Positions 1-64,000 of a DNA stretch of 64,000 bases are shown piece after piece; the stretch's first letter is position 1; each line of letters begins with the position of its first letter. The DNA comes from Balanoglossus misakiensis (taxonomy: Eukaryota > Animalia > Hemichordata). The notes under the pieces were generated by a model, which saw nothing but the letters and a program-made list of their open reading frames with translations, was not told the origin of the DNA and searched no databases. The translations under genes and the position numbers were made by a program. The DNA lies in the NCBI GenBank assembly GCA_040954595.2, contig CM082577.2, forward strand, positions 16,685,903-16,749,902, read 5' to 3'.

Positions 1-16
1 TAAAACTGAACCTCAA

Positions 17-964
17 GAGTCAATCTGAGATCAACAATGCAGTTTATCTTATCAAAGGACGTTGTTAAGATTTGGTCTCTTTTGACAAGGATGAAATTTG
101 TTGACCGATCTTCACTGACTTTGCTTTCATTTTCAACATCCATATTTTGGCCAGTGACCACTTTTTTGGTAGTAGCGCAGAACTTCTACTGGATCACCAT
201 TATGTCTACTGAAATTGACAGTATCCTCAACAATTGCACCAATTATGCTTGAAGAATTCCGTGGGAGACATACTTCTTGCTAATTGGAACAAGGTAACAA
301 AGGGAAAAATAAAGTGAGATGTAAACATATTATATATGAACATTCCTAAATATTAAAGCATCACAATTACCCATGATACACCATCACTACAGATTATTTA
401 TCTGAACTCATAATACATCATTCTACCTGGTACTCCAAGGCCAAAATTTGACATGTGTTTCTGGTAAATATACTGACCCAAGAAAGTTTTTGGGGAAATG
501 TTGACATTTTTAACTGAAATAGTCAGAACCATTCCCGTAATTTCCAGGAATAGCCAAGAACACATAACATTTATATTACTGATTCTGCATGTACTGGAAT
601 GTCACTTCATTCACTGTCACTTCATTTTCTGTCACTTCATGTATTACGTGGACAACTAGCTCATCTCTGAAAATACAAGCAAATAAGGTAATGAACAAGT
701 CATTGTCGATGAGACAGTCTCGTAAGGTACTTGGTGAAAGTCAGAATAATGCACACTATATCAGCCATGACATATGGAACAAAGTCCATAACGTTGTTTA
801 CAATTGTCAATCTGACAATAAATTAGGGTGACATAAGGTAACTAAAGGGACATAGTCTCTCTCGCTGCCCCTTTTTCATTAATTATGTTTGATACAAGAC
901 ACCATTTATGTTATTCTACATGTGGATATATAGTGCATCAACATTCAACCACACACAACTTCCA
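17..964 (+). repeat. Duplicated segment A, copy 1 (copy 2 at 3801-4749)
   Basis: Near-identical ~950 bp; ORFs 37..252 and 3821..4036 differ at only 2 residues. Confidence 0.95.
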
Positions 965-1190
965 TCCCACTTGTAGACACGAGAGTTACAAAAACTCACC
1001 AAAATGAATAATCAGTGTTTACCATTTATTCATTTTGGCGAGATTTTTACTCTCATATCCTACAAACGGGATGGAATTTGTGTGTGGTCAAACGTTGATT
1101 CACAATATATCCACTTGTAGAATAACATAAACGGTGTATTGTATCAAACATAATTAATGGAAAGGGGCAGCGAGAGAGAGACTTTGTCAA
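847..1190. mobile_element. Palindromic MITE (half copy at 4632-4749, related right end at ~50955-51140)
   Basis: GGGACATAGTCTCTCTCGCTGCCCCTTT..CATTAATTATGTTTGATACAA is inverted as TTGTATCAAACATAATTAATGGAAAGGGGCAGCGAGAGAGAGACTTTGTC. Confidence 0.75.
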
Positions 1191-1408
1191 TTTAAATGGA
1201 TTGGTGGAAATAGTTCCAGTTGATGACGTAGAACAGGGGTGATATGGATTTTTGATCTGTCCTGGTATACGTCACACAGGTAGTGATATGGGCCAGATCA
1301 TGTGATAAGTATACTTACCCAACAGTATCACCAACTGGTTCTTCAGAACATCTCTCAAAGTGTTCCAGTATCAAATTGTATGGTATGTGTTCACTACAAA
1401 TACGGCAC

Positions 1409-3814
1409 TTTTTCGTAGGCACATTTTCAACATTCTGGGAACAAAATAAATATGGTGACAAATCAATTTCAGAATACATACATGCATGCATAGCATTTGC
1501 TTTATTATACTAATAAACCTGTGACACCAAAATGTTCAGGTCTCTCTCTGTTTTTCATCTTGTCCAGGTTGTGGTTATTTACAGCAAAATGGTGATTTTT
1601 TATTTTATTTTTAGGAGATGTTGTCTGATTTTTTTTAGTTTGATTTCAAACATGCTAACTATAGCAAAGTAGTACATGTATCACAAAAAACCCACTATTA
1701 ACAAGATTGGCGTCAACTAAAACAGCAAACAGCAATGCATATTCATCACTCTTTTCAGATGATTGGGTGTCAAAAATTGTCACCTAATTTGCCCTGGTGC
1801 CATGGCCATGATGGCACCTCCCCTAACAATGACATAACATTCAGCGTTTCATTCATGATGCCATCAAGAGGGGGGGGGGGGTATATCCATTACTTATATC
1901 CCGCCAAACATGCTAATTTTCAGCTGAGATTACCCTTGTCGGCCACCCATTTATTTACACGTATAACCTCTAATTATATAAACTTACCTCTATTAAGTCA
2001 TTGGCTTCGGTAATATTAACCAGAGGGGCTAAATCCAATTCCTGTTGGATTGGTCGTATATACAACTTTACTTGACCACCTTTAATGCTAAGGTAGTCTT
2101 GGGTATATTCAGCTGCGGGACATCTTATAGTCTCTAGTTTTCTGGAACCCCGAGCGGTTCTGCAAATTTCTATGCCTCCATCATTTTCGATTTTGGGGTA
2201 TGCATCGTTCAGAAACTAAATGACTTCGAGTCCATTTACATTTACAGACATGTGTAGCTTCTTCTCCCCAAGCCCGGCTATCGACAATTCCCGCCTCTCC
2301 TGGATAGGAACCCAATCTTGTCCTACTATAGCTAATGCGACCCAAATCTTTTTGCATTTTTATTTCATTATGTTTGCATTTTTATTTCATTATGTTTACA
2401 TTTTTATTTAATTCAGTTTGCATTTTTATTTCTCCCTTAGATTCAGTCTTGCTGAATGATTTTTCGATGAATCTTTTATTTTTCACTGGTGTGAAGGTGT
2501 GGTACATTGTAAACAGTGCAATCCGAATTGTTGGTTTCCCAATCCATGATTCTTCATTCAATTCACTGATAGAATACTTGTACAAATTTGCACATGAGTC
2601 AATCTGAGACAAATTTTTCGTAGGCACATTTTCAACATTCTGGGAACAAAATAAATATGGTGACAAATCAATTTCAGAATACATACATGCATGCATAGCA
2701 TTTGCTTTATTATACTAATAAACCTGTGACACCAAAATGTTCAGGTCTCTCTCTGTTTTTCATCTTGTCCAGGTTGTGGTTATTTACAGCAAAATGGTGA
2801 TTTTTTATTTTATTTTTAGGAGATGTTGTCTGATTTTTTTTAGTTTGATTTCAAACATGCTAACTATAGCAAAGTAGTACATGTATCACAAAAAACCCAC
2901 TATTAACAAGATTGGCGTCAACTAAAACAGCAAACAGCAATGCATATTCATCACTCTTTTCAGATGATTGGGTGTCAAAAATTGTCACCTAATTTGCCCT
3001 GGTGCCATGGCCATGATGGCACCTCCCCTAACAATGACATAACATTCAGCGTTTCATTCATGATGCCATCAAGAGGGGGGGGGGGGTATATCCATTACTT
3101 ATATCCCGCCAAACATGCTAATTTTCAGCTGAGATTACCCTTGTCGGCCACCCATTTATTTACACGTATAACCTCTAATTATATAAACTTACCTCTATTA
3201 AGTCATTGGCTTCGGTAATATTAACCAGAGGGGCTAAATCCAATTCCTGTTGGATTGGTCGTATATACAACTTTACTTGACCACCTTTAATGCTAAGGTA
3301 GTCTTGGGTATATTCAGCTGCGGGACATCTTATAGTCTCTAGTTTTCTGGAACCCCGAGCGGTTCTGCAAATTTCTATGCCTCCATCATTTTCGATTTTG
3401 GGGTATGCATCGTTCAGAAACTAAATGACTTCGAGTCCATTTACATTTACAGACATGTGTAGCTTCTTCTCCCCAAGCCCGGCTATCGACAATTCCCGCC
3501 TCTCCTGGATAGGAACCCAATCTTGTCCTACTATAGCTAATGCGACCCAAATCTTTTTGCATTTTTATTTCATTATGTTTGCATTTTTATTTCATTATGT
3601 TTACATTTTTATTTAATTCAGTTTGCATTTTTATTTCTCCCTTAGATTCAGTCTTGCTGAATGATTTTTCGATGAATCTTTTATTTTTCACTGGTGTGAA
3701 GGTGTGGTACATTGTAAACAGTGCAATCCGAATTGTTGGTTTCCCAATCCATGATTCTTCATTCAATTCACTGATAGAATACTTGTACAAATTTGCACAT
3801 GAGTCAATCTGAGA
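1409..3814 (+). repeat. Tandem duplication B, 1205-bp period (1409-2609 and 2614-3814)
   Basis: ORFs 1735/2940, 2220/3425 and 2335/3540 have identical translations at an offset of 1205. Confidence 0.95.
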
Positions 3815-4749
3815 TCAACAATGCAGTTTATCTCATCAAAGGACGTTGTTAAGATTTGGTCTCTTTTGACAAGGATGAAATTTGTTGACCGATCTTCACT
3901 GACTTCGCTTTCATTTTCAACATCCATATTTTGGCCAGTGACCACTTTTTTGGTAGTAGCGCAGAACTTCTACTGGATCACCATTATGTCTACTGAAATT
4001 GACAGTATCCTCAACAATTGCACCAATTATGCTTGAAGAATTCCGTGGGAGACATACTTCTTGCTAATTGGAACAAGGTAACAAAGGGAAAAATAAAGTG
4101 AGATGTAAACATATTATATATGAACATTCCTAAATATTAAAGCATCACAATTACCCATGATACACCATCACTACAGATTATTTATCTGAACTCATAATAC
4201 ATCATTCTACCTGGTACTCCAAGGCCAAAATTTGACATGTGTTTCTGGTAAATATACTGACCCAAGAAAGTTTTTGGGGAAATGTTGACATTTTTAACTG
4301 AAATAGTCAGAACCATTCCCGTAATTTCCAGGAATAGCCAAGAACACATAACATTTATATTACTGATTCTGCATGTACTGGAATGTCACTTCATTCACTG
4401 TCACTTCATTTTCTGTCACTTCATGTATTACGTGGGCAACTAGCTCATCTCTGAAAATAACAAGCAAATAAGGTAATGAACAAGTCATTGTCGATGAGAC
4501 AGTCCAGTAAGGTACTTGGTGAAAGTCAGAATAATGCACACTATATGAGCCATGACATATGGAACAAAGTCCATAACGTTGTTTACAATTGTCAATCTGA
4601 CAATAAATTAGGGTGACATAAGGTAACTAAAGGGACATAGTCTCTCTCGCTGCCCCTTTTTCATTAATTATGTTTGATACAAGACACCATTTATGTTATT
4701 CTACATGTGGATATATAGTGCATCAACATTCAACCACACACAACTTCCA
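3801..4749 (+). repeat. Duplicated segment A, copy 2
   Basis: Matches 17-964 and stops in the middle of the palindromic MITE. Confidence 0.95.
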
Positions 4750-5789
4750 ACGAGATCGAACGATGGCTTGGCATCAGATAGTGTACATGTACATGACACC
4801 AGTACTTTTCCGAGATCAATATGCAATGCTGGTGATATTGACGACTCTAGTGCGTGGATTGATGTAGAATATGATAGTGATGATTAAACAACAGTTGAGA
4901 CACACCATTTCCAAGGCTGATCAGTGCGAATTCTCGATCCAAATCTCCTGCCAAATTCTCACGTCGAGACAGTTTATTATTCCTAATATTTGAATCATTC
5001 ACCTTTTGAAACTTTTTATTGTATTTTGTTCTGTTCATTCACTCTTTTATTCAGAGCTTTGTAAATTAATGCTATACCGTCAAGCAGAATTAAAAGTTTT
5101 ATTGTTAAAACATATACAATTTCCTGTTATTAATATCTCATAGGAAATAAACTGTCATTATGCCATCGTCAGACTGCGGTATGAAAATCGAAGGGTCAGT
5201 AATGAGTTCACCAACAATTATTGGCTACCACCGTCTTTATTTACACCTAATATTTACATTCACGAGTTGACACAACAGAGAGTAACAACTATCAAACTGA
5301 CACATAGTGTGTGTGTTTTGCGTTTCTGTCTAAAACACTTCAGATATTTTTTTTTTTTTGGGGGGGGGGGATGTCTGAATTTTAACTTCCAAAACGCTCC
5401 CCAAGCACCACGAGATAAATAGTTTGAACATGTTCAAAATGCTAAAAATTTGATACCAAGGATATGCCTTTCAGTCAACGCAAAATAAACATGAGCTTTT
5501 GTGCATCTTGATTATGGGCACACGGAAACAGATTAAGACCAATAACACAGCATAACAATGCAATCAATTTGTCTACAATCACACAGAAATAAACGATATG
5601 CAATGAATGACTTGTATCTGTTGATAGTGGTTGTCCATGGTTACTGCAAACGTCAACGTTTACATTAAAGTTGACTGCCTATGTAGCTTAAGGTTTTCTT
5701 GGTTCATCCACTTATAAAACACTTCCATGTTGATATTTTCGAATGGGTTTCTCGCAAATTGTGTAAAACATCTATACTTTCGTCCATGC

Positions 5790-8700
5790 ACTTTGCTGAA
5801 TACATCTTCCTTTAACAGTTCTTGAACAATTATAGATTAATCCCTTTCCGATGAGACGCTCACATGTTTATTGCCTGGTCTCAGAACATTCAGTGACCTA
5901 TCGAACACTAATTCAAGTGTAGATACTGCTGGTAGAGCCATTGAGGCAACTTTAGCCGAACTTTCTGCGACGTTTGCTACCATACTTCGCAAAATAAACT
6001 TAAGATATTCCAAGGCCAGATCCAGTGGAATATTGCACCCGTCTCCTCCTGCAAGTAAAACATGTAAATTATTTCATCACTATATTAATGCACACATTTT
6101 ATATCATGTATACAGTAGAAAGTGGACTCTTTCTATCTCTATGGTTTTTTATGTTTTAAATTGAATGATTTCCTGGTATAATTGAGGATATAGACTTAAG
6201 TATTTTAGTAAACATTAACCCAGTAAACTGCAGTATCGTGAAGTTTCAAAACAATTAGGATTCTTATATTTCAGCTCAGTAGTAAGTGTTGGTTTTGCCA
6301 CTGATTGTTGCTAGTCATTTCGTCTGCCATTTCACTTGTAAAACGAAGCGAATAAAACATTACCTTTCGAATTAAAGAAGCGATTGTGTACCAGTGAGTG
6401 TGCCATTTTCTCCGATAGGAGTGCCTTAATTTGAGTTATCAAGTTGAAGGCTTCGATGACATACTTGTGGTGTCCATTGGCTCTATAAAATAACATCAAG
6501 TACTTCCAATCTCTGATGACTCTTTCGCCATCCCCTTCTTTATCTGCATCGATGAATTCGCCAATGAAGAGGCCACTATGAAGAATACTACAGTGGTAAT
6601 TGTGTATGTGGTCATCAGCCTCCTCATCACCTACGGCGCTTGTTGGTTTTGGTGGTGGAGGCAAGACATACTTCTGAACATATTTCATCATAATGATATC
6701 AATGAAATTCGCCTTGTCTTCCTCAGTAGGGTTTTCCAAATCAACGCCGATTTCATTGCTGGGTTTGTCGGTCGTACTGGACATGCCAGAAAAATGCAAT
6801 GCTGCAGCAGTGACATGGGCATTTGTCACAGTTTGAACAAAATCTTCGATGGCATTTACATCTTTCTTGGGGTTCATCGGTAGATTTGACCTGCCGATTA
6901 TATTTCTTAAACGGACCAACGAACATTTGTCGGTGACAGACCGACTGTCGAAGTGTCGCTCCATAAACACCTGCAAATTAATAATAAGTCTCATTCAACA
7001 CCGTGAAATTCACTTGAATTCCGAACCAATGGGACAATAAATTATGGTGAAAGTTTTCTCTATGCTTCAAACTCCTTTGAGTACTGGGTGGAAATGGGGA
7101 AAAAATATAATACATGGTAATAGAAATACATCATTTACATTAAACACAGCGTATTACGCGGTTGCTTTCTCCTGTCTATGTCTTTTAAATAGAGTAAAAA
7201 TAATTTTAATAATTATTCAATGATAAATAAAATTTGCCAGGATATTAGAATTAGTCGTCAGAAATATTGTTTACTTCAACGTAACTAGAACGACAGACAC
7301 TGAGGAACTGAAACTTGACAAAAGTAAGACTAAATATGTGTTGATGGTGAAAATAAAAAGTGCGTTCACGGACTAACCTGGTAAAAACACATTTTGGCAT
7401 GCCAGTCTTCAATCTTGGGAATGCACTATACAAGTTTTTCATCTCCGTTCTCAGCACCAACACTCCGAAGTAGTTTGGCTCCATACGCACGTTCTCTGGT
7501 AAGCTGGTCCCCGCCGATGAAAAAACTGTGATTGTCATCTTCAGTTGTGTTGGCTTTGGCTCTCCACTCTCTTCTCCACTGGCAAATATTATCCAAGATA
7601 TCCAGCATATCACTGTGCTTAGCAGAATTCTTAAAGAGTACCTCCAACATAACCCGCTCACTCTTTCGTCGCATTTCGGAGGAGTGATCATGGCTACTTT
7701 GTTTGGGGAATGCTGATAAGATATTCTGGAAACAGGGGATTCGTTCCTGTATTGTGCGGCAACAAAGAATGGCGATATTTCTAGCAAGAGAGATGTGGTC
7801 ATCTTCTGATGGTAGCCAGTTGTTCTCCACTCTCTTATGTCGCATTGTGGACTTTGATCTGATAGATTACTGGTCTGCACTCGATCAAGCACCGCTTGCG
7901 AATTAAACCAGTGGTAGTCAATGTTCTGTCGCTCCTTTCTCATTCTTCGGACTTTCCTTAAACCATCGACGTTGTCACCAATGATACTGAAGTTTTCCTT
8001 CTGTTACATCCACCCAATTATATCTTTGGTGTTATCCTTTCCCAGTTGTCTGAGATATATGTGAGCCGTTGGGATCGAAGAACAGACATTGACTTTGTTC
8101 AATCGCCGGAAAGTCTGCAATTAAAAATTGTTGGTGATTGATATTAATCATACGATATTCGATTCATTAAGTTACACATTTTAAAACACTGTTATGGCTT
8201 TAAATTTACGTATTGCGTTAAAGATAAGTGTAACTTTTGAAAATTGTTCTTGAAAAATCATATATCCAGTAATGTTATTGTAGATACCATTTTTAATCTG
8301 GACTGGAAATCAATTGTCAAATAGCTAGGCTCGAAAATGTGCAATGGTTATTTCTCTTACCATGGCATCGACTCGTCCAAGGGACAATAACATAGGCCTA
8401 GACATGACGATCTGGAAAGTTGACATTTGTTCATTTCTCTCCTTCATGAGAACTGCCATTGCCACCACTGGAATGTCAGCTCGAGATTTTGAGCGGCGAG
8501 TGACGGATCTACTAAGGCTGCATTCACAAACACCTCTGGAGGGGGGGGGGGGGCGGGAGAATTCAATTTTTTACCGTTAATTTTCACATGCCCCCCTCAA
8601 CAACCCGAAATATTTTCAAATCCCCCCTTCCGAACTGCTAAAATTTTCAAATCCCCCCCCCATTTTCTTTCACAGAGCAAAACACATCACCTATCTATCT

Positions 8701-10260
8701 TGTAAAAAAGAAAAACAGCGCTCCCATGAAAAGAATTTGAAACTGATGTTTCCCCTCATCAGTGGGTATTAAAACTGAACATTGTTTTTATTTGTTAAGC
8801 ATCTGTATTCTGTGTTGGGAGACATTGTAAACCAAGAATTGAAGGGGGTGGGTTTGGGAGCGGGTGTCCCCCTCCCACGTAAGAAAATTTTATAAAATAC
8901 AGAGCTCAAAGCTGCATTTTAATGAACCTGGCAAAAGCAAATTAACTCAACTACCGGTATGTTGGGGAGGACAAATTTAACCGCCGCCGCTCAAAGTTAT
9001 CATGGGGTGGGGGCAAGTCCCCTGACCTGGGACACTAGATAAACCAGTCAATGTTTGAAAGGTGTTGATAAATGGAGGGGGTGGGTGTGGGAGGGGGTGT
9101 CCCCCTCCCACATTAGAACATTTTGTAAAATAAAGGGCGCGAAACTGCATTTTTGTGGACTCAAAATAAATATTTAGTCGTCAAAGTTTTCAAGTCCCCC
9201 CCTTTCAGTCCCTAAATTATTTCAAATCCCCCCTTACATACCCTCAATTTTTTCAAATCCCCCCTCAATTCTCCTGCCCCCCCCCCCCTCCAGAGGTGTT
9301 TGTGAATGCAGCCTAATACCGGCAATTTCTCTGATGACAGATGATGTAACTGGCATGAAATCCTCAATTTCTTGTGGCGCGGAGGCCCATTTGAAGCTGA
9401 CGATCTTCTCAGCCGTTTTGGTGCGTAGAGCAGTATTGTTTGCTGGAAGGCAATAGGTTGCAACTTCCTGTCTTACCACCGAACCTAATTTTTGGCCCAG
9501 AGCTTTGCGCATTTCCGTGTTTTCCGTTATTACATTGACCACATCGACAGGGGATTGTGACCCATGTATTTTCTGAGCAAGTGTGATCATTGTGTGTTGC
9601 ATTTCCGTGTTTTCTTCTCGGCTTTGGTTTTGGCTTTGCCACACCCTCATAGCTGGAAATTGACAGTGCTTGACATAAATTGGTGAAAACTGAAAGGTGT
9701 TTCTTTACAGTAAAACAATGCCCATTGTTCTGTTTTCATACTTACCGGAGAACGTGTCTGTGTTACCGCCGGGAGAATTTTTCGTTGACGAGCAGTTGTT
9801 GTGTCATTAAACAGCCTCACAGCACTCGACGATTTAGACATGTTCATCGATGGGGAGTTGAATAACTTCCTGGGCCGTTTACTTTTTTGCGGTGTAGTTT
9901 TTGTGGGCGAATTCCCCCCTTCGATGGGATCGGGTAACAAACGTTTCGATCGATCACCATTGCGAGCGAATTCCCCAGCAGCAAATCGGGCGTCCATTTC
10001 GTCTGCCTTCCTCCAAGCGCTTATCGCCAGGTCATGGCATTTACGGCAGATTGGATTGTCCGATGGAGAAGCATTGCGGGCCACCAAGTTTGGTAAAAAC
10101 CCGTCGAATCTTGCCATATAAATCGCTTTCTTGAGATCGTATCGACATCAACTGGTACAATTTTGTGCCATATTCAGCACAAACGATGAAGAGTCTATTG
10201 AGATTCGTCACTGGTTTCGTAGGGGTTCGTGCCTGCATCATTGGCACTGCAAGCTGTATT
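5790..10260 (-). pseudogene. DUF6589-type (Academ/AcademH-like) DDE transposase, intron-containing, frameshifted
   Basis: Motifs IIGDNVD..VRRMRK, GGDQLT.ER, DADKEGDGER, HHKYVIEAF, NRFFN, NIPLDLALEYL, and an N-terminal AVLMKERNEQMSTFQ segment. Confidence 0.65.
8516..9313. mobile_element. PIF/Harbinger-type MITE inserted in a transposase exon
   Basis: TIR GGCTGCATTCACAAACACCTCTGGAGGGGG at both ends with TAA TSD (8513-8515, 9314-9316). Removing it restores the frame IAGI-SRSVTRR. Confidence 0.9.
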
Positions 10261-10635
10261 GAATGCAGCCTTCGTTCTACTCACAGTGTTATTTTTATTC
10301 GTCGTGTTCATGTACTTTCTGATTTCTTATCTAGTAAGGGAAGTTACTACGGGTATCATTTAAGGGGCTCGAAACACTGATAAGAACTCCAATATAATTA
10401 GCCAGAGTAAACTGAGATTTTTATGCTGCAGTCGGCATCTGGTTACATTTGCAATGATCATTATAACTGATTACATAGCTCTGTATCAACATGTACCACA
10501 GGGGGCATCCTGCTTCAAAACTGACACTGTGTAAAATCTCTTTACAAATGTAACTCAGGAAAACACACACGTACAGGGAACAACGTATACTCATGTAAAA
10601 ATTCATGAATTTTGATGGTTTTTTTTCTAACTATC

Positions 10636-11640
10636 TTAAATAACCAGATAATTTGTATGTCTGTAAAACTCAATGGTATCAAACGCAGTTATTGTCGATG
10701 CTGCTTCGTAAACTGCCACGGGAACACTTGCATGTAAGATCTGTCTGTAAAAATCTGTCTTCAGCTTGTTAAAACATTCCTCAATGGGATTAAGTTCAGG
10801 CGAGTATGTCGGAAGAAACACCAGTTCAATGCCAATATCTTCCAACCAATTTGACAGAAGACGTTGGCCATCATGTCGATGTATTGGAGCATTATCGAAG
10901 ACAACCGTTGTCCCCCCGGTGATAATGCTGGTATACCATCATTGAAAGCTTCAGCAGCGTCTACGAAGAATCTCAAATACTCGTTGGTATTGCATGGTCC
11001 TCTGATTACATCACAGTGTTTGACACCATCGCAGCCAATCAATACACTTACTGAATGATTTTCTCACGTCACGTACCTTCCCATGGCCAATTCAACACAT
11101 GGTAGACCACGGAGTGAATGTCCGTATGTTGACTGTCCAGTGTTCACTTTAACACCGCATTCAACCATAAACTTGACCGTGTGGACGTCTTTGTTTGCCA
11201 TATGCTCCAAATAGGCCTCGGTATATCTGACATTATCAGGAGTATATTTCGCTTGTGGCAAAACAGACATTTTCTTGTATGTCCAAGGGCCGCGCGACAA
11301 TCTTGTACGAACTGTTCGTGAAACTGTGCATTTGCTCACATCTTTTTTGGCGTATTGTCGAAGCGCGTCCTGAATTTCTTCTAACTTTATCGATGGTCTT
11401 ACCGCCTACAGTCCTTCAACAAGGTCAATGCCTGGTTGGTCAAGTATCCGGGCCGGCTATCCCAAAATTTCCGGACAGTTTAGTCACACTTGTTTGTGTG
11501 GTCTACTGGGCTGGTTGGACAATCTCGCTCCACTGTCTATGCTTGGTTCTGGTAGTGCTGCCGCTTGTAGCTACACCCGAATCTACATTTTCCATAAAAA
11601 CCCAATCAAAGTTTACATCACTGTAAAAATAGTGTCACAT
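10636..11640 (-). pseudogene. Tc1/mariner-IS630 (DDE_3) transposase, frameshifted
   Basis: ELVFLPTYSPELNPIEECFNKLK motif, KFM(V)ECG first-Asp region, HTH-like N-terminus. TIRs not resolved. Confidence 0.8.
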
Positions 11641-12106
11641 GTCTTTATTTATCAATGACATGATTTTTTTTTGACAAGGGAGAGAAACGCCTTGTGTTGT
11701 GTTGTTGTGTTTTGTGGTGTGTTGTTGAGGTGACGTGTCTCCATTGGACAATTTACTAATTTATTTACGAGTATAAAGAGAAAAGATTACATGCAAGTTC
11801 TTTCATAGTCACGCCAAAATGAGTGAACATGGTAAATTGGTAGGTAAGCTTATACTCCCACCTTCTTCGGCGACAACTTTTTTTCGAAGCTGCACGTGCC
11901 CTTTAGCGTAGCGCAGCCAGCGGTGGGATTGGGGCAGGGAACCAGACTACAACTTGGAATGCACTGTTCACGTTTGTCAGAAATTGCCCATTTGGCGCCA
12001 CTACTTTTCAGCAAGTCAAATATTGAGTTTCGAATGGTGGAGGAGAACGATTCCATCACTTTTGTAAGAAGCTTTAACAAAATTCATCCTCGCCTGATGT
12101 GACTAA

Positions 12107-13019
12107 GGGACCGTTCAGTTTTACGGCCGGGGGGGGGGGGGGCGGCAAAATCCAGGGGGGGGGGGGTCACTTAAAATTTGAAGTCCAAAAGGGGGGGGGG
12201 GGTCATCTGTTTTTTTAAACGTTTAGGGGGGGGTCACATACTTTTGCCACCGAACTTTTACTTTTGAGTCCACAAAATTGAGTTTCGCATCTTCTATGTA
12301 CTAGAAGTGTTATAAATGATGTCATGACGAAGATGACGCCAAATCTTCTAACTTTGAGTGGTGTGGCAAAAAGTAAAATTGGTCCTCCCAAACATTGAGA
12401 TAATTTGCTTTTGAGTTCATAAAAATGCAACTTTGAGCTACATATTTTACAAAATTTTCTTATGTCGGAGGGGGACACCCCCTCCCACACCCACCCCCTC
12501 CATTCTTCGCCACATATCATTTAGTCGCTGGTTTGTCTAGTGTACCAGAGCAGACTTCTTCCCACCCCACCCCCGATGCTTACTTTGAGTGGAGTGCCAA
12601 AATTAAAATTTGTCCTTCCTTTGAGCACCGTATTTTACAAACATTTTCACGCCCACCCCCGCCACTTTTCTTTTTTTACCAATTGTAGCAACTATTGTAT
12701 TGACTTGTCATTTTATTTTGTGAATTCATAGATTTCTTTATTGCAACGATATACTATTATATTCTTCAATTACTTTAAGAAATTTATAATTGAGGTGTGA
12801 GGAGCCTCATTCCCTTTATTGGATACAGTGTACTTAGGATCAGGACGGCGAATGTTTTCGGCGTGGGGGGGGGGGGGTCATCATATTTTTGGGTCTGTCA
12901 AAGGGGGGGGGTCATCATTTTTTGGTGCTTAGTGAAGGGGGGGGGGTCGGCCTGATTTTGGAAACCGATGACTCAAACTTGCCGCCCCCCGACCCCCGCG
13001 GTAAAAACTGAACGGTCCC
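12107..13019 (+). mobile_element. Harbinger-type MITE family 2, copy 1
   Basis: TIR GGGACCGTTCAGTTTT(T)AC, TAA TSD at 12104-12106 and 13020-13022. Confidence 0.9.
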
Positions 13020-13437
13020 TAACGTTCCCAACACCTCTTCTTGAAATTCACTTTTTAAATTTATTGATTAAAGAAAATTCTGGATACATGCCTCATCCAA
13101 TCTGAGAAATGAAACACTTTACATTACAGAAATCATTAAAATACTTGTTTTAAATAACATTCATACGTTCTCATTATCACCTGTTATGTTTGTTGTACTT
13201 GGGTCTCGGTGGATATTTGAGCAAAAATGTTCTGTTTTCTAAAGGCAATATAAAACTCAGTCTTTTGTACAGAGTTTAGAATTTTTTTAATAGCCCCCCC
13301 CCCCTAAAAGACTGATTTTTTTGGTGGACACCCCAAATTTTCATGCAAAAATCTATGCCTCTCCCCCCTCCCCCGCCTGCAAATCCACCACCCCCTGGAA
13401 GTATTTCTGAACAATCCTTTAGCCGACAGTGGCCTAA

Positions 13438-14277
13438 GGGACCGTTCAGTTTTTACGGCAGGGGGGGGGGCGGCAAGTTTGTGTCATCGGTTTTCAAAAT
13501 CAGGCTGACCCCCCCTTCACCCAGGACAAAAAAATGATGACCCCCCCTTTGACAGACCCAAAAATATGATGACCCCCCCCCCCACATGCCGAAAACATTC
13601 GCCGTCCTGATCCTATGTACACTGTATGCAATAAAAGGGAATGAGGCTCCTCACACCTCAATTATAAATTTCTTAAAGTATTATTGAAGTATATAATTGT
13701 ATATCGTAAATAAATCTATGAACAAATTAAAATGTCAAGTCAATATAATAGTTGCTAGAATTGGTAAAACAAGAAAAGTGGCGGGGGTCTTCATGAACTG
13801 CTTCAAGTGCAGAGGCAAGGAATCTCCCGCCAATGCTTTCTTGACACGAGGTTCATCCAGAAATAGGTCACCCCCTCCCACATAAGAAAATTTTGTAAAA
13901 TACGGTGCTCAAAGTTGCATTTTAATGAACTCAAAAGCAAATTAACTCAATGTTTAGGGAGGACAAACTTTAATTTTGCCACTCCACTCAAAGTAAGTAT
14001 CGGGGTGGGGTGGCAAGAAGTCTGCCCTGGTACACAAGACAAACCAGCAAAAAATGAAATGTGGCGGAGAATGTAGGAGGTAAAATAAAAGGCGCGAAAC
14101 TGCAATTTTGTGGACTCAAAAGCAAAAGTTTGGTGGCAAAAGTATGTGACCCCCCCCCCTAAACGTTTAAAAAAACCAGATGACCCCCCCCCCCCCTTTT
14201 GGACTTCAAAATTTAAGTGACCCCCCCCCCCCTGGATTTTGCCGGCCCCCCACCGGCCGTAAAAACTGAACGGTCCC
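13438..14277 (-). mobile_element. Harbinger-type MITE family 2, copy 2 (opposite orientation)
   Basis: Same TIR, TAA TSD at 13435-13437 and 14278-14280; internal sequence is the reverse complement of copy 1. Confidence 0.9.
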
Positions 14278-16358
14278 TAAATACACGCCACATCATATGT
14301 ATCACTACAATGAAACAGGTCATCCGCGAACGAGGCTGTAAGGCGTGACTTCCTGACCAGTGTGCAAAATCGATCAGATAAAAATGGCGTCTCGGTAATG
14401 AAGACACGTCGTGTACAGACCTCGCCGACTTTTTCTTGTATTTAGCGTAAAGGACGGTTTTGGTGTGATAGTCATGACAGACGGTAGCCCTGCGTACAGG
14501 GGAAACACACAGACCTGTACGCAGGGCAACATCGATGGTAGCAACACCACTTTCTGCTCGCACGTGCTCGCTCGACTACACTCTCGACCTTGCAACATGG
14601 CGGGCGAAGATTTATCAAAACTATTGGCATTTCTCTGGATACGTGTACTCTGGGCACCGTACTCCTCACGGGATCTGATTCACTCAGATCAGTACACGTC
14701 CTCTGGTGTTAATGCCACATCAGTTTTAGAGCGCATAGCTGGGGTGAAATGACAGTTTATTATCAGTCAGTACACAGCATGACATTTCCCGCCTATTTGG
14801 GCTGTGCATGAGTTCTTTTATGAGCTTTAGGCCGCCGCCCCTCTAAGCGAAAAAGGCACGGTACAGAGCTAGGCTTCGGCACGGCATACTATTATTAGTT
14901 ATAGTACAGTTTAGCATGATATTTTGTTAAATTAAGAGCTAGTTTAAAGCCCCACACTCGCAGTGTAAATTGTGCAAACTTATTTCGTACGTACAGTCAA
15001 AATGCTTGTAGTGGAAGCACACAGGCAGAGATTTTGCTTCGGAAAGAGTAGAGGAAATTAATACTGTAGATTTATGAAAGGAGCGGAGACCATTTTGTAC
15101 TTGCGTTGAGTATATTCCTCACAAACTGTGAGCATTCAGAATGGCATGAGGGGGATACGTTTTTAAAACCTCGCTCAATGAGAGCTTTGCTTTAAAAGTA
15201 TTTAGTATAGAGTCCCAAAGACTTAAAACATGGAGAAGAAAACAACACACATTTTAAAGAGAAAGATCAGAATGAACAAATAGAACTGAAACCGTAAAAA
15301 CTGTTAAAAATACATTAATTAAAAAAAATCACCCAAGAAAAATGATGAAAAATGTAACAAGGAATCATGAACCAGTATGTTTTGCCATCAAGTCATAGAA
15401 AGGGATAGAAGAAATGTTAATGCTAGTGAGGGTCCAAAACTATTTCAATTGCTCATCCTCAACAAACACACGGGTTGTGAATACACATCATACCACAAAC
15501 ACACACTGCACATCGCACATTTCTGGAGTATTTTTTGTAAATGGGAGAGCCATATGTCTACTGTACAGATTAAGGGTGTGGCCTGCTGATTGTTCTGCAT
15601 GGACAGGTTTCTTTCTGCTTTTTCCAAAACTCTTTGTAGTTTTATTTTTCCTTGATACTCAGTTCAGCCTACTCATGAAACAACTTACCGAATAATTTCA
15701 TGAATCTTCAAAACAGATTTTGATGACTGCACATTTACTAAAAAAAAAAAATTATAATTCGGATTATCTGCTTTAATCTTCCATTCCAAATATTTAATCT
15801 GTGTGGAGTTTTGTTATAAAGTACAAAGTAATTAAATTGGGCTATTTTGTCAATGCCCATGTTTTTGATTTTAATTTTATATTACTAAAGCACAGTTTAT
15901 GTGTTCCATTTCACATCTGCTGAACCAAAATGTCAGTGCATATGATTTCACTGCTTTCCTGTCCACAATATTCCAATAAAAGTCTTTACATAAAAAATCA
16001 TGTACATCTTTGTATTTTTCTGTACCGTCTTTTCTCATTTTTGGCTTCGTATCCCATTATATACAGAGAAAATCCTTTTGTATTGTGATATTTGAGTTTT
16101 GGCCACTTTTATACAAATGTTGTTTTCTCGGAAACTGTTTGTCTGATTGCTTTGAACTACGGTAGGCATGTTCCTTATGGTGATTGAAGTAAGATTTTGT
16201 ATGGTGATATTTGAGTTTTAGCCACTTTTATACAAATGTTGTTTTCTTTGAAACTGTTGGTCTGATTACTTAGTACTTTGGTAGGCATGTTTCTTGTGGT
16301 GATTGAAGTAAGATTTTGTATAGTTAGGGCTAGCCCTATTGGTTTCGTTTCTTCTTGT

Positions 16359-17966
16359 TAGGTCCCATTGGTATGGACCATGGGACCTTATGCGATGGGT
16401 TGCGTTTGTATGTATGTATGTATGTATGTATGTATGTATGTATGTATTATGTATGTATGGATGGATGTCCGTCCACATGAAAAACTTGAAAACCGCTGCG
16501 CGTATGACCTTGATATTTGGTGTGTAGATGCAGGCAGGGTTGTAGATGGGAGTTTGTTCAGATGAAGTTGTCATTGCCAAAAATAGGCAAATTAGCTGGG
16601 AAAATGTGAAATTGGTCAAAACTCAAAAACTCAACAACCACTGGTTATATTGATTTGAAAATTGGTATGCATGTACCTTGTGTCAGCCTCATACAGTCCT
16701 GCATGTTTTGAGCTAATATTATCGATTTCCTTTTTTTTATGCATTTTTTTGTATTTTTCCATGTTATTGGTAAAAAGTCTTCATTTCTGAAAGTGATGGG
16801 CTTACTTCTTTGAAATTTAGTATGAAGCTTCCTAATGGTTGTCTGAGTAACCATAGTTTTGTTCAAATTGTTGCAAAATTTGCATATTTATAATTTTCAG
16901 CAATATTTGCCATTTTTGTTGAAATGTTTTTTTCTAAAAACCGCATGCCAGATTGCTTTGCAATTTGGTAGGCATGTTCGTAGGGGTAACCTAAGTAATA
17001 TGTTGTAAAAAATGGGATATTTTCATAAATGTGTTATCAGGAACAATTTTGCAATTTTTGTCAAAAATTGTTTTCTCTGAAACCGCTTGTCATATTGCAT
17101 TGAACTTTGGCAGCATGTTCCTTGTAGTGATTGAAGTAAGATATTGTACAGTTATGGTGATATTTGCATATTTGTGTTTTTGCCACTTTTGTGAAACTGC
17201 TTGTTGGATTGCTTTGAAATTGGTTTTTTTCTGATTGCTTTGAAATTTAGGATATAGTTTCATAACACATACATGTATATGTGCAACTTTTATTCAATTC
17301 TGATACAGGCACCAAATTCAGGCACCAAACTTATCTGTTTTTAAATCAAATGTTAAAACTTTACTTTTTAAATCTGCTTTTAGCCAATTGTTGTGTATTA
17401 TTTGCTTTTAGCGTCATTGATCACATTTTTGTGGATACTGACGCTTTATAAATAAATTATTATTATTTATTTATTATATCAGAAATTTTCAATATTTAGC
17501 GAGTTATTTTGTAAGTTTCTTTGTTTTTGGTTAGCAAATCTTGTCCTAAACCAATTGTCCAGTTGTTTTGAAAGTTACTGTTTACAAGGAGTTGTTACCC
17601 CCAACTTAGAAATGTTTACATAACTTTAATAGGCCAGCTGTTACAGAGACCACCAGCTATTACATTTTTAATTACCAGTGGCAGGTCAGTGTGTGTGTCT
17701 GTCTGTCTGTTCCAGGGCTGACTGAAAGAAGTTGCTTCTCATATGTGTTTGTACAGACAATTTTGGGTCAATTTTTTTATAGCACCACTTGTAAGACTGC
17801 CATGATACATGACAGTTTATTGGGCATGTGCCTTGTTAATTTTTTTACATTTCATATTTCTATGTGGTAAGATCATATCTGCTTGCAATGTCACCTGTAG
17901 TTTTAATTCTGGTGTGTCAATGTTTCCGCATAATCCTCAAATGGGACCACAGTGTCCTTGACGCTA
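16359..17966 (+). mobile_element. Helentron-associated non-autonomous element (HINE/DINE-1-like)
   Basis: 5' TAGGTCCCAT and 3' ATGGGACC subterminal inverted repeats, 3' hairpin GTGTC-cTT-GACGC before a T-run, internal (ATGT)n, tandem GATTGCTTTGAAATTTGG cores. Confidence 0.65.
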
Positions 17967-19279
17967 TTTTGTCAATTCTTTGTTGATGTAGATCTCGGAT
18001 ACCGCTTCTCAAACTATAGTGGTCAAGGTCAATGAGTAGTCGTGCATTGAACCCCTGATTTTCTAATAAGTCGGTGACCTGGCGGCCATATTGGATTTTC
18101 TGGAAAAATTCAAATCTCAGATCTCAGAAACTACAAGTCAGATCGACTTCAAATTTGGCGTGCAGGTAGCCTACCTTCTGCCCATCATTTTTGTCAATGT
18201 TGGAGTTTTTTTGCTACAATTTTCTTCTTGAGTCATTTTTTTGTTCACCTAGATCTCAGAAACCGCTGCAGCTACACTTCTGAAACTTCGCATGGTGGTT
18301 GGGGCCGATAAGTACTCGTGCACCTGACCTTTGAATTTGTAATTAGCCATAATTAAAATTTAAAAATTGGCCTAATTTGCATATGAATGGTGGCATTTCA
18401 ATTCTTTTCTCAAACTTTGTAGACCATATGACTAAGATCCTGTATGCCAAATGTCAAGGTCCTAGGCCATGTAGATTTTGAGATTTTTCTAATACTTTTC
18501 CCACATTTTTTATGATCTCTCGACCAAGCTATTGGCCTATACTTTCCACTTAAGTATGATCACCTGGAATGTTTGAAAATATGCCCAATATCTCAAAATC
18601 TTCTCAGCCGAACAACTTCAAATTTGGTGTGCAGCTAACTAACCTTTTGACAATCATTTCTGTGTATATAAATTTTTCTATGAAATTTATACTTACACTC
18701 ATACCTCTATAGTAAGGCTATATCCACATCTTATTGTGAGATTCTGGAATGTGCAATGGTCTTGGACAGTGACTGTGTAGAACCAAAATAAAAAGCCAAA
18801 TTCGGGGGTCACCTGTGACACCTGCTTAGCTCATTAATTATGTGCATACCTAATTACAAGCTAATGAAACGGACTAGAGGTCTGGTTTTTGTTGCACATG
18901 GACCAATATGGAGCCAAAAATTTTATCTCAAATTTTGGGTGACCTCAGGTGACCTTTGACCAACCTTCCCATATCTCACCATCCACAGCAGTTAGCATTA
19001 ACATTTGATACAATGGATTTGTCATGATTATCTCTATTTGCTTGGGTCCCTTCAATGCTGGTTGCAGCTTTAATTTTTTCTTAAATCTTCTTCTCCAGAA
19101 CGGGCGATAACCAAGTTACAGGGTTTGGGGTATGTGGTCCCATAACTAAACATCTACAGGAGCCTTGATGAAACTGTAGCTGATATGGTCTTATAAATTT
19201 TATCCTATATATGTTAGTTGCTAAATGCCTATACTATGGAGGCAATGACCACTACAGAGTTTTTAACTACCTTTAGAAA

Positions 19280-19571
19280 AACACAGCTGGTAATTATCAT
19301 AGTGTTGCTTGAAAACTACACACTTCAGGCTGGCACAGAATTTATCAAACGGCCCTCTTTCCTAATCCTACTCAAAACCTTCCTACAGTTGGGGCAAACT
19401 AATCTCGGGTGGACGTCTAGGATGTCTAAACTTAATATTCACATGAAAGAGGTCAGTGATCTCCGTGGTGTACTTTATTGCCTCTCTAAAAGTTTCAGTC
19501 AATCTATCACTACTACGGGATTGGGAACATATCCTACACCTATTAGCTATTTCATGTTTGTGGTCAGCCAT
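19280..19571 (-). pseudogene. RAG1 N-terminal (CND/CR1-like) cysteine-rich domain remnant
   Basis: With frameshifts it reads RCRIC...ITDLFHVNI/LDILDVHPRLVCPNC.../FKQHYDNYQLC, matching the RAG1-type CRIC..D..HP..CxxC..H..CxxC pattern. Splice acceptor ~19583 and donor ~19811 lie upstream. Confidence 0.55.
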
Positions 19572-20429
19572 TATCTGAAATTCTGAAAACAAAAACAGCA
19601 TGACATTCAAAATCGCGGCCATTGAAAAACAGCTGATCGATCATGTTATACTATGTTTTCCTGGATGCAATGAGGCACGGACTTTGACAGAAAAATAATA
19701 GGTTTCCACTAAAAAATGCGGCCGATCAATTACACCGTCTTTATCTTAGAACAATTTTTGCGTAAAAAAAAGATCGTTTTAGAAGACATTTGAAAAAATC
19801 GAAAAAACTTACCTCGATGTTGAAGTAGACGGCCCCGTTTTCGACTATGGTAGATGACTTTTACCTTAGTTACTGGTAGTATGTTCTGCACATGCTCAGT
19901 AGTCATTCATAGGGGTTTATGGGAACAACTGTCAGATAGAGTGGTCACGGGAAAGGGTAGAACCGTTAAAAGTATTTAATTTTCCATGATGGTGGCGCTA
20001 AACATTTCAAGCTACAATTACAAACTGTTTGGCTGAAAGTTAGCACATGCGCGCATAATTGAACAAGCTAATTTCTAACAGAGAATGTGATGTGTGGCTG
20101 TGTCTGCCATGTTCTGGACTTTGGTATGCTGCGTCTGCTGGACGACTTTGACTGATGATTATTTGATAGTACAGGGTGTTGTGATGAACTTGCTGATGAT
20201 GTTGGTAAATGCAAAGTTGTTGATGAAGTACGGAATGGTGAAGATTGTGCTGATGGTAGTCTGGGTAGATCTTCAAGTGTTGCTGCTGATGAGCCTGGTT
20301 GTTGTGATGAAGGATGCACAACAGGTGTTCCAGGTTGTGGCGAAATAGTTGTAATTTGGCTTGAGACATGGATTGTTGAGCCAATGCCATGTGTCATCTG
20401 TGTAGCCCCTACTCCCATCATTGACTTCA

Positions 20430-21800
20430 TCTACTATCAGTGGAATGAGATGTCTTAAATAGAAGGCATCAATGTTCTTCCTCAGTCTTTCCCTCAAAAA
20501 TCTATCAAAGGTGATAGGAATGATAATCAAACCCTTCTTTGTGTAAACAATAAAGTCACAGAGATTGACTCTCGACAAGGCCCTCTGTACCTGAACTTGC
20601 ATGTAGTACTAGTGAGATTTTGACAGTGCGTAGCCTCCTTTACCATCACTCTTTATATAAGCAATGATACTCTCGGCAGCATCTTGACGTTTCATGTCCC
20701 TTGCTGATTATGGGCATTTTCACTCAAGGAAGCGGTCAATGCAGCAGTCGCATGAAATCTTCCCATCAGCTGAGGCACCAATGTGAGTCTCTCCTGGATG
20801 AATTGACAAGCAACATCGCTGTACAACTAAATTTTTATGACATGATTACATGACTTCTAGTTATCTCTCAACAGCTATATCTTCATTCTCTCTTCCCCAT
20901 CGTATTGGTGCTGGTGGATTTTTTGTCGTTTATTTTGGAAAGTCATTGAATTCATGACTGTTCTGCAGAGCGTGTCTCCTCTTCTCTCCATGAAGTGGTG
21001 AATAGCATGTATCTTTGATGCTGTCAATCTGTGTTGTCTGTGTTGGTACCAGGCATCACTGCTGCTCTGTTGCAGGGCGTTGTCGAAGACCACTGATGCT
21101 TGTTCAGAATCTGTCGGATTGTCTCAAAAAGTTCGCTACGTGTCGTCTTGTCATTTTCAGCCATGCATCTAGCCACAACTTCAGTCACTGTTTCTGTATT
21201 TCTGGTACTGGGTGCCTCCTCGGGGAATTCTTCACACTCAACTGTCTCTACTTCAACCTCGTCAAATACCTCATCAGACACTGCATCATGGGTTATTCGT
21301 GGACTGGGGTCAGCAATCGTATGTAGGGCGGAGTTATCAACAGATAGTGTCTTGCACTTCCTGAGGATTAATCTCTGAATCACTTGGTAGGGCTGGTCTG
21401 AAGGGTCCTCTGTCTATCATGCCATATTTTGGATGGTGAAAGTCAATTTCATCCACAATAGTAGGCTCAGACTTCTCCGAGTATAAGTTTTTCCACTCGC
21501 ATGGGAGGTCTGTACATGTATTTGGTTGGTTAACACCCAATTCTGTTGCACTCACTATTATAAAATGGTGGGACCCTCAGAGTCTTGGTAACCGTATAAA
21601 GTTACAATGTAAACTCGCTCTGAGATTCAACTTTATTCAATCTGAAAACAGTAACAATCACAAGAGAATCCAAAACACGACTCTGAACGGGCCTGATCAT
21701 CAATCTGTGTCTGTGTAACTGAATACAAAATCGATATGGCCAGATAGGTATTTACAGCTTACAACCAGCAAATCATTACAGTCAGTCATATTCATTGTCA
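20430..21800 (-). pseudogene. SWIM/YqaJ lambda-exonuclease-like protein (ISL2EU/Kolobok-type accessory gene), decayed
   Basis: Motifs CTDLPCEW, QQSSSDAWYQHRQHRLTASK, HIGASADG..CDCC, YYMQVQ, CDFIVYT. Confidence 0.75.
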
Positions 21801-22150
21801 GTTTCACTTTCCTCAGAGTACAGTGATTCTGAATCAGACAGTTGGCTTGTTTCCAGAGAGCTATATACAGCTTGAGTATGTGTCTTGCATTTATACCAAA
21901 AGCAACCATTATTATGAGGATTTTTACATCCTGTACACGAGCATGTAAGATATGGTTTGCATGACCAAAGGAAAACTTAATATAGAGTATATCCAGTACA
22001 CTGAGAGCTTTAGAAACTGATCTCCCCTATGCACACTGAAAGCATGGATGCGACACATTTTGTGCAACATCTGATACATTGTTTTTGGCTAAGCCTGAAA
22101 TACAAACTCAAAAAAGGAGTCTGTAAAGAGGTATGTAAACTCTCACTTAC

Positions 22151-23894
22151 TGAGCATGCTTCAAAGATATTGATCTAACACCTAACTCTCTGGCATTGAC
22201 TTCCATTATTGTAATAGAGTGATGCAGCTGTTGGCATTTAGTCGCCTCCATGGGCTCCGCCATGTAATAGAAATCTTGTAATAAAATAATCATGACAAAA
22301 TGTAAGTGATACTCAATCTCGCATAACTAAAAGTGTCAATGATCTATCACTATCATGCTCCTTTACTCTTGCATTCAAATGATATTCCCTTTCACTATCA
22401 TCTCTTTTGTAGTATTCCATGTTCAGTCAATGAATCCTTTAAAACAAGACTTGATATAAACTGAGTGTTCGTTTTGTTTTTATTGCAAGTTAATAAAAAG
22501 GTATAAAGTTGCCAGGTAAAATAACAAGAAGTTCCAAAGAAACTTACATTCAGTGGATCCTGCGTTAGATTTGCAGCCAGCAGCATGCATCCCTCTGCAA
22601 TGTGGTTGGGTGTGTACTGCTGGCGTATGTCCATCGAGAGCAGCGTTATGTCTGCCAGATTCTACAACAAAATGAAAAATTAATCATTATCAAGACATGT
22701 ATACAGACAATTATGCCAACCTACTGACACCTAAGACAGAAAATAAGATTTTAAAAAAATGATGTTGTTGGAAGTTAACAAAGAAAATGATTATGATAGT
22801 AAACTACAGTTAAAAAGCTCAAGTTTAGATAAATCTTACTATTTTGACACAAACATAAAGTATGGTATGTATACTTTTCAAGATTGCTTGTTTTATTTTG
22901 ACTAACTTTATTAATAAGTGATGTTTTACTTGTTAATCATCTGTCACATCACATCAGATTTCAATCCAAATGTCTTACTTGCGCAACTTCTCTGGTTTCG
23001 GGTTTTATTTGTGGATACAATTCTCATAAACACCCAAGGAAGGTTGTCACTGGAACTGTTGATAATTTGAAATCTAATAATTTCATTATCGACAGTTTCA
23101 TTTTGCAAACATCCCTTAGGGTAAATACATCTGCAGTGTATTCAGCAAATGTGGCAGCTTCATATACCTGCAGTTGTTTGCTGTTATTGCATAAAAGAAA
23201 ATACCTTGGCATTATATGAAAATATGTGCATACATTATTGTACACAAAAGGCAGGCATTGATTTGTCTGGTGGAGTACTTCACCTTGGCCAATCCACTAT
23301 GGGCGTGTCCCCTGCCCCATTTTCACTGTTTCAGAGGGTCAGGAACAACTATTTTGGTGAGATTTTTGTCTACTTACTAATGAAGATAGTCACCTATGTA
23401 GACTCTGTAATGCATGTACAAAGGGTGCTGAGCTATGGCAAGTTACAAAATAAGCTATCTGTGGATTTCAAATCATTGATTTAGTTGGTATTTTATTTTT
23501 GTTGTAGTAATTTAACTGTTTAGGTCATAGAAAAAGACCGAATGTTGATGATTTAAGATGAAACTCATCATCGCCTAACTGTCAAGGTACACAATCTTAC
23601 AGAATTTACGCAACAAAACCAAAAAACCCAATTAATGAAAGTAAATCACTACAGACTGATGCCTTACCTAGCAGTAAATAGGCTGGCCGCAGCAACCAAT
23701 TGTTTAAATTCTACATGGAACGCCCGGCACCTTGTGATAAAGCTGTCGAAATACCACACAGCTGTGTGTACCGTGTCAATGTCAAAATTGAGTTCCGCTG
23801 ACACCGTGTACATCCAGTCGATGCATATAGCTCTATGATAATTGTCCCTCGGTGTCAGTTGAGGGCTCATACTGTACCACACTGGCACACGTTC
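22151..23894 (-). pseudogene. Divergent cyclin (A/B-like cyclin box), spliced; exons ~23668-23894, 22979-23180, 22548-22661, 22151-22277
   Basis: HRAICIDWMYTVSAEL...DTVHTAVWYFDSFI...QLVAAASLFTA/SK..FAEYTADVFTLRDVCKMKLSIMKLLDFKL..NLADITLL..QYTPNHIAEGCMLLA, with GT-AG boundaries. In-frame stop at 23024. Confidence 0.75.
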
Positions 23895-24021
23895 CTGGTG
23901 GAAGAAACAATACCAGTTACACACCATAAATCTTTGTAAACAGTTAAATCCCTTCTAGAGAAAACCCCCACAATCACAATGGCATGTTGGGTAACGTCCT
24001 GAAAGACCCCTAAAGTTCAAG

Positions 24022-25615
24022 TAGTCCTGTTTCATAAGTCAGGTCCATGACATATGTACCGACATCTGTGATTGGTCCATCTGGTAATCTTAGGTCCACT
24101 TGTGGCACGCTGATTGGAGGGACCTTATGTGTTAGGTCTTATCATTATGTATTATTCACTAGACCTTGTAGGTTAGGTCTTATTACTATGTATTATTCAC
24201 TTTACAGCTCCCTGATTGGTTAATGTGTAGGTCTGGTCCTCCAGTGTTCACTGCCTCATTATGCAGGACCTTGTAGGTTAGGTCTTATTACTATGTATTA
24301 TTCACTTTACAGCTCCCTGATTGGTTAATGTGTAGGTCTGGTCCTCCAGTGTTCACTGCCTCATTATGCAGGACCTTGTAGGTTAGGTCTTATTAATATG
24401 TATTTATTCAATTTTCAGCTCCCTGATTGGTTAGTGTGTAGGTCTCCAGTTTTCACTGCCTCGTTATGCAAAGTCTTTTGTACTTTCTGAATACAGTTGT
24501 CGTATTCTGTCTGCCATGCTGCCTGCGCGTTGTCGAAGCTCGATCCCAGTGTATAAAGAAAGGCACTCATATAATGATGGGATTTCACATTTTCCTTCAC
24601 ACTATTCATGGCATTTTATGTGATACTGTGAACTAGATACTCGAAATAAATATTGCCAGGAGAATTTGTTTATTTTATTTCCAGTGGCGGTTTGTTGAAA
24701 TGGGTTAGTGTTTTGTTACGTAATGCCTTTCAGCGCATCACTTCGTGTAACATCTGGCTGAATACGAAGTGTGTGCTATTCATTCGAGCAAACCAAAAAT
24801 ATCTTACAATAGAAATGTTTAGAATAGCATTGCATTTCTTTGGGATACCTCATTAGTTGCTTTACAGGTATGATTACTTTTATTGTACTTCTTTCACGAA
24901 GCTGCACAGTCATAGTTCTATTTTTATGAAAACAATATACGAATGTATAAACGGACAACGTGCTCCACAACATCTTCGTCAAAACAAATTTACTTTAAAA
25001 TAGTAATAACAACAATAATAAAATTGATGATGAGAAGTAGGAGGGTGATTAAAAAAATATACAACTTAGCTAAAATGCTTAGATGAGTTAATCAGATTTT
25101 CAAAGTCCACCTAAAAGATCATTTAATCTTTCCAGGGTGCGGTTTATGTTGGAGATAGTATCAGTCAGGCTATTTCTCAGAAAATCAATGAACGATCTGC
25201 GGACACCCCGAATAATGTGTTACCACAACGCTAGCCAGGAAGCACATGGGACATTTCACAATGAGGCAATGAACACTAAGGGGACCAGACTGACACATTA
25301 ACCAATCAGGGAGCTGTATGGTGAATAAATACATATTAATAAGACCTAACCTACAAGGTCCTGCATAATGAGGCAGTGAACACTGGAGGACCAGACCTAC
25401 ACATTAACCAATCAGGGAGCTGTAACGTGAATAATGCATAGTAATAAGACCTAACCTACAAGGTCTGGTGAATAATACATAGTAATAAGACCTAACACAT
25501 AAGGTCCCTCCAATCAGCGAGCCGCAAGTGGACCTTAGAGAAGCGGATAAACCAATCAGAACATGTAATACGTGTGCATAGGACCTGTGATGTAGGTCAT
25601 TTTGAAACAGGACTA
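24022..25615. mobile_element. Foldback non-autonomous DNA transposon with TAG..CTA (Academ-like) ends and long TIRs built of 105-bp units
   Basis: TAGTCCTGTTTCA ... TGAAACAGGACTA; 24022-24460 is inverted at ~25280-25615; units start at 24162, 24267, 24372. No clean TSD. Confidence 0.75.
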
Positions 25616-26222
25616 GTCAAAGCTTGAATATTTCAAATGCAGTCCAACCCCAAAACCATTCCGCAAGCTACTAAAGTGTAACTAACACATGGAGTCTCAA
25701 AACATAACACCTTCACGGTGGTAATCAGTGGCCTAACCCACATTCGATAACCATTAAGCTGTGTTATTTATTTTATTACACCAAACATTCACACAACATA
25801 CAGGACAAATATCGCACAGTCAGAATTTATATTACCACTACAGTTTAATGGCCAAACATGAAACTGAATTCCATTATGAACATGTTTTGTATTTCATAAA
25901 ACATGTAACATACACTTTAATAAAGAACAATTCTCAACACCAATGAAAACATACTTGTCATTCAATTTGTGCCCACTTATCATTTAATCTGTTACCAACA
26001 ATAAACGCACTGGGCATATACTATTTAGAGGTTATAAACGGCTAGCGAGGGTATTTGGTTGCGGATATAAGACCTCTCAGGTGAAAATGAGCATATTTGG
26101 CGGGAAATCATTATTATTATTTCACCCAAATATGCTAATGGTGGGCAAAGCTGTGTCAGTCCGATTCAAGCTCACGCACAGAGATGACCGCTACATCTGT
26201 GGCACCTAAATTCGTACATATT

Positions 26223-27201
26223 CTATTTTGACGAGTAGTAATTGCTTGTGTAAACATACACATTGCCTTGGAAAGTACAGTTGTTAAATAGATTTGATGT
26301 GGAAACGGAGTTTGAGTGAATACTCTCACGTGTGGACATACTTCTCTGGTCGCATTGTGTGTGAGCAACCATGACCGGTGCCAAAGCTGGAGTCACGACG
26401 GCCTGAACTGGAGCACTTTCGGTAGGGTTTTCTGATGCATCTATCGTTGACATTAAAATATCACTGCATTGCCGTTTCTGCTGGTTGGAACTGTCGCGAC
26501 AATAACTTCTGATGCTCCCTTCATTACGATGACCGCTGAGGTTCTTAATTATCCGAGTCGGGACCCCCGCATCATTCAGCGACTTAATCGTAGTTGCTCG
26601 CACACAGTGGTTTGTATAAACAACGCTTTTTCATTACCTCTCCCAATGAATTGTGACCCAGGGGGCAATTAACGTACCAAATACTGTGATCGTGGGAGAA
26701 ATTGGAAACGGGGCGCTGAAAAAAGGCACTGCATTTGGGATTTAATTTAGATATGTACTTCAAAATAGCCAAAACGGGACACAGAGGAGACCCCGTTCTA
26801 TACATGCGTTTCTCGGACTCGAAATTATCCTTAAGATCCCCGGGGGTGATTTTTTGTCGCTTCAAAATAGGCCAAAGTTATATACTCCCTTCCTTTCGTC
26901 ATCTTGCTTCAAAACAAAACTTCCCTTGTGTAGATCCCGAAGACCCTCCCGCCCCTTCTGCAAAAGAAAAATTCGACATAAAACCAAACTAAACGTTGAA
27001 GTGAAACTGGGTTTGAATCGGAGAGTGTTCCGCTGGTAAACATCTTCTTTAGATCCCCCGAACTTATTGGCGTTTTGTGCCGGATCATATCCATCCCTTC
27101 CCATTTCAGACTCTTTATCTTCCCCACAAACACGTTATTGGCGGTTTGAAATTCTCTGTCTCGCAAGATGTTAATGGGGCTGTTGAACGGTACGTTTGTG
27201 A
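26223..27201 (-). pseudogene. Crypton (CryptonA/DUF3504-type) tyrosine recombinase, 5'-truncated at an LTR
   Basis: VWFYVEFFFCRRGREGLR, PLCPV..KYISK, WY.N.PLG.N.L, YTNHCVRATTI..L..AG....SGHRNEGSIRSY; frameshifted. Confidence 0.85.
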
Positions 27202-27619
27202 TGTAGTAAAGTAATACTCGCCATACGGGGGGAAAGTACTACTCGCGGTTGCACCGACCGTGTATATACTACCTACACAAAGCGGTCGATGCCTATATTA
27301 ACTATTACTAAATACTTAACAACTGTCTTAAACGCTATATATAAAGGTGAGACAGAACTATAAGTGAAAGCTTATCAGTAGCAAGGATATTACTTATGTC
27401 TTGATATAGTTCAGGTACAATTCGGTCTGGTTGGTCTTCAGCTCGTCCAAACGGCGTGCTTTCCCCAGGTCCGCCCACACTGCTGTCGGCCTCATCCATT
27501 GGTGCTGCTCCTGGCAGTCAGATCTCCGTGCTCCGCCTTCCACAGTCATGGCTGGCTGTCGCCCTGGGCAACCGACTCCGGCTGCCAGTCATCCGGGGTC
27601 CAAATGTAATTCCACTACA
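27202..27619 (-). repeat. 3' LTR of the truncated TatD-type Gypsy (copy 2)
   Basis: TGTAGT...ACTACA inverted termini, adjacent polypurine tract on minus (27620-27640), abrupt junction with the Crypton ORF. No partner LTR in the window. Confidence 0.75.
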
Positions 27620-27883
27620 CTCGTCCTTCTTTTCTTTTTTGGGGAGATCCTCCCTGGGGCTATATGTCGGGTAATGGGAAGCCTGAAGCGGTGGGGTTCC
27701 CTGGAAACGTTCGTCGGGCTGGTCCTGAAAATAAAACGATCTTGGGTGGCCTGCGGAATACTCTCTGATATTAGATTCAAGCCTGGGTGGCCGGATTGAG
27801 TTTTTTGTTATTTGACATGCATCTCCTCCGCCAGTGACGGATTCCACACTCTTGGCAGCTCGCCCCTCGCTGTTCATGTCATC

Positions 27884-29299
27884 TTAGATCCTGTACAGAC
27901 GGCGGGCGTTCTCGGCCGTCTGCGCCAGCAGCTGTCGAGTGGATGTTCCACGCAGCCTCGCCATCTCCAGTGCCACGTCTCCCAGGAAGGCTGGGGTGTT
28001 CATTCGTTGTGTCTCCCACACACGTCCGCCGGGTGATTTCGTTTCCACCAGGATTCGGTCTTCCGGGATGGCCTGCATCGCCTCTATCTGACGTTTGTCG
28101 AACTGGCGGACGGCCGCCGAAAACCCAAAATAGGTGTCCGGAAAATACCGCCGCCAGTCCCCCACGGTTTCCATGCACCCTCTAAAATCCCGGAGATGGA
28201 TTTGCTGGCGTTCATCGCAATGACGGGTTATAGTGAGCAGAGTCCAGGCTGCCGTGTGCCTGTCGTACTTATCAGCGGAGGTTCCCCGGGCGGTGACTAC
28301 CACCGGCTTCCTTCCCGGGTTCATGCAGAGCAGATCTGCAAATACTCTGTCCTGGGCTTCCCAGGTGGAGGGGTCTTCGGTTCTCTCCAGGCCGATGTCC
28401 CCAAGTGCGGCCACGTCCGGGTGCCGCAAAAGTTCCCCGACGGTCTGGCGCTGGTCACTGGTCAGATAAGGTGCCACTCGGGGGTTTATGCCGATGGCCA
28501 TTGGAAATCCTTCTTCGGCTCGGAAAACACTCGCAGACCCCCCGAGGAGTCGTATGCGGTAATCGGGAGGAACACCAACATCGTAGTCAGTGAGGTCATT
28601 TATGGTGGTGGGCGCGTCTTCCACCCTGCACTCCTCCGCGCACGCTTGAGGATGGAAACACGCATCGAAGCCCCCAGGCATTGGTGGGTCCCGCGCTACT
28701 GCTTCCGCCCTCGTCCTTTCTGGTTGCTGTGTCCAGGTTGATGATTGTCTCCGGTGAGGTCGGATTTCCCGGAACTCTTCCTGGCGAGATTGGGACACCC
28801 ACCTTAGCAGTATGCTCAGGACGCGCCAGTGGATGAGGATCGCTGGTGTGGTGGGGGAGCTCAGCCGGAACTTGTTCGGCACCTCCCATCCCTGGACAAT
28901 GCACAGGCGTTTCATCATCACCATAGACTCTGGTGAACACAAGGATTCCGAAGGGATCCGTTCAGGTCCGCCCCTGCGGATAAAGAGGTCTAGCAGGTCA
29001 GGTATTTCCTTTCCGGGACCACACAGCCAGTAAGTAAGCTTCCCTAACGCCTCCGCCACATCCCGCTCGCGGAAAACTTCCGGCTTCTCGATAAAAGGAA
29101 CTGGAAGGTGGCACTGAAAGACGTGCTTCTTCAGCTTGCGCGTGGACATCTGGCATCCCGGGAATGGACACGGAGAAGGGCCTGATGAGTAGTGTGGACC
29201 AGGGGGTGGGGGCTCCTTCGGGTCGGCCTGGCGCTCCTCCAGCGGCGTTCTGTTTGTTTGGGCGGTTCCGGCGTCGGATACCGGATAGGTGATCGACAT
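27884..29299 (-). CDS. C2H2 finger + unknown domain + TatD-fold protein with substituted active site
   Basis: 471-aa ORF: CPFPGC..LKKHVFQCH, PTTPAILIHWRVL, then DACFHP, GINP, LGDIGLE, VVTAR, LRDF, ILVETKSP, TAENARRLY. Confidence 0.85.
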   Translation of the reverse strand: MSITYPVSDAGTAQTNRTPLEERQADPKEPPPPGPHYSSGPSPCPFPGCQMSTRKLKKHVFQCHLPVPFIEKPEVFRERDVAEALGKLTYWLCGPGKEIPDLLDLFIRRGGPERIPSESLCSPESMVMMKRLCIVQGWEVPNKFRLSSPTTPAILIHWRVLSILLRWVSQSRQEEFREIRPHRRQSSTWTQQPERTRAEAVARDPPMPGGFDACFHPQACAEECRVEDAPTTINDLTDYDVGVPPDYRIRLLGGSASVFRAEEGFPMAIGINPRVAPYLTSDQRQTVGELLRHPDVAALGDIGLERTEDPSTWEAQDRVFADLLCMNPGRKPVVVTARGTSADKYDRHTAAWTLLTITRHCDERQQIHLRDFRGCMETVGDWRRYFPDTYFGFSAAVRQFDKRQIEAMQAIPEDRILVETKSPGGRVWETQRMNTPAFLGDVALEMARLRGTSTRQLLAQTAENARRLYRI

Positions 29300-29736
29300 C
29301 TGGGGCTGAGGTCTCCCCAGCGCGAATGGGATGGTCGTTCACGAGGCGACCGGGTTGGGGATCTGGACCTAGTAGGGGGGCTGAGAAATTGTGGGAGATC
29401 CCAGGGGATATCGTATTCCCCCGCCTCCAGCGTCTCCTCCAGCGCTAAAGGCCGGATCAGTGGCTGCAGTGGCATAGCTATGTCGGATGGTGCAGGCAGG
29501 TGAGCTTTGACCTTCTCCTTTCCGTAGACCCGTATGGCCTCCTCCCGTGCGATGGACATCCACCCTATGTCTCCTATGACGGCGGCTACTTGGAAATGCT
29601 CACGGAGCATCACAAACATGGTGTCTTCGTCCACGCCGAGTTGCCTCAGTCGGGGGATGACACTGATGGGGTCCAATAATTTCCCCCGGCCGCAGCGATA
29701 ACGAATATCCTCTACTTGGCGTTGTCTAGAATCCAT
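29131..29736 (-). CDS. ORF-A of the 3' cassette (unknown domain plus Arg/Ser/Pro-rich linker)
   Basis: VEDIR..GKLLDPISVI and GDIGWMSIAREEA resemble IEDVR..RRLLGPREVI and GNWGWVFTIQREA of 36267-36908. Confidence 0.6.
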   Translation of the reverse strand: MDSRQRQVEDIRYRCGRGKLLDPISVIPRLRQLGVDEDTMFVMLREHFQVAAVIGDIGWMSIAREEAIRVYGKEKVKAHLPAPSDIAMPLQPLIRPLALEETLEAGEYDIPWDLPQFLSPPTRSRSPTRSPRERPSHSRWGDLSPRCRSPIRYPTPEPPKQTERRWRSARPTRRSPHPLVHTTHQALLRVHSRDARCPRAS

Positions 29737-29997
29737 TCTGGGGGCAAAAAGAAAAGAAAGAAAATTAACGGTTAGTGGGTCCTCGTCTGTAACGAGTCAT
29801 AGCCCTACCTGATGGCAATTTCCCCTTTTCCCTGTGTTCCCTTGCTCGTCGATTCCCTCCCCCACGCAGTTCGGACAGTGAAAGGGGTCAGTCGATTTCA
29901 ATAAAAACGTACTTTACCTTACTTAACATCTCTACCTTAGCTGGTAAATAGAGGGTTTAGAAATGATGAACGAATTTTGAAAAAAAATCAACGTTAC

Positions 29998-31436
29998 CTA
30001 TAATTGCTTCAACCGTCTCCTCGTCAAGTTTAGGCTTTGGTGTGACGTCATTCAAACAATTTGCTACTGTACCTGATAAAGTGTGGCTGGCCATCATAGT
30101 TCTGTCAAACACTGATATCAAGTCCATTGTGTATTTTCTTGCATCAGCAGTGTTACACCTTGATAGTCTTTGCATGGACACTTTGGTTTTCCCAAAGGCT
30201 ATGAACTGAAATTGAGAGAAAAACAATATTCTAACCTTAAACAGAGCTCTTCATAAAATTATGAAATTATATAACATAACAAATCAAGGCTATTTAAGAA
30301 ATGCTCAGAACTCCTTTCAAAGAAAATTCATTCTTCTGATGATTTGTAGCTATACAAACATGTTACTTTAGAGTAAAACAGTCTTAAGTCATCATGTGTG
30401 CATAGGTGTATACGTGTATGAGCAGTGTCCACCATTGTCATTATTCACAAATGATTTTTTAAATGGATATGAATTCATGAATGTAATATTTTTCACAATG
30501 TTCTCACTGCAATTCTGAATCTGAACATAAGACTAAAATGTAGTGTGAAAATACTGCAAATAGAAACAGAACATTGAAATCTATTTCCTTTTATCATAGG
30601 CAGTAACATGTTTTTCATTTCCTGTAAATATAAGGTCATATTTTTGTATTCTGACAAAATTCAAATCGGTACCAAATCAATTCTTTCCATCTTTGTGTTT
30701 TCAAATCATCATCATTCTTCACTGGCACTGTTTTGGTAAAAAGGAGAACTGCTTAGTAATAATTTACCCACTGTATCACTCTGGACAGAGCAGGAGAAAT
30801 TTGTATATCATCAAGCTGACATGAAAGTGCTAGTCAACCGAGTGAAATCTGTTAGTTACATGCCGAAAAACTGCACTAAGTTTTCACTTCGCTGTATCAA
30901 ATGGTCCCTGTATATTTATTCACTAAGTAACCTGCCTACACATTTATCAAATCATCAAAATGAGAAATTCTTGTGAAAAGCAACTTAATCAGAACATGGT
31001 ATGAAGAAATGCGAACATTACCTACCTCTCTTGAGGTTTTGTGGATAATGACATCTTCGATTTCTTCTGACTTCTTCTTCGGCGATGTAGTTTTATAGGA
31101 CTTATGTCACTCAGTACCTCCTTTCTTGAATTTTTCTGTTCATCAATAGTAGGCAGCACATGACGTAACCCTAAAGATGGTCAGAAATAACATGTTATGG
31201 TGTTGTTATTTGTAGTGATATGCTGATGGTGTGTTGAACATGCATAAACAGTATGACCAGCACACTGCCAAGGAAAAAAGTTCTATTTCTGTTCAATACA
31301 TATTTTGTCACATCCCGAAAACGTGTCCTTTCTCTTGACATTAACGGATACTTACACTTCAAGGTTGCAATTGTGTCCTGCAAAGCTTTGGTTCTTCGAT
31401 GAACTTCTCTATTTTCTTTCTTTAAATCTTCTACTT
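29998..31436 (-). pseudogene. BEN-domain gene fragment (exon 29998-30205 plus upstream coiled-coil exons)
   Basis: KYTMDLISVFDRTMMASHTLSGT....KPKLDEETVEAII resembles a BEN domain and has AG/GT boundaries; upstream VEDLKKENREVHRRTKALQD. Confidence 0.6.
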
Positions 31437-31832
31437 CATTACCACCGGCCCTTTCCACGGTGGGCATAGCTTCCTACATTTCCCACGATGAGTGGCAGTG
31501 TCAAGTAGATAGACGCAATCTCCTACTTCATATGAATGAACATTGATACGCAGGTCATAGTCTTTTTTTTCATTTTCTCCTGTGTCGTCCACAGGTGTGT
31601 ACAAGCAACACTGTGTGCTTGTTGGACAGCCTCCCCCATGTCGCGTACATACTCTTCTGGAGTCTGGCCGTCTGTCTTCTCAGGAGATCCATATATCATG
31701 TCAGCTGGCTGGTTGACCTCTCGTCCCAACATAATACGGTTTGGGGTGAAACCAGTGCTTCTATTCACTGAAGAGCATAGGGCTTCTGCGATCTGTGGAA
31801 GATGTTTGTCCTACTCGCGCTGGTTTTTACCT
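31437..31832 (-). pseudogene. Gypsy integrase C-terminal fragment (same clade)
   Basis: NRSTGFTPNRIMLGREVNQPAD...GDCVYLLDTATHRGKCRKLCPPWKGP closely matches the integrase at 36817-38490. Confidence 0.85.
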
Positions 31833-32843
31833 AATAGCTTTTTCAACTGTGAGCAAATAATGTTTATGTCTACAGGATCAGTTAGCAGGTCCGCTTTGTT
31901 GATGCTTTTCGAAAAATCTTCAATAACTGAATGGAGAGCATTGAATTTCATGTCACTTATCAGACACTTGCGTTTTAATACCCTTACCAAAACTAACCCT
32001 GCATAAAGTATATTCAAAGTATACTAAAATTTCCAAATATGAGTAGCGATTAAGTACACAGTTAAGGATGTACGCGCAGAACATAAACCGGAAACACTGC
32101 GCGCCTGGTCTTTTTCCCATAAGATTACCGGTACATTGATAATCGCCAGAAAAGCAAACTTCTACTATTGTCATTTTCACGAAATTTTACACATAGCTCA
32201 GTCCAGCAAATATAAATTCATTGGTCAAATAAAATATAGGGGTCACCGCGCTCTATTTTGAGATAAATTGCGTTAAATATTTTGCCCATAGACAAAGCAT
32301 TGGTGAAAAATGCTGAGTCAGCAGATTTCTTCTATTATCGACCAAATTCATGGCTCTGTATTTCATAAACAAGCGCGGTGACCCCTATGTTTTATTGCGG
32401 ATTTTCATTATACATACAAAGGAGAATAAAAAAATCCACAATTAACCCTTTATAGCCTATATAGGTGGCCTCATAAGGGACCCCCCAGGGCCTGAATTAT
32501 TTTTAAGGAGACACTACTAAAACCTATTGTACGTTATATGTGTCACAGAATCTGTTTCTATGACAACTGCCCAAACCTAAATGGGATGTATGTAAAAATA
32601 AGATGTTACATTGTACTTAGGTGTATTGTTATGCAAATTTAGTTATCATTATAACTAAATTACACCGGTGATTATCTTCTTTCTGGCTGCTTTTTTTAAC
32701 TAAAATAATTTAAAACCGTGAATAAAAACTTATTTTACTCACCACTACATGTGTTTCTCCTGCCACTATCCTAGTCTATAGTTTCTTCCTTTTCCTAGCT
32801 AAGTCTCTACCTTCACACTTTGGATCACTGTACTGATAATCCC

Positions 32844-33789
32844 TCATGTAATGGTATCTATGGAAGCAGGGTACTGGGCACATCCTAACTTTGCATCCTC
32901 TACAGAAGTACTTTGTGTCTTTCCTGTTGATGTGTACCTGGCATTTTGATTTGTTTCTGCCAAATCTGGAGACTGCTGCAAATTCCTATCGAACCTGATG
33001 TCATTAATTGGGGCTGTGGGTTTTCTCCCTGGCCTTTTCACGAAAGAACGACCACCGATCAGTTCTTCACACAGCTTACCACGAAACTTTCGTTGAGTGA
33101 TTTTATCCTGAGGGTTTGCTTTCTTGAAAAGAATGAATGCATTCACTACAGACACCTCAAGTAGATACCAAAATATCTGTAGGTACCAGGTAAGTCCCTT
33201 CATATGACGCTTGTAGCTGCCAAGACGTTGGTCCGCCAAATCAACGCGTCCCATGTACTTATTATATCTGCCAATTACTTGGGGTCGAGGTAACTCCTGC
33301 AGTTCCCATGTGCCCCTGACCTTAACTGCCCTTGTTACAGGATCACTCTCTGCTCTGACTGGTAATGTGGTGAGAGCGCTGACTATCCTAGAGTCCTTCC
33401 AACACACAGCTTTCTGCCTGCCTTTCTGCCAAAAGATAAATTCCCCACGACTTCCACGAGTAAGACTTTTCATGACAGGACTTTTCGACTTCATTTCGAT
33501 GGGGAGGCCCTTTCGATTTTGTCTAACTGTACCACAAGCCAACATTTTCTTCTCCTCCAATTTATCAAACAAAGCAGGAGATGTGTAGTAGTTGTCACAA
33601 TACAATTCATATCCTTTGTTGTGATATGGAATTGTTAGTTTCATGACAACATTCTTGGTAACTGACGCTTCAGGAGACTGCAAGTGTGATTCTCGGCCCT
33701 GATAAACCTTCAAATTCAGGATATAGCCAGTGGTAGATTCTGCTACGTTGAACACCTTGATACCCCATTTCGTGGGTTTGTTTTTGATG
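32844..33789 (-). pseudogene. piggyBac (PGBD4-like) transposase, C-terminal half
   Basis: YIKNKPTKWGIKVF, LYCDNYYTS, CGTVRQNRKG, YNKYMGRVDLADQ; frameshifted C-terminal Cys-rich domain. Confidence 0.9.
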
Positions 33790-33793
33790 TACT

Positions 33794-33995
33794 TGTTGTA
33801 AAAGCCGATTGCTTACCTTATGGTAAAATAAAGGATACTGAGTTGTAGGTTGGATAGGTAATTTCGTAGTAGTTTCTAGGAGCTCAGGTTGAAGCGTGTT
33901 GCATGTTGCTGCACTCGTAATAGAAAAGGTCGAACTATTTCCGCCCAAGGGTTGAGTGGGGTCAGTGACGTCATGACAGATGTAGCATCACAACA
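33794..33995 (-). repeat. 3' LTR (PPT TATGGTGGGGAAGAG at 33996-34010)
   Basis: Direct repeat of 43199-43389 with about 6 substitutions and one 11-bp indel. Confidence 0.95.
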
Positions 33996-34365
33996 CTCTT
34001 CCCCACCATATTTTTGAAGGGCGTCGTCTTCTTCCCCCCAAACACCGGGGGATAATACAACATTGAACACAACAATAACAAAAATCGAAAAATAGAAGGT
34101 CCAGCTGGGCTTTACTGGGTATGCCCCACTGGTCGGCCGGTTTGTTTCTTTTGTTCCCCTTTTAGATAAAAATTCCCTCCAGCTGGGCTTTATAAGATAT
34201 GCCCCACTGGTCCATTTGCTGGATTTTTTCCTTTTGTTGAATATCAATTCCCTCTAGATACAAATTTCCCAGGTGGTTCCCGTCCTTCCCCTATATTTGG
34301 CCTTTCTGGTAAAACCCTGGTACCCCCATCCCAAACAGTAGGTTCCAAAATCCCCCTGCCTTCCT

Positions 34366-36372
34366 TTAAAACAGGAATAGGCATCTAGTGTTGTTGGCCG
34401 CGACCTCCAGCAACTCTTCTGCCGCAACCCCTCGCACCTGGGCTGCTTCCCGAGCCACCTCACCCAGAAACACAGGGGAGTTGAATCGCTGACTCCCCCG
34501 CAGGGCTAGATGTGGGGCGTCCGTCTCCAACAGGATTCGGTCCTCGGGAACTTCCCTCAGCGCTTGGGCTTGTATTCTGTCGAAGCAGGCCACGCTGGCA
34601 GAAAAGCTGAAATAGCAATTCTGGAAGGCCTGGGTCCATCTATTTAGGGTGCGTCGGTCCCCCCCCCCCCCCCCGAAGTTGTGCAGCTGGATTGGTTGGG
34701 TTGCAGGGCAGGTTTCAGACACCAGCATCAGGGCCAGGGCATGTACATCGCTGGCGTGTGGATCTCTCCTAGCGCCCCTGATGTGTAGTACGATGGGTTT
34801 GTCTTCGGGTGCTACTTCCAACAGGCATTGGAGGGCTTCCTCCTGCTGGCCCCATTCATGGACTGGTGCGGTCCTGTCCAGGCCTATCTCGCCCATAGCC
34901 GCTACCAAAGGATGGGTTACCAATCCCTTGATCTGCTGCAACAGCTCCTCTGTCATTTTCTTGGCCTTTTTGGGGTGAAGCCCGACCGCAATTTTCCACC
35001 CCGGCTCCCTTAGCAGGATCTTTGGATATTCTTCGGGGTCACAATAAATCTCCACACCTCCCACCACTTCCACTGGCACTTCTGGCTCTCGCCCTGGCGA
35101 CAATTGTAACAGTTCATGGGAAGTGGTGGCTCCTTCACTTCGGGGAGCCTGGGCTCTCATGCCGTCCGGGTGAAAATGAGCGTCTATGGCCTGGGGTAAT
35201 CCCCCGGCTGGTGACGCCACACGGGGTCGGCTAACGTCTGGACTGCCGGCGCTTGCTTGGGACATTTTTCCTCTGGGCCACTTCTTGATAGTCTCCCGTT
35301 CCTCCGGCGACAGGTCTCCAAGGAGCGTGAGGAGAACCCTCCAGTGAATCAGCACCGCTGGTGTGTTGGGCGGTGACAACCGTATCTTTTGGGGTACTTC
35401 CCATCCCATTCGGTGGCACACTCGTCTCATAATTTCTTCATCTTCCGGGAGAATTTTGGATGTCGTCGGAAAACGTCCGAGGCCATGTGTCAGGAAGTAT
35501 TGGAAAAGGGCGACGATGGGCTGTTCCTTCCTCACAAGAAGCTGGGTCAAACCCCCTAGTAAGCCGACGATTGCGTCCAGATCGGCTTTGCGAATCTCTC
35601 CCCGCATGTAGGATGGTAAGTCGCGCTTGTATACGTGCTCCTTCAGCCACTTGGAAGAATGTCCGCAATCCGGTATGGGGCAAGATGATTCTTTCCCTGG
35701 AATCGGACAGTAGGATGTTTTCCCGCGGGGTTGTGGTCGTGGTGCTGCTGGGGCTTCCGCTGCTGGAGGCTTTCCCACTGTCCCCGAAAGGCCAGATGGC
35801 CTCTCTGGGCTTGCTTTCTTGGGTGGCCTCCAAGGCTCATTCTCTGATGGCCTTTTCTCCGGTCTCTCCACCGATGCCGACACTCGGGAGTGGGAGCCTG
35901 CGGATCTCCAGCGCCGGCTCGAACTGCTTTTCCCCTTCCTGCGCTTGGTGGTGGCTGTCGTGGACGCAGGGTGGCTCGGGCTTGGTGTATACCCCGCCGG
36001 TCTTAAGATTAACCGTCTGGGCGGTTCTTCCGTTTCCTCCGTTTCTTCCATCGCCTCGGCAGCCTGCGGATGCCCCGGTTCAGCACCTGGGCTTTCCGTA
36101 GTTTGCCGAAACTCGCTGCAGGTGATGGTACGGATGATGAGCCTTTGTGCCCCGACACTGAGATTCTCGCCGAGCTCGTATGGCGATATGGGCATCTCCT
36201 CCACCTCCCTCTCTTCCGATCGGCTCACGACCATGGAGACTTCTCTCCTATAAGGACCTTCCCCGCTCAGTTGAGCCCTGTCCCCGCTCCAGAGAACCTG
36301 GGGAAACCCCTGGTCCCGCAGAGCTGGGCGGTGGACCCGATGAGCTGGGCGAACTCCACCCTCCGGATGCAA
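34366..36372 (-). CDS. Low-complexity region + C2H2-like finger + unknown domain + TatD-family metal-dependent nuclease
   Basis: IDAHFH, VGLHP, MGEIGLD, PIVLHIR, LHNF, ILLETDAP, AANNTRCLF form the full TatD motif set. True start codon uncertain. Confidence 0.9.
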   Translation of the reverse strand: MHPEGGVRPAHRVHRPALRDQGFPQVLWSGDRAQLSGEGPYRREVSMVVSRSEEREVEEMPISPYELGENLSVGAQRLIIRTITCSEFRQTTESPGAEPGHPQAAEAMEETEETEEPPRRLILRPAGYTPSPSHPASTTATTKRRKGKSSSSRRWRSAGSHSRVSASVERPEKRPSENEPWRPPKKASPERPSGLSGTVGKPPAAEAPAAPRPQPRGKTSYCPIPGKESSCPIPDCGHSSKWLKEHVYKRDLPSYMRGEIRKADLDAIVGLLGGLTQLLVRKEQPIVALFQYFLTHGLGRFPTTSKILPEDEEIMRRVCHRMGWEVPQKIRLSPPNTPAVLIHWRVLLTLLGDLSPEERETIKKWPRGKMSQASAGSPDVSRPRVASPAGGLPQAIDAHFHPDGMRAQAPRSEGATTSHELLQLSPGREPEVPVEVVGGVEIYCDPEEYPKILLREPGWKIAVGLHPKKAKKMTEELLQQIKGLVTHPLVAAMGEIGLDRTAPVHEWGQQEEALQCLLEVAPEDKPIVLHIRGARRDPHASDVHALALMLVSETCPATQPIQLHNFGGGGGDRRTLNRWTQAFQNCYFSFSASVACFDRIQAQALREVPEDRILLETDAPHLALRGSQRFNSPVFLGEVAREAAQVRGVAAEELLEVAANNTRCLFLF

Positions 36373-36908
36373 CTTCCTGGGTTCCGCTGCCGGTTTCCAG
36401 GGTGCGTCGGACGGGTAAGTCTGGTTGCGTCAGTAAGCGGATGTCCCATGTCCCACATACCCCGCTCGGAATATTCCTCCGGTATCGCCATCACCTTCTT
36501 GGGGCGTGGGGGCTGGTGGTCCTTAGCTGGGTTTATGTGCGGCATATTCTGTATGATCCAGGGGATTGGAAACATAACATCCGCTTCCCGTTGGATAGTA
36601 AACACCCACCCCCAGTTTCCCTTGGATTTGGCTACCGCATATTGGTCTAGGAGTGCCTCTTGGGCTTCTCGCTTGGGGGCCATCATGATGCCGTGGATGA
36701 CCTCTCTGGGGCCTAGGAGACGGCGTGCCTGAGTGGCCCGCCGGACATCCTCAATGTTGAGCTTGGGCATGGGTCTTGGCATATTGAATGGGGCTGGGTC
36801 TGCGGACATAAAAATGTTAGGCTTGTTGAGTGCACTGGGGGCAGAAATAGTCCCCCGTGCCTCCCTTTCCTGACTGAATTCCCACACAGGACATATGGAA
36901 CCAGTCAA
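36267..36908 (-). CDS. ORF-A of the 3' cassette, unknown function (likely start MSADP ~36809)
   Basis: Homologous by eye to 29131-29736 and in the same position after integrase. Confidence 0.6.
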   Translation of the reverse strand: MTGSICPVWEFSQEREARGTISAPSALNKPNIFMSADPAPFNMPRPMPKLNIEDVRRATQARRLLGPREVIHGIMMAPKREAQEALLDQYAVAKSKGNWGWVFTIQREADVMFPIPWIIQNMPHINPAKDHQPPRPKKVMAIPEEYSERGMWDMGHPLTDATRLTRPTHPGNRQRNPGSCIRRVEFAQLIGSTAQLCGTRGFPRFSGAGTGLN

Positions 36909-38490
36909 AACACTTGTCGCATTGGATCATTGGGCTGCCATCGTTCGGTCCCCGACAAATGCAGTACTGGTCATTCCCTGGGCTTTCGGTTTCCCCCGTG
37001 TCGTTGGCTATGTTTGCCTGGTGCCTAACGATCCACTGGGGTAAGACCCGATCCCTACATAGTTTGATCCTGTCATGGTGCACAGTCATCTCTGCCCTTT
37101 TCAACCTCACTTTGTACAGGTATGGGGAGAATTTCCCAATGATCACGGCTGGGCCCTTCCAGGGGGGACTTAGCTTGCGACATTTCCCTTTTGTGGTGGC
37201 GGTATCCAAAATGTATACACAATCCCCCACCCCATAAGCTTTGGTGTGTGTTCTCAAATCATAGTCCCTTTTCATTCGTTCCTGGGTGGCCCTTAAGGTA
37301 TTACGGGCGGTTTCATGGGCCTTGCTGATTGCTCTCTCCAATTCCCTAACATACCCCTCGGCCCTTTCCCCTTCATTGGAAAACTCATCAGTGCTGTCTC
37401 TCCCCTGCCCTGTGGTCACCCCAAACACCAGATCTGCTGGCAAGTTAAGTTCCCTTCCCAACATTAAACGGTTTGGTGTGTACCCTGTACTACGATTCAC
37501 TGATGCGCGCATTGCCCCTGCTAGCTGGGGTAGGTGTACATCCCACTCGCGCTGATTTCCAATGAAGCAACGCACTGCGTCCATGAGCGTACGGTTATTT
37601 CGTTCCGCCTGGCCATTCACGGACGGTCTATAGGGGGTCGTTCTGCATTTGTGAATACGCAACAGCTCGCAAATCGCTACAAAAAGTTGGCTTTCGAAAT
37701 TACGCCCCTGGTCGGTAAAGATCTCGAAAGGGTACCCGAAGCGCGCAAAGAATTCATTCACTGCTGCCTGGGCGGTGACCTCCGCTGTTTGTGACGGTAG
37801 TGGGATACACTCCACCCATTTTGAGAACTGATCGACCATCATCAGGACGTATTCGTTCCCCCCTTGTGTCTTGGGGAGGGGCCCGAGAAAGTCCAGATGG
37901 ACTCGCTCCATGGGAGAACCTGCATGGAAACTTTTCATTTCTGCCCTGCCATACCGGTGGGTTTTCTTGTTCTGACTACACTCTGAGCATGTGGCCACAA
38001 AATCCTTCACTTCCTCCTGCATTTTGTACCAGACGTACTTCTGTCTTATTCTGGACAAGGTCCGTTTGACACCTTGATGTCCGGCAGAGGGGATAGTGTG
38101 ATTTAAGTCTATGACCTCCTCTTTCATGTCTCGGGGGACCACAAATAATTTGTGGCCTGAGTCAATTTCCTCCCTCCATAGGACTCCATCAATCACACAG
38201 AACAATTCCCGGTTCACCCAATAATTCTTGGCGGCTGGGCTTGATAGCATAAGTTTCCCTTCTAGGGGTTCTTTCCCTGTCTCTACCCAATATAATAAAT
38301 CGCTAAGGTCTGGGTCTTTTTGTTGCATTTCCCGGAATTCGGCCATGCTTACCCCGACGATAGCGGTGCCCTCCTGCTTTTCACTAGCACGCGTTACTAC
38401 ATATGCTTTGGGCTTCCCCTGTCCTCTATCCCAACCCTGTTCAATATCAATGTGGGATTGAGGGGCTTCCAACCAATTTCCCTCATGCAC
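36817..38490 (-). CDS. Gypsy integrase with C-terminal PHD finger
   Basis: HHCC (H..GH..CSEC), HLDFLGP, TDQGRNF, AERNNR, WKGP, then [29 protein letters not shown]...YFCPQC. Confidence 0.93.
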   Translation of the reverse strand: [557 protein letters not shown]

Positions 38491-38802
38491 ATTTTGGCCC
38501 TCGTATGACTCGCCTGGGTCCCAGGGCCAGGGTGGACAGTCACACCCCTGGGGAATTGGTGCGTCCCGGCCTGGGGATAAGGCTTCCCTCGGCGGAGGTT
38601 CTGCCCCTGGTGTGTCGCTGACCGTCTCCCCCTGCCCTAGCTAAGGGGACCACATCGTCTATCTCATCGATGAAAACACTCCATCTCAAGTGGGCCTTCT
38701 CACAGTAGATACAACCCCCACAAGGAAGGTCTTGGGGGCTTATCCCATGGCTGAAATTGGAACATTGCTTGGGGTCTTGCACCCGTGAGAGTGCGTCGGC
38801 AT

Positions 38803-40335
38803 TTACGGTACATGTTTCTTCCCCTGGCGGTGCTCTACCTTCATGTCATATTGACTAAGCTCTTCAAGCCAACGAGCTAACTGTCCCTGGGGTTCCTTGA
38901 AACTAAGCAGCCAAGTCAAACTGCTGTGGTCTGTTCTTAGTAGGAAACGCTTCCCTACCAAATAATGGCGATACTGCCGGGTAAACCTAATTACGGCAAA
39001 CAGCTCTTGTCTAGTAGTGCAATACCGGCGCTGTTCAGGGGTCATGCTCACGCTGCCATACGCCACTACCCGTTCCCTACCATCCTGCACCTGAATTAAT
39101 TCTGCCCCAAGCGCATGATTTGACGCATCGGTATCTAATATGAATGGGTCTTCATCGTTGGGCAAAGTCAGTACTGGTGGCGACATTAGCGCAGTCTTAA
39201 TTTCTTCGAATGCGCGTTGCTGTTCAGGTCCCCATGCGTATGCCTGTTTCCCTGTGATTGCGTATTGGGGGGCGGCCATTTCTGCAAATCCCCTAATGAA
39301 CGAACGATGGTAATTCGCAAGCCCTAGGAAACTCTCGACTTCCCTTGTCTTTGTGGGACGGGGCCATTCTGCAATCGCGCGGATGGAGTCTGCCTCCAGC
39401 TCGATGGAATTTTGCTTTACCCTGCGCCCAAGGAAAGTCACTTCAGTGCAGATCAATTCGCATTTCCTTGGTTTTAACTTGAGCTGATAGTCACGCATGC
39501 GCTGGAAAACACCGCGCAAGTTCTGTAGATGGTGGTCAAAATCGGTCCCTAGTACCATAATGTCGTCCAAAAATGCGAGGACGACATCCCAGGTCAAACC
39601 CCGCAACACTAAATTCATTACCCGTGAGTAAGTGGCTGGGGCATTGCACAACCCAAAGGGCATTCTAGTTAACTCGAAAAGCCCGTACTTGGTGACAAAT
39701 GCAGTTTTCTTACAATCAGCGCGGTCAACCCTCACCTGCCAATAGGCGGAGTTTGCGTCTAGTTTGGAGAACCAACGGTTTCCGGACAGCGTGTCCATGC
39801 AGTCTTCGATTAACGGAAGAGGGAACACGTCCTTAGCCGTTTGGTTGTTTAACGCGCGGTAGTCTACGCACCAACGCACGCTGCCATCGCGCTTGCGGAC
39901 TAGAACAGGGGCAGATGCCCATTCCGATACGGAGGGCCGAATGACCTTTGCATCAAACATTTTCTTCAAATGCGCTTCTTCCTCGCCTGCGAAACAACGC
40001 GGGGTGCGGCGCATCTTTTGTTTGACGGGTCTCGCGTCCCCAGTGTCAATGCGGTGGCTAAGGGCGGTAAAGTTCCCAAGATCAAACTCATTGGCTGCAA
40101 ACACGTCTTGGTAATCATTCAGCAGCTCTTTGAGTTTGTCTGTCTCCCCCGGACTTAGATTTGTACATGATTTTTGGAACAGGTCCTCTAAATGGCTGGG
40201 TACGTCTGGCTTGTCAGTTTCCCTTTTCCCCAGTGAGGCCTCAACTTTCTGGACAGTGATTTCTTCCGTTGTCCCAGGGGGCCCCACTACCTCGACTTCT
40301 GATGCTGTTGCATACTTTGGGCAACTGTCCCCCAC
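38803..40335 (-). CDS. Gypsy reverse transcriptase / RNase H
   Basis: RWCVDYRALN, MPFGLCNAPAT, FLDD, FLGLANYHR, ILDTDAS, TDHSSL. Confidence 0.95.
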   Translation of the reverse strand: MGDSCPKYATASEVEVVGPPGTTEEITVQKVEASLGKRETDKPDVPSHLEDLFQKSCTNLSPGETDKLKELLNDYQDVFAANEFDLGNFTALSHRIDTGDARPVKQKMRRTPRCFAGEEEAHLKKMFDAKVIRPSVSEWASAPVLVRKRDGSVRWCVDYRALNNQTAKDVFPLPLIEDCMDTLSGNRWFSKLDANSAYWQVRVDRADCKKTAFVTKYGLFELTRMPFGLCNAPATYSRVMNLVLRGLTWDVVLAFLDDIMVLGTDFDHHLQNLRGVFQRMRDYQLKLKPRKCELICTEVTFLGRRVKQNSIELEADSIRAIAEWPRPTKTREVESFLGLANYHRSFIRGFAEMAAPQYAITGKQAYAWGPEQQRAFEEIKTALMSPPVLTLPNDEDPFILDTDASNHALGAELIQVQDGRERVVAYGSVSMTPEQRRYCTTRQELFAVIRFTRQYRHYLVGKRFLLRTDHSSLTWLLSFKEPQGQLARWLEELSQYDMKVEHRQGKKHVP

Positions 40336-41086
40336 AATTGACTGTCCTTGGCACTATCACCCGTAAATTTCCCACTGGCTCGATGATATACTTGGACAAA
40401 GGGCAATCTATCCCACAACGTACCCTTACTACTGAATTTGGGGGAATTCTAGTCTGTTTGGGCAACGTGACCTTTGCCACTTTCTTTTTTGTCCCTTCCC
40501 GACCATAGGTCATGTGTACAACTTCACCCCCAAACCGCAACTGATTTCTTCGCATATCTAGGATCACTCTCCTTGACCGCATAAAGTCTGCCCCTAGCAA
40601 CATGTCATCCCCTATCGGCGCTACATACACGTCCTCTGTGAATTTGGTCTTTCCCAACTTCAGGCGCAAGGGACCTACTTTATGGGCTTTCATTTCCATT
40701 TCCCGCCCTGCAGTTTGCATGATGGTGGTTTTGAGTACTGGGGGGCGGTTCCCAAGACGGCTATAGAGGCGGTCTGAAATGATGGGGACTTCTGCTGCCG
40801 TGTCTACTACTGCCTGTACTTTAATCCCTTCAACTAAAATAGGTACACTATACATAGACCCTGACACTAACTGACATATGGTTATGGGCTGGGTGTCTTC
40901 ACCGCTGGAGGTCTCGTTTGCTGTGGATTCATCAGTGTCCGAATTCGGGGAATCATACTCCTGTTCGTCCACCGACTCCCCCGACGAGCCGTACTGTTCG
41001 TCGGTTCGTGCATCCCTAGGGTGTAGATAGAACCCGTGCCCTTGCAATGTATTGTCAGTGTGGGTATCTAAAGTGGCCTGACACAC
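40241..41086 (-). CDS. Gypsy aspartic protease region
   Basis: AVVDTAAEV and MLLGADFM. Confidence 0.85.
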   Translation of the reverse strand: MCQATLDTHTDNTLQGHGFYLHPRDARTDEQYGSSGESVDEQEYDSPNSDTDESTANETSSGEDTQPITICQLVSGSMYSVPILVEGIKVQAVVDTAAEVPIISDRLYSRLGNRPPVLKTTIMQTAGREMEMKAHKVGPLRLKLGKTKFTEDVYVAPIGDDMLLGADFMRSRRVILDMRRNQLRFGGEVVHMTYGREGTKKKVAKVTLPKQTRIPPNSVVRVRCGIDCPLSKYIIEPVGNLRVIVPRTVNCGGQLPKVCNSIRSRGSGAPWDNGRNHCPES

Positions 41087-41916
41087 TGACCCCCCATTTG
41101 GTCTATGGCTTCTTCCATGGAGGATACACGTTGGTTAGCAACTGAAAGCCCTGCCTCGCGATCGGCGCATCCCTGACAAAACTTCATTATCGCCTGACGG
41201 TCCATAGCGCGCTCCGTCAGTTCAGGGAAAGCGTTTGCCGCGAGGGATAGGAGTCGATCGGCCCATTTTTCGAGTGACTCCCCTTCTTTCTGATGGGACT
41301 GCTGAAATCTCATCTGCACGGTTTCTTGTAGTTCTTGGCGCCCGAAACGCTTTTCAAGCTTACTAATCAGCCGCTGGTAGCTGACATTCCGCTCGCGCCT
41401 GAGTAATGTTGAGTGAAATTCACTGGCGTCGCCGTCTAAGCAAAAACACAAGCAACATTTGCGTTCGCTCTCTGTCCAACCCTGGGCATCCGCGTAGCTG
41501 GTGAATTTATCGAAAAACACGCTCCACTTTCTCTCCCCAGTGTAAACTAACGTTTTGGGCGTATTAAACATCCTAGAGCCGAAGGCGGGCCCTTCCCTAC
41601 CCCCACCTTGCCTCATGCCCGTGAAGGACGTTTCACCATAAGGGTGGCTTGGCTGCACATTCCCATACGTCGGAGTCCAGGTGACATTGGATGGGGCGTA
41701 TGGGCTAGGACTGCTTTCCGCTTGAGAGGGTGGGCCATAGTACGTGGGATAGGGGATCCCCGATACTGGAGGGGCGCCACCACGGTTTTCGGTGGGAAAT
41801 CGCCAATCCCCGCGTTCGTAAGGGCTGGCTGCTGGGAGCGGTGTGGACCCCATCGGATATGGTGGCGGTGGGGTAAAATACCTTGGGAAGTTGTCTGGTG
41901 GATACGGTGGAGACAC
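41068..41916 (-). CDS. Gag (Pro/Tyr-rich region and capsid-like domain)
   Basis: YTGERKWSVFFDKF..GW..L..LDGDA..LEKRFG..F.Q.HQKEGESLEKWADRL. Confidence 0.85.
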   Translation of the reverse strand: MSPPYPPDNFPRYFTPPPPYPMGSTPLPAASPYERGDWRFPTENRGGAPPVSGIPYPTYYGPPSQAESSPSPYAPSNVTWTPTYGNVQPSHPYGETSFTGMRQGGGREGPAFGSRMFNTPKTLVYTGERKWSVFFDKFTSYADAQGWTESERKCCLCFCLDGDASEFHSTLLRRERNVSYQRLISKLEKRFGRQELQETVQMRFQQSHQKEGESLEKWADRLLSLAANAFPELTERAMDRQAIMKFCQGCADREAGLSVANQRVSSMEEAIDQMGGQCVRPL

Positions 41917-42011
41917 CCCAACCTGGTTCCCTGGGTAACGGCTCTGCTCTGTTGTGTGAAAATTATCCCTGTCTCGGGGTGCCCCATAATTTGGTGTTTG
42001 ACCCCTGGGAA

Positions 42012-42677
42012 TTATTGGCTCATGTTCTCCCCTTCCCCTTCCTTTGGGTCTGACCCTTCATGGCCATTATGTGAAAAACGGACCCTACGCTGCAAAGCAC
42101 TTCTGGGTTGGGTTCCAGGACCCCCCTCCCCATAACTGGCTCTACTTGATCCCCTGGGGTACTCGCTTGCTGTGGAAGGGTAACCCCCACTATCCAATTC
42201 TTGACGTTGGCCAATTTTCTCCCTTCCCTCGGGAAATGGGGTTGTCCTGGGCCATGTACTATTCCCCCTTCCATACTCCAGTGATAACTGATCTATTTTG
42301 CTAGCCAGCTCTGAAAGTGGGATTTCCGGTGGCCCCTGAATTTTCCCTGCTTTGCGTGCATTTCTGCGGGACGGTGTCTGCTGGTCCTCATCACTACTGC
42401 TGCTGTAGGTATTTGAGTGGGTCAGGGCTGGAGGAAACTCAGCTTCCCTGATGTCATAGGACACCAATTCGTGAAAGTCAAGTGTGGGCCTGAAACGGGG
42501 GTTTTCCCCTAGGATTTCTTTTGAGACCCTCCCATATCTACTTCTGGCTCTCAAAATTGCCTTTGCCACTTTCTTTCCTACCCCAGGCAAGGTCTTAAGG
42601 GTCATGAAGTCACACGTATTAATATAGACTGGACCTTTGCAGGCCATCGTGACGTGGTCTATTGGCCCCTTAAACAA
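42012..42677 (-). CDS. Gag N-terminal ORF with helix-hairpin-helix motif
   Basis: YINTCDFMTLKTLPGVGKKVAKAILRARSRYG fits a ComEA-type HhH pattern. Confidence 0.75.
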   Translation of the reverse strand: MFKGPIDHVTMACKGPVYINTCDFMTLKTLPGVGKKVAKAILRARSRYGRVSKEILGENPRFRPTLDFHELVSYDIREAEFPPALTHSNTYSSSSDEDQQTPSRRNARKAGKIQGPPEIPLSELASKIDQLSLEYGRGNSTWPRTTPFPEGREKIGQRQELDSGGYPSTASEYPRGSSRASYGEGGPGTQPRSALQRRVRFSHNGHEGSDPKEGEGENMSQ

Positions 42678-43183
42678 ACTAATAATTAACTACACACTCG
42701 ACACAACACGTAGGATTTACACGAGTGAACTCTTTTATTAACAGAAATAATCACCACACACAAAAACTCACTCCCACACAAAAGAAACTTGAATGCTCGC
42801 TAAAGAAAAGTTCTGCGCATGCGCCGAACGCCGCACCCCAAACACGTTTTTCGTAATGAGGACCGGACCCCTCTAGCAATAGAAAGGGACCCTATTCCGC
42901 CCACGCTGCTTTGGGAAAAAACGCAGAAAATTTGTTACAACCGCCTCCCAAACCCCGGTACCTACCCAGCACCGACTCTAAACTTTCCTCAAAAAATCCC
43001 CGCGGTCCCTGAGAGTTTGCCCAGTGTTTTCCTGCCCCGGCTATCCCCGATTTCCCGTTTTTTCCTAGCCCAGAAAAAAACCCACGTCTCACCCGGACGC
43101 AATCGCTGAATTCCGGCCACAAAAACACCACTCTCCCCCGCTTATCACAGAAAACCCGTTTCCCCGCACAAAGTAAGAACACA

Positions 43184-43197
43184 GGCTCGCAGCGCCA
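43184..43197 (-). promoter_or_regulatory. Primer-binding site TGGCGCTGCGAGC (tRNA-Ser-like)
   Basis: Starts with TGG 1 nt after the 5' LTR; complementary to a tRNA end ...GCUCGCAGCGCCA. tRNA identity is recalled, not searched. Confidence 0.8.
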
Positions 43198-43198
43198 A

Positions 43199-43389
43199 TG
43201 TTGTAAAAGCCGATTGCTTACCTTATGGTAAAATAAAGGATACTGAGTTGTAGGTTGGATAGGTAGTTTCTAGGAGCTCAGGTTGAAGCGTGTTGCTTGT
43301 TGCTGCACTCGTAATAGAAAAGGTCAAACTATTTCCGCCCAAGGGGTGAGTGGGGTCGGTGACGTCATGACAGATGTAGATTCACAACA
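43199..43389 (-). repeat. 5' LTR
   Basis: Direct repeat of 33794-33995. Confidence 0.95.
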
Positions 43390-43393
43390 TACT

Positions 43394-44194
43394 GTTTAAT
43401 TCCTAACCTGCCTTTGTACTGATCATGCTTTCATCTAAAGCTAGCTGTCTCTCAGGAGTATAAGCTTCTCTAAACTTCCTGACAACTGCATCGAGTACGG
43501 GCTTTATCTTCTGTAGTTTGTCAAAGTTAGGGTCACTTCGATCGGTGGGTAGGGACTCGTTGTCAACAAAGTGTAGATATCGCAGAATTTGACAGTAAAG
43601 GTCGCGGGGCATGTGTTTTCCAAAAGCTGGGGTCTGCGTTAGCCAATATTCTGACCAATACTCCTTAAAAGATCCTTTCTTATCGACCAAACCCATCGTT
43701 AAAGTGAGACCTAAAAATACCTCCAAATGATCGACAGTTATGGCTTCCCATGAAGACTTCCGGTTGTTTGGATCGCGACGACATTGATCAGCATAGCGGT
43801 TAGTTTCCGTTACTATCTCTGCCACCAGTTCCGGAGTAAAAAACCACCCAAACATATCTTTCGCTGATTTATCATTGAAATCGTAATTTATTCCTGAATC
43901 TTCGTTAAATTCAAAGTCGTCAACTTCAGTTGTGTCACGCGACCACTCAACCGTTTCGTCATCACTACTACTACTATCGGTAGTATTACCTTCGATACTG
44001 CTGTCACTGTCGGACGAAAAATATATCTCGGCTTCATCGTCAGAGTTCCGCCTAATCAGCCTAGCTAACGGTAAATCATCCTCAATGTCAGACTCCGTAT
44101 ATCCTTCAAATTCGGACTTGGAATCAGACGAAAAACAAAAAATATCGGCAATCCTGTTTCCCAGCGCAATGTCATCGTTGTCGCCGGACGCCAT
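43394..44194 (-). pseudogene. piggyBac transposase, N-terminal half
   Basis: IVTETNRYA, ILRYLHFVDN, DKLQKIKPV, LALDESMI. Joins the C-half as KGRLGIKQ-YIKNKP after Gypsy removal and one frameshift. Confidence 0.9.
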
Positions 44195-45689
44195 TTTTAA
44201 AGTTTCATTCATGAAAACTTGGATGAACTTTGGATTCTGACCGCTGACCTGCAGCTGTTCCGGGCGTGAATAGTGATGTACATAATGAATAATGTTTTTG
44301 CCGCCAATCTCTAGACAATTGAATAAGTTAGACCCCCCTATAGGGAATGATGACATCATTACATGAGTCAAAGGTCGATTGCATATATATACGCCTTTGT
44401 GCGCCTGCCGGCAACAAAGGGAGTCTGAAAGGCGGGGCGCCCTCAGGAGCCTACCGGCCGCAAAGGGTTAAAAAAAAATGACAATACTTTCAATTTTACT
44501 GAACGTGCATCCTTAAAGATTGAGAGACCTGCACCAGGATTTGTCAGTTATTCTGTCTGTTTATTCGTATGACCAGACTCATTACCACCTGATATCTTTT
44601 GTTTACTCTCAGTGTTTACCAAGTCCAGCATCTTACAATGCAGATAGTTTCCCAACCGTCTTTTCTAGTAACCGTGTCTAATAGCTGTTTCAACTGTGAG
44701 CAAATAATCTTCTATGTCTTCAGGATCAGTAAGCGAGTCTTATTTGTTGATGCTTTCCAAGAAATCGTCAATAACTGAGCAATTAAGAAAACAAAATTAT
44801 GGTAAAAATATCTAGGTGGTAATTTAATTATCCTCACACCATTAAAAGCACAGTATTCTTTGGTGTACCAGCAAACAGTCAAATACTTAAATGCGATAGA
44901 GGTTTAAATATGGGGAGTTTTGTTATAATCTATTGAAGAATAAAGTGTGTGTGTATGATTGTCTATATGGTATTTCATAATATATAATTTTAAGATATCC
45001 GACTTGGTGGTGTGCGTGTATGCGTGTATGTATACCGTTCTGGCTTCTTCCTGACGCCACTCTCCTAGTTTGACCTTGCAAAAGGAAATTAATTTTGTCA
45101 AAATTCTCATGTTGCCCACAAGTTCGGGTTAAGTCTCTTTCAGCATATCCTGTGATCAGAATTAAATGTAAAACAATCACATTGTATAAAACTTTCTTCA
45201 TTTACTAATTTTAGATGATATTTCACACCATGCTCTGTTACCAAAAATATTTGTGAAAAATAAGAAATGCCAACATGAAATGTTCAGATAAAGACCATAG
45301 CCTTTAGCTCCGGTGTTTGAATTTAAGTGAAGACTTCATGAGAGGTGATATAATTGTTCTTCTTGTCAGCCGTATGTCATATGGATTGTGTGTTGCCGAT
45401 GTTGCGCTGTGGAAAACAGTAAGGATGATGTTTAACAGGATAGTGGAAGTGTGCTTTTCTTGCAAAAGGAAGGTAGGGTGTAAATGTCAGATGTGGTTGA
45501 ATGACAGGCGAGTATGAGGAAAATACAGGGGGCATGTAATTAGTCTGAGAATTGCGAAGCAATATTGTACGGCTGCACGAGGTGTAAATTGATGAAAAAA
45601 GTGTTACAGTGTCAATATCTCTAATAATTTGGTGCATAGGTAAATAATACCGATAATATGTTAGAGGTAAAGTCACAGGTAATGTCCCT

Positions 45690-48200
45690 TTAAAGACTGC
45701 ATTTATTTCTGCTTACTGTTTCTATTTTTCCGCTGACTGTCATGCGCCTCTTTGTAGGTGACTGTTCTATCTCAGCTACGTACGTAATTCCTTGTAGATT
45801 GTAGAAAACATCCTCTACTTCTCTGTTGACTGGGAATGCTTTGGTGCCTGTGTAAGCAATCTGTGGAAGGAAATGATGTTGTACTCCATCAGTGTTTGAT
45901 GTCAGAGGGCATAAAGAGGAGGGATACATTATTTTCTAAAACCAAGAAGTGTCCATTGGTAGACTGTAGGGTAATTAATTCAGAGCAATTTGTTCAAAAA
46001 ACGTTTCACAAATGTGCGAGAAACTGCTGGATACAATGTACATGCACATGCGTTAGGCGACAGCATAAAAAACCATGTTGCCGTTCCCTACATCTGATTT
46101 TAATCAGATTGATGTGTTCCCTGAAACAGCTTCATAAGCACTCCATTGTTACTTTCAAAGATGAAGGATGGTGTAGCCCAGAGTGGTGCCCAATGTCCCA
46201 CACTGGTAAACAAATGTAATAGTACATGCATGTTGAAAGACATCACTTCTTTTCCATACAACTGTTCTGTTTGAGCAACAAACTTTCTAATGGCTTGCTC
46301 TGCCCAATCAAGAGAGTGTCTTGTTACATTTTCTTGAAGCAAAGTGTGAATCCCAAAGACCAGCAAAAACTAATGGCTGAGATATGCTGCAGGCAGAACA
46401 CCTTTCAGAACAATCAATGAATAGAAAACAAGAAATGCCCTCCATTCTGAACATTCCAGTATTTTCTAGAGACTGAGTACAATGAACCAACACCCAATAA
46501 AACACAATGTAAATAGTCTGGAACAAACCCTTTCACAATGTCAAAATTTGGAATAAGCATACAGATACTTGGTCCCTTCACACCCATCACTAGTTTGTCA
46601 TATTCAACAGCCTGCCTACAACACTGCTCAAACTGATGCTTATTCCTCAGTTCAGGATGAGAAAGGTCTTGAATACTATACACACGGGCAAAACCGTTGC
46701 TCTTTGCAATGAATTCTCCGGAGTGAAGGCAACAGTCACATCCATACTGCCCATTATACTGCTTACAGTTACGAATCATTGGTCGGGCTACTGAATCAGA
46801 ACTACACAATATTAAACACATGAGCACGTGTTCTGATTTTCTCACACTCCTGGCCGCTGGGAGTGTGGGATAGAGAGTGTGGGATCAAATCGATCCCACA
46901 CTCTGTGTTAATACGCACACAGACAACTGTTATCTGACACGAGCTCTGATTGGATAATGATATCCATACCCCTCAGAACGAGCAAATATTATCCAATTGT
47001 GCAATGTGTTGAACACAATTAACCGGAACTACAATGTGATCAGGTCATGTGCAGACGACAGTGGTGTACATGGTTGGCGACAGACCAAAAAAAACAGTTG
47101 TATTTTCTAGTTATCGCGCGAATTTATGCCACTGGAAACAATCTCCATATTTTAATGTGTTGAGCGTATTTTTATAGCATGTGTGTACTGTAAACTTGTG
47201 ATGAAATGGGGACTATGTTTTGCGGGGCGGATCAATATATGACTGGTCATGCAGTTATCAGTTGGTATTTTATAGATTTAGTTCTTTTATTGTAAATAAA
47301 CGTTAATATCGCAAATTTCTGGTCGTGTGAGAAAAAGAATCTCACACACCAAGGACCTGGGATCCTATTTCTCACACTCGTCAAGGATATTTTGTCACAC
47401 ACTTGCGATCGCCTGCGGCTCGTGTGGGACAAAAAATCCCCAACTCGTGTGAGAAATACGATCCCAGGTCCTTGGGAGTGTGAGATTCTCTTATCTCACC
47501 AGTAAGTGGATTTTCCCAGTTGAAACCATCAATACTCAATTTCAAACATTCTTCCACGAATGGGGCCAAAGAGCTATCCATTTGTGGTTTTAATTGACCA
47601 AACCATAGGCCAGGCATCAGGATGTTCTTTTTTGACATTTTGGAGACAGTTCTGTTACAACACATTGAATTGGCCAAATTGAAAACCCAGAACACTTGAA
47701 GGTAGGGACCCCATCATAATTCCAAATGATTCTTAAATCATTATCCCCTATAATACCATTTTCAAGAAGATCTTGATGGAAAGATCCACCTGATAATGTT
47801 GAATCAGACAATTCACTATTTACGTTTTGATTTTCAAACAGATCTTTGAGTTGATCCTTGAGTGACAATACAATGAAAAAGGTGCTATTCTTTACAGAAG
47901 TTTCCTCACTGAATGGCTCATTACACAAGTCTCAATTACAATTTCACCTTCAGCGCCAAGATATGTCATACAACTGCAACAATATAAATGCTTTTTACAA
48001 AATATGGCTGTCTCAGCAAAACATTTCTTAAATAGATATGGCGTCATAGGAACAGTCTCTGGAGCTGTAAGGTTGATGATATGCAATAAGTCCTGAAGAG
48101 CATCTTTTGTTAGTTTGTGAACAAACAAATGAGAACAAATGCTTACAGCAGCAGACAAAGCTGTACAGTTGTTCATTTTCTTCTGGAAACCCCTGTAGTA
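45690..48200 (-). pseudogene. EnSpm/CACTA-type transposase, decayed
   Basis: NYDGVP..SIWP, GLWFG..KP, DSVARP..QYNGQYGCDCC, GVKGPS, PDYLHCVLLGV, NMHVLLH, PLW...FIFESNNG. Confidence 0.85.
46840..47485. mobile_element. Non-autonomous inverted-repeat element inserted in the EnSpm ORF
   Basis: TCTCACACTCC ... GGAGTGTGAGA termini with multiple internal CTCACAC/GTGTGAG palindromes; coding sequence resumes on both sides. Confidence 0.7.
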
Positions 48201-48390
48201 GTAGAGAGACATAATTAGCATAAACACACAACTTCACCATGATTCTTCAGGTGTCTTGTTAGTGCAGGAGCTAAGCCCTAAATTTTGGCATAATTGCAAG
48301 CATGTTTTACAACCCACATTTCTGTGTCTGGGTGTTACAAGTGACCAAAAAGTGCCATTAATGGGGGGGGGGAGTGTAAATGTCAGTTTC

Positions 48391-48409
48391 TGACCACTAG
48401 AGGGCGCTG
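48391..48409 (+). promoter_or_regulatory. CTCF consensus motif inside a DNA-transposon end fragment
   Basis: TGACCACTAGAGGGCGCTG matches the CTCF core CCASYAGRKGGCRS; binding unproven. Confidence 0.45.
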
Positions 48410-48516
48410 TATTTTGGGATCCATATTGGAAAATGGCCGCCATGGGTCAATGCATAAGTGTACCAAGTTTCATGCTTTTAACCCAAAGTGCACAATTGTT
48501 TGGTTAACTGCCCCAC

Positions 48517-48752
48517 TATATCTTTGTGACAATTTGTGTGTCCACTTGTCTTGTTCTGCTATCAGTGTAAGGGCTTGTGTTGGTGTGTGTACCTATGCTG
48601 GTTTTGCTATCTTTGTGACAATTTGTGTGTCCACTTGTCTTGTTCTGCTATCAGTGTAAGGGCTTGTGTTGGTGTGTGTACCTATGCTGGTTTTGCTATC
48701 TTTGTGACAATTAATGTGTCCACTTGTCTTGTTCTGCTATCAATGTCAGGGC
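48517..48752. repeat. 89-bp tandem repeat, ~2.6 copies
   Basis: TCTTTGTGACAATT recurs at 48521, 48610, 48699. Confidence 0.9.
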
Positions 48753-50229
48753 TAGTGTGGCATGCATAATATAAGAGCTTCAAATCGACATACTTATTTC
48801 AACGTTGCAATGTTATTGGTCATGTACCAGTGTAAAAGAATCATGTCAATGATATCAGTGATATTTTTAATTGACTTTTACGTTCTACACATTTATTAAA
48901 CTAAAAATTAAATCCATTTTCTCTTATGGTTTAACCATTATGTGTGTCTTATATTACTCTTACTTTTTGGTTAAACAAGAAGGGAGTGCTGTGTTTATGC
49001 AGATCTGTGTGATTGTGCCCTTTCTTTGCTTGTTTCCCCAGATAAAATTGTGCAATTGACAGACAAACCATTTTAACGGGAGACAGATTTATAAACTAAT
49101 TGCTATGGGTGGAAACACAGAGGCAATATTACAACAGCAAGTGCAGTTTTATAAAGTAACTTTATATAATGGTTGTACTAACAATGAAAGAACCAAACAT
49201 CGCTGTTAGCGATGGAATGATTGATCAAACAACGTTCTACTCTTTGTAGGCTGTTAAAGCCCCAATAACAAAATCTCAAAAGATGTCTGCGATGCAACAA
49301 CAAAATATCAAGTCCATGATTACTTTTGATCCAAAAAATACATACAAGTCGACATACATGTACCTCCTTACTCATACAGATGAATACAGTTACACAACCA
49401 TTCCATTACCTTCTATAGACAAGTCTATAGTACATGTAGCTAAATAGTATACTCCTTCACTTAAAGTGCGTAGCTCTCTAGTTATCTAATCTTTCAGTTG
49501 TATGATAGATTGGTCTATTTCTCTTGCTTTAAGCAGTAGACGTGCAAGTTCAGGCATCTTTTGGCTGATGTGTGCATCATTCCATTTTATTCTCTTTACA
49601 GTGATAGGAACCGAACAATAATAAAGATGTTAATACCATGTCACCATTTTTTGAAGAAAAAAAATTGTCGGGAGAATATGGCACCATGACTGTTAATAAT
49701 TTTTCTTAGTTTGTCTTTTACACACTAAAATGCATGATCAAAAGTTTCTGAAATTTTAAAACAATCATACTGACATAATGTTAACAATATCTGTGTCGCA
49801 GAATATTTGAACTTGAAAATTAAAGCAATGCAATTTTGCGAATTCAAGCAAACTGATGAAAAGAATCTTGAAAATTTTGATCAGTGATTGTGTTTTATAA
49901 ATCTGAGACTCAGCTTTGCTGACAGTATTTTAGATTATGTTAGAATGATCATTTGCAAGTCTTTAGAGTAACAATTTTTCTCGTACTTTCATATTAAGAC
50001 AAAAAAACCTCAAAATACAATTGTAAGTGACACAGCCATAGAATTCTATAACGGGGTGGGGGGTTGCAAACTCATAAACCACGTTTGCATAACATTTAAT
50101 CCAAAATGAGTAACGATGATATTGGGTGGGGGTGCATACTCAGAATCAACCTTTGTTGATATTTTTAACATTATTTCAGTATGTTATAATCTTATAATGT
50201 TAACAATATAGTTTTTGTAAATCATCATG

Positions 50230-50843
50230 AGAACACACCCACAAACCTTCAAATCAAATTTCAAAGCAATGGGGGTAGAGGGTTCTGAGAAAGAGTTTTG
50301 ACCAAAAAATGGCAAAAATCACCCAATAATATACTTTTGAATTTCAAGTTGATTTGAAAAATAATACATGCAAGTCTTACTTGGGTATACCCTCAGGAAC
50401 ATGCCTACCAAATTTCAAAGCAATCTGACAAGCAGATTTAGAGTTTTGATTGATTGATTGAACAAAATTTGATCAAAAAGGCAAAAATTGCTCTAAAGTT
50501 ATAAATATGCAAGTTTTGCAAGAATTTAAACAAAACTATTAGCACAAAACATACAAAACAGTGTGAGGTTAACATAAGGTACATGCATACCAATTTTCAA
50601 ATCAATCTGACCAGTGGTTATGAGTTTCTGAGTTTTGTTGACCAATTTCACATTTTCCCCAGCTAATTTGCATTATTTTTGGACAAACTCCCATCTACAG
50701 CCCGACCTGCATCTGCACACCAAATATCGAGGTTATACGTGCAGCGGTTTTCAAGTTTTTGATGTGAACGGACAAACATACATACATACACAACCGATTC
50801 CATAAGGACCCATGGTATATATACATACCCAAATGTGACCTAA
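50230..50843 (-). mobile_element. Second copy of the Helentron-associated element (5' part, inverted)
   Basis: Reverse complement of ~16360-17000, including the (ACAT)n tract. Confidence 0.7.
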
Positions 50844-51439
50844 AAAACGCTTTGAAATTTAACTCAAGCTATCATCTTCACATACAAAAATCGATAACGA
50901 TCAAATTTGCCAGTGTTCATAAACCGGTCACCACACTTGCTTTTCACTCGAAAAAGATGGAAGATGTGTGTGGTCGAACGTTGATTCTCTTTTTATCCAC
51001 ATGTACATTAACATAAACAATGTCTTGTCAATGCCACAAAGTTTCTGCCTATTATAATGAGAAGACGGACAGCGTACAGATCCCATCATTGGCATAACAT
51101 AATTAATGGAAAAGGACGGTGAGAGAGAGACTTTGTCCCTCTAAACTAAAACAAGATGAATTGTCAAATGTTTAGGTAATCAACACAACGTATATTGTGC
51201 ATACGGTACATTGTTATTGTGCACAATTGGAATTCAAGTCCAGACTAGAATTCATTTTCCAACCATAAAGATGGTAAATCACCAGCAGGCTATACTGACA
51301 AGCATGGTCCTGAGTATATTATCATGTTGTTTAGAGTAAAACAAGAAATTGCATTTGGTACACAGAACAATACTGGAAATAATTACCTTTCATGGAAATC
51401 TTACAGGTTACATGAATTCACCCTTTTTCCTTTGTTTGA

Positions 51440-54030
51440 TTTTATTCCACACTTGACTTTTTATCTGTCTCCAGTTCCTTGCTTCGAGAATGGGATACTT
51501 CTTCATACACTGATGGATATCATCCTGGCCAGGACATTAGAACGTCTTGAGATTAACTGCATTCTCTTCCTCCGACCAATTTCTTAACCCTTTCTCATGA
51601 CATGATTTTGCTGTGTTAAGTTCTATGAAAAGAAACATAATGAAATATTTCATACATTTCACACAAGAATTAACTTAATTTCATACATTGTATATCAAAT
51701 GGTGATTAATGTGTACACTGTCACATAAGTGACAGCCTTGCAATAGGCCAAAGTCCCAAGTGCACATAAGGCAAGCAGACCAGGGCACTGTGTGATGTCT
51801 GTGCATGCAGCCATAAACTACTCACTGGGCGGCATTTCTCCTGAATTGGCATTACACTCAGCACCATCTGTTGCTGTATCTGCACAATTAGTTCGACTGG
51901 TAGAAGTGATGCAAGATTCTGCACTTATTGCCACTGCAGGTGGTGAAGCTGATGGTAAATTAGGTTTGGTACGGCAGGAACCAATGTCTCCGGAACCATG
52001 ACAACCATCTTCTTCCTCAGTACCATTGGCATTAAAATCATCTTCACCATCACTACCAAGGTTGTCATCATCGCAGTCATCATCATCAATGGACTCTATG
52101 GATATAAGAAAGCAAACAAGTCATTGTGTGTAAAAAGGGAAATTTTTGCTTTGCGTTTTTTTACTGTCATTTTTTCCTTGACTCACACAAAAACAGATGA
52201 TTTATCCAGTGTCCATTCTATTTTACAAGTCATTTGCATAATTTTAGAAATGACAACTTTGAACAAAATTTGAGCAGAGCTACAGTTCATGATGCACTTA
52301 AATATCAAATAAAGGTGAAAAGTGCAAAATTTCGCAAGTTTTTTGTTGTTGCATTCCCATGAAAGGTACCAAGATACAACAATTGTCCCTGCAAAAGGCT
52401 GGTCCTTTTGTGCAAAGACCATTGAAATGAGCATGACATTTAAAATAGACATACTCACCATCTGGATCCAAGTTGATCTCATGCAATGTCTTTCCCCTGT
52501 ATAGGTCCATGTTTCCCCTTTCCATTGAAAGGAGAATTTTGGCAACTTTGGCAGTTTGGAAAGCATCATCAGGAAGTCTATAGAACATACTATGTACTTC
52601 TTGGCTGTGCCCTATAAATGTTGACAGCTGTTGCAGTTCTGGATCACCCATATTCAGAATCTGAGCCACTGTTGCAACCTGTTTTCTTCGCTTTGTTGAT
52701 GTTATATGTGATGCATTTGAAAGTCCAGCCATGTGTGCATACTTTCTTAGTACATCAGAACCTCTGATGTGGTCTTCAGATTCAAAATACGTACGTGCAA
52801 ACACATACTTGTTTGATGCAGGAATGCCAACTTCACTTCGTTTACTGTTTAGCAATTCAACAGAATCTTTCATTGTTGGTGTTAACAAAAGGGCCACTTT
52901 GTTGCTTCTCTTCCCAATCATCTCAATTCTAGTAAAATGTAGGTACAGTTTCTTCTCCACCTCTGATAAGCTCCTCATAATTTCATCATTCGCTGTCTGA
53001 CCAAACTTCATGTTGTATGTTTCTAACTTTAGTCTTCCGACTTCTCCACTTCTCCTTCTGTTGAACAGAATTATTTGGGACAGTGTTATTTCAGAAAGTT
53101 GTCTCCAAACTGACACTATTGGTTTACAACTTTATCACTCAGCTTCTTTGCTAATTCGGATGACCTGGTCTGTAGGAAGCTGTTCAACTTCTTGATATCA
53201 GCTGTCAGTGGCAACCTCTTCGGCTTGTTCCATGATACTTTGAGTACTTGTAGGGCACGGCAGGAGATTTCTTTGGTCCACTGGGAATCCAGCAAATGCT
53301 TGAAATCGTCCATTTCTCTTTGAAGCTGTTGATTGCCTTTCAGAATAGCATCAGTTTTGAGAATTGTCACCACAACTTGCAATAAATTGCCAATGATGGG
53401 ATCTGTACGCTGTCCGTCTTCTCATCATAATTGGCAGCTAACTTTGTGGCATTGACAACAGTAGAGAAACGTTCTCTAGTTATGCAATTTTTCAATTGTA
53501 TGATAGATTGGTCTATTTCTCTTGCTTTAAACAGTAGACGTGCAAGTTCACGCATCTTCACGCACCCCCCCCCCTCCATACAAACTAGTCATTTTCAGTG
53601 TCAAGGCTTCTGCTTGGGTTTTCGATTTTCCTTTTTGAACCATACTGGACGCTGGTCTATGCCTACACACCTTCATGTGCCGCCACAATGATTTGCCAGC
53701 GAAGAGACCGTGACAGTGTTGGCACGGGAGAAAATCATCAACTTTTTAGATGATGGGCATCTCCAGTTCTCCTTTTTTGTCTTTCCATACTTTCTTATTG
53801 TGCTCATAATTACCCTTGTTCCGGATTGCTTCAAGCAATATCTGTCTTTCCTTAGATTTTGGTGGTTTGCTGGCTGCACACAAGACTTCCAATTCTTTAC
53901 CATGTACAGCGAAAAGATGTCTTGCTATTTTGCTTCCGTTGTACTCACAATATAAACAGTATTGGGGCTTGCCAGAAGTTGTTCTTTTGCCATTTTTCAA
54001 GCTTGTAGTTTTCGCTGAAATTTGTGCCAC
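51440..54030 (-). pseudogene. Tyrosine-recombinase-like gene (FNRRR family) with N-terminal C2H2 fingers and C-terminal Myb/SANT-like exon
   Basis: YCLYC..IARHL..H, KMRELARLL, IILFNRRRSGEV, GKR..VALLL, TSTKRRK.VAT, FIGHS.EVH..FYRLP, acidic exon, then NWSEEE..PG..RNWRQIKSQVWN. Frameshifts. Confidence 0.7.
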
Positions 54031-54399
54031 ATCATTACTATCTTCTTCACCAATACCATTATGATCGTCATGATGTTCCTTGCTACTCTTAATTTTCGAA
54101 CATATTATCGTTGAATTGATAGCTGCAACCCTTTGACTTCTTAGTTACTTCACCATCCTTTCTTTTACTGCCACACTCAAATTACCCTTTTTCTAGTTTT
54201 CGATGACAATCCACAGTGGTACTCTTTTGCTTTGATCCATGTAACACACCCTTGATTTCTGCATGTGGCTGTGATTCCTTGGTGATCTGAAAAAATAGCA
54301 TGACTGGTCATTTTTTTAGCTCTGCTGTCACTTGTGTCAGCAGAGCTGTAGCTGTAGGTTGATAAGTGTCCATCCAGCATCCGTCAACTTTTGATATTT

Positions 54400-54815
54400 C
54401 AATCTTCTTCTTTAAAACAACTTGGCATATTTAGCTGAAATTTGGTTGGAATGTGTGTTATGGTGCCCTTAACTGATTTTGTTAATTTGGATTTGATTGG
54501 GTCATGAATATGCAAATTAGATCTAAAAATAGAAGTTTTGGTAAAATTCTGCTTCTCCAGAACTACATGTGCAATGGAGCTGAAATTTGGTAGGAATGTG
54601 TGTTATGGTGCCCCTACCTGATTTTGTAAATTTTGATTTGATGGGGTCATGATTATGCAAATTAGATCTAAAAATAGAAGTTTTTGTCAAAAATCTTCTT
54701 CTCCATAACTACATGTACATGTACGATGGAGCTAAAATTTGGTAGGAATGTGTGTTATGGTGCCCCTACCTGATTTTGTTAATTTGGATATGATGGGGTC
54801 ATAAATATGCAAACA
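54400..54815. repeat. ~145-150 bp tandem repeat, ~3 copies (Helentron-type core)
   Basis: GCT(G/A)AAATTTGGT(A/T)GGAATGTGTGTTATGGTGCCC recurs at 54435, 54579, 54731. Confidence 0.85.
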
Positions 54816-56139
54816 GTGAGTTTTCGTCCACTGTCTTGCCACTTAGTCAACTTTTTATTTCGGAGACTATCTTTAAGAACAGTTACTTGATACATAATTT
54901 GGTCTTTAAGGGCCTTCGTTTGTCACTTAGTTTTACTTTCTGTAGCTTTCTATCTACCTCAGGCTCATCTTCCCAAACACCCCACTTATTTACAATTCTC
55001 TTCTAAGACTGGTGTCTGTTCTTCTGTTTTCGGTGATGCTGTTTTTTCCAATCTTGATTTCTGTAATTTAAGTCTCTTTTTGTGCATGTATTCTCTTTTT
55101 TTTTTCTTTTTGGTGCTTGCTTACGAGCTATCTGCAAATATATCATTTTGATATGTTGTGGCAGCTTATGAAGATAAGCAGAAGTTGTTTTCTGAAACAA
55201 ACACCAGCCTTAGCTACTCTACTCTGTTGTTGTGCATGTCTGATCTGTCTGTCAAGGTCAGAGAAATCACTTTCTGTTCGAATATTTGTCAGTGGTGCGC
55301 TTAATTTGGACCTGCTCATACAGAATCTGTAGCCCACCCGGGAGTCGCTTACTAAGCTGCCTTTCAGTTTCAACAACAGGTAGCATCCACTTGCAAAATG
55401 TTTGCAATGCATCCAGTGTTCATTCCTATACGGCAATGATTCATGGTAAATTAAATCCTGTTTTTTCTTTCCACGTGAAGCCCATATAAAACAAGGGCTA
55501 CATTCCTGATTATGGTATTTTGGGGAAGGACGGCCCCTTGGCCTTTACACTCCCACATCAGGATTACCTGAGTGAGCCCCAGCTGCCTCACACTTCTGTT
55601 TTCTGCCTGCAGCATAACAGCCACTGCCATCTGGTAGTACTTGCTGCTCAGAAACAGTATCACAAGAATTCATATTTTCTTTGAAAACAAGTTATTTACT
55701 TTTTTCAAAATAATTCAGTGACTGTCTGACAAAAATTACAGGTCAGAAACAGAAGTTAAAAGTGACAGTGTCGATCACTCGAGCGGCATCCCTCTTCAAT
55801 TGTATGTATATTCGCGGTTCTGATCATATGGGTTGGATTTCTCCCGAAGAAGGCGATACCCAGCACCGACAGTATTAGTGCACCTTTATAGTGGTATCCC
55901 CCACTGCCAGTACTTTGTGTACGATGAGCGAAGGCATTCTCTGAAGAGTATAGTATTGTGACACGATGACTTGGTGATGTTGTTCGCTCGCCTGCTTTTT
56001 CGGTTGTGCGGGGCTTGTAGTGTCGCTGTCGTCAAAAATAGTGTAGGCACCGAAATCAAAATTTATTATTATTTAAAAAGCACTGGTGAATTTTTTTCTT
56101 ATTGACCCGGAAGCAAGTTTGTTTTTAATTGACGGGATA

Positions 56140-56440
56140 TCCCTCTGTACCAGGGCTGTGTGGTATATTTACGTAGCGGGGATGTAAACTGACACATACT
56201 GCACCAGGGGTATAGTGAACACCTATGTACCAGCTGTGTGTGTTCACATTACTGGTACAGTAATATGCACAGCCCTGTACCAGCCCTGTGTGAATTATCT
56301 ATGGAGGGGTCCTGATATTGACAGCCCCTGGCACATACATTCTTACAGCCCTGTACCAGCCCTATTTTTTAGAATAGCTGTAGCAGCTATGTGTACAGCC
56401 ATGTACCAGCCCTTTTTCATTCAGCCCTGTAACAGCCCTT
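56140..56440. repeat. Cluster of short CAGCCCTGTACCAG motifs, probable transposon subterminal repeats
   Basis: About 8 degenerate copies with irregular spacing. Confidence 0.55.
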
Positions 56441-59400
56441 ATATTCTCATCCATGTCACATACATCTGTTTTATTTTGCTGTTGGATTGAATACAGTAAC
56501 AATCTTACTTTTCACTCGTCAAAATACACAAATGAACACTTACTTATTCATACAGTGTATTAATTAAAATGCTTTATTTCCCTGCTTACATATAAAAATA
56601 ATATCTACTATTAGTGATTGCCAATAAAATATTTGTTTAATCGGTAGAATGAATATAATTTATTATGTTGGAATTTCTTTATGCGCATGATTTGATTCAT
56701 TTTATGAGTTGTGACAACTCTACATGTAGTCTTCTCACATATGTGTTGGATACATGCATGTCCTATCAAGCTCTTAGATTCAAAACATTCAATATCACCA
56801 GCTAGTTTCAGCATTTTACAGGTATATGTACAAAATCTCTGTATATCAATAAATTTCTGTATAACAATAACCGACTTCCCGTCTACTGCCACACACTTCC
56901 TGACAATTCCATAGGCTACCTGTTTAAAAAAAGGGAGTCAAATATCCTTCATTAGAATACATCTATCCTTGAAAATAATAGAAATCAACATGCCGTAAAA
57001 ACACAAAACTGCCAAGGATTCTGTCTGGTGCAGATAAACTGCACAATGGCTACGTATGGTTTGGTCCAAATTTGTTGTTTTAAATGGTAGAATTGGACCT
57101 CTATAGAGGGAACTGGGGTGAAGGGATAAGGAATTGTACAAGAATCTGTAGTTGCTTAAAGGGTAAAAAGAATAATGCAACTGTTACCGGGTACATATAT
57201 ATACACAACAAATTGGCAATTGAACAATGGATGAATGGTATACTGGGTGTATTTATGCTGCCATACACTTGCTTTATTTATATTCTGGATTTGCCATTGT
57301 TTGATTAAATCTTATGGATCACACCAAATATTTATTTTACACAAACAATCAACATGGTTTGTAATTTCATAGTTACCTACATTTGACAATTCAGTCCTGT
57401 ACATAGCATTATGTCCAACCTTCACTAGTCTACCTCCTGCACGTACACCTCCATAATGCTCCACGTTTTGGATTGTTTCTCCTGTCACCCTATGACAAAA
57501 GTGCAAAATTGGTTTGTATAGTATTATTGAACCACTGCCACAACAATAGAAATCAACATGGACTAAAAATAACTGCCTTCGGTGGGGCTTATTGCTTAAT
57601 TAAAGACCTCTTAAGTGCTGTTAGCTCCTCTTCCTCCATATTTCGTTCCTCATGACTTCTCTAGAATGAGAAATGAAAAACATGTTACAATAATAAAGTT
57701 AAAATAAAACAGCAGTACGATAAAACTTCCTTCACTTACGAAATGATTTGAAAAGACAGGAATGTGTTGTGTTTGATGACTTAGTTAATAGTAACCTACA
57801 AAACTACGTGATCAACCCTACAAAATTTCATGATAAACACACCTGTATGTATTGGTAAACAAGTCATTGTCGATGATATAGATCATGCATGATGATCATA
57901 TAAATGTTTCTTTATTTGTGGCATATCACAAAACACTAATTATCCCCCCCCCCCAAGGATTTCAACTGCAGGCACTGACAACCTCTGCAGTACCTCATGA
58001 TATGTGTATTGCACAGGTTAGCTTTACTCTCATTTCACACTTACATGCGGTCATGAAAGTGCATGTACCTCTAGTAAAAATAAGCCTGAAGACAACATAC
58101 CAATGCAAGTTCACCATGTGTCCTGACATGCATGTTGCAATTTCTATTGAGAAACCTCTGTATGTAGCTCGCTTCGTACATGTCTCTTAATTTTGGCCCG
58201 CAGTGCCTACAAGAGGAAATTATAAATGAAGAGAATTTATACCCATATGATGGCAGTACCGGTAATTAACTAGAATCATAGCTAGAATAAATATAATGCC
58301 TGTGAATGTTGAGTTAGGGAAATTGCAATTTTACTAAGACTGATACTGAAAATGTCAGAATGACCAAAGTTGGATGCCTGATGTAATATTTCATGTCAAA
58401 TAACCCCAAATGAATCAATGAATGAATCATTATAAAGATAAGTGATCAAGTAATTCTAAATGTTGCCATACAGCATTGATTGGATTTTTAAAATTTTGCT
58501 GTTGATCATGATGCTCAGGTCAAATACAATGTCGAACTATCAAACATTTTGAAAAGAAAAGAAAAATCTCAACTCAATCAAAATCGTGCAATCAAATAAT
58601 TTTGTGTCTACGTAGAAAGAGTTCTGATAACCTTTCAACTTACATGGTTTTTTTGCCTTCTTGCCAGATTCCTCCTCTCATGATGAAGTCCAGAGTCATT
58701 AGCTTTCCAAAGGCATGTGTAACATCCTTTGAGAGATTTCTGTAATTACTAAAGATGCACCTTGATCTTACAACTCCCATGAACTGTTCACATCTGAAAA
58801 TAACATAGTCATGTCATGTGAGGTAAAATATGTCACATGGGTGCCCCTATGGCATGTCACTTGTAATTGGTCACGTAACATGGGATCAGAGTTCACAGCG
58901 CAGGCGTACTTACCAACTTGTTACGAAGTGGATGTCAAGTGGATGTCATTCGTTTCATCCAGAAACTATAATCCGTTGAAATCTTCCCAGCTTTTATGTT
59001 TGAGTCGTCCGTGGTTGGTGTGCGCGTGAGAAAAGTAAGCAATTATATTCCGTAACGTTCCTTTGAGTTGTATAATGACCAATTTATGTTATGTGCGTAC
59101 GCGTGTAACTGTATCACTCACAAATGGCACATGTGATAGTGCAGACGTCCTGCAATTGACAATTAAAGGGCTCACTCTATTGCAATAAAATTTGTAATGT
59201 AGAATGAATAGAATGGGCTATGTACACTAATACTGATGAATGATGTGGAACATTTGTTTATTATCTGCCAATCGCTGGAATTAAGATATGATTAACGTGA
59301 AAAAATCAAGACCATCAGAATTCAATTACCATACAATGCTTGCTTTCTGAATGAAGAAACACGCGACACAGATTGGCGGTCCGAGGCAAGGTGCCCCATT

Positions 59401-60589
59401 TAATGATGCACCTGCTTAAAAAGGGCCAGTCACAACTTTAATGAAATAACGTTGGTCCAGACGGAAACGTCGTCTGTGACGGTGAACTGTGGAAACTTGA
59501 ACTGCTAACATTACTCAAACAAAGTACAGCTTACATGTCAGCTTAGAAAAATACACTTTTGACTGTACAAAACTACATTGATTACACTGAAAGGTGGCTC
59601 GAGACGCAGTAAAATGACGAAGTATGAATTTGAAGAGTAGTGAAACCTGCTGTGCTTGGGGAACTCGGGGCGAACTGCCAGGGGACGGGAGGGTGGGATG
59701 ATGAAGACGGTGTGAGACTTGACCACTCCACTCCGAATACTAGCTGTGGACTCCCTAGGCCCCCCGCAATGCCAAATTATGCCCTTAGAGGGTCCCCCCA
59801 ATACCTGAGGGTTCCCCCCAAAGGGCCACAATGAAATTTGACCATAGACGTATGGTCTATGATTTGACAGATATAAAAAGGTGTAAAGTCTATGTTTACA
59901 GCTGAAAATCATTTCATGCTCATTGGGTTAATTGCATAGTTAAAAAAGCAGTCTCTCGTTGACTGAAATGGAAAATGGAATTCAATGAAACCCATTATAA
60001 ATAATGTAATGAACATTATCTAGAGCTGATCCCTAAGACCATTTTTTAGAAGTGAATAAAATTTGGCATATATTCAAGAAGTGCCTATTCACACTGACGA
60101 TTATCCTGAACATGATGTACAAAACGCACTGATGACATAAAACTTGTGAAGAATTGTGTGCATGGTACATGTACGCTTTCAAATCTTTTTTAATAGACAA
60201 AGCATATTAAGTCTACACACGTATATTTATACACTTTAAAGAAGTTATCGTTACTAAAATTATTGCATTTCTTTCTTGTATTAGGATGCACCCTTCAATA
60301 ACCAGGGTTGATAATGCAGCTATGGCAACATTGGCTGCAAGATCTGCCCTGTACTAAAGTTTTGCCCAACTGTCAAGTCGTACAGGGTGCAAAAACATAT
60401 AGCTGGGCATATGAAATCATCTGTAAATTATAGAGGTAAGACTTTAAATTAATCCTACATGTTTTTAGGATAACAATTGGTACTATTTGGAAAGAAGTAT
60501 AAATGTTAGAGATAAACCTAGACATTTTACAGTTTAAAAGGTTCATGTAACTCCTTTATAAATGTTTTGAGATTGGATTTATAATTAAA

Positions 60590-61515
60590 CTATGAACTTT
60601 CTGACCAGAATGATATATTTCCAAACAAATTTTTGTCTTTAAATTCTAAATTTATCCACTCATAAAAGTTTGGAGTATACTATTTGCCATGTCGGTGCCC
60701 TGGGACATTTCGCAGTGTTCTCTTTCAGTGGGCCCTTGACTTTGAAGTGTAAATAATGAAATGTCTGACCATATTTATAATGCTGATACTATTCCTAACA
60801 AATTTCTGCCCCTAAACTTAGAATTTGTCCAATGATAAAATTTGGGAGTATAGTACTTGTGAAAAATATGCCACGTGGGTGCCTTCAGACATATAGCTGT
60901 GTTCTCACTTCAGTAGGCCTTTGACTTTGAAGTTTTAACCATGAAATTTCTGACCAGATTTATAATGCTAATAATATAACTAACAAATATCTCCCCCTAA
61001 ACTTGTATTTATTCGTTCATAACATTTGGGAGTATAGTACTTGTGAAAAATATGCCACGTGGGTGCCCTGTGACATATAGCTGTGTTCTCACTTCAGTAG
61101 GCCTTTGACTTTGAAGTTTCAACCATGAAATTTCTGACCAGATTTATAATGCTAATACTATTCCTAACAAATTTCTGCCCCTATTAAACTTAGAATTTGT
61201 CCAATGATAAAATTTGGGAGTATAGCACTTGTTAAAAATATGCCACGTGGGTGCCTTCAGACATATAGCTGTGTTCTCACTTCAGTAGGCCTTTGACTTT
61301 GAAGTTTTAACCATGAAATTTCTGACCAGATTTATAATGCTAATACTATTCTTTACAAATATCTCCCCCTAAACTTATAATTTATCCGTTCATAACACTT
61401 GGGTGTATAATAGCTGTGAAAAATATATGTCACGTGAGTGCCCTGGTTCATTTACCTGTGTTCATTTTTTCAGTGGGCTCTTATCATTGAAGTGTCCACT
61501 ATGAAATTTACCATT
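60590..61515. repeat. ~185-bp satellite, ~5 units, alternating A/B variants
   Basis: ATGAAATTTCTGACCAG-like starts at ~60592, 60757, 60941, 61125, 61313, 61501. Confidence 0.9.
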
Positions 61516-62395
61516 TTGTAACCAATTGATGTTTGCTGTTTGGATTTTGGGTTTTAATAGTAAAATAAACATGTCCTGAATTACTCTTTGGTCAGTATTG
61601 ACCAACACAGGCTTAGCTAATTTGATATACCGGTATATTAATTATCCGCTACCTGACTGTGGTTGACTTCTCAGTAGCTGCTGGTTTCACATATTTTGAT
61701 CAACATGCCAAGTCATATTTATCACAATAATGTTGACCGCTTCGTAGGTTTAGTATCTTTTCATGTGAATGCGTTATTATTGGAACATTTTATGGACATT
61801 ATGTGTTAATGTATTTGTCTATTTTTCCTTACCTAGGTTTGTGCCTGACTACATCACAGGTGTCCTCTTTAAGGAAGCTGTTGTGTTTGTAGTATCTCAG
61901 CATAAAAGGATAAGCTTGGAAGAAACCAACTGTCTTTGTTGCTTAAACAGAGGAAAACTAGATGCAATATGTAACAGATGCAAACAGCCATGATTGACAC
62001 TTGAAATCCCACTCATACAATCTACTGTGGACATAGCTGGGCCTTTCTATTAGTTGTAATGGGTTGTTCAGTTTCATATAAGAAATGCAGTGAAAAATTG
62101 TATAGATGTTCTTGGTAAAGTAGATGCATACAGATAGAGTAGATAACTGAAAAGAACATTCATATAGTTAATGGTCAAAAACAGCTGAAGCAACTCATCA
62201 ACAAAGTCAAGTGTATATTGTGTAGGGAGTTTAGTTTTTGAAAAGAATTTTCATGAATCATGACTTTTGACACCTCAAATGTGTGCATTGATTTTGGGAG
62301 AACAAAGTAGAGTAGTAGTGTATGGTTGTTGTTGTTGAATTAGGCAAGGGAGTTTTTAGGTATCTACCTACCCAAATCACACTGTGAATACATTA

Positions 62396-62398
<3 letters not shown>

Positions 62399-62437
<39 letters not shown>
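62399..62437. repeat. (GT)n microsatellite
   Basis: Directly visible. Confidence 0.95.
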
Positions 62438-62439
<2 letters not shown>

Positions 62440-62616
62440 GCTATCTGTCTGAAAAGCAGTATTAAGATAATGTTCTATGACATATACTGAATGTATCCCT
62501 AGCACCAGCTACAACTTTTGACTGTCTTTTCTGTATAAATCAAAGAGTAAACACGAAACTTCAAAATGTACCTGCTTTATATTCATGTTATTTTTTCCTT
62601 TTTACAATTTATTTTA

Positions 62617-62887
62617 TTTGCAATGCTTAATAAAGACAAAAGTTAGTGATTCTTGTCCCAGTAAGATCGGGAAAGTTCGAACATCTCGAAGGTTGCAGTT
62701 TTAAATTGCAGGTCGCAGTTTTAAAGTCACAGGTCGCATGTCGTCATCGGAATTCAATATGCGACTCTGACAGCTGCGACCTGCGTCCTGCGAGTTTGCA
62801 ACTGCAACCTTCGAGATGTTCGACCTTTCCCGATCTTAGTTTAACGGAACAAAATCACTAACTTTGTCTTTATTAAGCATTGCAAAA
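62617..62887. mobile_element. Palindromic MITE (~270 bp)
   Basis: TTGCAATGCTTAATAAAGACAAA..AAGATCGGGAAAG..TCGAACATCTCGAAGGTTGCAG is inverted at 62800-62887. Confidence 0.8.
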
Positions 62888-62890
62888 AAA

Positions 62891-62955
62891 GTATGTATGT
62901 ATGTATGTATGTATGTATGTATGTATGTATGTATGTATGTATGTATGTATGTATG
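62891..62955. repeat. (GTAT)n microsatellite
   Basis: Directly visible. Confidence 0.95.
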
Positions 62956-63189
62956 CATGCATCTAGATGCAATGGATAGAAGTAGAAGTTTTATGGGTAC
63001 TGTGTGCATGCTTTGCCCGACTGTTGATCTGTCACTAAGTCAATACAAATTCCCTATTTCCATAATAATAGTTTGTTGTTAAAGTTATGTATGCCATCAT
63101 CACATTCTTGATACCTGTAGGTCACTTTGCATGACTTGAATTGTGTACCGGTATGTTTCTGTTTCGTCTGTTATTTGCAGATAAGTTGG

Positions 63190-63645
63190 TATTTGTACGG
63201 AATTGAGTCCATGCAAATGGAGTTGCGAAGACTCAACGCTGATCAGCCAGCCCTTTCGTTTTTCGATGCGAGAGACCAGATCATACGGCTGATAGGACAA
63301 AAGGGAAAATGCCCGAAACCGAAACGTGACGCGATACTTCGTGAAGCTGCAGTCGAGAGTGATATACGCAGTCTTGTTTTGAAGCAAGGAGAACAGATTG
63401 CTGCCCAACAAAAGCAGATAGAAACGCTTCTTTCCGCGCTTCAGGGCAGGCCTGTAAAGCCCACTGTGAAGCGACAGACTGTAGCTGAAGACGGAAAACG
63501 TCACTGTTGGAATTGTAATTCTACGGACCACCTTAGGAAAAGCTGTCCAATAGAGAAGACACCCAGTGGTTCGTCCAAACGTACAACTCTGCCAAAACCC
63601 GAAAAGAAGTCCCAAGCTTTAAACGTGGACCGCCTGCCGCTGTGA
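63190..63645 (+). CDS. Gypsy Gag C-terminal part with CCHC knuckle (5'-truncated)
   Basis: CWNCNSTDHLRKSC preceded by a coiled coil. Confidence 0.8.
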   Translation, partial: YLYGIESMQMELRRLNADQPALSFFDARDQIIRLIGQKGKCPKPKRDAILREAAVESDIRSLVLKQGEQIAAQQKQIETLLSALQGRPVKPTVKRQTVAEDGKRHCWNCNSTDHLRKSCPIEKTPSGSSKRTTLPKPEKKSQALNVDRLPL

Positions 63646-64000
63646 GCCGCGTGGTAGGCGAAGCATTGATAGACGGAGGCTCAGTTATACGTAAAGCTGT
63701 CGGGGATTGTCCTGAAGTTACTGTCAAGTTGGGGCATGCTAACGCTGGATGTTTAGTTGACACAGGCGCTGAAGTGTCAACGGTGACTGAAAGTTTCTTC
63801 AAAGAGCACCTCGCTCGAGATGGAAAGTTGGTAGACGTCACATCCTTCATCCAGATCTCCGCATCGCAAGGCTTGGAGATTCCCTTCATCGGTTACGTCG
63901 AGCTTCCTGTTACAGTATTCGACCACACTTTTCAAGGTTTAGGTTTTCTAGTGTGCGCGACCCAGTCGACACCCCAGTCGAGGCATGCAAGACAAGAATG
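63618..64000 (+). CDS. Gypsy pol start (protease) in the -1 frame, runs off the window
   Basis: CLVDTGAEVSTVTESFF..IPFIGYVEL in an open frame starting at the TTTAAAC slippery site. Confidence 0.85.

Follow-up and report, generated by a model that had tools for sequence, protein, structure and literature searches.

Captured genes for enzymes are already known as third genes of LTR retrotransposons (PMC5408684). Specifically, elements of bdelloid rotifers are reported to carry enzymatic, non-env ORF3s that encode a DEDDy 3'-5' exonuclease or a GDSL esterase (Rodriguez, Kenefick and Arkhipova 2017, PMC5408684). Our literature search found no paper on TatD genes as the ORF3 of LTR retrotransposons. 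A paper on the giant squid places a TATDN2 gene beside transposon-like genes in the Hox region, in a passage where the gene is merely listed.

Layout of the locus and its reference element

The stretch of DNA analysed here (the window) spans 64,000 nt of a contig from the hemichordate Balanoglossus misakiensis and contains two TatD third genes, termed copy 1 and copy 2. Copy 1 belongs to a complete Gypsy-type LTR retrotransposon (33794..43389, minus strand) that served as our reference. This element has LTRs of ~200 bp, an HhH frame, gag, protease, RT-RNase H, an integrase that bears a PHD finger, and a leader frame. Its ORF3 encodes a TatD protein of 668 aa (34366-36372, minus strand), in which all eight catalytic or metal-binding positions are intact. 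The element is inserted within a piggyBac transposase gene, shows a 4-bp AGTA duplication and is young, with LTR segments that are 95-99% identical. The LTR pair, the target-site duplication and the gag-pol region found for copy 1 are not found for copy 2.

Copy 2 is present only as the roughly 2.6-kb 3' part of an element (about 27250-29875). No gag, RT or IN was found within its repeat block, and neither a direct repeat pair around 27250-29875 nor a second LTR was found in the window. What the earlier note had called a sister element is, within the window, a 3' fragment only. A polypurine tract (AAAAAAGAAAAGAAGGA; 27624..27640, minus strand), read from the sequence, lies 245 nt 3' of the ORF3 stop and is followed by a probable 3' LTR (27250..27619, minus strand) that starts TGTAG at 27619 and whose end is not fixed. 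Copy 1 has the same layout, with stop, polypurine tract and TG start in this order. The repeat boundary near the 3' LTR of copy 2 falls at about 27226-27324, a unique contig ends at 27255, and contig depth over the probable LTR is 609-785, compared with about 60 in the unique flanks. On both sides the copy 2 repeat ends abruptly in single-copy DNA. Because no gag-pol adjoins copy 2, it is assigned to an LTR element by homology and layout. An integrase fragment at 31437-31825 was considered as a part of copy 2 and rejected, since single-copy contigs (29860-30947 and 31012-31366) lie between the two and its GC content is far lower.

The third gene of copy 2 (ORF3; 27884..29299, minus strand) is a 471-codon frame plus stop whose product combines a zinc finger with a helical domain and an altered TatD barrel. 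The ORF listing gives 471 aa from ATG to stop, and the frame extends over 484 codons from stop to stop. When the region 27400-29800 was subjected to 1000 dinucleotide-preserving shuffles, the longest frame averaged 179 codons and never exceeded 407, and 0/1000 shuffles reached 471. These results bear out the previous claim of 471 stop-free codons and rule out a chance open frame. BLASTP aligns the ORF3 products of the two copies with 33% identity over 450 columns (E 3e-69), and the AF2 model of the whole copy 2 protein has a mean pLDDT of 88.7.

The N-terminal part of this protein carries a zinc-finger-like motif of the C2H2 type, C-x4-C-x9-H-x4-H (residues 44-64; 29108..29170, minus strand), and AF2 models the region as a beta-hairpin and a helix, in this order. 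In an alignment of 36 family rows, with only the rows that bear a residue counted in each column, the ligands are kept in 28/28 (Cys44), 29/29 (Cys49), 29/29 (His59) and 29/31 (His64). A conserved N-terminal helical domain (residues 40-180; 28760..29182, minus strand), aligned to copy 1, is common to copy 2, copy 1 and the family proteins. Modelled separately, this domain has a pLDDT of 92.0. Foldseek found no match to it in the PDB at E <= 0.001, the best Z in the VIA wide search was 3.8, and the best score in the ESM Atlas (0.87) came without a family.

Upstream of ORF3 is a 'leader' frame of 221 codons from stop to stop (29134..29796, minus strand), which overlaps the ORF3 start and is read in a different frame. 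Over its first ~100 residues it matches the N-terminus of TatD-bearing family proteins, and the leader frame of copy 1 (36267-36908) has the same frame offset to ORF3. No conserved -1 slippery site was found between leader and ORF3, as G_GGT_TTC occurs in copy 1 only and not in copy 2. ORF3 could be made from its own message, or via recoding out of the upstream leader frame.

The TatD barrel and its active site

The remainder of the copy 2 protein is a TatD TIM-barrel domain (residues 205-471; 27887..28687, minus strand; Pfam PF01026). The Pfam TatD_DNase profile, which has a curated cutoff of 27 bits, scores 80.1 bits with copy 2 (E 2.2e-22, profile positions 57-253 of 253) and 111.7 bits with the copy 1 ORF3 (E 5.1e-32). 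Pfam found no domain besides TatD in the copy 2 ORF3, and no J-domain. The barrel has a pLDDT > 90 in the AF2 model, and the top Foldseek matches of this model are all TatD enzymes, with a TM-score on the target of 0.72-0.76. They include S. aureus TatD (6l25_A; E 2.6e-12, TM on target 0.76), E. coli TatD (4p5u; E 3.4e-12) and E. coli YcfH (1yix; E 2.5e-11). By its profile score and its superposable TIM barrel, copy 2 is a member of the TatD_DNase (PF01026) fold family.

The eight catalytic or metal-binding positions of copy 2 are occupied by C214, H216, N272, D301, T336, R370, E419 and K421. Six of the eight are replaced, whereas copy 1 (34366-36372) keeps 8/8. All six motif pairs quoted in the earlier note were found in register in the alignment: from copy 1 to copy 2, DAHFH becomes DACFH, GLHP becomes GINP, GEIGLD becomes GDIGLE, LHIR becomes VTAR, LHNF becomes LRDF, and ETDAP becomes ETKSP. 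Two motifs of the scaffold, PEDRIL.ET and N(S/T)P.FLG.VA, persist in copy 2, again as that note had it. Its statement that nearly every metal-binding position has changed is correct for 6/8 positions and too broad for the other two, as H216 of the HxH motif and E419 of the E-T-x motif are retained.

Alignment with E. coli TatD pairs H62 with N272 of copy 2, E91 with D301, H127 with T336, H152 with R370, E201 with E419 and D203 with K421. In the class II HxH motif, which reads C214-x-H216 in copy 2, the first His is replaced by Cys. The catalytic His of the GxHP motif is absent (GINP, Asn272), and the His ligands of LHxR and LHxF are gone, with Thr336 and Arg370 in their places. The acidic ligands, which are Glu91, Glu201 and Asp203 in E. 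coli, are Asp301, Glu419 and Lys421 in copy 2 and depart from the canonical set. Because the His62 equivalent is Asn, the first HxH histidine is Cys, and the His127 and His152 equivalents are Thr and Arg, copy 2 is predicted from its residue identities to have lost catalysis.

These losses are not spread evenly over the domain. In columns with >= 90% conservation across 64 active-like rows, copy 2 retains 2/8 catalytic positions, compared with 20/23 others (Fisher p 0.0026), and its three non-catalytic losses (D218Q, R219A and D305E) adjoin active-site motifs. This distribution agrees with the proposal that the changes are concentrated at the active site.

Sibling copies and the wider family

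Sibling copies were sought in contigs of the source sample, for which runs X1 and X2 represent one sample and are not independent. The sibling repeat family was defined at >= 80% identity to copy 2, and at this identity 88 (X1) and 39 (X2) contigs align over 817 bases. Summed contig depth in X1, about 60 in the unique flanks, rises to 270-630 in the TatD domain and to as much as 5200 in the N-terminal half of copy 2. The copy 2 repeat has 5- to 85-fold the depth of the unique flanks and includes many diverged variants. Copy 2 is a member of a dispersed multi-copy family in the genome, and contig depth rules out its reading as a single-copy host gene.

Copy 2 and its siblings differ at 128 places in 27884-28700. 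The best-supported 40 of these 128 differences comprise 30 synonymous and 10 non-synonymous changes, with 29 at the third codon position, nine at the first and two at the second. Random change is expected to be 25-33% synonymous (binomial p 4.7e-7 for the best 40 of 128), and a rough estimate of the non-synonymous/synonymous rate ratio among siblings is 0.1-0.2. That the differences are mainly synonymous points to selection on the altered TatD at the protein level and away from copy-specific decay, in line with the selection that had been proposed for it.

Among the best-supported 40 of 128 differences, none restores a canonical ligand in the siblings and none falls in the codons for Thr336 or Arg370. 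His216 is replaced by Tyr in 103/184 units of sibling depth (X1), or about half, and Lys421 is replaced by Glu in 220/283 (X1) and 290/418 (X2) units. The Lys421 change is largely specific to copy 2, and the sibling form is mostly Asp301, Glu419 and Glu421, in which the residues are not the canonical ones but the charge is preserved. Because these data cover the best 40 of 128 differences, and sibling depth around N272 amounts to only about one sibling-equivalent, a minority of siblings may have canonical residues.

Indels, or a deletion of 142 nt, are present in some siblings, which indicates that part of the family is decaying. Copy 2 itself may be non-functional, as it is truncated and has a Lys421 unlike most siblings. 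For the family, loss focused on catalytic residues with purifying selection afterwards is the pattern of a pseudoenzyme, and the copy 2 family would be classed as one on the best 40 of 128 differences in one sample.

The consensus of the retroelement family has the class II motifs DSHFH, GxHP, GExGLD, LHxR, LHCF and ETDxP. Of 118 library representatives, 14 keep <= 4 of 7 catalytic positions. The wider family contains both active-looking and dead-looking lineages, which fits the earlier suggestion of active and inactive subfamilies. The dead clades are 50-58% identical internally and nonetheless have their dead residues in common. Placing all 15 dead rows in a single clade lowers the log-likelihood by 140 (p-AU 0.0014), and a single origin of all dead-looking TatDs is rejected. 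The mixture-model tree groups copy 2 with copy 1 and relatives (SH-aLRT 92, not starred).

An exhaustive HMMER search of 1.84 billion representatives found no relative of copy 2 above 37% identity. Word-based protein searches with copy 2 returned distant TatDs only (one match at 31% and eight at 27-32% identity), and a contig search with P0169, which represents a different dead clade, yielded nothing beyond a 28% match to a bacterial MAG. In public annotations the relatives appear as ordinary host proteins, either uncharacterised or TatD-like, and even as bacterial genes.

Possible roles and relation to known systems

We consider it reasonably probable that copy 2 belongs to a multi-copy family of Gypsy-type LTR retrotransposons and has lost its 5' part, that the frame is its third gene, and that the TatD encoded there, without 6/8 catalytic or metal-binding residues, is a non-cutting protein kept by purifying selection and predicted to bind nucleic acid. 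Such a protein would still be of use to the element through the zinc finger, helical domain and barrel surface that it retains. It could plausibly hold the RNA, cDNA or RNA:DNA intermediates of the element, or compete with active TatD proteins.

A rather unlikely alternative is that proteins of the copy 2 family still act as nucleases, or as other hydrolases, with a metal site that has been remodelled. In the sibling form, Asp301, Glu419 and Glu421 could bind Mg2+ in the manner of class I TatD, in which case selection would act on altered catalysis. In the mutant series reported for E. coli TatD, activity is lost or strongly lowered only in E91A, E201A, D203A and H62A, with a strong reduction in H62A, and H64A, H127A and H152A are still active (PMC4176340). 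Residual or altered activity is possible because most siblings, with Glu in place of Lys421 in most of their depth, are acidic at all three positions reported as essential in the E. coli enzyme (PMC4176340), and the fold and 20/23 other conserved positions are intact. However, the equivalent of the catalytic His62 is Asn, Arg370 occupies a ligand position, and the motif-adjoining D218, R219 and D305 have changed too. In class II (HxH) TatD enzymes, moreover, histidines are reported to build the two-metal site (PMC10085689), and three of the four such histidines are gone from copy 2, whose family is of class II. The same source (PMC10085689) gives a 30-fold loss of activity for the D218A mutant of TATDN3, and the equivalent Asp is Lys in copy 2.

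Neutral decay would make copy 2 the remains of an old insertion, dead and with no function behind its open frame or its residue changes, and we regard this as improbable. Truncation, the absence of gag-pol, a Lys421 not common to most siblings, frame-breaking indels in some siblings and a long branch (1.46-1.58, compared with a median of 0.62-0.9 in the tree) would all be expected of such an insertion. It would not readily account for a 484-codon stop-to-stop frame matched by 0/1000 shuffles, for the 20/23 non-catalytic conserved positions that are kept, for the 30 synonymous changes among the best-supported 40 sibling differences, or for a confident AF2 model. Also improbable is a domesticated host gene family derived from a retroelement TatD and no longer mobile, since the lack of pol or a second LTR beside copy 2 in the window, and the public annotation of relatives as ordinary host proteins, uncharacterised or TatD-like, are set against a depth 5- to 85-fold that of the unique flanks with many diverged variants, a polypurine tract and LTR-like 3' end after the ORF3 stop, and a repeat that ends abruptly on both sides in single-copy DNA.

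The favoured reading, a non-cutting TatD kept by selection, can tentatively be extended to a more general proposal, which we hold to be possible though doubtful. Retrotransposon TatD third genes may repeatedly switch from enzyme to non-catalytic clamp. The disabled barrel and the zinc finger would grip the element's own RNA:DNA or 3'-end intermediates and protect them against nucleases, among them the active TatD of rival elements in this genome such as copy 1, or would act as a dominant competitor. If this proposal is true, accessory genes of mobile elements have undergone a recurrent enzyme-to-binder transition in several animal phyla. More generally, if lineages without catalytic residues are still under protein-level selection, and this has happened more than once, then cleavage of DNA or RNA cannot be all that ORF3 does for the element. 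One genome here offers a natural experimental pair, the active copy 1 and the disabled copy 2 family. There is also a warning for annotation, in that many 'TATDN2-like' genes of marine invertebrates are retroelement genes.

Copy 2 has its Pfam family and TIM-barrel fold in common with E. coli YcfH (1yix), S. aureus TatD (6l25, 2gzx), human TATDN3 (2y1h) and TATDN2. Unlike the cellular class II TatD enzymes, it is without 6/8 catalytic or metal-binding residues and is a multi-copy mobile-element gene, and those enzymes are without its roughly 200-residue N-terminal extension of zinc finger and helical domain. The copy 1 ORF3 and Ptychodera flava XP_070541281 (P0002) are built from the same three parts (zinc finger, helical domain and TatD), and copy 1 and relatives have a leader frame with the same offset and the same place for the gene after the integrase region. 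However, copy 2 is only 33-37% identical to copy 1 and P0002, both of which keep all catalytic residues. The bdelloid rotifer elements, as described in PMC5408684, likewise carry a captured nuclease-family gene as a third ORF instead of env. The captured gene in those other hosts is of the DEDDy type, whereas here it is a TatD amidohydrolase-fold barrel whose catalytic residues have been lost in some lineages.

The altered TatD domain

The third gene of copy 2 (ORF3; 27884-29299, minus strand) is an intact, well-folding, multi-copy retroelement gene in which the TatD active site has been dismantled while the rest is conserved. It runs from ATG to stop over 471 codons (484 codons from stop to stop). 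The window consists of AT-rich eukaryotic DNA with GC-rich islands. Shuffling the GC-rich block at 27400-29800 1000 times with dinucleotides preserved gave longest stop-free runs of 179 codons on average and 407 at most. TatD_DNase is the sole Pfam domain in the protein (80.1 bits, E 2.2e-22, residues 267-470). As judged from an AF2 model based on 83 aligned sequences (mean pLDDT 88.7, barrel mostly >90), the TatD fold is intact. The best PDB matches to this model are all TatD enzymes, namely 6l25 (E 2.6e-12), then 4p5u, 1yix and 2y1h, and a sequence search of solved structures recovered YcfH (1yix, E 8e-9).

The comparison protein, with 33% identity over 450 columns (E 3e-69), is ORF3 of copy 1 (34366-36372, minus strand; 668 aa, TatD 111.7 bits), the last gene of its element. 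LTRs, gag-pol content and a target duplication identify copy 1 as a complete Gypsy-type LTR retrotransposon (33794-43389, minus strand). Its LTRs of ~200 bp (segments 95-99% identical, ends TGTTG...CAACA) are accompanied by a tRNA-primer-like TGG site after the 5′ LTR and a polypurine tract before the 3′ LTR. An HhH-motif frame (42012-42677, minus strand) precedes gag (PNMA/Retrotrans_gag), and the coding content also includes protease, RT-RNase H and an integrase that ends in a PHD finger. This young element splits a piggyBac (DDE_Tnp_1_7) transposase gene into pieces at 32847-33812 and 43403-44371, with a 4-bp AGTA target duplication.

Copy 2 was mapped onto the tested residues of E. coli TatD (PMC4176340) and the HxH motif (PMC10085689) of class II members, which are given as TATDN2, TATDN3, YcfH and YjjV. 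At the eight catalytic or metal positions copy 1 carries H, H, H, E, H, H, E and D, and copy 2 carries C214, H216, N272, D301, T336, R370, E419 and K421. The six motif pairs listed in the earlier note are all in register in this alignment. Its statement that nearly every metal-binding position has changed applies to six of the eight, H216 and E419 being retained. For the E. coli enzyme, PMC4176340 names E91, H127, H152, E201 and D203 as metal ligands, and reports activity as lost in H62A, E91A, E201A and D203A and kept in H64A, H127A and H152A; for TATDN3, D218A is reported to lower activity 30-fold (PMC10085689).

The changes are concentrated at the active site, as had been proposed. Of 82 aligned relatives, 64 retain the full set of eight residues. 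At TatD-domain columns at least 90% conserved in these 64, copy 2 retains 2 of 8 catalytic residues versus 20 of 23 at other columns (Fisher p 0.0026); lowering the threshold to 80% gives 2 of 8 and 34 of 39. The three non-catalytic losses (D218Q, R219A and D305E) all flank active-site motifs.

Residues 40-180, conserved with copy 1 and many relatives, start with a C-x4-C-x9-H-x4-H pattern that is kept in 28/28, 29/29, 29/29 and 29/31 of the aligned rows with residues there. The N-terminal domain is modelled with a pLDDT of 92.0 and matched no solved fold and no ESM Atlas family. Retention of the whole module, as modelled, is consistent with continued binding of some partner. Homologous leader frames lie upstream of ORF3 in copy 2 (29134-29796, minus strand) and copy 1 (36267-36908, minus strand), and the conserved ~80 residues of the leader make up the N-terminal part in at least 10 TatD-containing family proteins. 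ORF3 is in the -1 frame relative to the leader, with an identical offset in both copies. A G_GGT_TTC slippery heptamer is found in copy 1 only and is absent from copy 2, whose siblings have indels at 29340-29341 and 29410-29413. This arrangement suggests that recoding (frameshifting) or splicing may join leader to ORF3 to give a longer protein, a question that leaves the reading of the copy 2 TatD domain unaffected.

Sibling copies and genomic setting

The only sequencing runs containing the window DNA come from one sample, probably the source of the assembly. When contigs of its runs X1 and X2 were aligned to the window at ≥80% identity, summed depth was ~60 (X1) and 29 (X2) in unique flanks and 270-5200 (X1) across ~27300-29900. 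Unique contigs stop at 27255 and resume at 29860, and the repeat unit here is therefore ~2.6 kb. Copy 2 thus belongs to a multi-copy family and is not a lone relic. Depth over 28556-28667 and 28716-29318 reaches 1100-5200 (X1) and up to 27000 (X2), compared with ~100-1000 over the TatD barrel, so that the N-terminal half must be common (≥80% identity) to a far more abundant relative or to many 3′-deleted copies.

The TatD domain (27884-28700) is covered by 88 contigs in X1 and 39 in X2, with 128 differing places. Divergence among the siblings is biased to synonymous changes: the 40 best-supported of the 128 differences in this one sample fall at third (29), first (9) and second (2) codon positions (third-position excess, binomial p 4.7e-7), and 30 are synonymous and 10 non-synonymous, where random single changes would give a synonymous share of 25%, or 33% for transitions alone. 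The rough non-synonymous to synonymous rate ratio from these 40 of 128 differences is 0.1-0.2, in keeping with the suggestion of selection (dN/dS <1).

Among the same 40 of 128 differences, none restores a canonical residue and none affects the codons for C214, N272, D301, T336 or R370, depth near N272 being about one sibling-equivalent. His216 (CAT) is replaced by Tyr (TAT) in 103/184 (X1) and 425/791 (X2) units of depth, and Lys421 (AAA) by Glu (GAA) in 220/283 (X1) and 290/418 (X2). At the ligand positions, then, the family carries C-x-(Y/H), N, D, T, R, E, E. The idea that siblings share the substitutions stands in that no canonical residue returns among these 40 of 128 differences, and fails for Lys421, which is mostly specific to copy 2. 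Some siblings carry indels (28538, 28564-28571) or a 142-nt deletion.

On the 3′ side of the copy 2 stop, a polypurine tract (27624-27640, minus strand) is followed by TGTAG, the order seen in copy 1, and repeat-level depth extends across the downstream region; 27250-27619 (minus strand) is therefore read as the probable 3′ LTR. The copy 2 repeat block contains neither a second LTR nor gag or pol, and for this reason we read copy 2 as 5′-truncated, or possibly as belonging to a non-autonomous family of shortened elements. A frame-shifted integrase fragment in low-GC DNA (31437-31825, minus strand; 67-70% protein identity to the copy 1 integrase) was rejected as part of copy 2 on the grounds of intervening single-copy contigs and far lower GC, and is probably a separate older remnant.

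Other features lie nearby. Disrupted fragments of a Crypton-like tyrosine recombinase gene (26159-27238, minus strand), with weak matches to the Phage_integrase C-terminus and DUF3504, adjoin the 3′ end of copy 2. Immediately upstream of copy 2, a frame within single-copy DNA (29960-30250, minus strand) weakly matches a BEN domain (E 0.001). Cyclin_N frames at 23027-23954 (minus strand; E 6.7e-10 and 0.009) probably represent exons of a cyclin gene of the host. A ~105-bp tandem repeat forms short arrays at 24120-24445 and 25282-25434, the second apparently inverted relative to the first.

Altered members of the wider TatD family

A HMMER search against 1.84 billion representatives matched 1459 proteins at E ≤ 1e-3, of which 376 reached E ≤ 1e-10. 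The closest relative of copy 2 in this search (37% identity) is P0002, which comes from the hemichordate Ptychodera flava and is annotated as uncharacterised. Scoring covered 120 rows (118 library proteins and the two window copies) with residues at all seven scored catalytic positions and a domain of 200 residues or more; 31 of 151 rows, shorter or gapped, were dropped. All seven positions are kept in 94 rows, six in 10, five in 1 and four or fewer in 15, copy 2 among them. The earlier note's expectation of active and inactive subfamilies agrees with this division (94/120 against 15/120). Dead-looking members, those keeping at most four positions, include uncharacterised proteins source-named Ostrea edulis, Batillaria attramentaria and Haliotis cracherodii, and 25 proteins scanned carried no further noteworthy Pfam domain. 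Two other dead-looking members, P0119 and P0169, come from 1.6-kb and 7.5-kb contigs of Candidatus Thiodiazotropha MAGs, where they are labelled 'TatD family hydrolase'; they are probably host DNA binned with the symbiont.

A single origin of all dead-looking TatDs was rejected: placing the 15 rows in one clade is 140 log-likelihood units worse (p-AU 0.0014), a conservative result because the catalytic columns left in the alignment should favour one clade. Copy 2 groups with copy 1, P0002, P0087 and several dead-looking rows (SH-aLRT 92, not starred) in a tree of 58 rows built under a mixture model, its exact place being unsure because its branch is long (1.58). To judge from sequence divergence, some dead-looking clades are old, because they are internally only 50-58% identical yet share non-canonical residues (P0130, P0138 and P0119 at 50-56%; P0091 versus P0134 at 58%).

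Proposed function and known systems

The copy 2 protein quite probably does not cleave nucleic acid, given that Asn stands at the catalytic His, three of the four site histidines are gone and Arg occupies a ligand position. The leading alternative is a remodelled enzyme that would depend on Mg and use the Asp/Glu/Glu triad of the sibling form. Under the non-catalytic reading, the protein would be retained for a service to the element, most plausibly by binding nucleic-acid intermediates of the element or acting as a competitor of active TatD proteins, and the barrel groove and zinc-finger domain are the predicted binding surfaces.

Literature searches on TatD together with retrotransposons or transposable elements found no paper describing TatD as an LTR-retrotransposon third gene. 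The closest described system is that of bdelloid rotifer LTR elements, whose third genes are reported in PMC5408684 to encode a DEDDy-exonuclease or GDSL.

What the first reader, a model, noticed from the sequence alone, without database searches (positions are those of the whole stretch)
33794..43389. Gypsy LTR retrotransposon carrying a TatD nuclease cassette in the env position
Seen: between the integrase stop and the PPT/3' LTR of a TSD-bounded element lies a same-strand, intronless ORF with the full TatD motif set (DAHFH, GLHP, GEIGLD, LHIR, LHNF, ETDAP). A diverged second element (27202-29898) with an unrelated-looking LTR has the same cassette in the same place, so it is an inherited lineage feature and not a one-off capture. 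Known: TatD proteins are TIM-barrel metal-dependent 3'-5' exonucleases/AP endonucleases, and TatD is not a standard LTR-retrotransposon domain that I know of. Inference: it may process or proofread cDNA, clear RT intermediates that trigger host sensing, or degrade competing nucleic acids.
Basis: partly seen in the sequence, partly recalled or inferred. Interest (0 to 1): 0.92.

Follow-up and report, generated by a model that had tools for sequence, protein, structure and literature searches.

The report
Gypsy retrotransposons carrying a TatD nuclease
A jumping gene in this animal genome carries, where a viral envelope gene would normally sit, a gene for a TatD-type nuclease that related jumping genes have inherited and kept under selection, and that likely serves the element by cutting RNA.

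Summary
Confirmed and extended. 33794-43389 is a decayed, TSD-bounded Gypsy element inside a piggyBac transposon.

It is a lineage trait. Named relatives come from hemichordates, echinoderms, molluscs and brachiopods. In one other assembly, 15 of 21 family loci directly follow a Gypsy integrase, integrase and TatD trees agree, and dN/dS is about 0.14. The domain groups with host TATDN2, an RNase acting on R-loops, so RNA is the likelier substrate. A splice-acceptor-like site precedes the start codon, as expected for env.

The second copy is 5'-truncated, has one LTR and has lost 5 of 6 ligands. No activity or expression was shown. My literature searches found no TatD ORF3; the nearest precedent is the rotifer DEDDy-exonuclease ORF3. 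This scan earlier noted a mostly inactive TatD-fold ORF3 in flatworm Gypsy elements. Repbase, Dfam and GyDB could not be checked.

The parts
43199..43389 (-). 5' LTR of element 1 (191 bp, TG...CA)
43185..43197 (-). PBS-like motif just inside the 5' LTR (tRNA not identified)
41068..42689 (-). gag in two frames: N-terminal helix-hairpin-helix (HHH_3) and PNMA/Retrotrans_gag
40241..41134 (-). aspartyl protease (own frame)
38803..40353 (-). reverse transcriptase and RNase H, catalytic motifs present
36817..38640 (-). integrase with C-terminal PHD finger (36820-36966)
36800..36825 (-). splice-acceptor-like site before the ORF3 start (predicted)
36267..36782 (-). ORF3 N-terminal domain (no Pfam match), in a different frame from the rest in this copy
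34366..36429 (-). ORF3 main frame: linker with basic run (35929-35946), C2H2-like finger and helical HWR domain (~35280-35682; fourth zinc ligand absent in this copy), class II TatD domain (34369-35184) with six metal ligands
33996..34007 (-). polypurine tract
33794..33995 (-). 3' LTR of element 1 (202 bp); 4-bp TSD at 33790-33793 and 43390-43393
32446..44467 (-). piggyBac-type transposon (TTAA-flanked) whose transposase is split by element 1
27884..29898 (-). element 2, 5'-truncated: PHD-tail-like remnant, acceptor-like site (29738), ORF3 N-part (29131-29736) and zinc finger-helical-TatD part (27884-29338) with 5 of 6 ligands changed
27202..27645 (-). element 2 PPT (27620-27645) and single LTR (27202-27619, 6-bp inverted ends)

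Best explanation
This is a Gypsy LTR retrotransposon whose lineage carries a conserved third gene built on a TATDN2-related TatD domain, which likely acts as a two-metal RNase that strips RNA from RNA:DNA hybrids made by the element. Shown: the anatomy, inheritance together with integrase, purifying selection, intact metal ligands in most copies, and grouping with TATDN2. Inferred steps: (1) an ancestor captured a TATDN2-like domain; (2) ORF3 is made from a spliced subgenomic mRNA, separately from Gag-Pol, so it need not be packaged; (3) the basic, Arg/Ser-rich linker and zinc-finger-helical domain bring it to the nucleus and onto nucleic acid; (4) the TatD domain removes RNA from R-loops at element loci, and possibly RNA left on cDNA, which would sustain transcription or integration. 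The window copy itself is decayed, with frameshifts in gag, pol and ORF3.
For: Pfam match and fold. Six ligands are intact in 121 of 139 aligned sequences covering them and in 20 of 20 complete G001 loci. 15 of 21 family loci in G001 directly follow an integrase on the same strand. The window element and 10 G001 elements form one integrase clade (100/99), all with ORF3. Integrase and TatD trees share 5 of 9 splits; shuffles reached that in 1 of 5000; Mantel r 0.78, or 0.58 without C1247. TatD dN/dS is 0.14-0.17 in the 4 pairs computed. Retroelement and TATDN2-like domains form one side of a 100/99 branch against 25 bacterial rows, and two motifs are shared with TATDN2-like proteins (66 and 73 of 75) but occur in 0 of 83 bacterial TatDs. 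An acceptor-like site precedes 10 of 15 ORF3 starts against 199 of 1828 control ATGs. RNase H motifs are present, so ORF3 is not a replacement for it. Human TATDN2 is an RNA 3' exo/endonuclease on hairpins and R-loops (PMC10711561).
Against: No activity, substrate, localisation or transcript was shown. The family is sister to TATDN2, not nested in it, and has long branches, so its specificity may have changed. Other class II TatDs (TATDN3, YcfH) are ssDNA exonucleases and AP endonucleases (PMC10085689). 11 of 139 sequences have lost two or more ligands, element 2 among them. Genomic context comes from this window and one other assembly only, and LTR pairs could not be shown in that assembly's collapsed contigs. 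4 of 21 loci have no pol match upstream; one of them (C889) has 921 bp of room. The acceptor score and the start codons were my own ad hoc choices. No eukaryotic TATDN1 or TATDN3 was in the tree.
Confidence: 0.45

Rival explanations
1. ORF3 is a DNA-processing enzyme for the element's cDNA (3'-5' ssDNA exonuclease or AP endonuclease) that trims ends or repairs damaged cDNA before integration.
For: Most characterised TatDs, including class II TATDN3 and YcfH, have these activities (PMC10085689). The best solved-structure matches are YcfH proteins. Gag in this lineage often has a DNA-binding HhH motif.
Against: Tree and motifs point to TATDN2. TATDN3 and TATDN1 score only 60 and 56 bits, against a median of 159 for TATDN2-like proteins. 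ORF3 is not fused to Pol.
Confidence: 0.2
2. ORF3 is a counter-defence nuclease that degrades silencing RNAs or their hairpin precursors, or nucleic acids sensed by innate immunity.
For: TATDN2 also cuts hairpin RNA. A separately expressed accessory gene with a variable linker fits a host-interaction role. A silencing-related role was raised for rotifer DEDDy ORF3s (PMC5408684).
Against: The domain shows strong purifying selection with no sign of rapid change in the pairs tested. There are no small-RNA data.
Confidence: 0.2
3. The selected function is binding (scaffold or decoy), and catalysis is dispensable.
For: Element 2 and 10 other sequences keep long open frames while lacking two or more ligands. 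Earlier scan notes report mostly inactive TatD folds in flatworm ORF3s (unchecked).
Against: 121 of 139 sequences, and 20 of 20 in G001, keep all six ligands despite only about 30-40% identity.
Confidence: 0.1
4. ORF3 is a neutral passenger, a retrocopy of a host gene, or a separate nested mobile unit.
For: The window copy is decayed, and context is unseen for most relatives.
Against: Fixed position, tree congruence, dN/dS of about 0.14, monophyly and spread over four phyla.
Confidence: 0.03

Closest known systems
Non-env enzymatic ORF3s of bdelloid rotifer Juno/Vesta LTR retrotransposons (DEDDy 3'-5' exonuclease, GDSL esterase; PMC5408684)
   Same: A nuclease ORF in the env position of a Gypsy-like element, catalytic residues intact, function untested (abstract and passages).
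   Different: Different fold (TatD TIM barrel versus DEDD); 'TatD' occurs 0 times in that paper's main text. This ORF3 is multi-domain (about 500-1100 aa), tracks the integrase tree, shows purifying selection and has relatives in four phyla.
Host TATDN2 (class II TatD; PMC10711561, PMC10085689)
   Same: HxH class II site, shared CDP and HxHCF motifs, long N-terminal extension; nearest cellular clade sampled.
   Different: A separate monophyletic sister group with its own C2H2-helical and N-terminal domains, encoded in retrotransposons; substrate untested.
env genes of errantiviruses and other Gypsy elements
   Same: Third ORF between pol and the PPT, with a predicted splice acceptor (spliced env expression is recalled, not from a call).
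   Different: No env homology; no hydrophobic segment in the window ORFs; a soluble enzyme fold.
Other enzyme cargo in LTR elements (DAM/DNMT methyltransferases; bioRxiv 10.64898/2026.05.21.726589)
   Same: Capture of a nucleic-acid enzyme by Gypsy-like elements (passages).
   Different: Methyltransferases rather than a nuclease; 'TatD' occurs 0 times in the main text.

Membership tests
Ty3/Gypsy LTR retrotransposon | Paired LTRs with TG...CA ends, TSD, PPT and PBS | tested here: met
   Element 1. Element 2 has only one LTR and a PPT.
Ty3/Gypsy LTR retrotransposon | gag followed by PR-RT-RH-IN order | tested here: met
Named Gypsy clade (MolGy, CsRn1, Mag and others) | RT/RNase H placement among reference elements | not tested
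   No reference sequences available; PMC6238403 passages only.
TatD family, class II | PF01026 above cut-off and TIM-barrel fold | tested here: met
   111.6 bits versus 27; model pLDDT 91.6, Foldseek E 1e-14 to YcfH
TatD family, class II | HxH motif plus E, H, H, D ligands (element 1) | tested here: met
   class definition in PMC10085689
TatD family, class II | HxH motif plus E, H, H, D ligands (element 2) | tested here: not met
   5 of 6 changed
TatD family, class II | Metal-dependent nuclease activity | not testable with these tools
   needs biochemistry
TATDN2 subfamily | Groups with TATDN2 apart from bacterial TatDs | tested here: met
   100/99 branch; eukaryotic TATDN1/3 compared by profile score only
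TATDN2 subfamily | Nested among host TATDN2 orthologues | tested here: not met
   sister clades, 99/96 and 94/83
TATDN2 subfamily | RNA-specific cleavage of R-loops and hairpins | not testable with these tools
   needs biochemistry
env gene | Transmembrane fusion glycoprotein | tested here: not met
   max 19-aa hydropathy 1.21 in the window ORFs; 18 of 20 G001 ORFs under 1.8; no env Pfam match
env gene | Spliced subgenomic mRNA | tested here: inconclusive
   acceptor-like sites enriched; no transcript evidence
Rotifer DEDDy ORF3 | DEDD exonuclease fold | tested here: not met
   TatD fold

The most novel reading that the evidence does not exclude
An ancient Gypsy lineage spread across protostome and deuterostome marine invertebrates captured a TATDN2-type R-loop RNase and expresses it like env as a dedicated accessory protein: a transposon-encoded R-loop resolvase that manages its own RNA:DNA hybrids or defeats hybrid-guided silencing. 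It is packaged with an HhH-Gag and a PHD-integrase as a chromatin toolkit.
Probability: 0.35. Interest if true: 0.88.

Novelty: new variant of a known kind. Interest (0 to 1): 0.72.

Why it matters
LTR retrotransposons have few known enzymatic accessory genes, and the rotifer exonuclease ORF3 remains untested. Here a different nuclease fold fills the same slot, is inherited with integrase, is under selection and has relatives in four phyla. That gives a testable handle on what such cargo does, with natural active and inactive versions to compare. It also suggests that many 'uncharacterized' or 'TatD' gene models in mollusc, echinoderm and hemichordate genomes, and some 'bacterial' TatDs in MAGs, are retrotransposon genes.

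Tried and rejected
No genome is held for the window, so copies could not be counted there.

The N-domain-confirmed viral scan found none. The trimmed alignment gave no usable pattern.

The zinc-finger-helical domain has no Atlas feature hit and no clear fold match (best Z 3.3); this is inconclusive. BFVD gave one match under E 0.001, a giant-virus protein.

No RNA holder was listed. DNA contigs of one sample show many 80-99% alike relatives of both elements and some internally deleted forms; depth was not used as copy number.

TatD as a replacement for RNase H was rejected: the motifs are present in the window and, by strict pattern, in 5-7 of 7 G001 pols. Env identity was rejected. dN/dS was obtained for 4 of 10 planned pairs because the script stopped. 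My PBS pattern found nothing in 9 G001 contigs. No complex prediction was run, since no binding is claimed.
Full report
OBSERVATION. The window reads as an animal genome; no assembly is held. Element 1 lies on the minus strand between LTRs at 43199-43389 and 33794-33995, which differ by 6 of 191 aligned bases and one 11-nt gap. It has a 4-bp TSD, a PPT and a PBS-like motif. Pfam finds HhH plus gag, protease, RT-RNase H and integrase plus PHD, in five separate open frames, so this copy is decayed. It splits a piggyBac transposase. The ORF at 34366-36429 matches TatD (E 5e-32) with the quoted motifs. An AlphaFold model of its last 448 residues (pLDDT 91.6) matches YcfH/TatD structures.

WHAT ORF3 IS. 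The gene begins near 36782 in another frame; that ~100-aa domain matches the N-termini of related single-ORF proteins. It is followed by an Arg/Ser/Pro-rich linker, a C2H2-like finger joined to a helical 'HWR' domain with no clear structural match, and TatD. A full HMMER scan gave 203 clusters at 50% identity with E up to 1e-30. Among 161 aligned sequences (both window ORFs included), 121 of the 139 covering all six ligands keep them and 11 have lost two or more. 64 of 66 long hits had TatD as their only Pfam family. Named members come from Ptychodera, Diadema, Lingula, Haliotis, Ostrea, Saccostrea, Pinctada, Pecten, Argopecten, Ruditapes and Mytilus; their genomic context was not seen.

SECOND COPY. 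27202-~29898 is a repeat whose edges match depth steps in DNA contigs. It holds the same two-part ORF3 (34% identity), a PPT and one LTR, and begins at a short PHD-tail-like motif (weak on its own). It has no 5' LTR, and 5 of 6 ligands are changed. It supports 'same cassette, same place' only in part, and it looks inactive as an enzyme.

LINEAGE TEST. One relative lay on a contig of a bacterial MAG that reads gag - 1425-aa pol with PHD - ORF3. That assembly (G001) holds 140 integrase matches and 24 TatD matches. Two of these I take as bacterial from their score and length (not fetched); the rest make 21 family loci. Of the 21, 15 have an integrase or PHD tail directly upstream on the same strand, 2 have other gag/pol pieces, and 4 have no pol match. 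Three of those four have 0-401 bp upstream and one has 921 bp. All 20 complete loci keep the six ligands. LTR pairs cannot be shown there because the contigs are collapsed or circularly permuted, but in two of them gag restarts 0.8-1.5 kb after ORF3.

In an integrase tree of 30 rows (window, 11 TatD-bearing, 18 top-ranked TatD-negative; 3 short ones skipped), the window and 10 elements form a 100/99 clade, all with ORF3. One further TatD element sits in another clade, so the label needs two changes. For 12 elements, integrase and TatD trees share 5 of 9 splits (shuffled mean 0.31; 1 of 5000 as high), with Mantel r 0.78, or 0.58 without the outlier. TatD dN/dS was 0.139, 0.139, 0.155 and 0.166 in the 4 of 10 planned pairs that were computed.

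ORIGIN. In a 67-row subsample tree the retroelement domains are monophyletic (99/96) and, with TATDN2-like host proteins, form one side of a 100/99 branch against 25 bacterial rows that include class I (similar). The CDP-type motif occurs in 143 of 165 family proteins, 66 of 75 TATDN2-like and 0 of 83 bacterial; HxHCF in 105 of 165, 73 of 75 and 0 of 83. With a family profile, TATDN2-like proteins score a median 159 bits and the best-matching bacterial ones 117; solved YcfH scores 119, TATDN3 60 and TATDN1 56. Caveats: the TATDN2-like set was collected with one fish query, and eukaryotic TATDN1/3 were not in the tree.

EXPRESSION. A pyrimidine tract plus YAG lies within 45 nt upstream of 10 of 15 ORF3 start codons, against 199 of 1828 other ATGs (rank test p 6e-7). 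The score and starts were my choice and no transcript was seen, so splicing is predicted only. The window ORFs have no hydrophobic segment.

MECHANISM. Human TATDN2 is nuclear and degrades RNA in hairpins and R-loops but not R-loop DNA (PMC10711561: abstract and one results section). TATDN1, TATDN3 and the E. coli paralogues are ssDNA exonucleases and AP endonucleases (PMC10085689: passages; PMC12709183: passages). Given the TATDN2 affinity, predicted separate expression and intact RNase H, I put 0.45 on removal of RNA from element-derived hybrids, 0.2 on cDNA processing, 0.2 on counter-defence, 0.1 on binding only and 0.03 on passenger. That ORF3 is an inherited, selected gene of this lineage is near certain; its substrate and purpose are inferred.

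PRIOR WORK. Full-text searches for TatD with retrotransposon (21 papers), gypsy (3), transposable element + captured (4) and LTR + integrase (1), TATDN2 + retrotransposon (9) and an R-loop/accessory-protein query (4) listed nothing on this by title or abstract start. Term look-ups found TatD 0 times in PMC5408684, PMC13524379, PMC6431247, PMC8556966 and bioRxiv 10.64898/2026.05.21.726589. PMC6238403 has no 'nuclease' or 'PHD' (TatD itself not looked up there), and PMC6962438 names TATDN2 only in a figure legend. No supplements were read, and Repbase, Dfam and GyDB are not searchable here. The nearest precedent is the rotifer DEDDy exonuclease ORF3, a lead taken from earlier scan notes that also report a J-domain/TatD-fold ORF3 in flatworm Gypsy elements (that claim unchecked; sequence look-ups found no look-alikes).

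VERDICT. A real, apparently undescribed variant of the 'enzyme in the env slot' theme, with good evolutionary support and an untested mechanism. Interest 0.72.

Noticed in passing
window 32446-44467: Three-level nesting: the Gypsy element splits a piggyBac transposase (Pfam positions 2-138 and 143-349), and the piggyBac sits in a high-copy repeat whose empty site is seen in contigs.
   Followed up: partly
window 31437-31825 (-): A separate frameshifted integrase fragment, 51-67% identical to element 1's, lies 1.5 kb upstream of element 2; its relation to element 2 is unclear.
   Followed up: partly
window 42015-42689 and 36820-36966: HhH motif at the Gag N-terminus and PHD finger at the integrase C-terminus. 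A PHD pattern was found in 13 of 14 TatD-bearing and 0 of 16 TatD-negative G001 elements; HhH in 2 of 6 Gags scanned.
   Followed up: partly
G001 (L098 and others): A bacterial MAG titled Sedimenticola sp. holds 140 Gypsy-integrase matches; several of its NCBI 'TatD family hydrolase' entries are retrotransposon ORF3s, so the bin evidently contains animal DNA.
   Followed up: yes
L142, L126, L143, L144: A second, divergent TatD ORF3 type (about 500-590 aa); in L142 it follows a PHD-less integrase from another clade. This means either an early capture with losses or a second transfer.
   Followed up: partly
L155:6672-7589, L161:247-1386, L159:3470-5110, L151:5306-6055, L150:553-1362: Neighbouring Gypsy clades carry other extra ORFs; two have weak C2H2 matches and three have no Pfam match.
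   Followed up: no
L098:8209-11442; L132; L139; window elements 1 and 2: ORF3 is often split between the N-terminal domain and the rest (an in-frame stop in L098, frame changes elsewhere), while it is one frame in 9 G001 contigs; decay or recoding is unresolved.
   Followed up: no
window 34660-34675: A long homopolymer gives three extra glycines seen in 1 of 161 aligned sequences; slippage or a sequencing error.
   Followed up: no
P0226-P0304: Many short TATDN2-like proteins, including a coral one, carry a CCHC zinc knuckle; ticks have several TATDN2-like paralogues.
   Followed up: no
window 24069-25558: A 1.5-kb element with long inverted arms built of 105-bp repeats, foldback/MITE-like.
   Followed up: no
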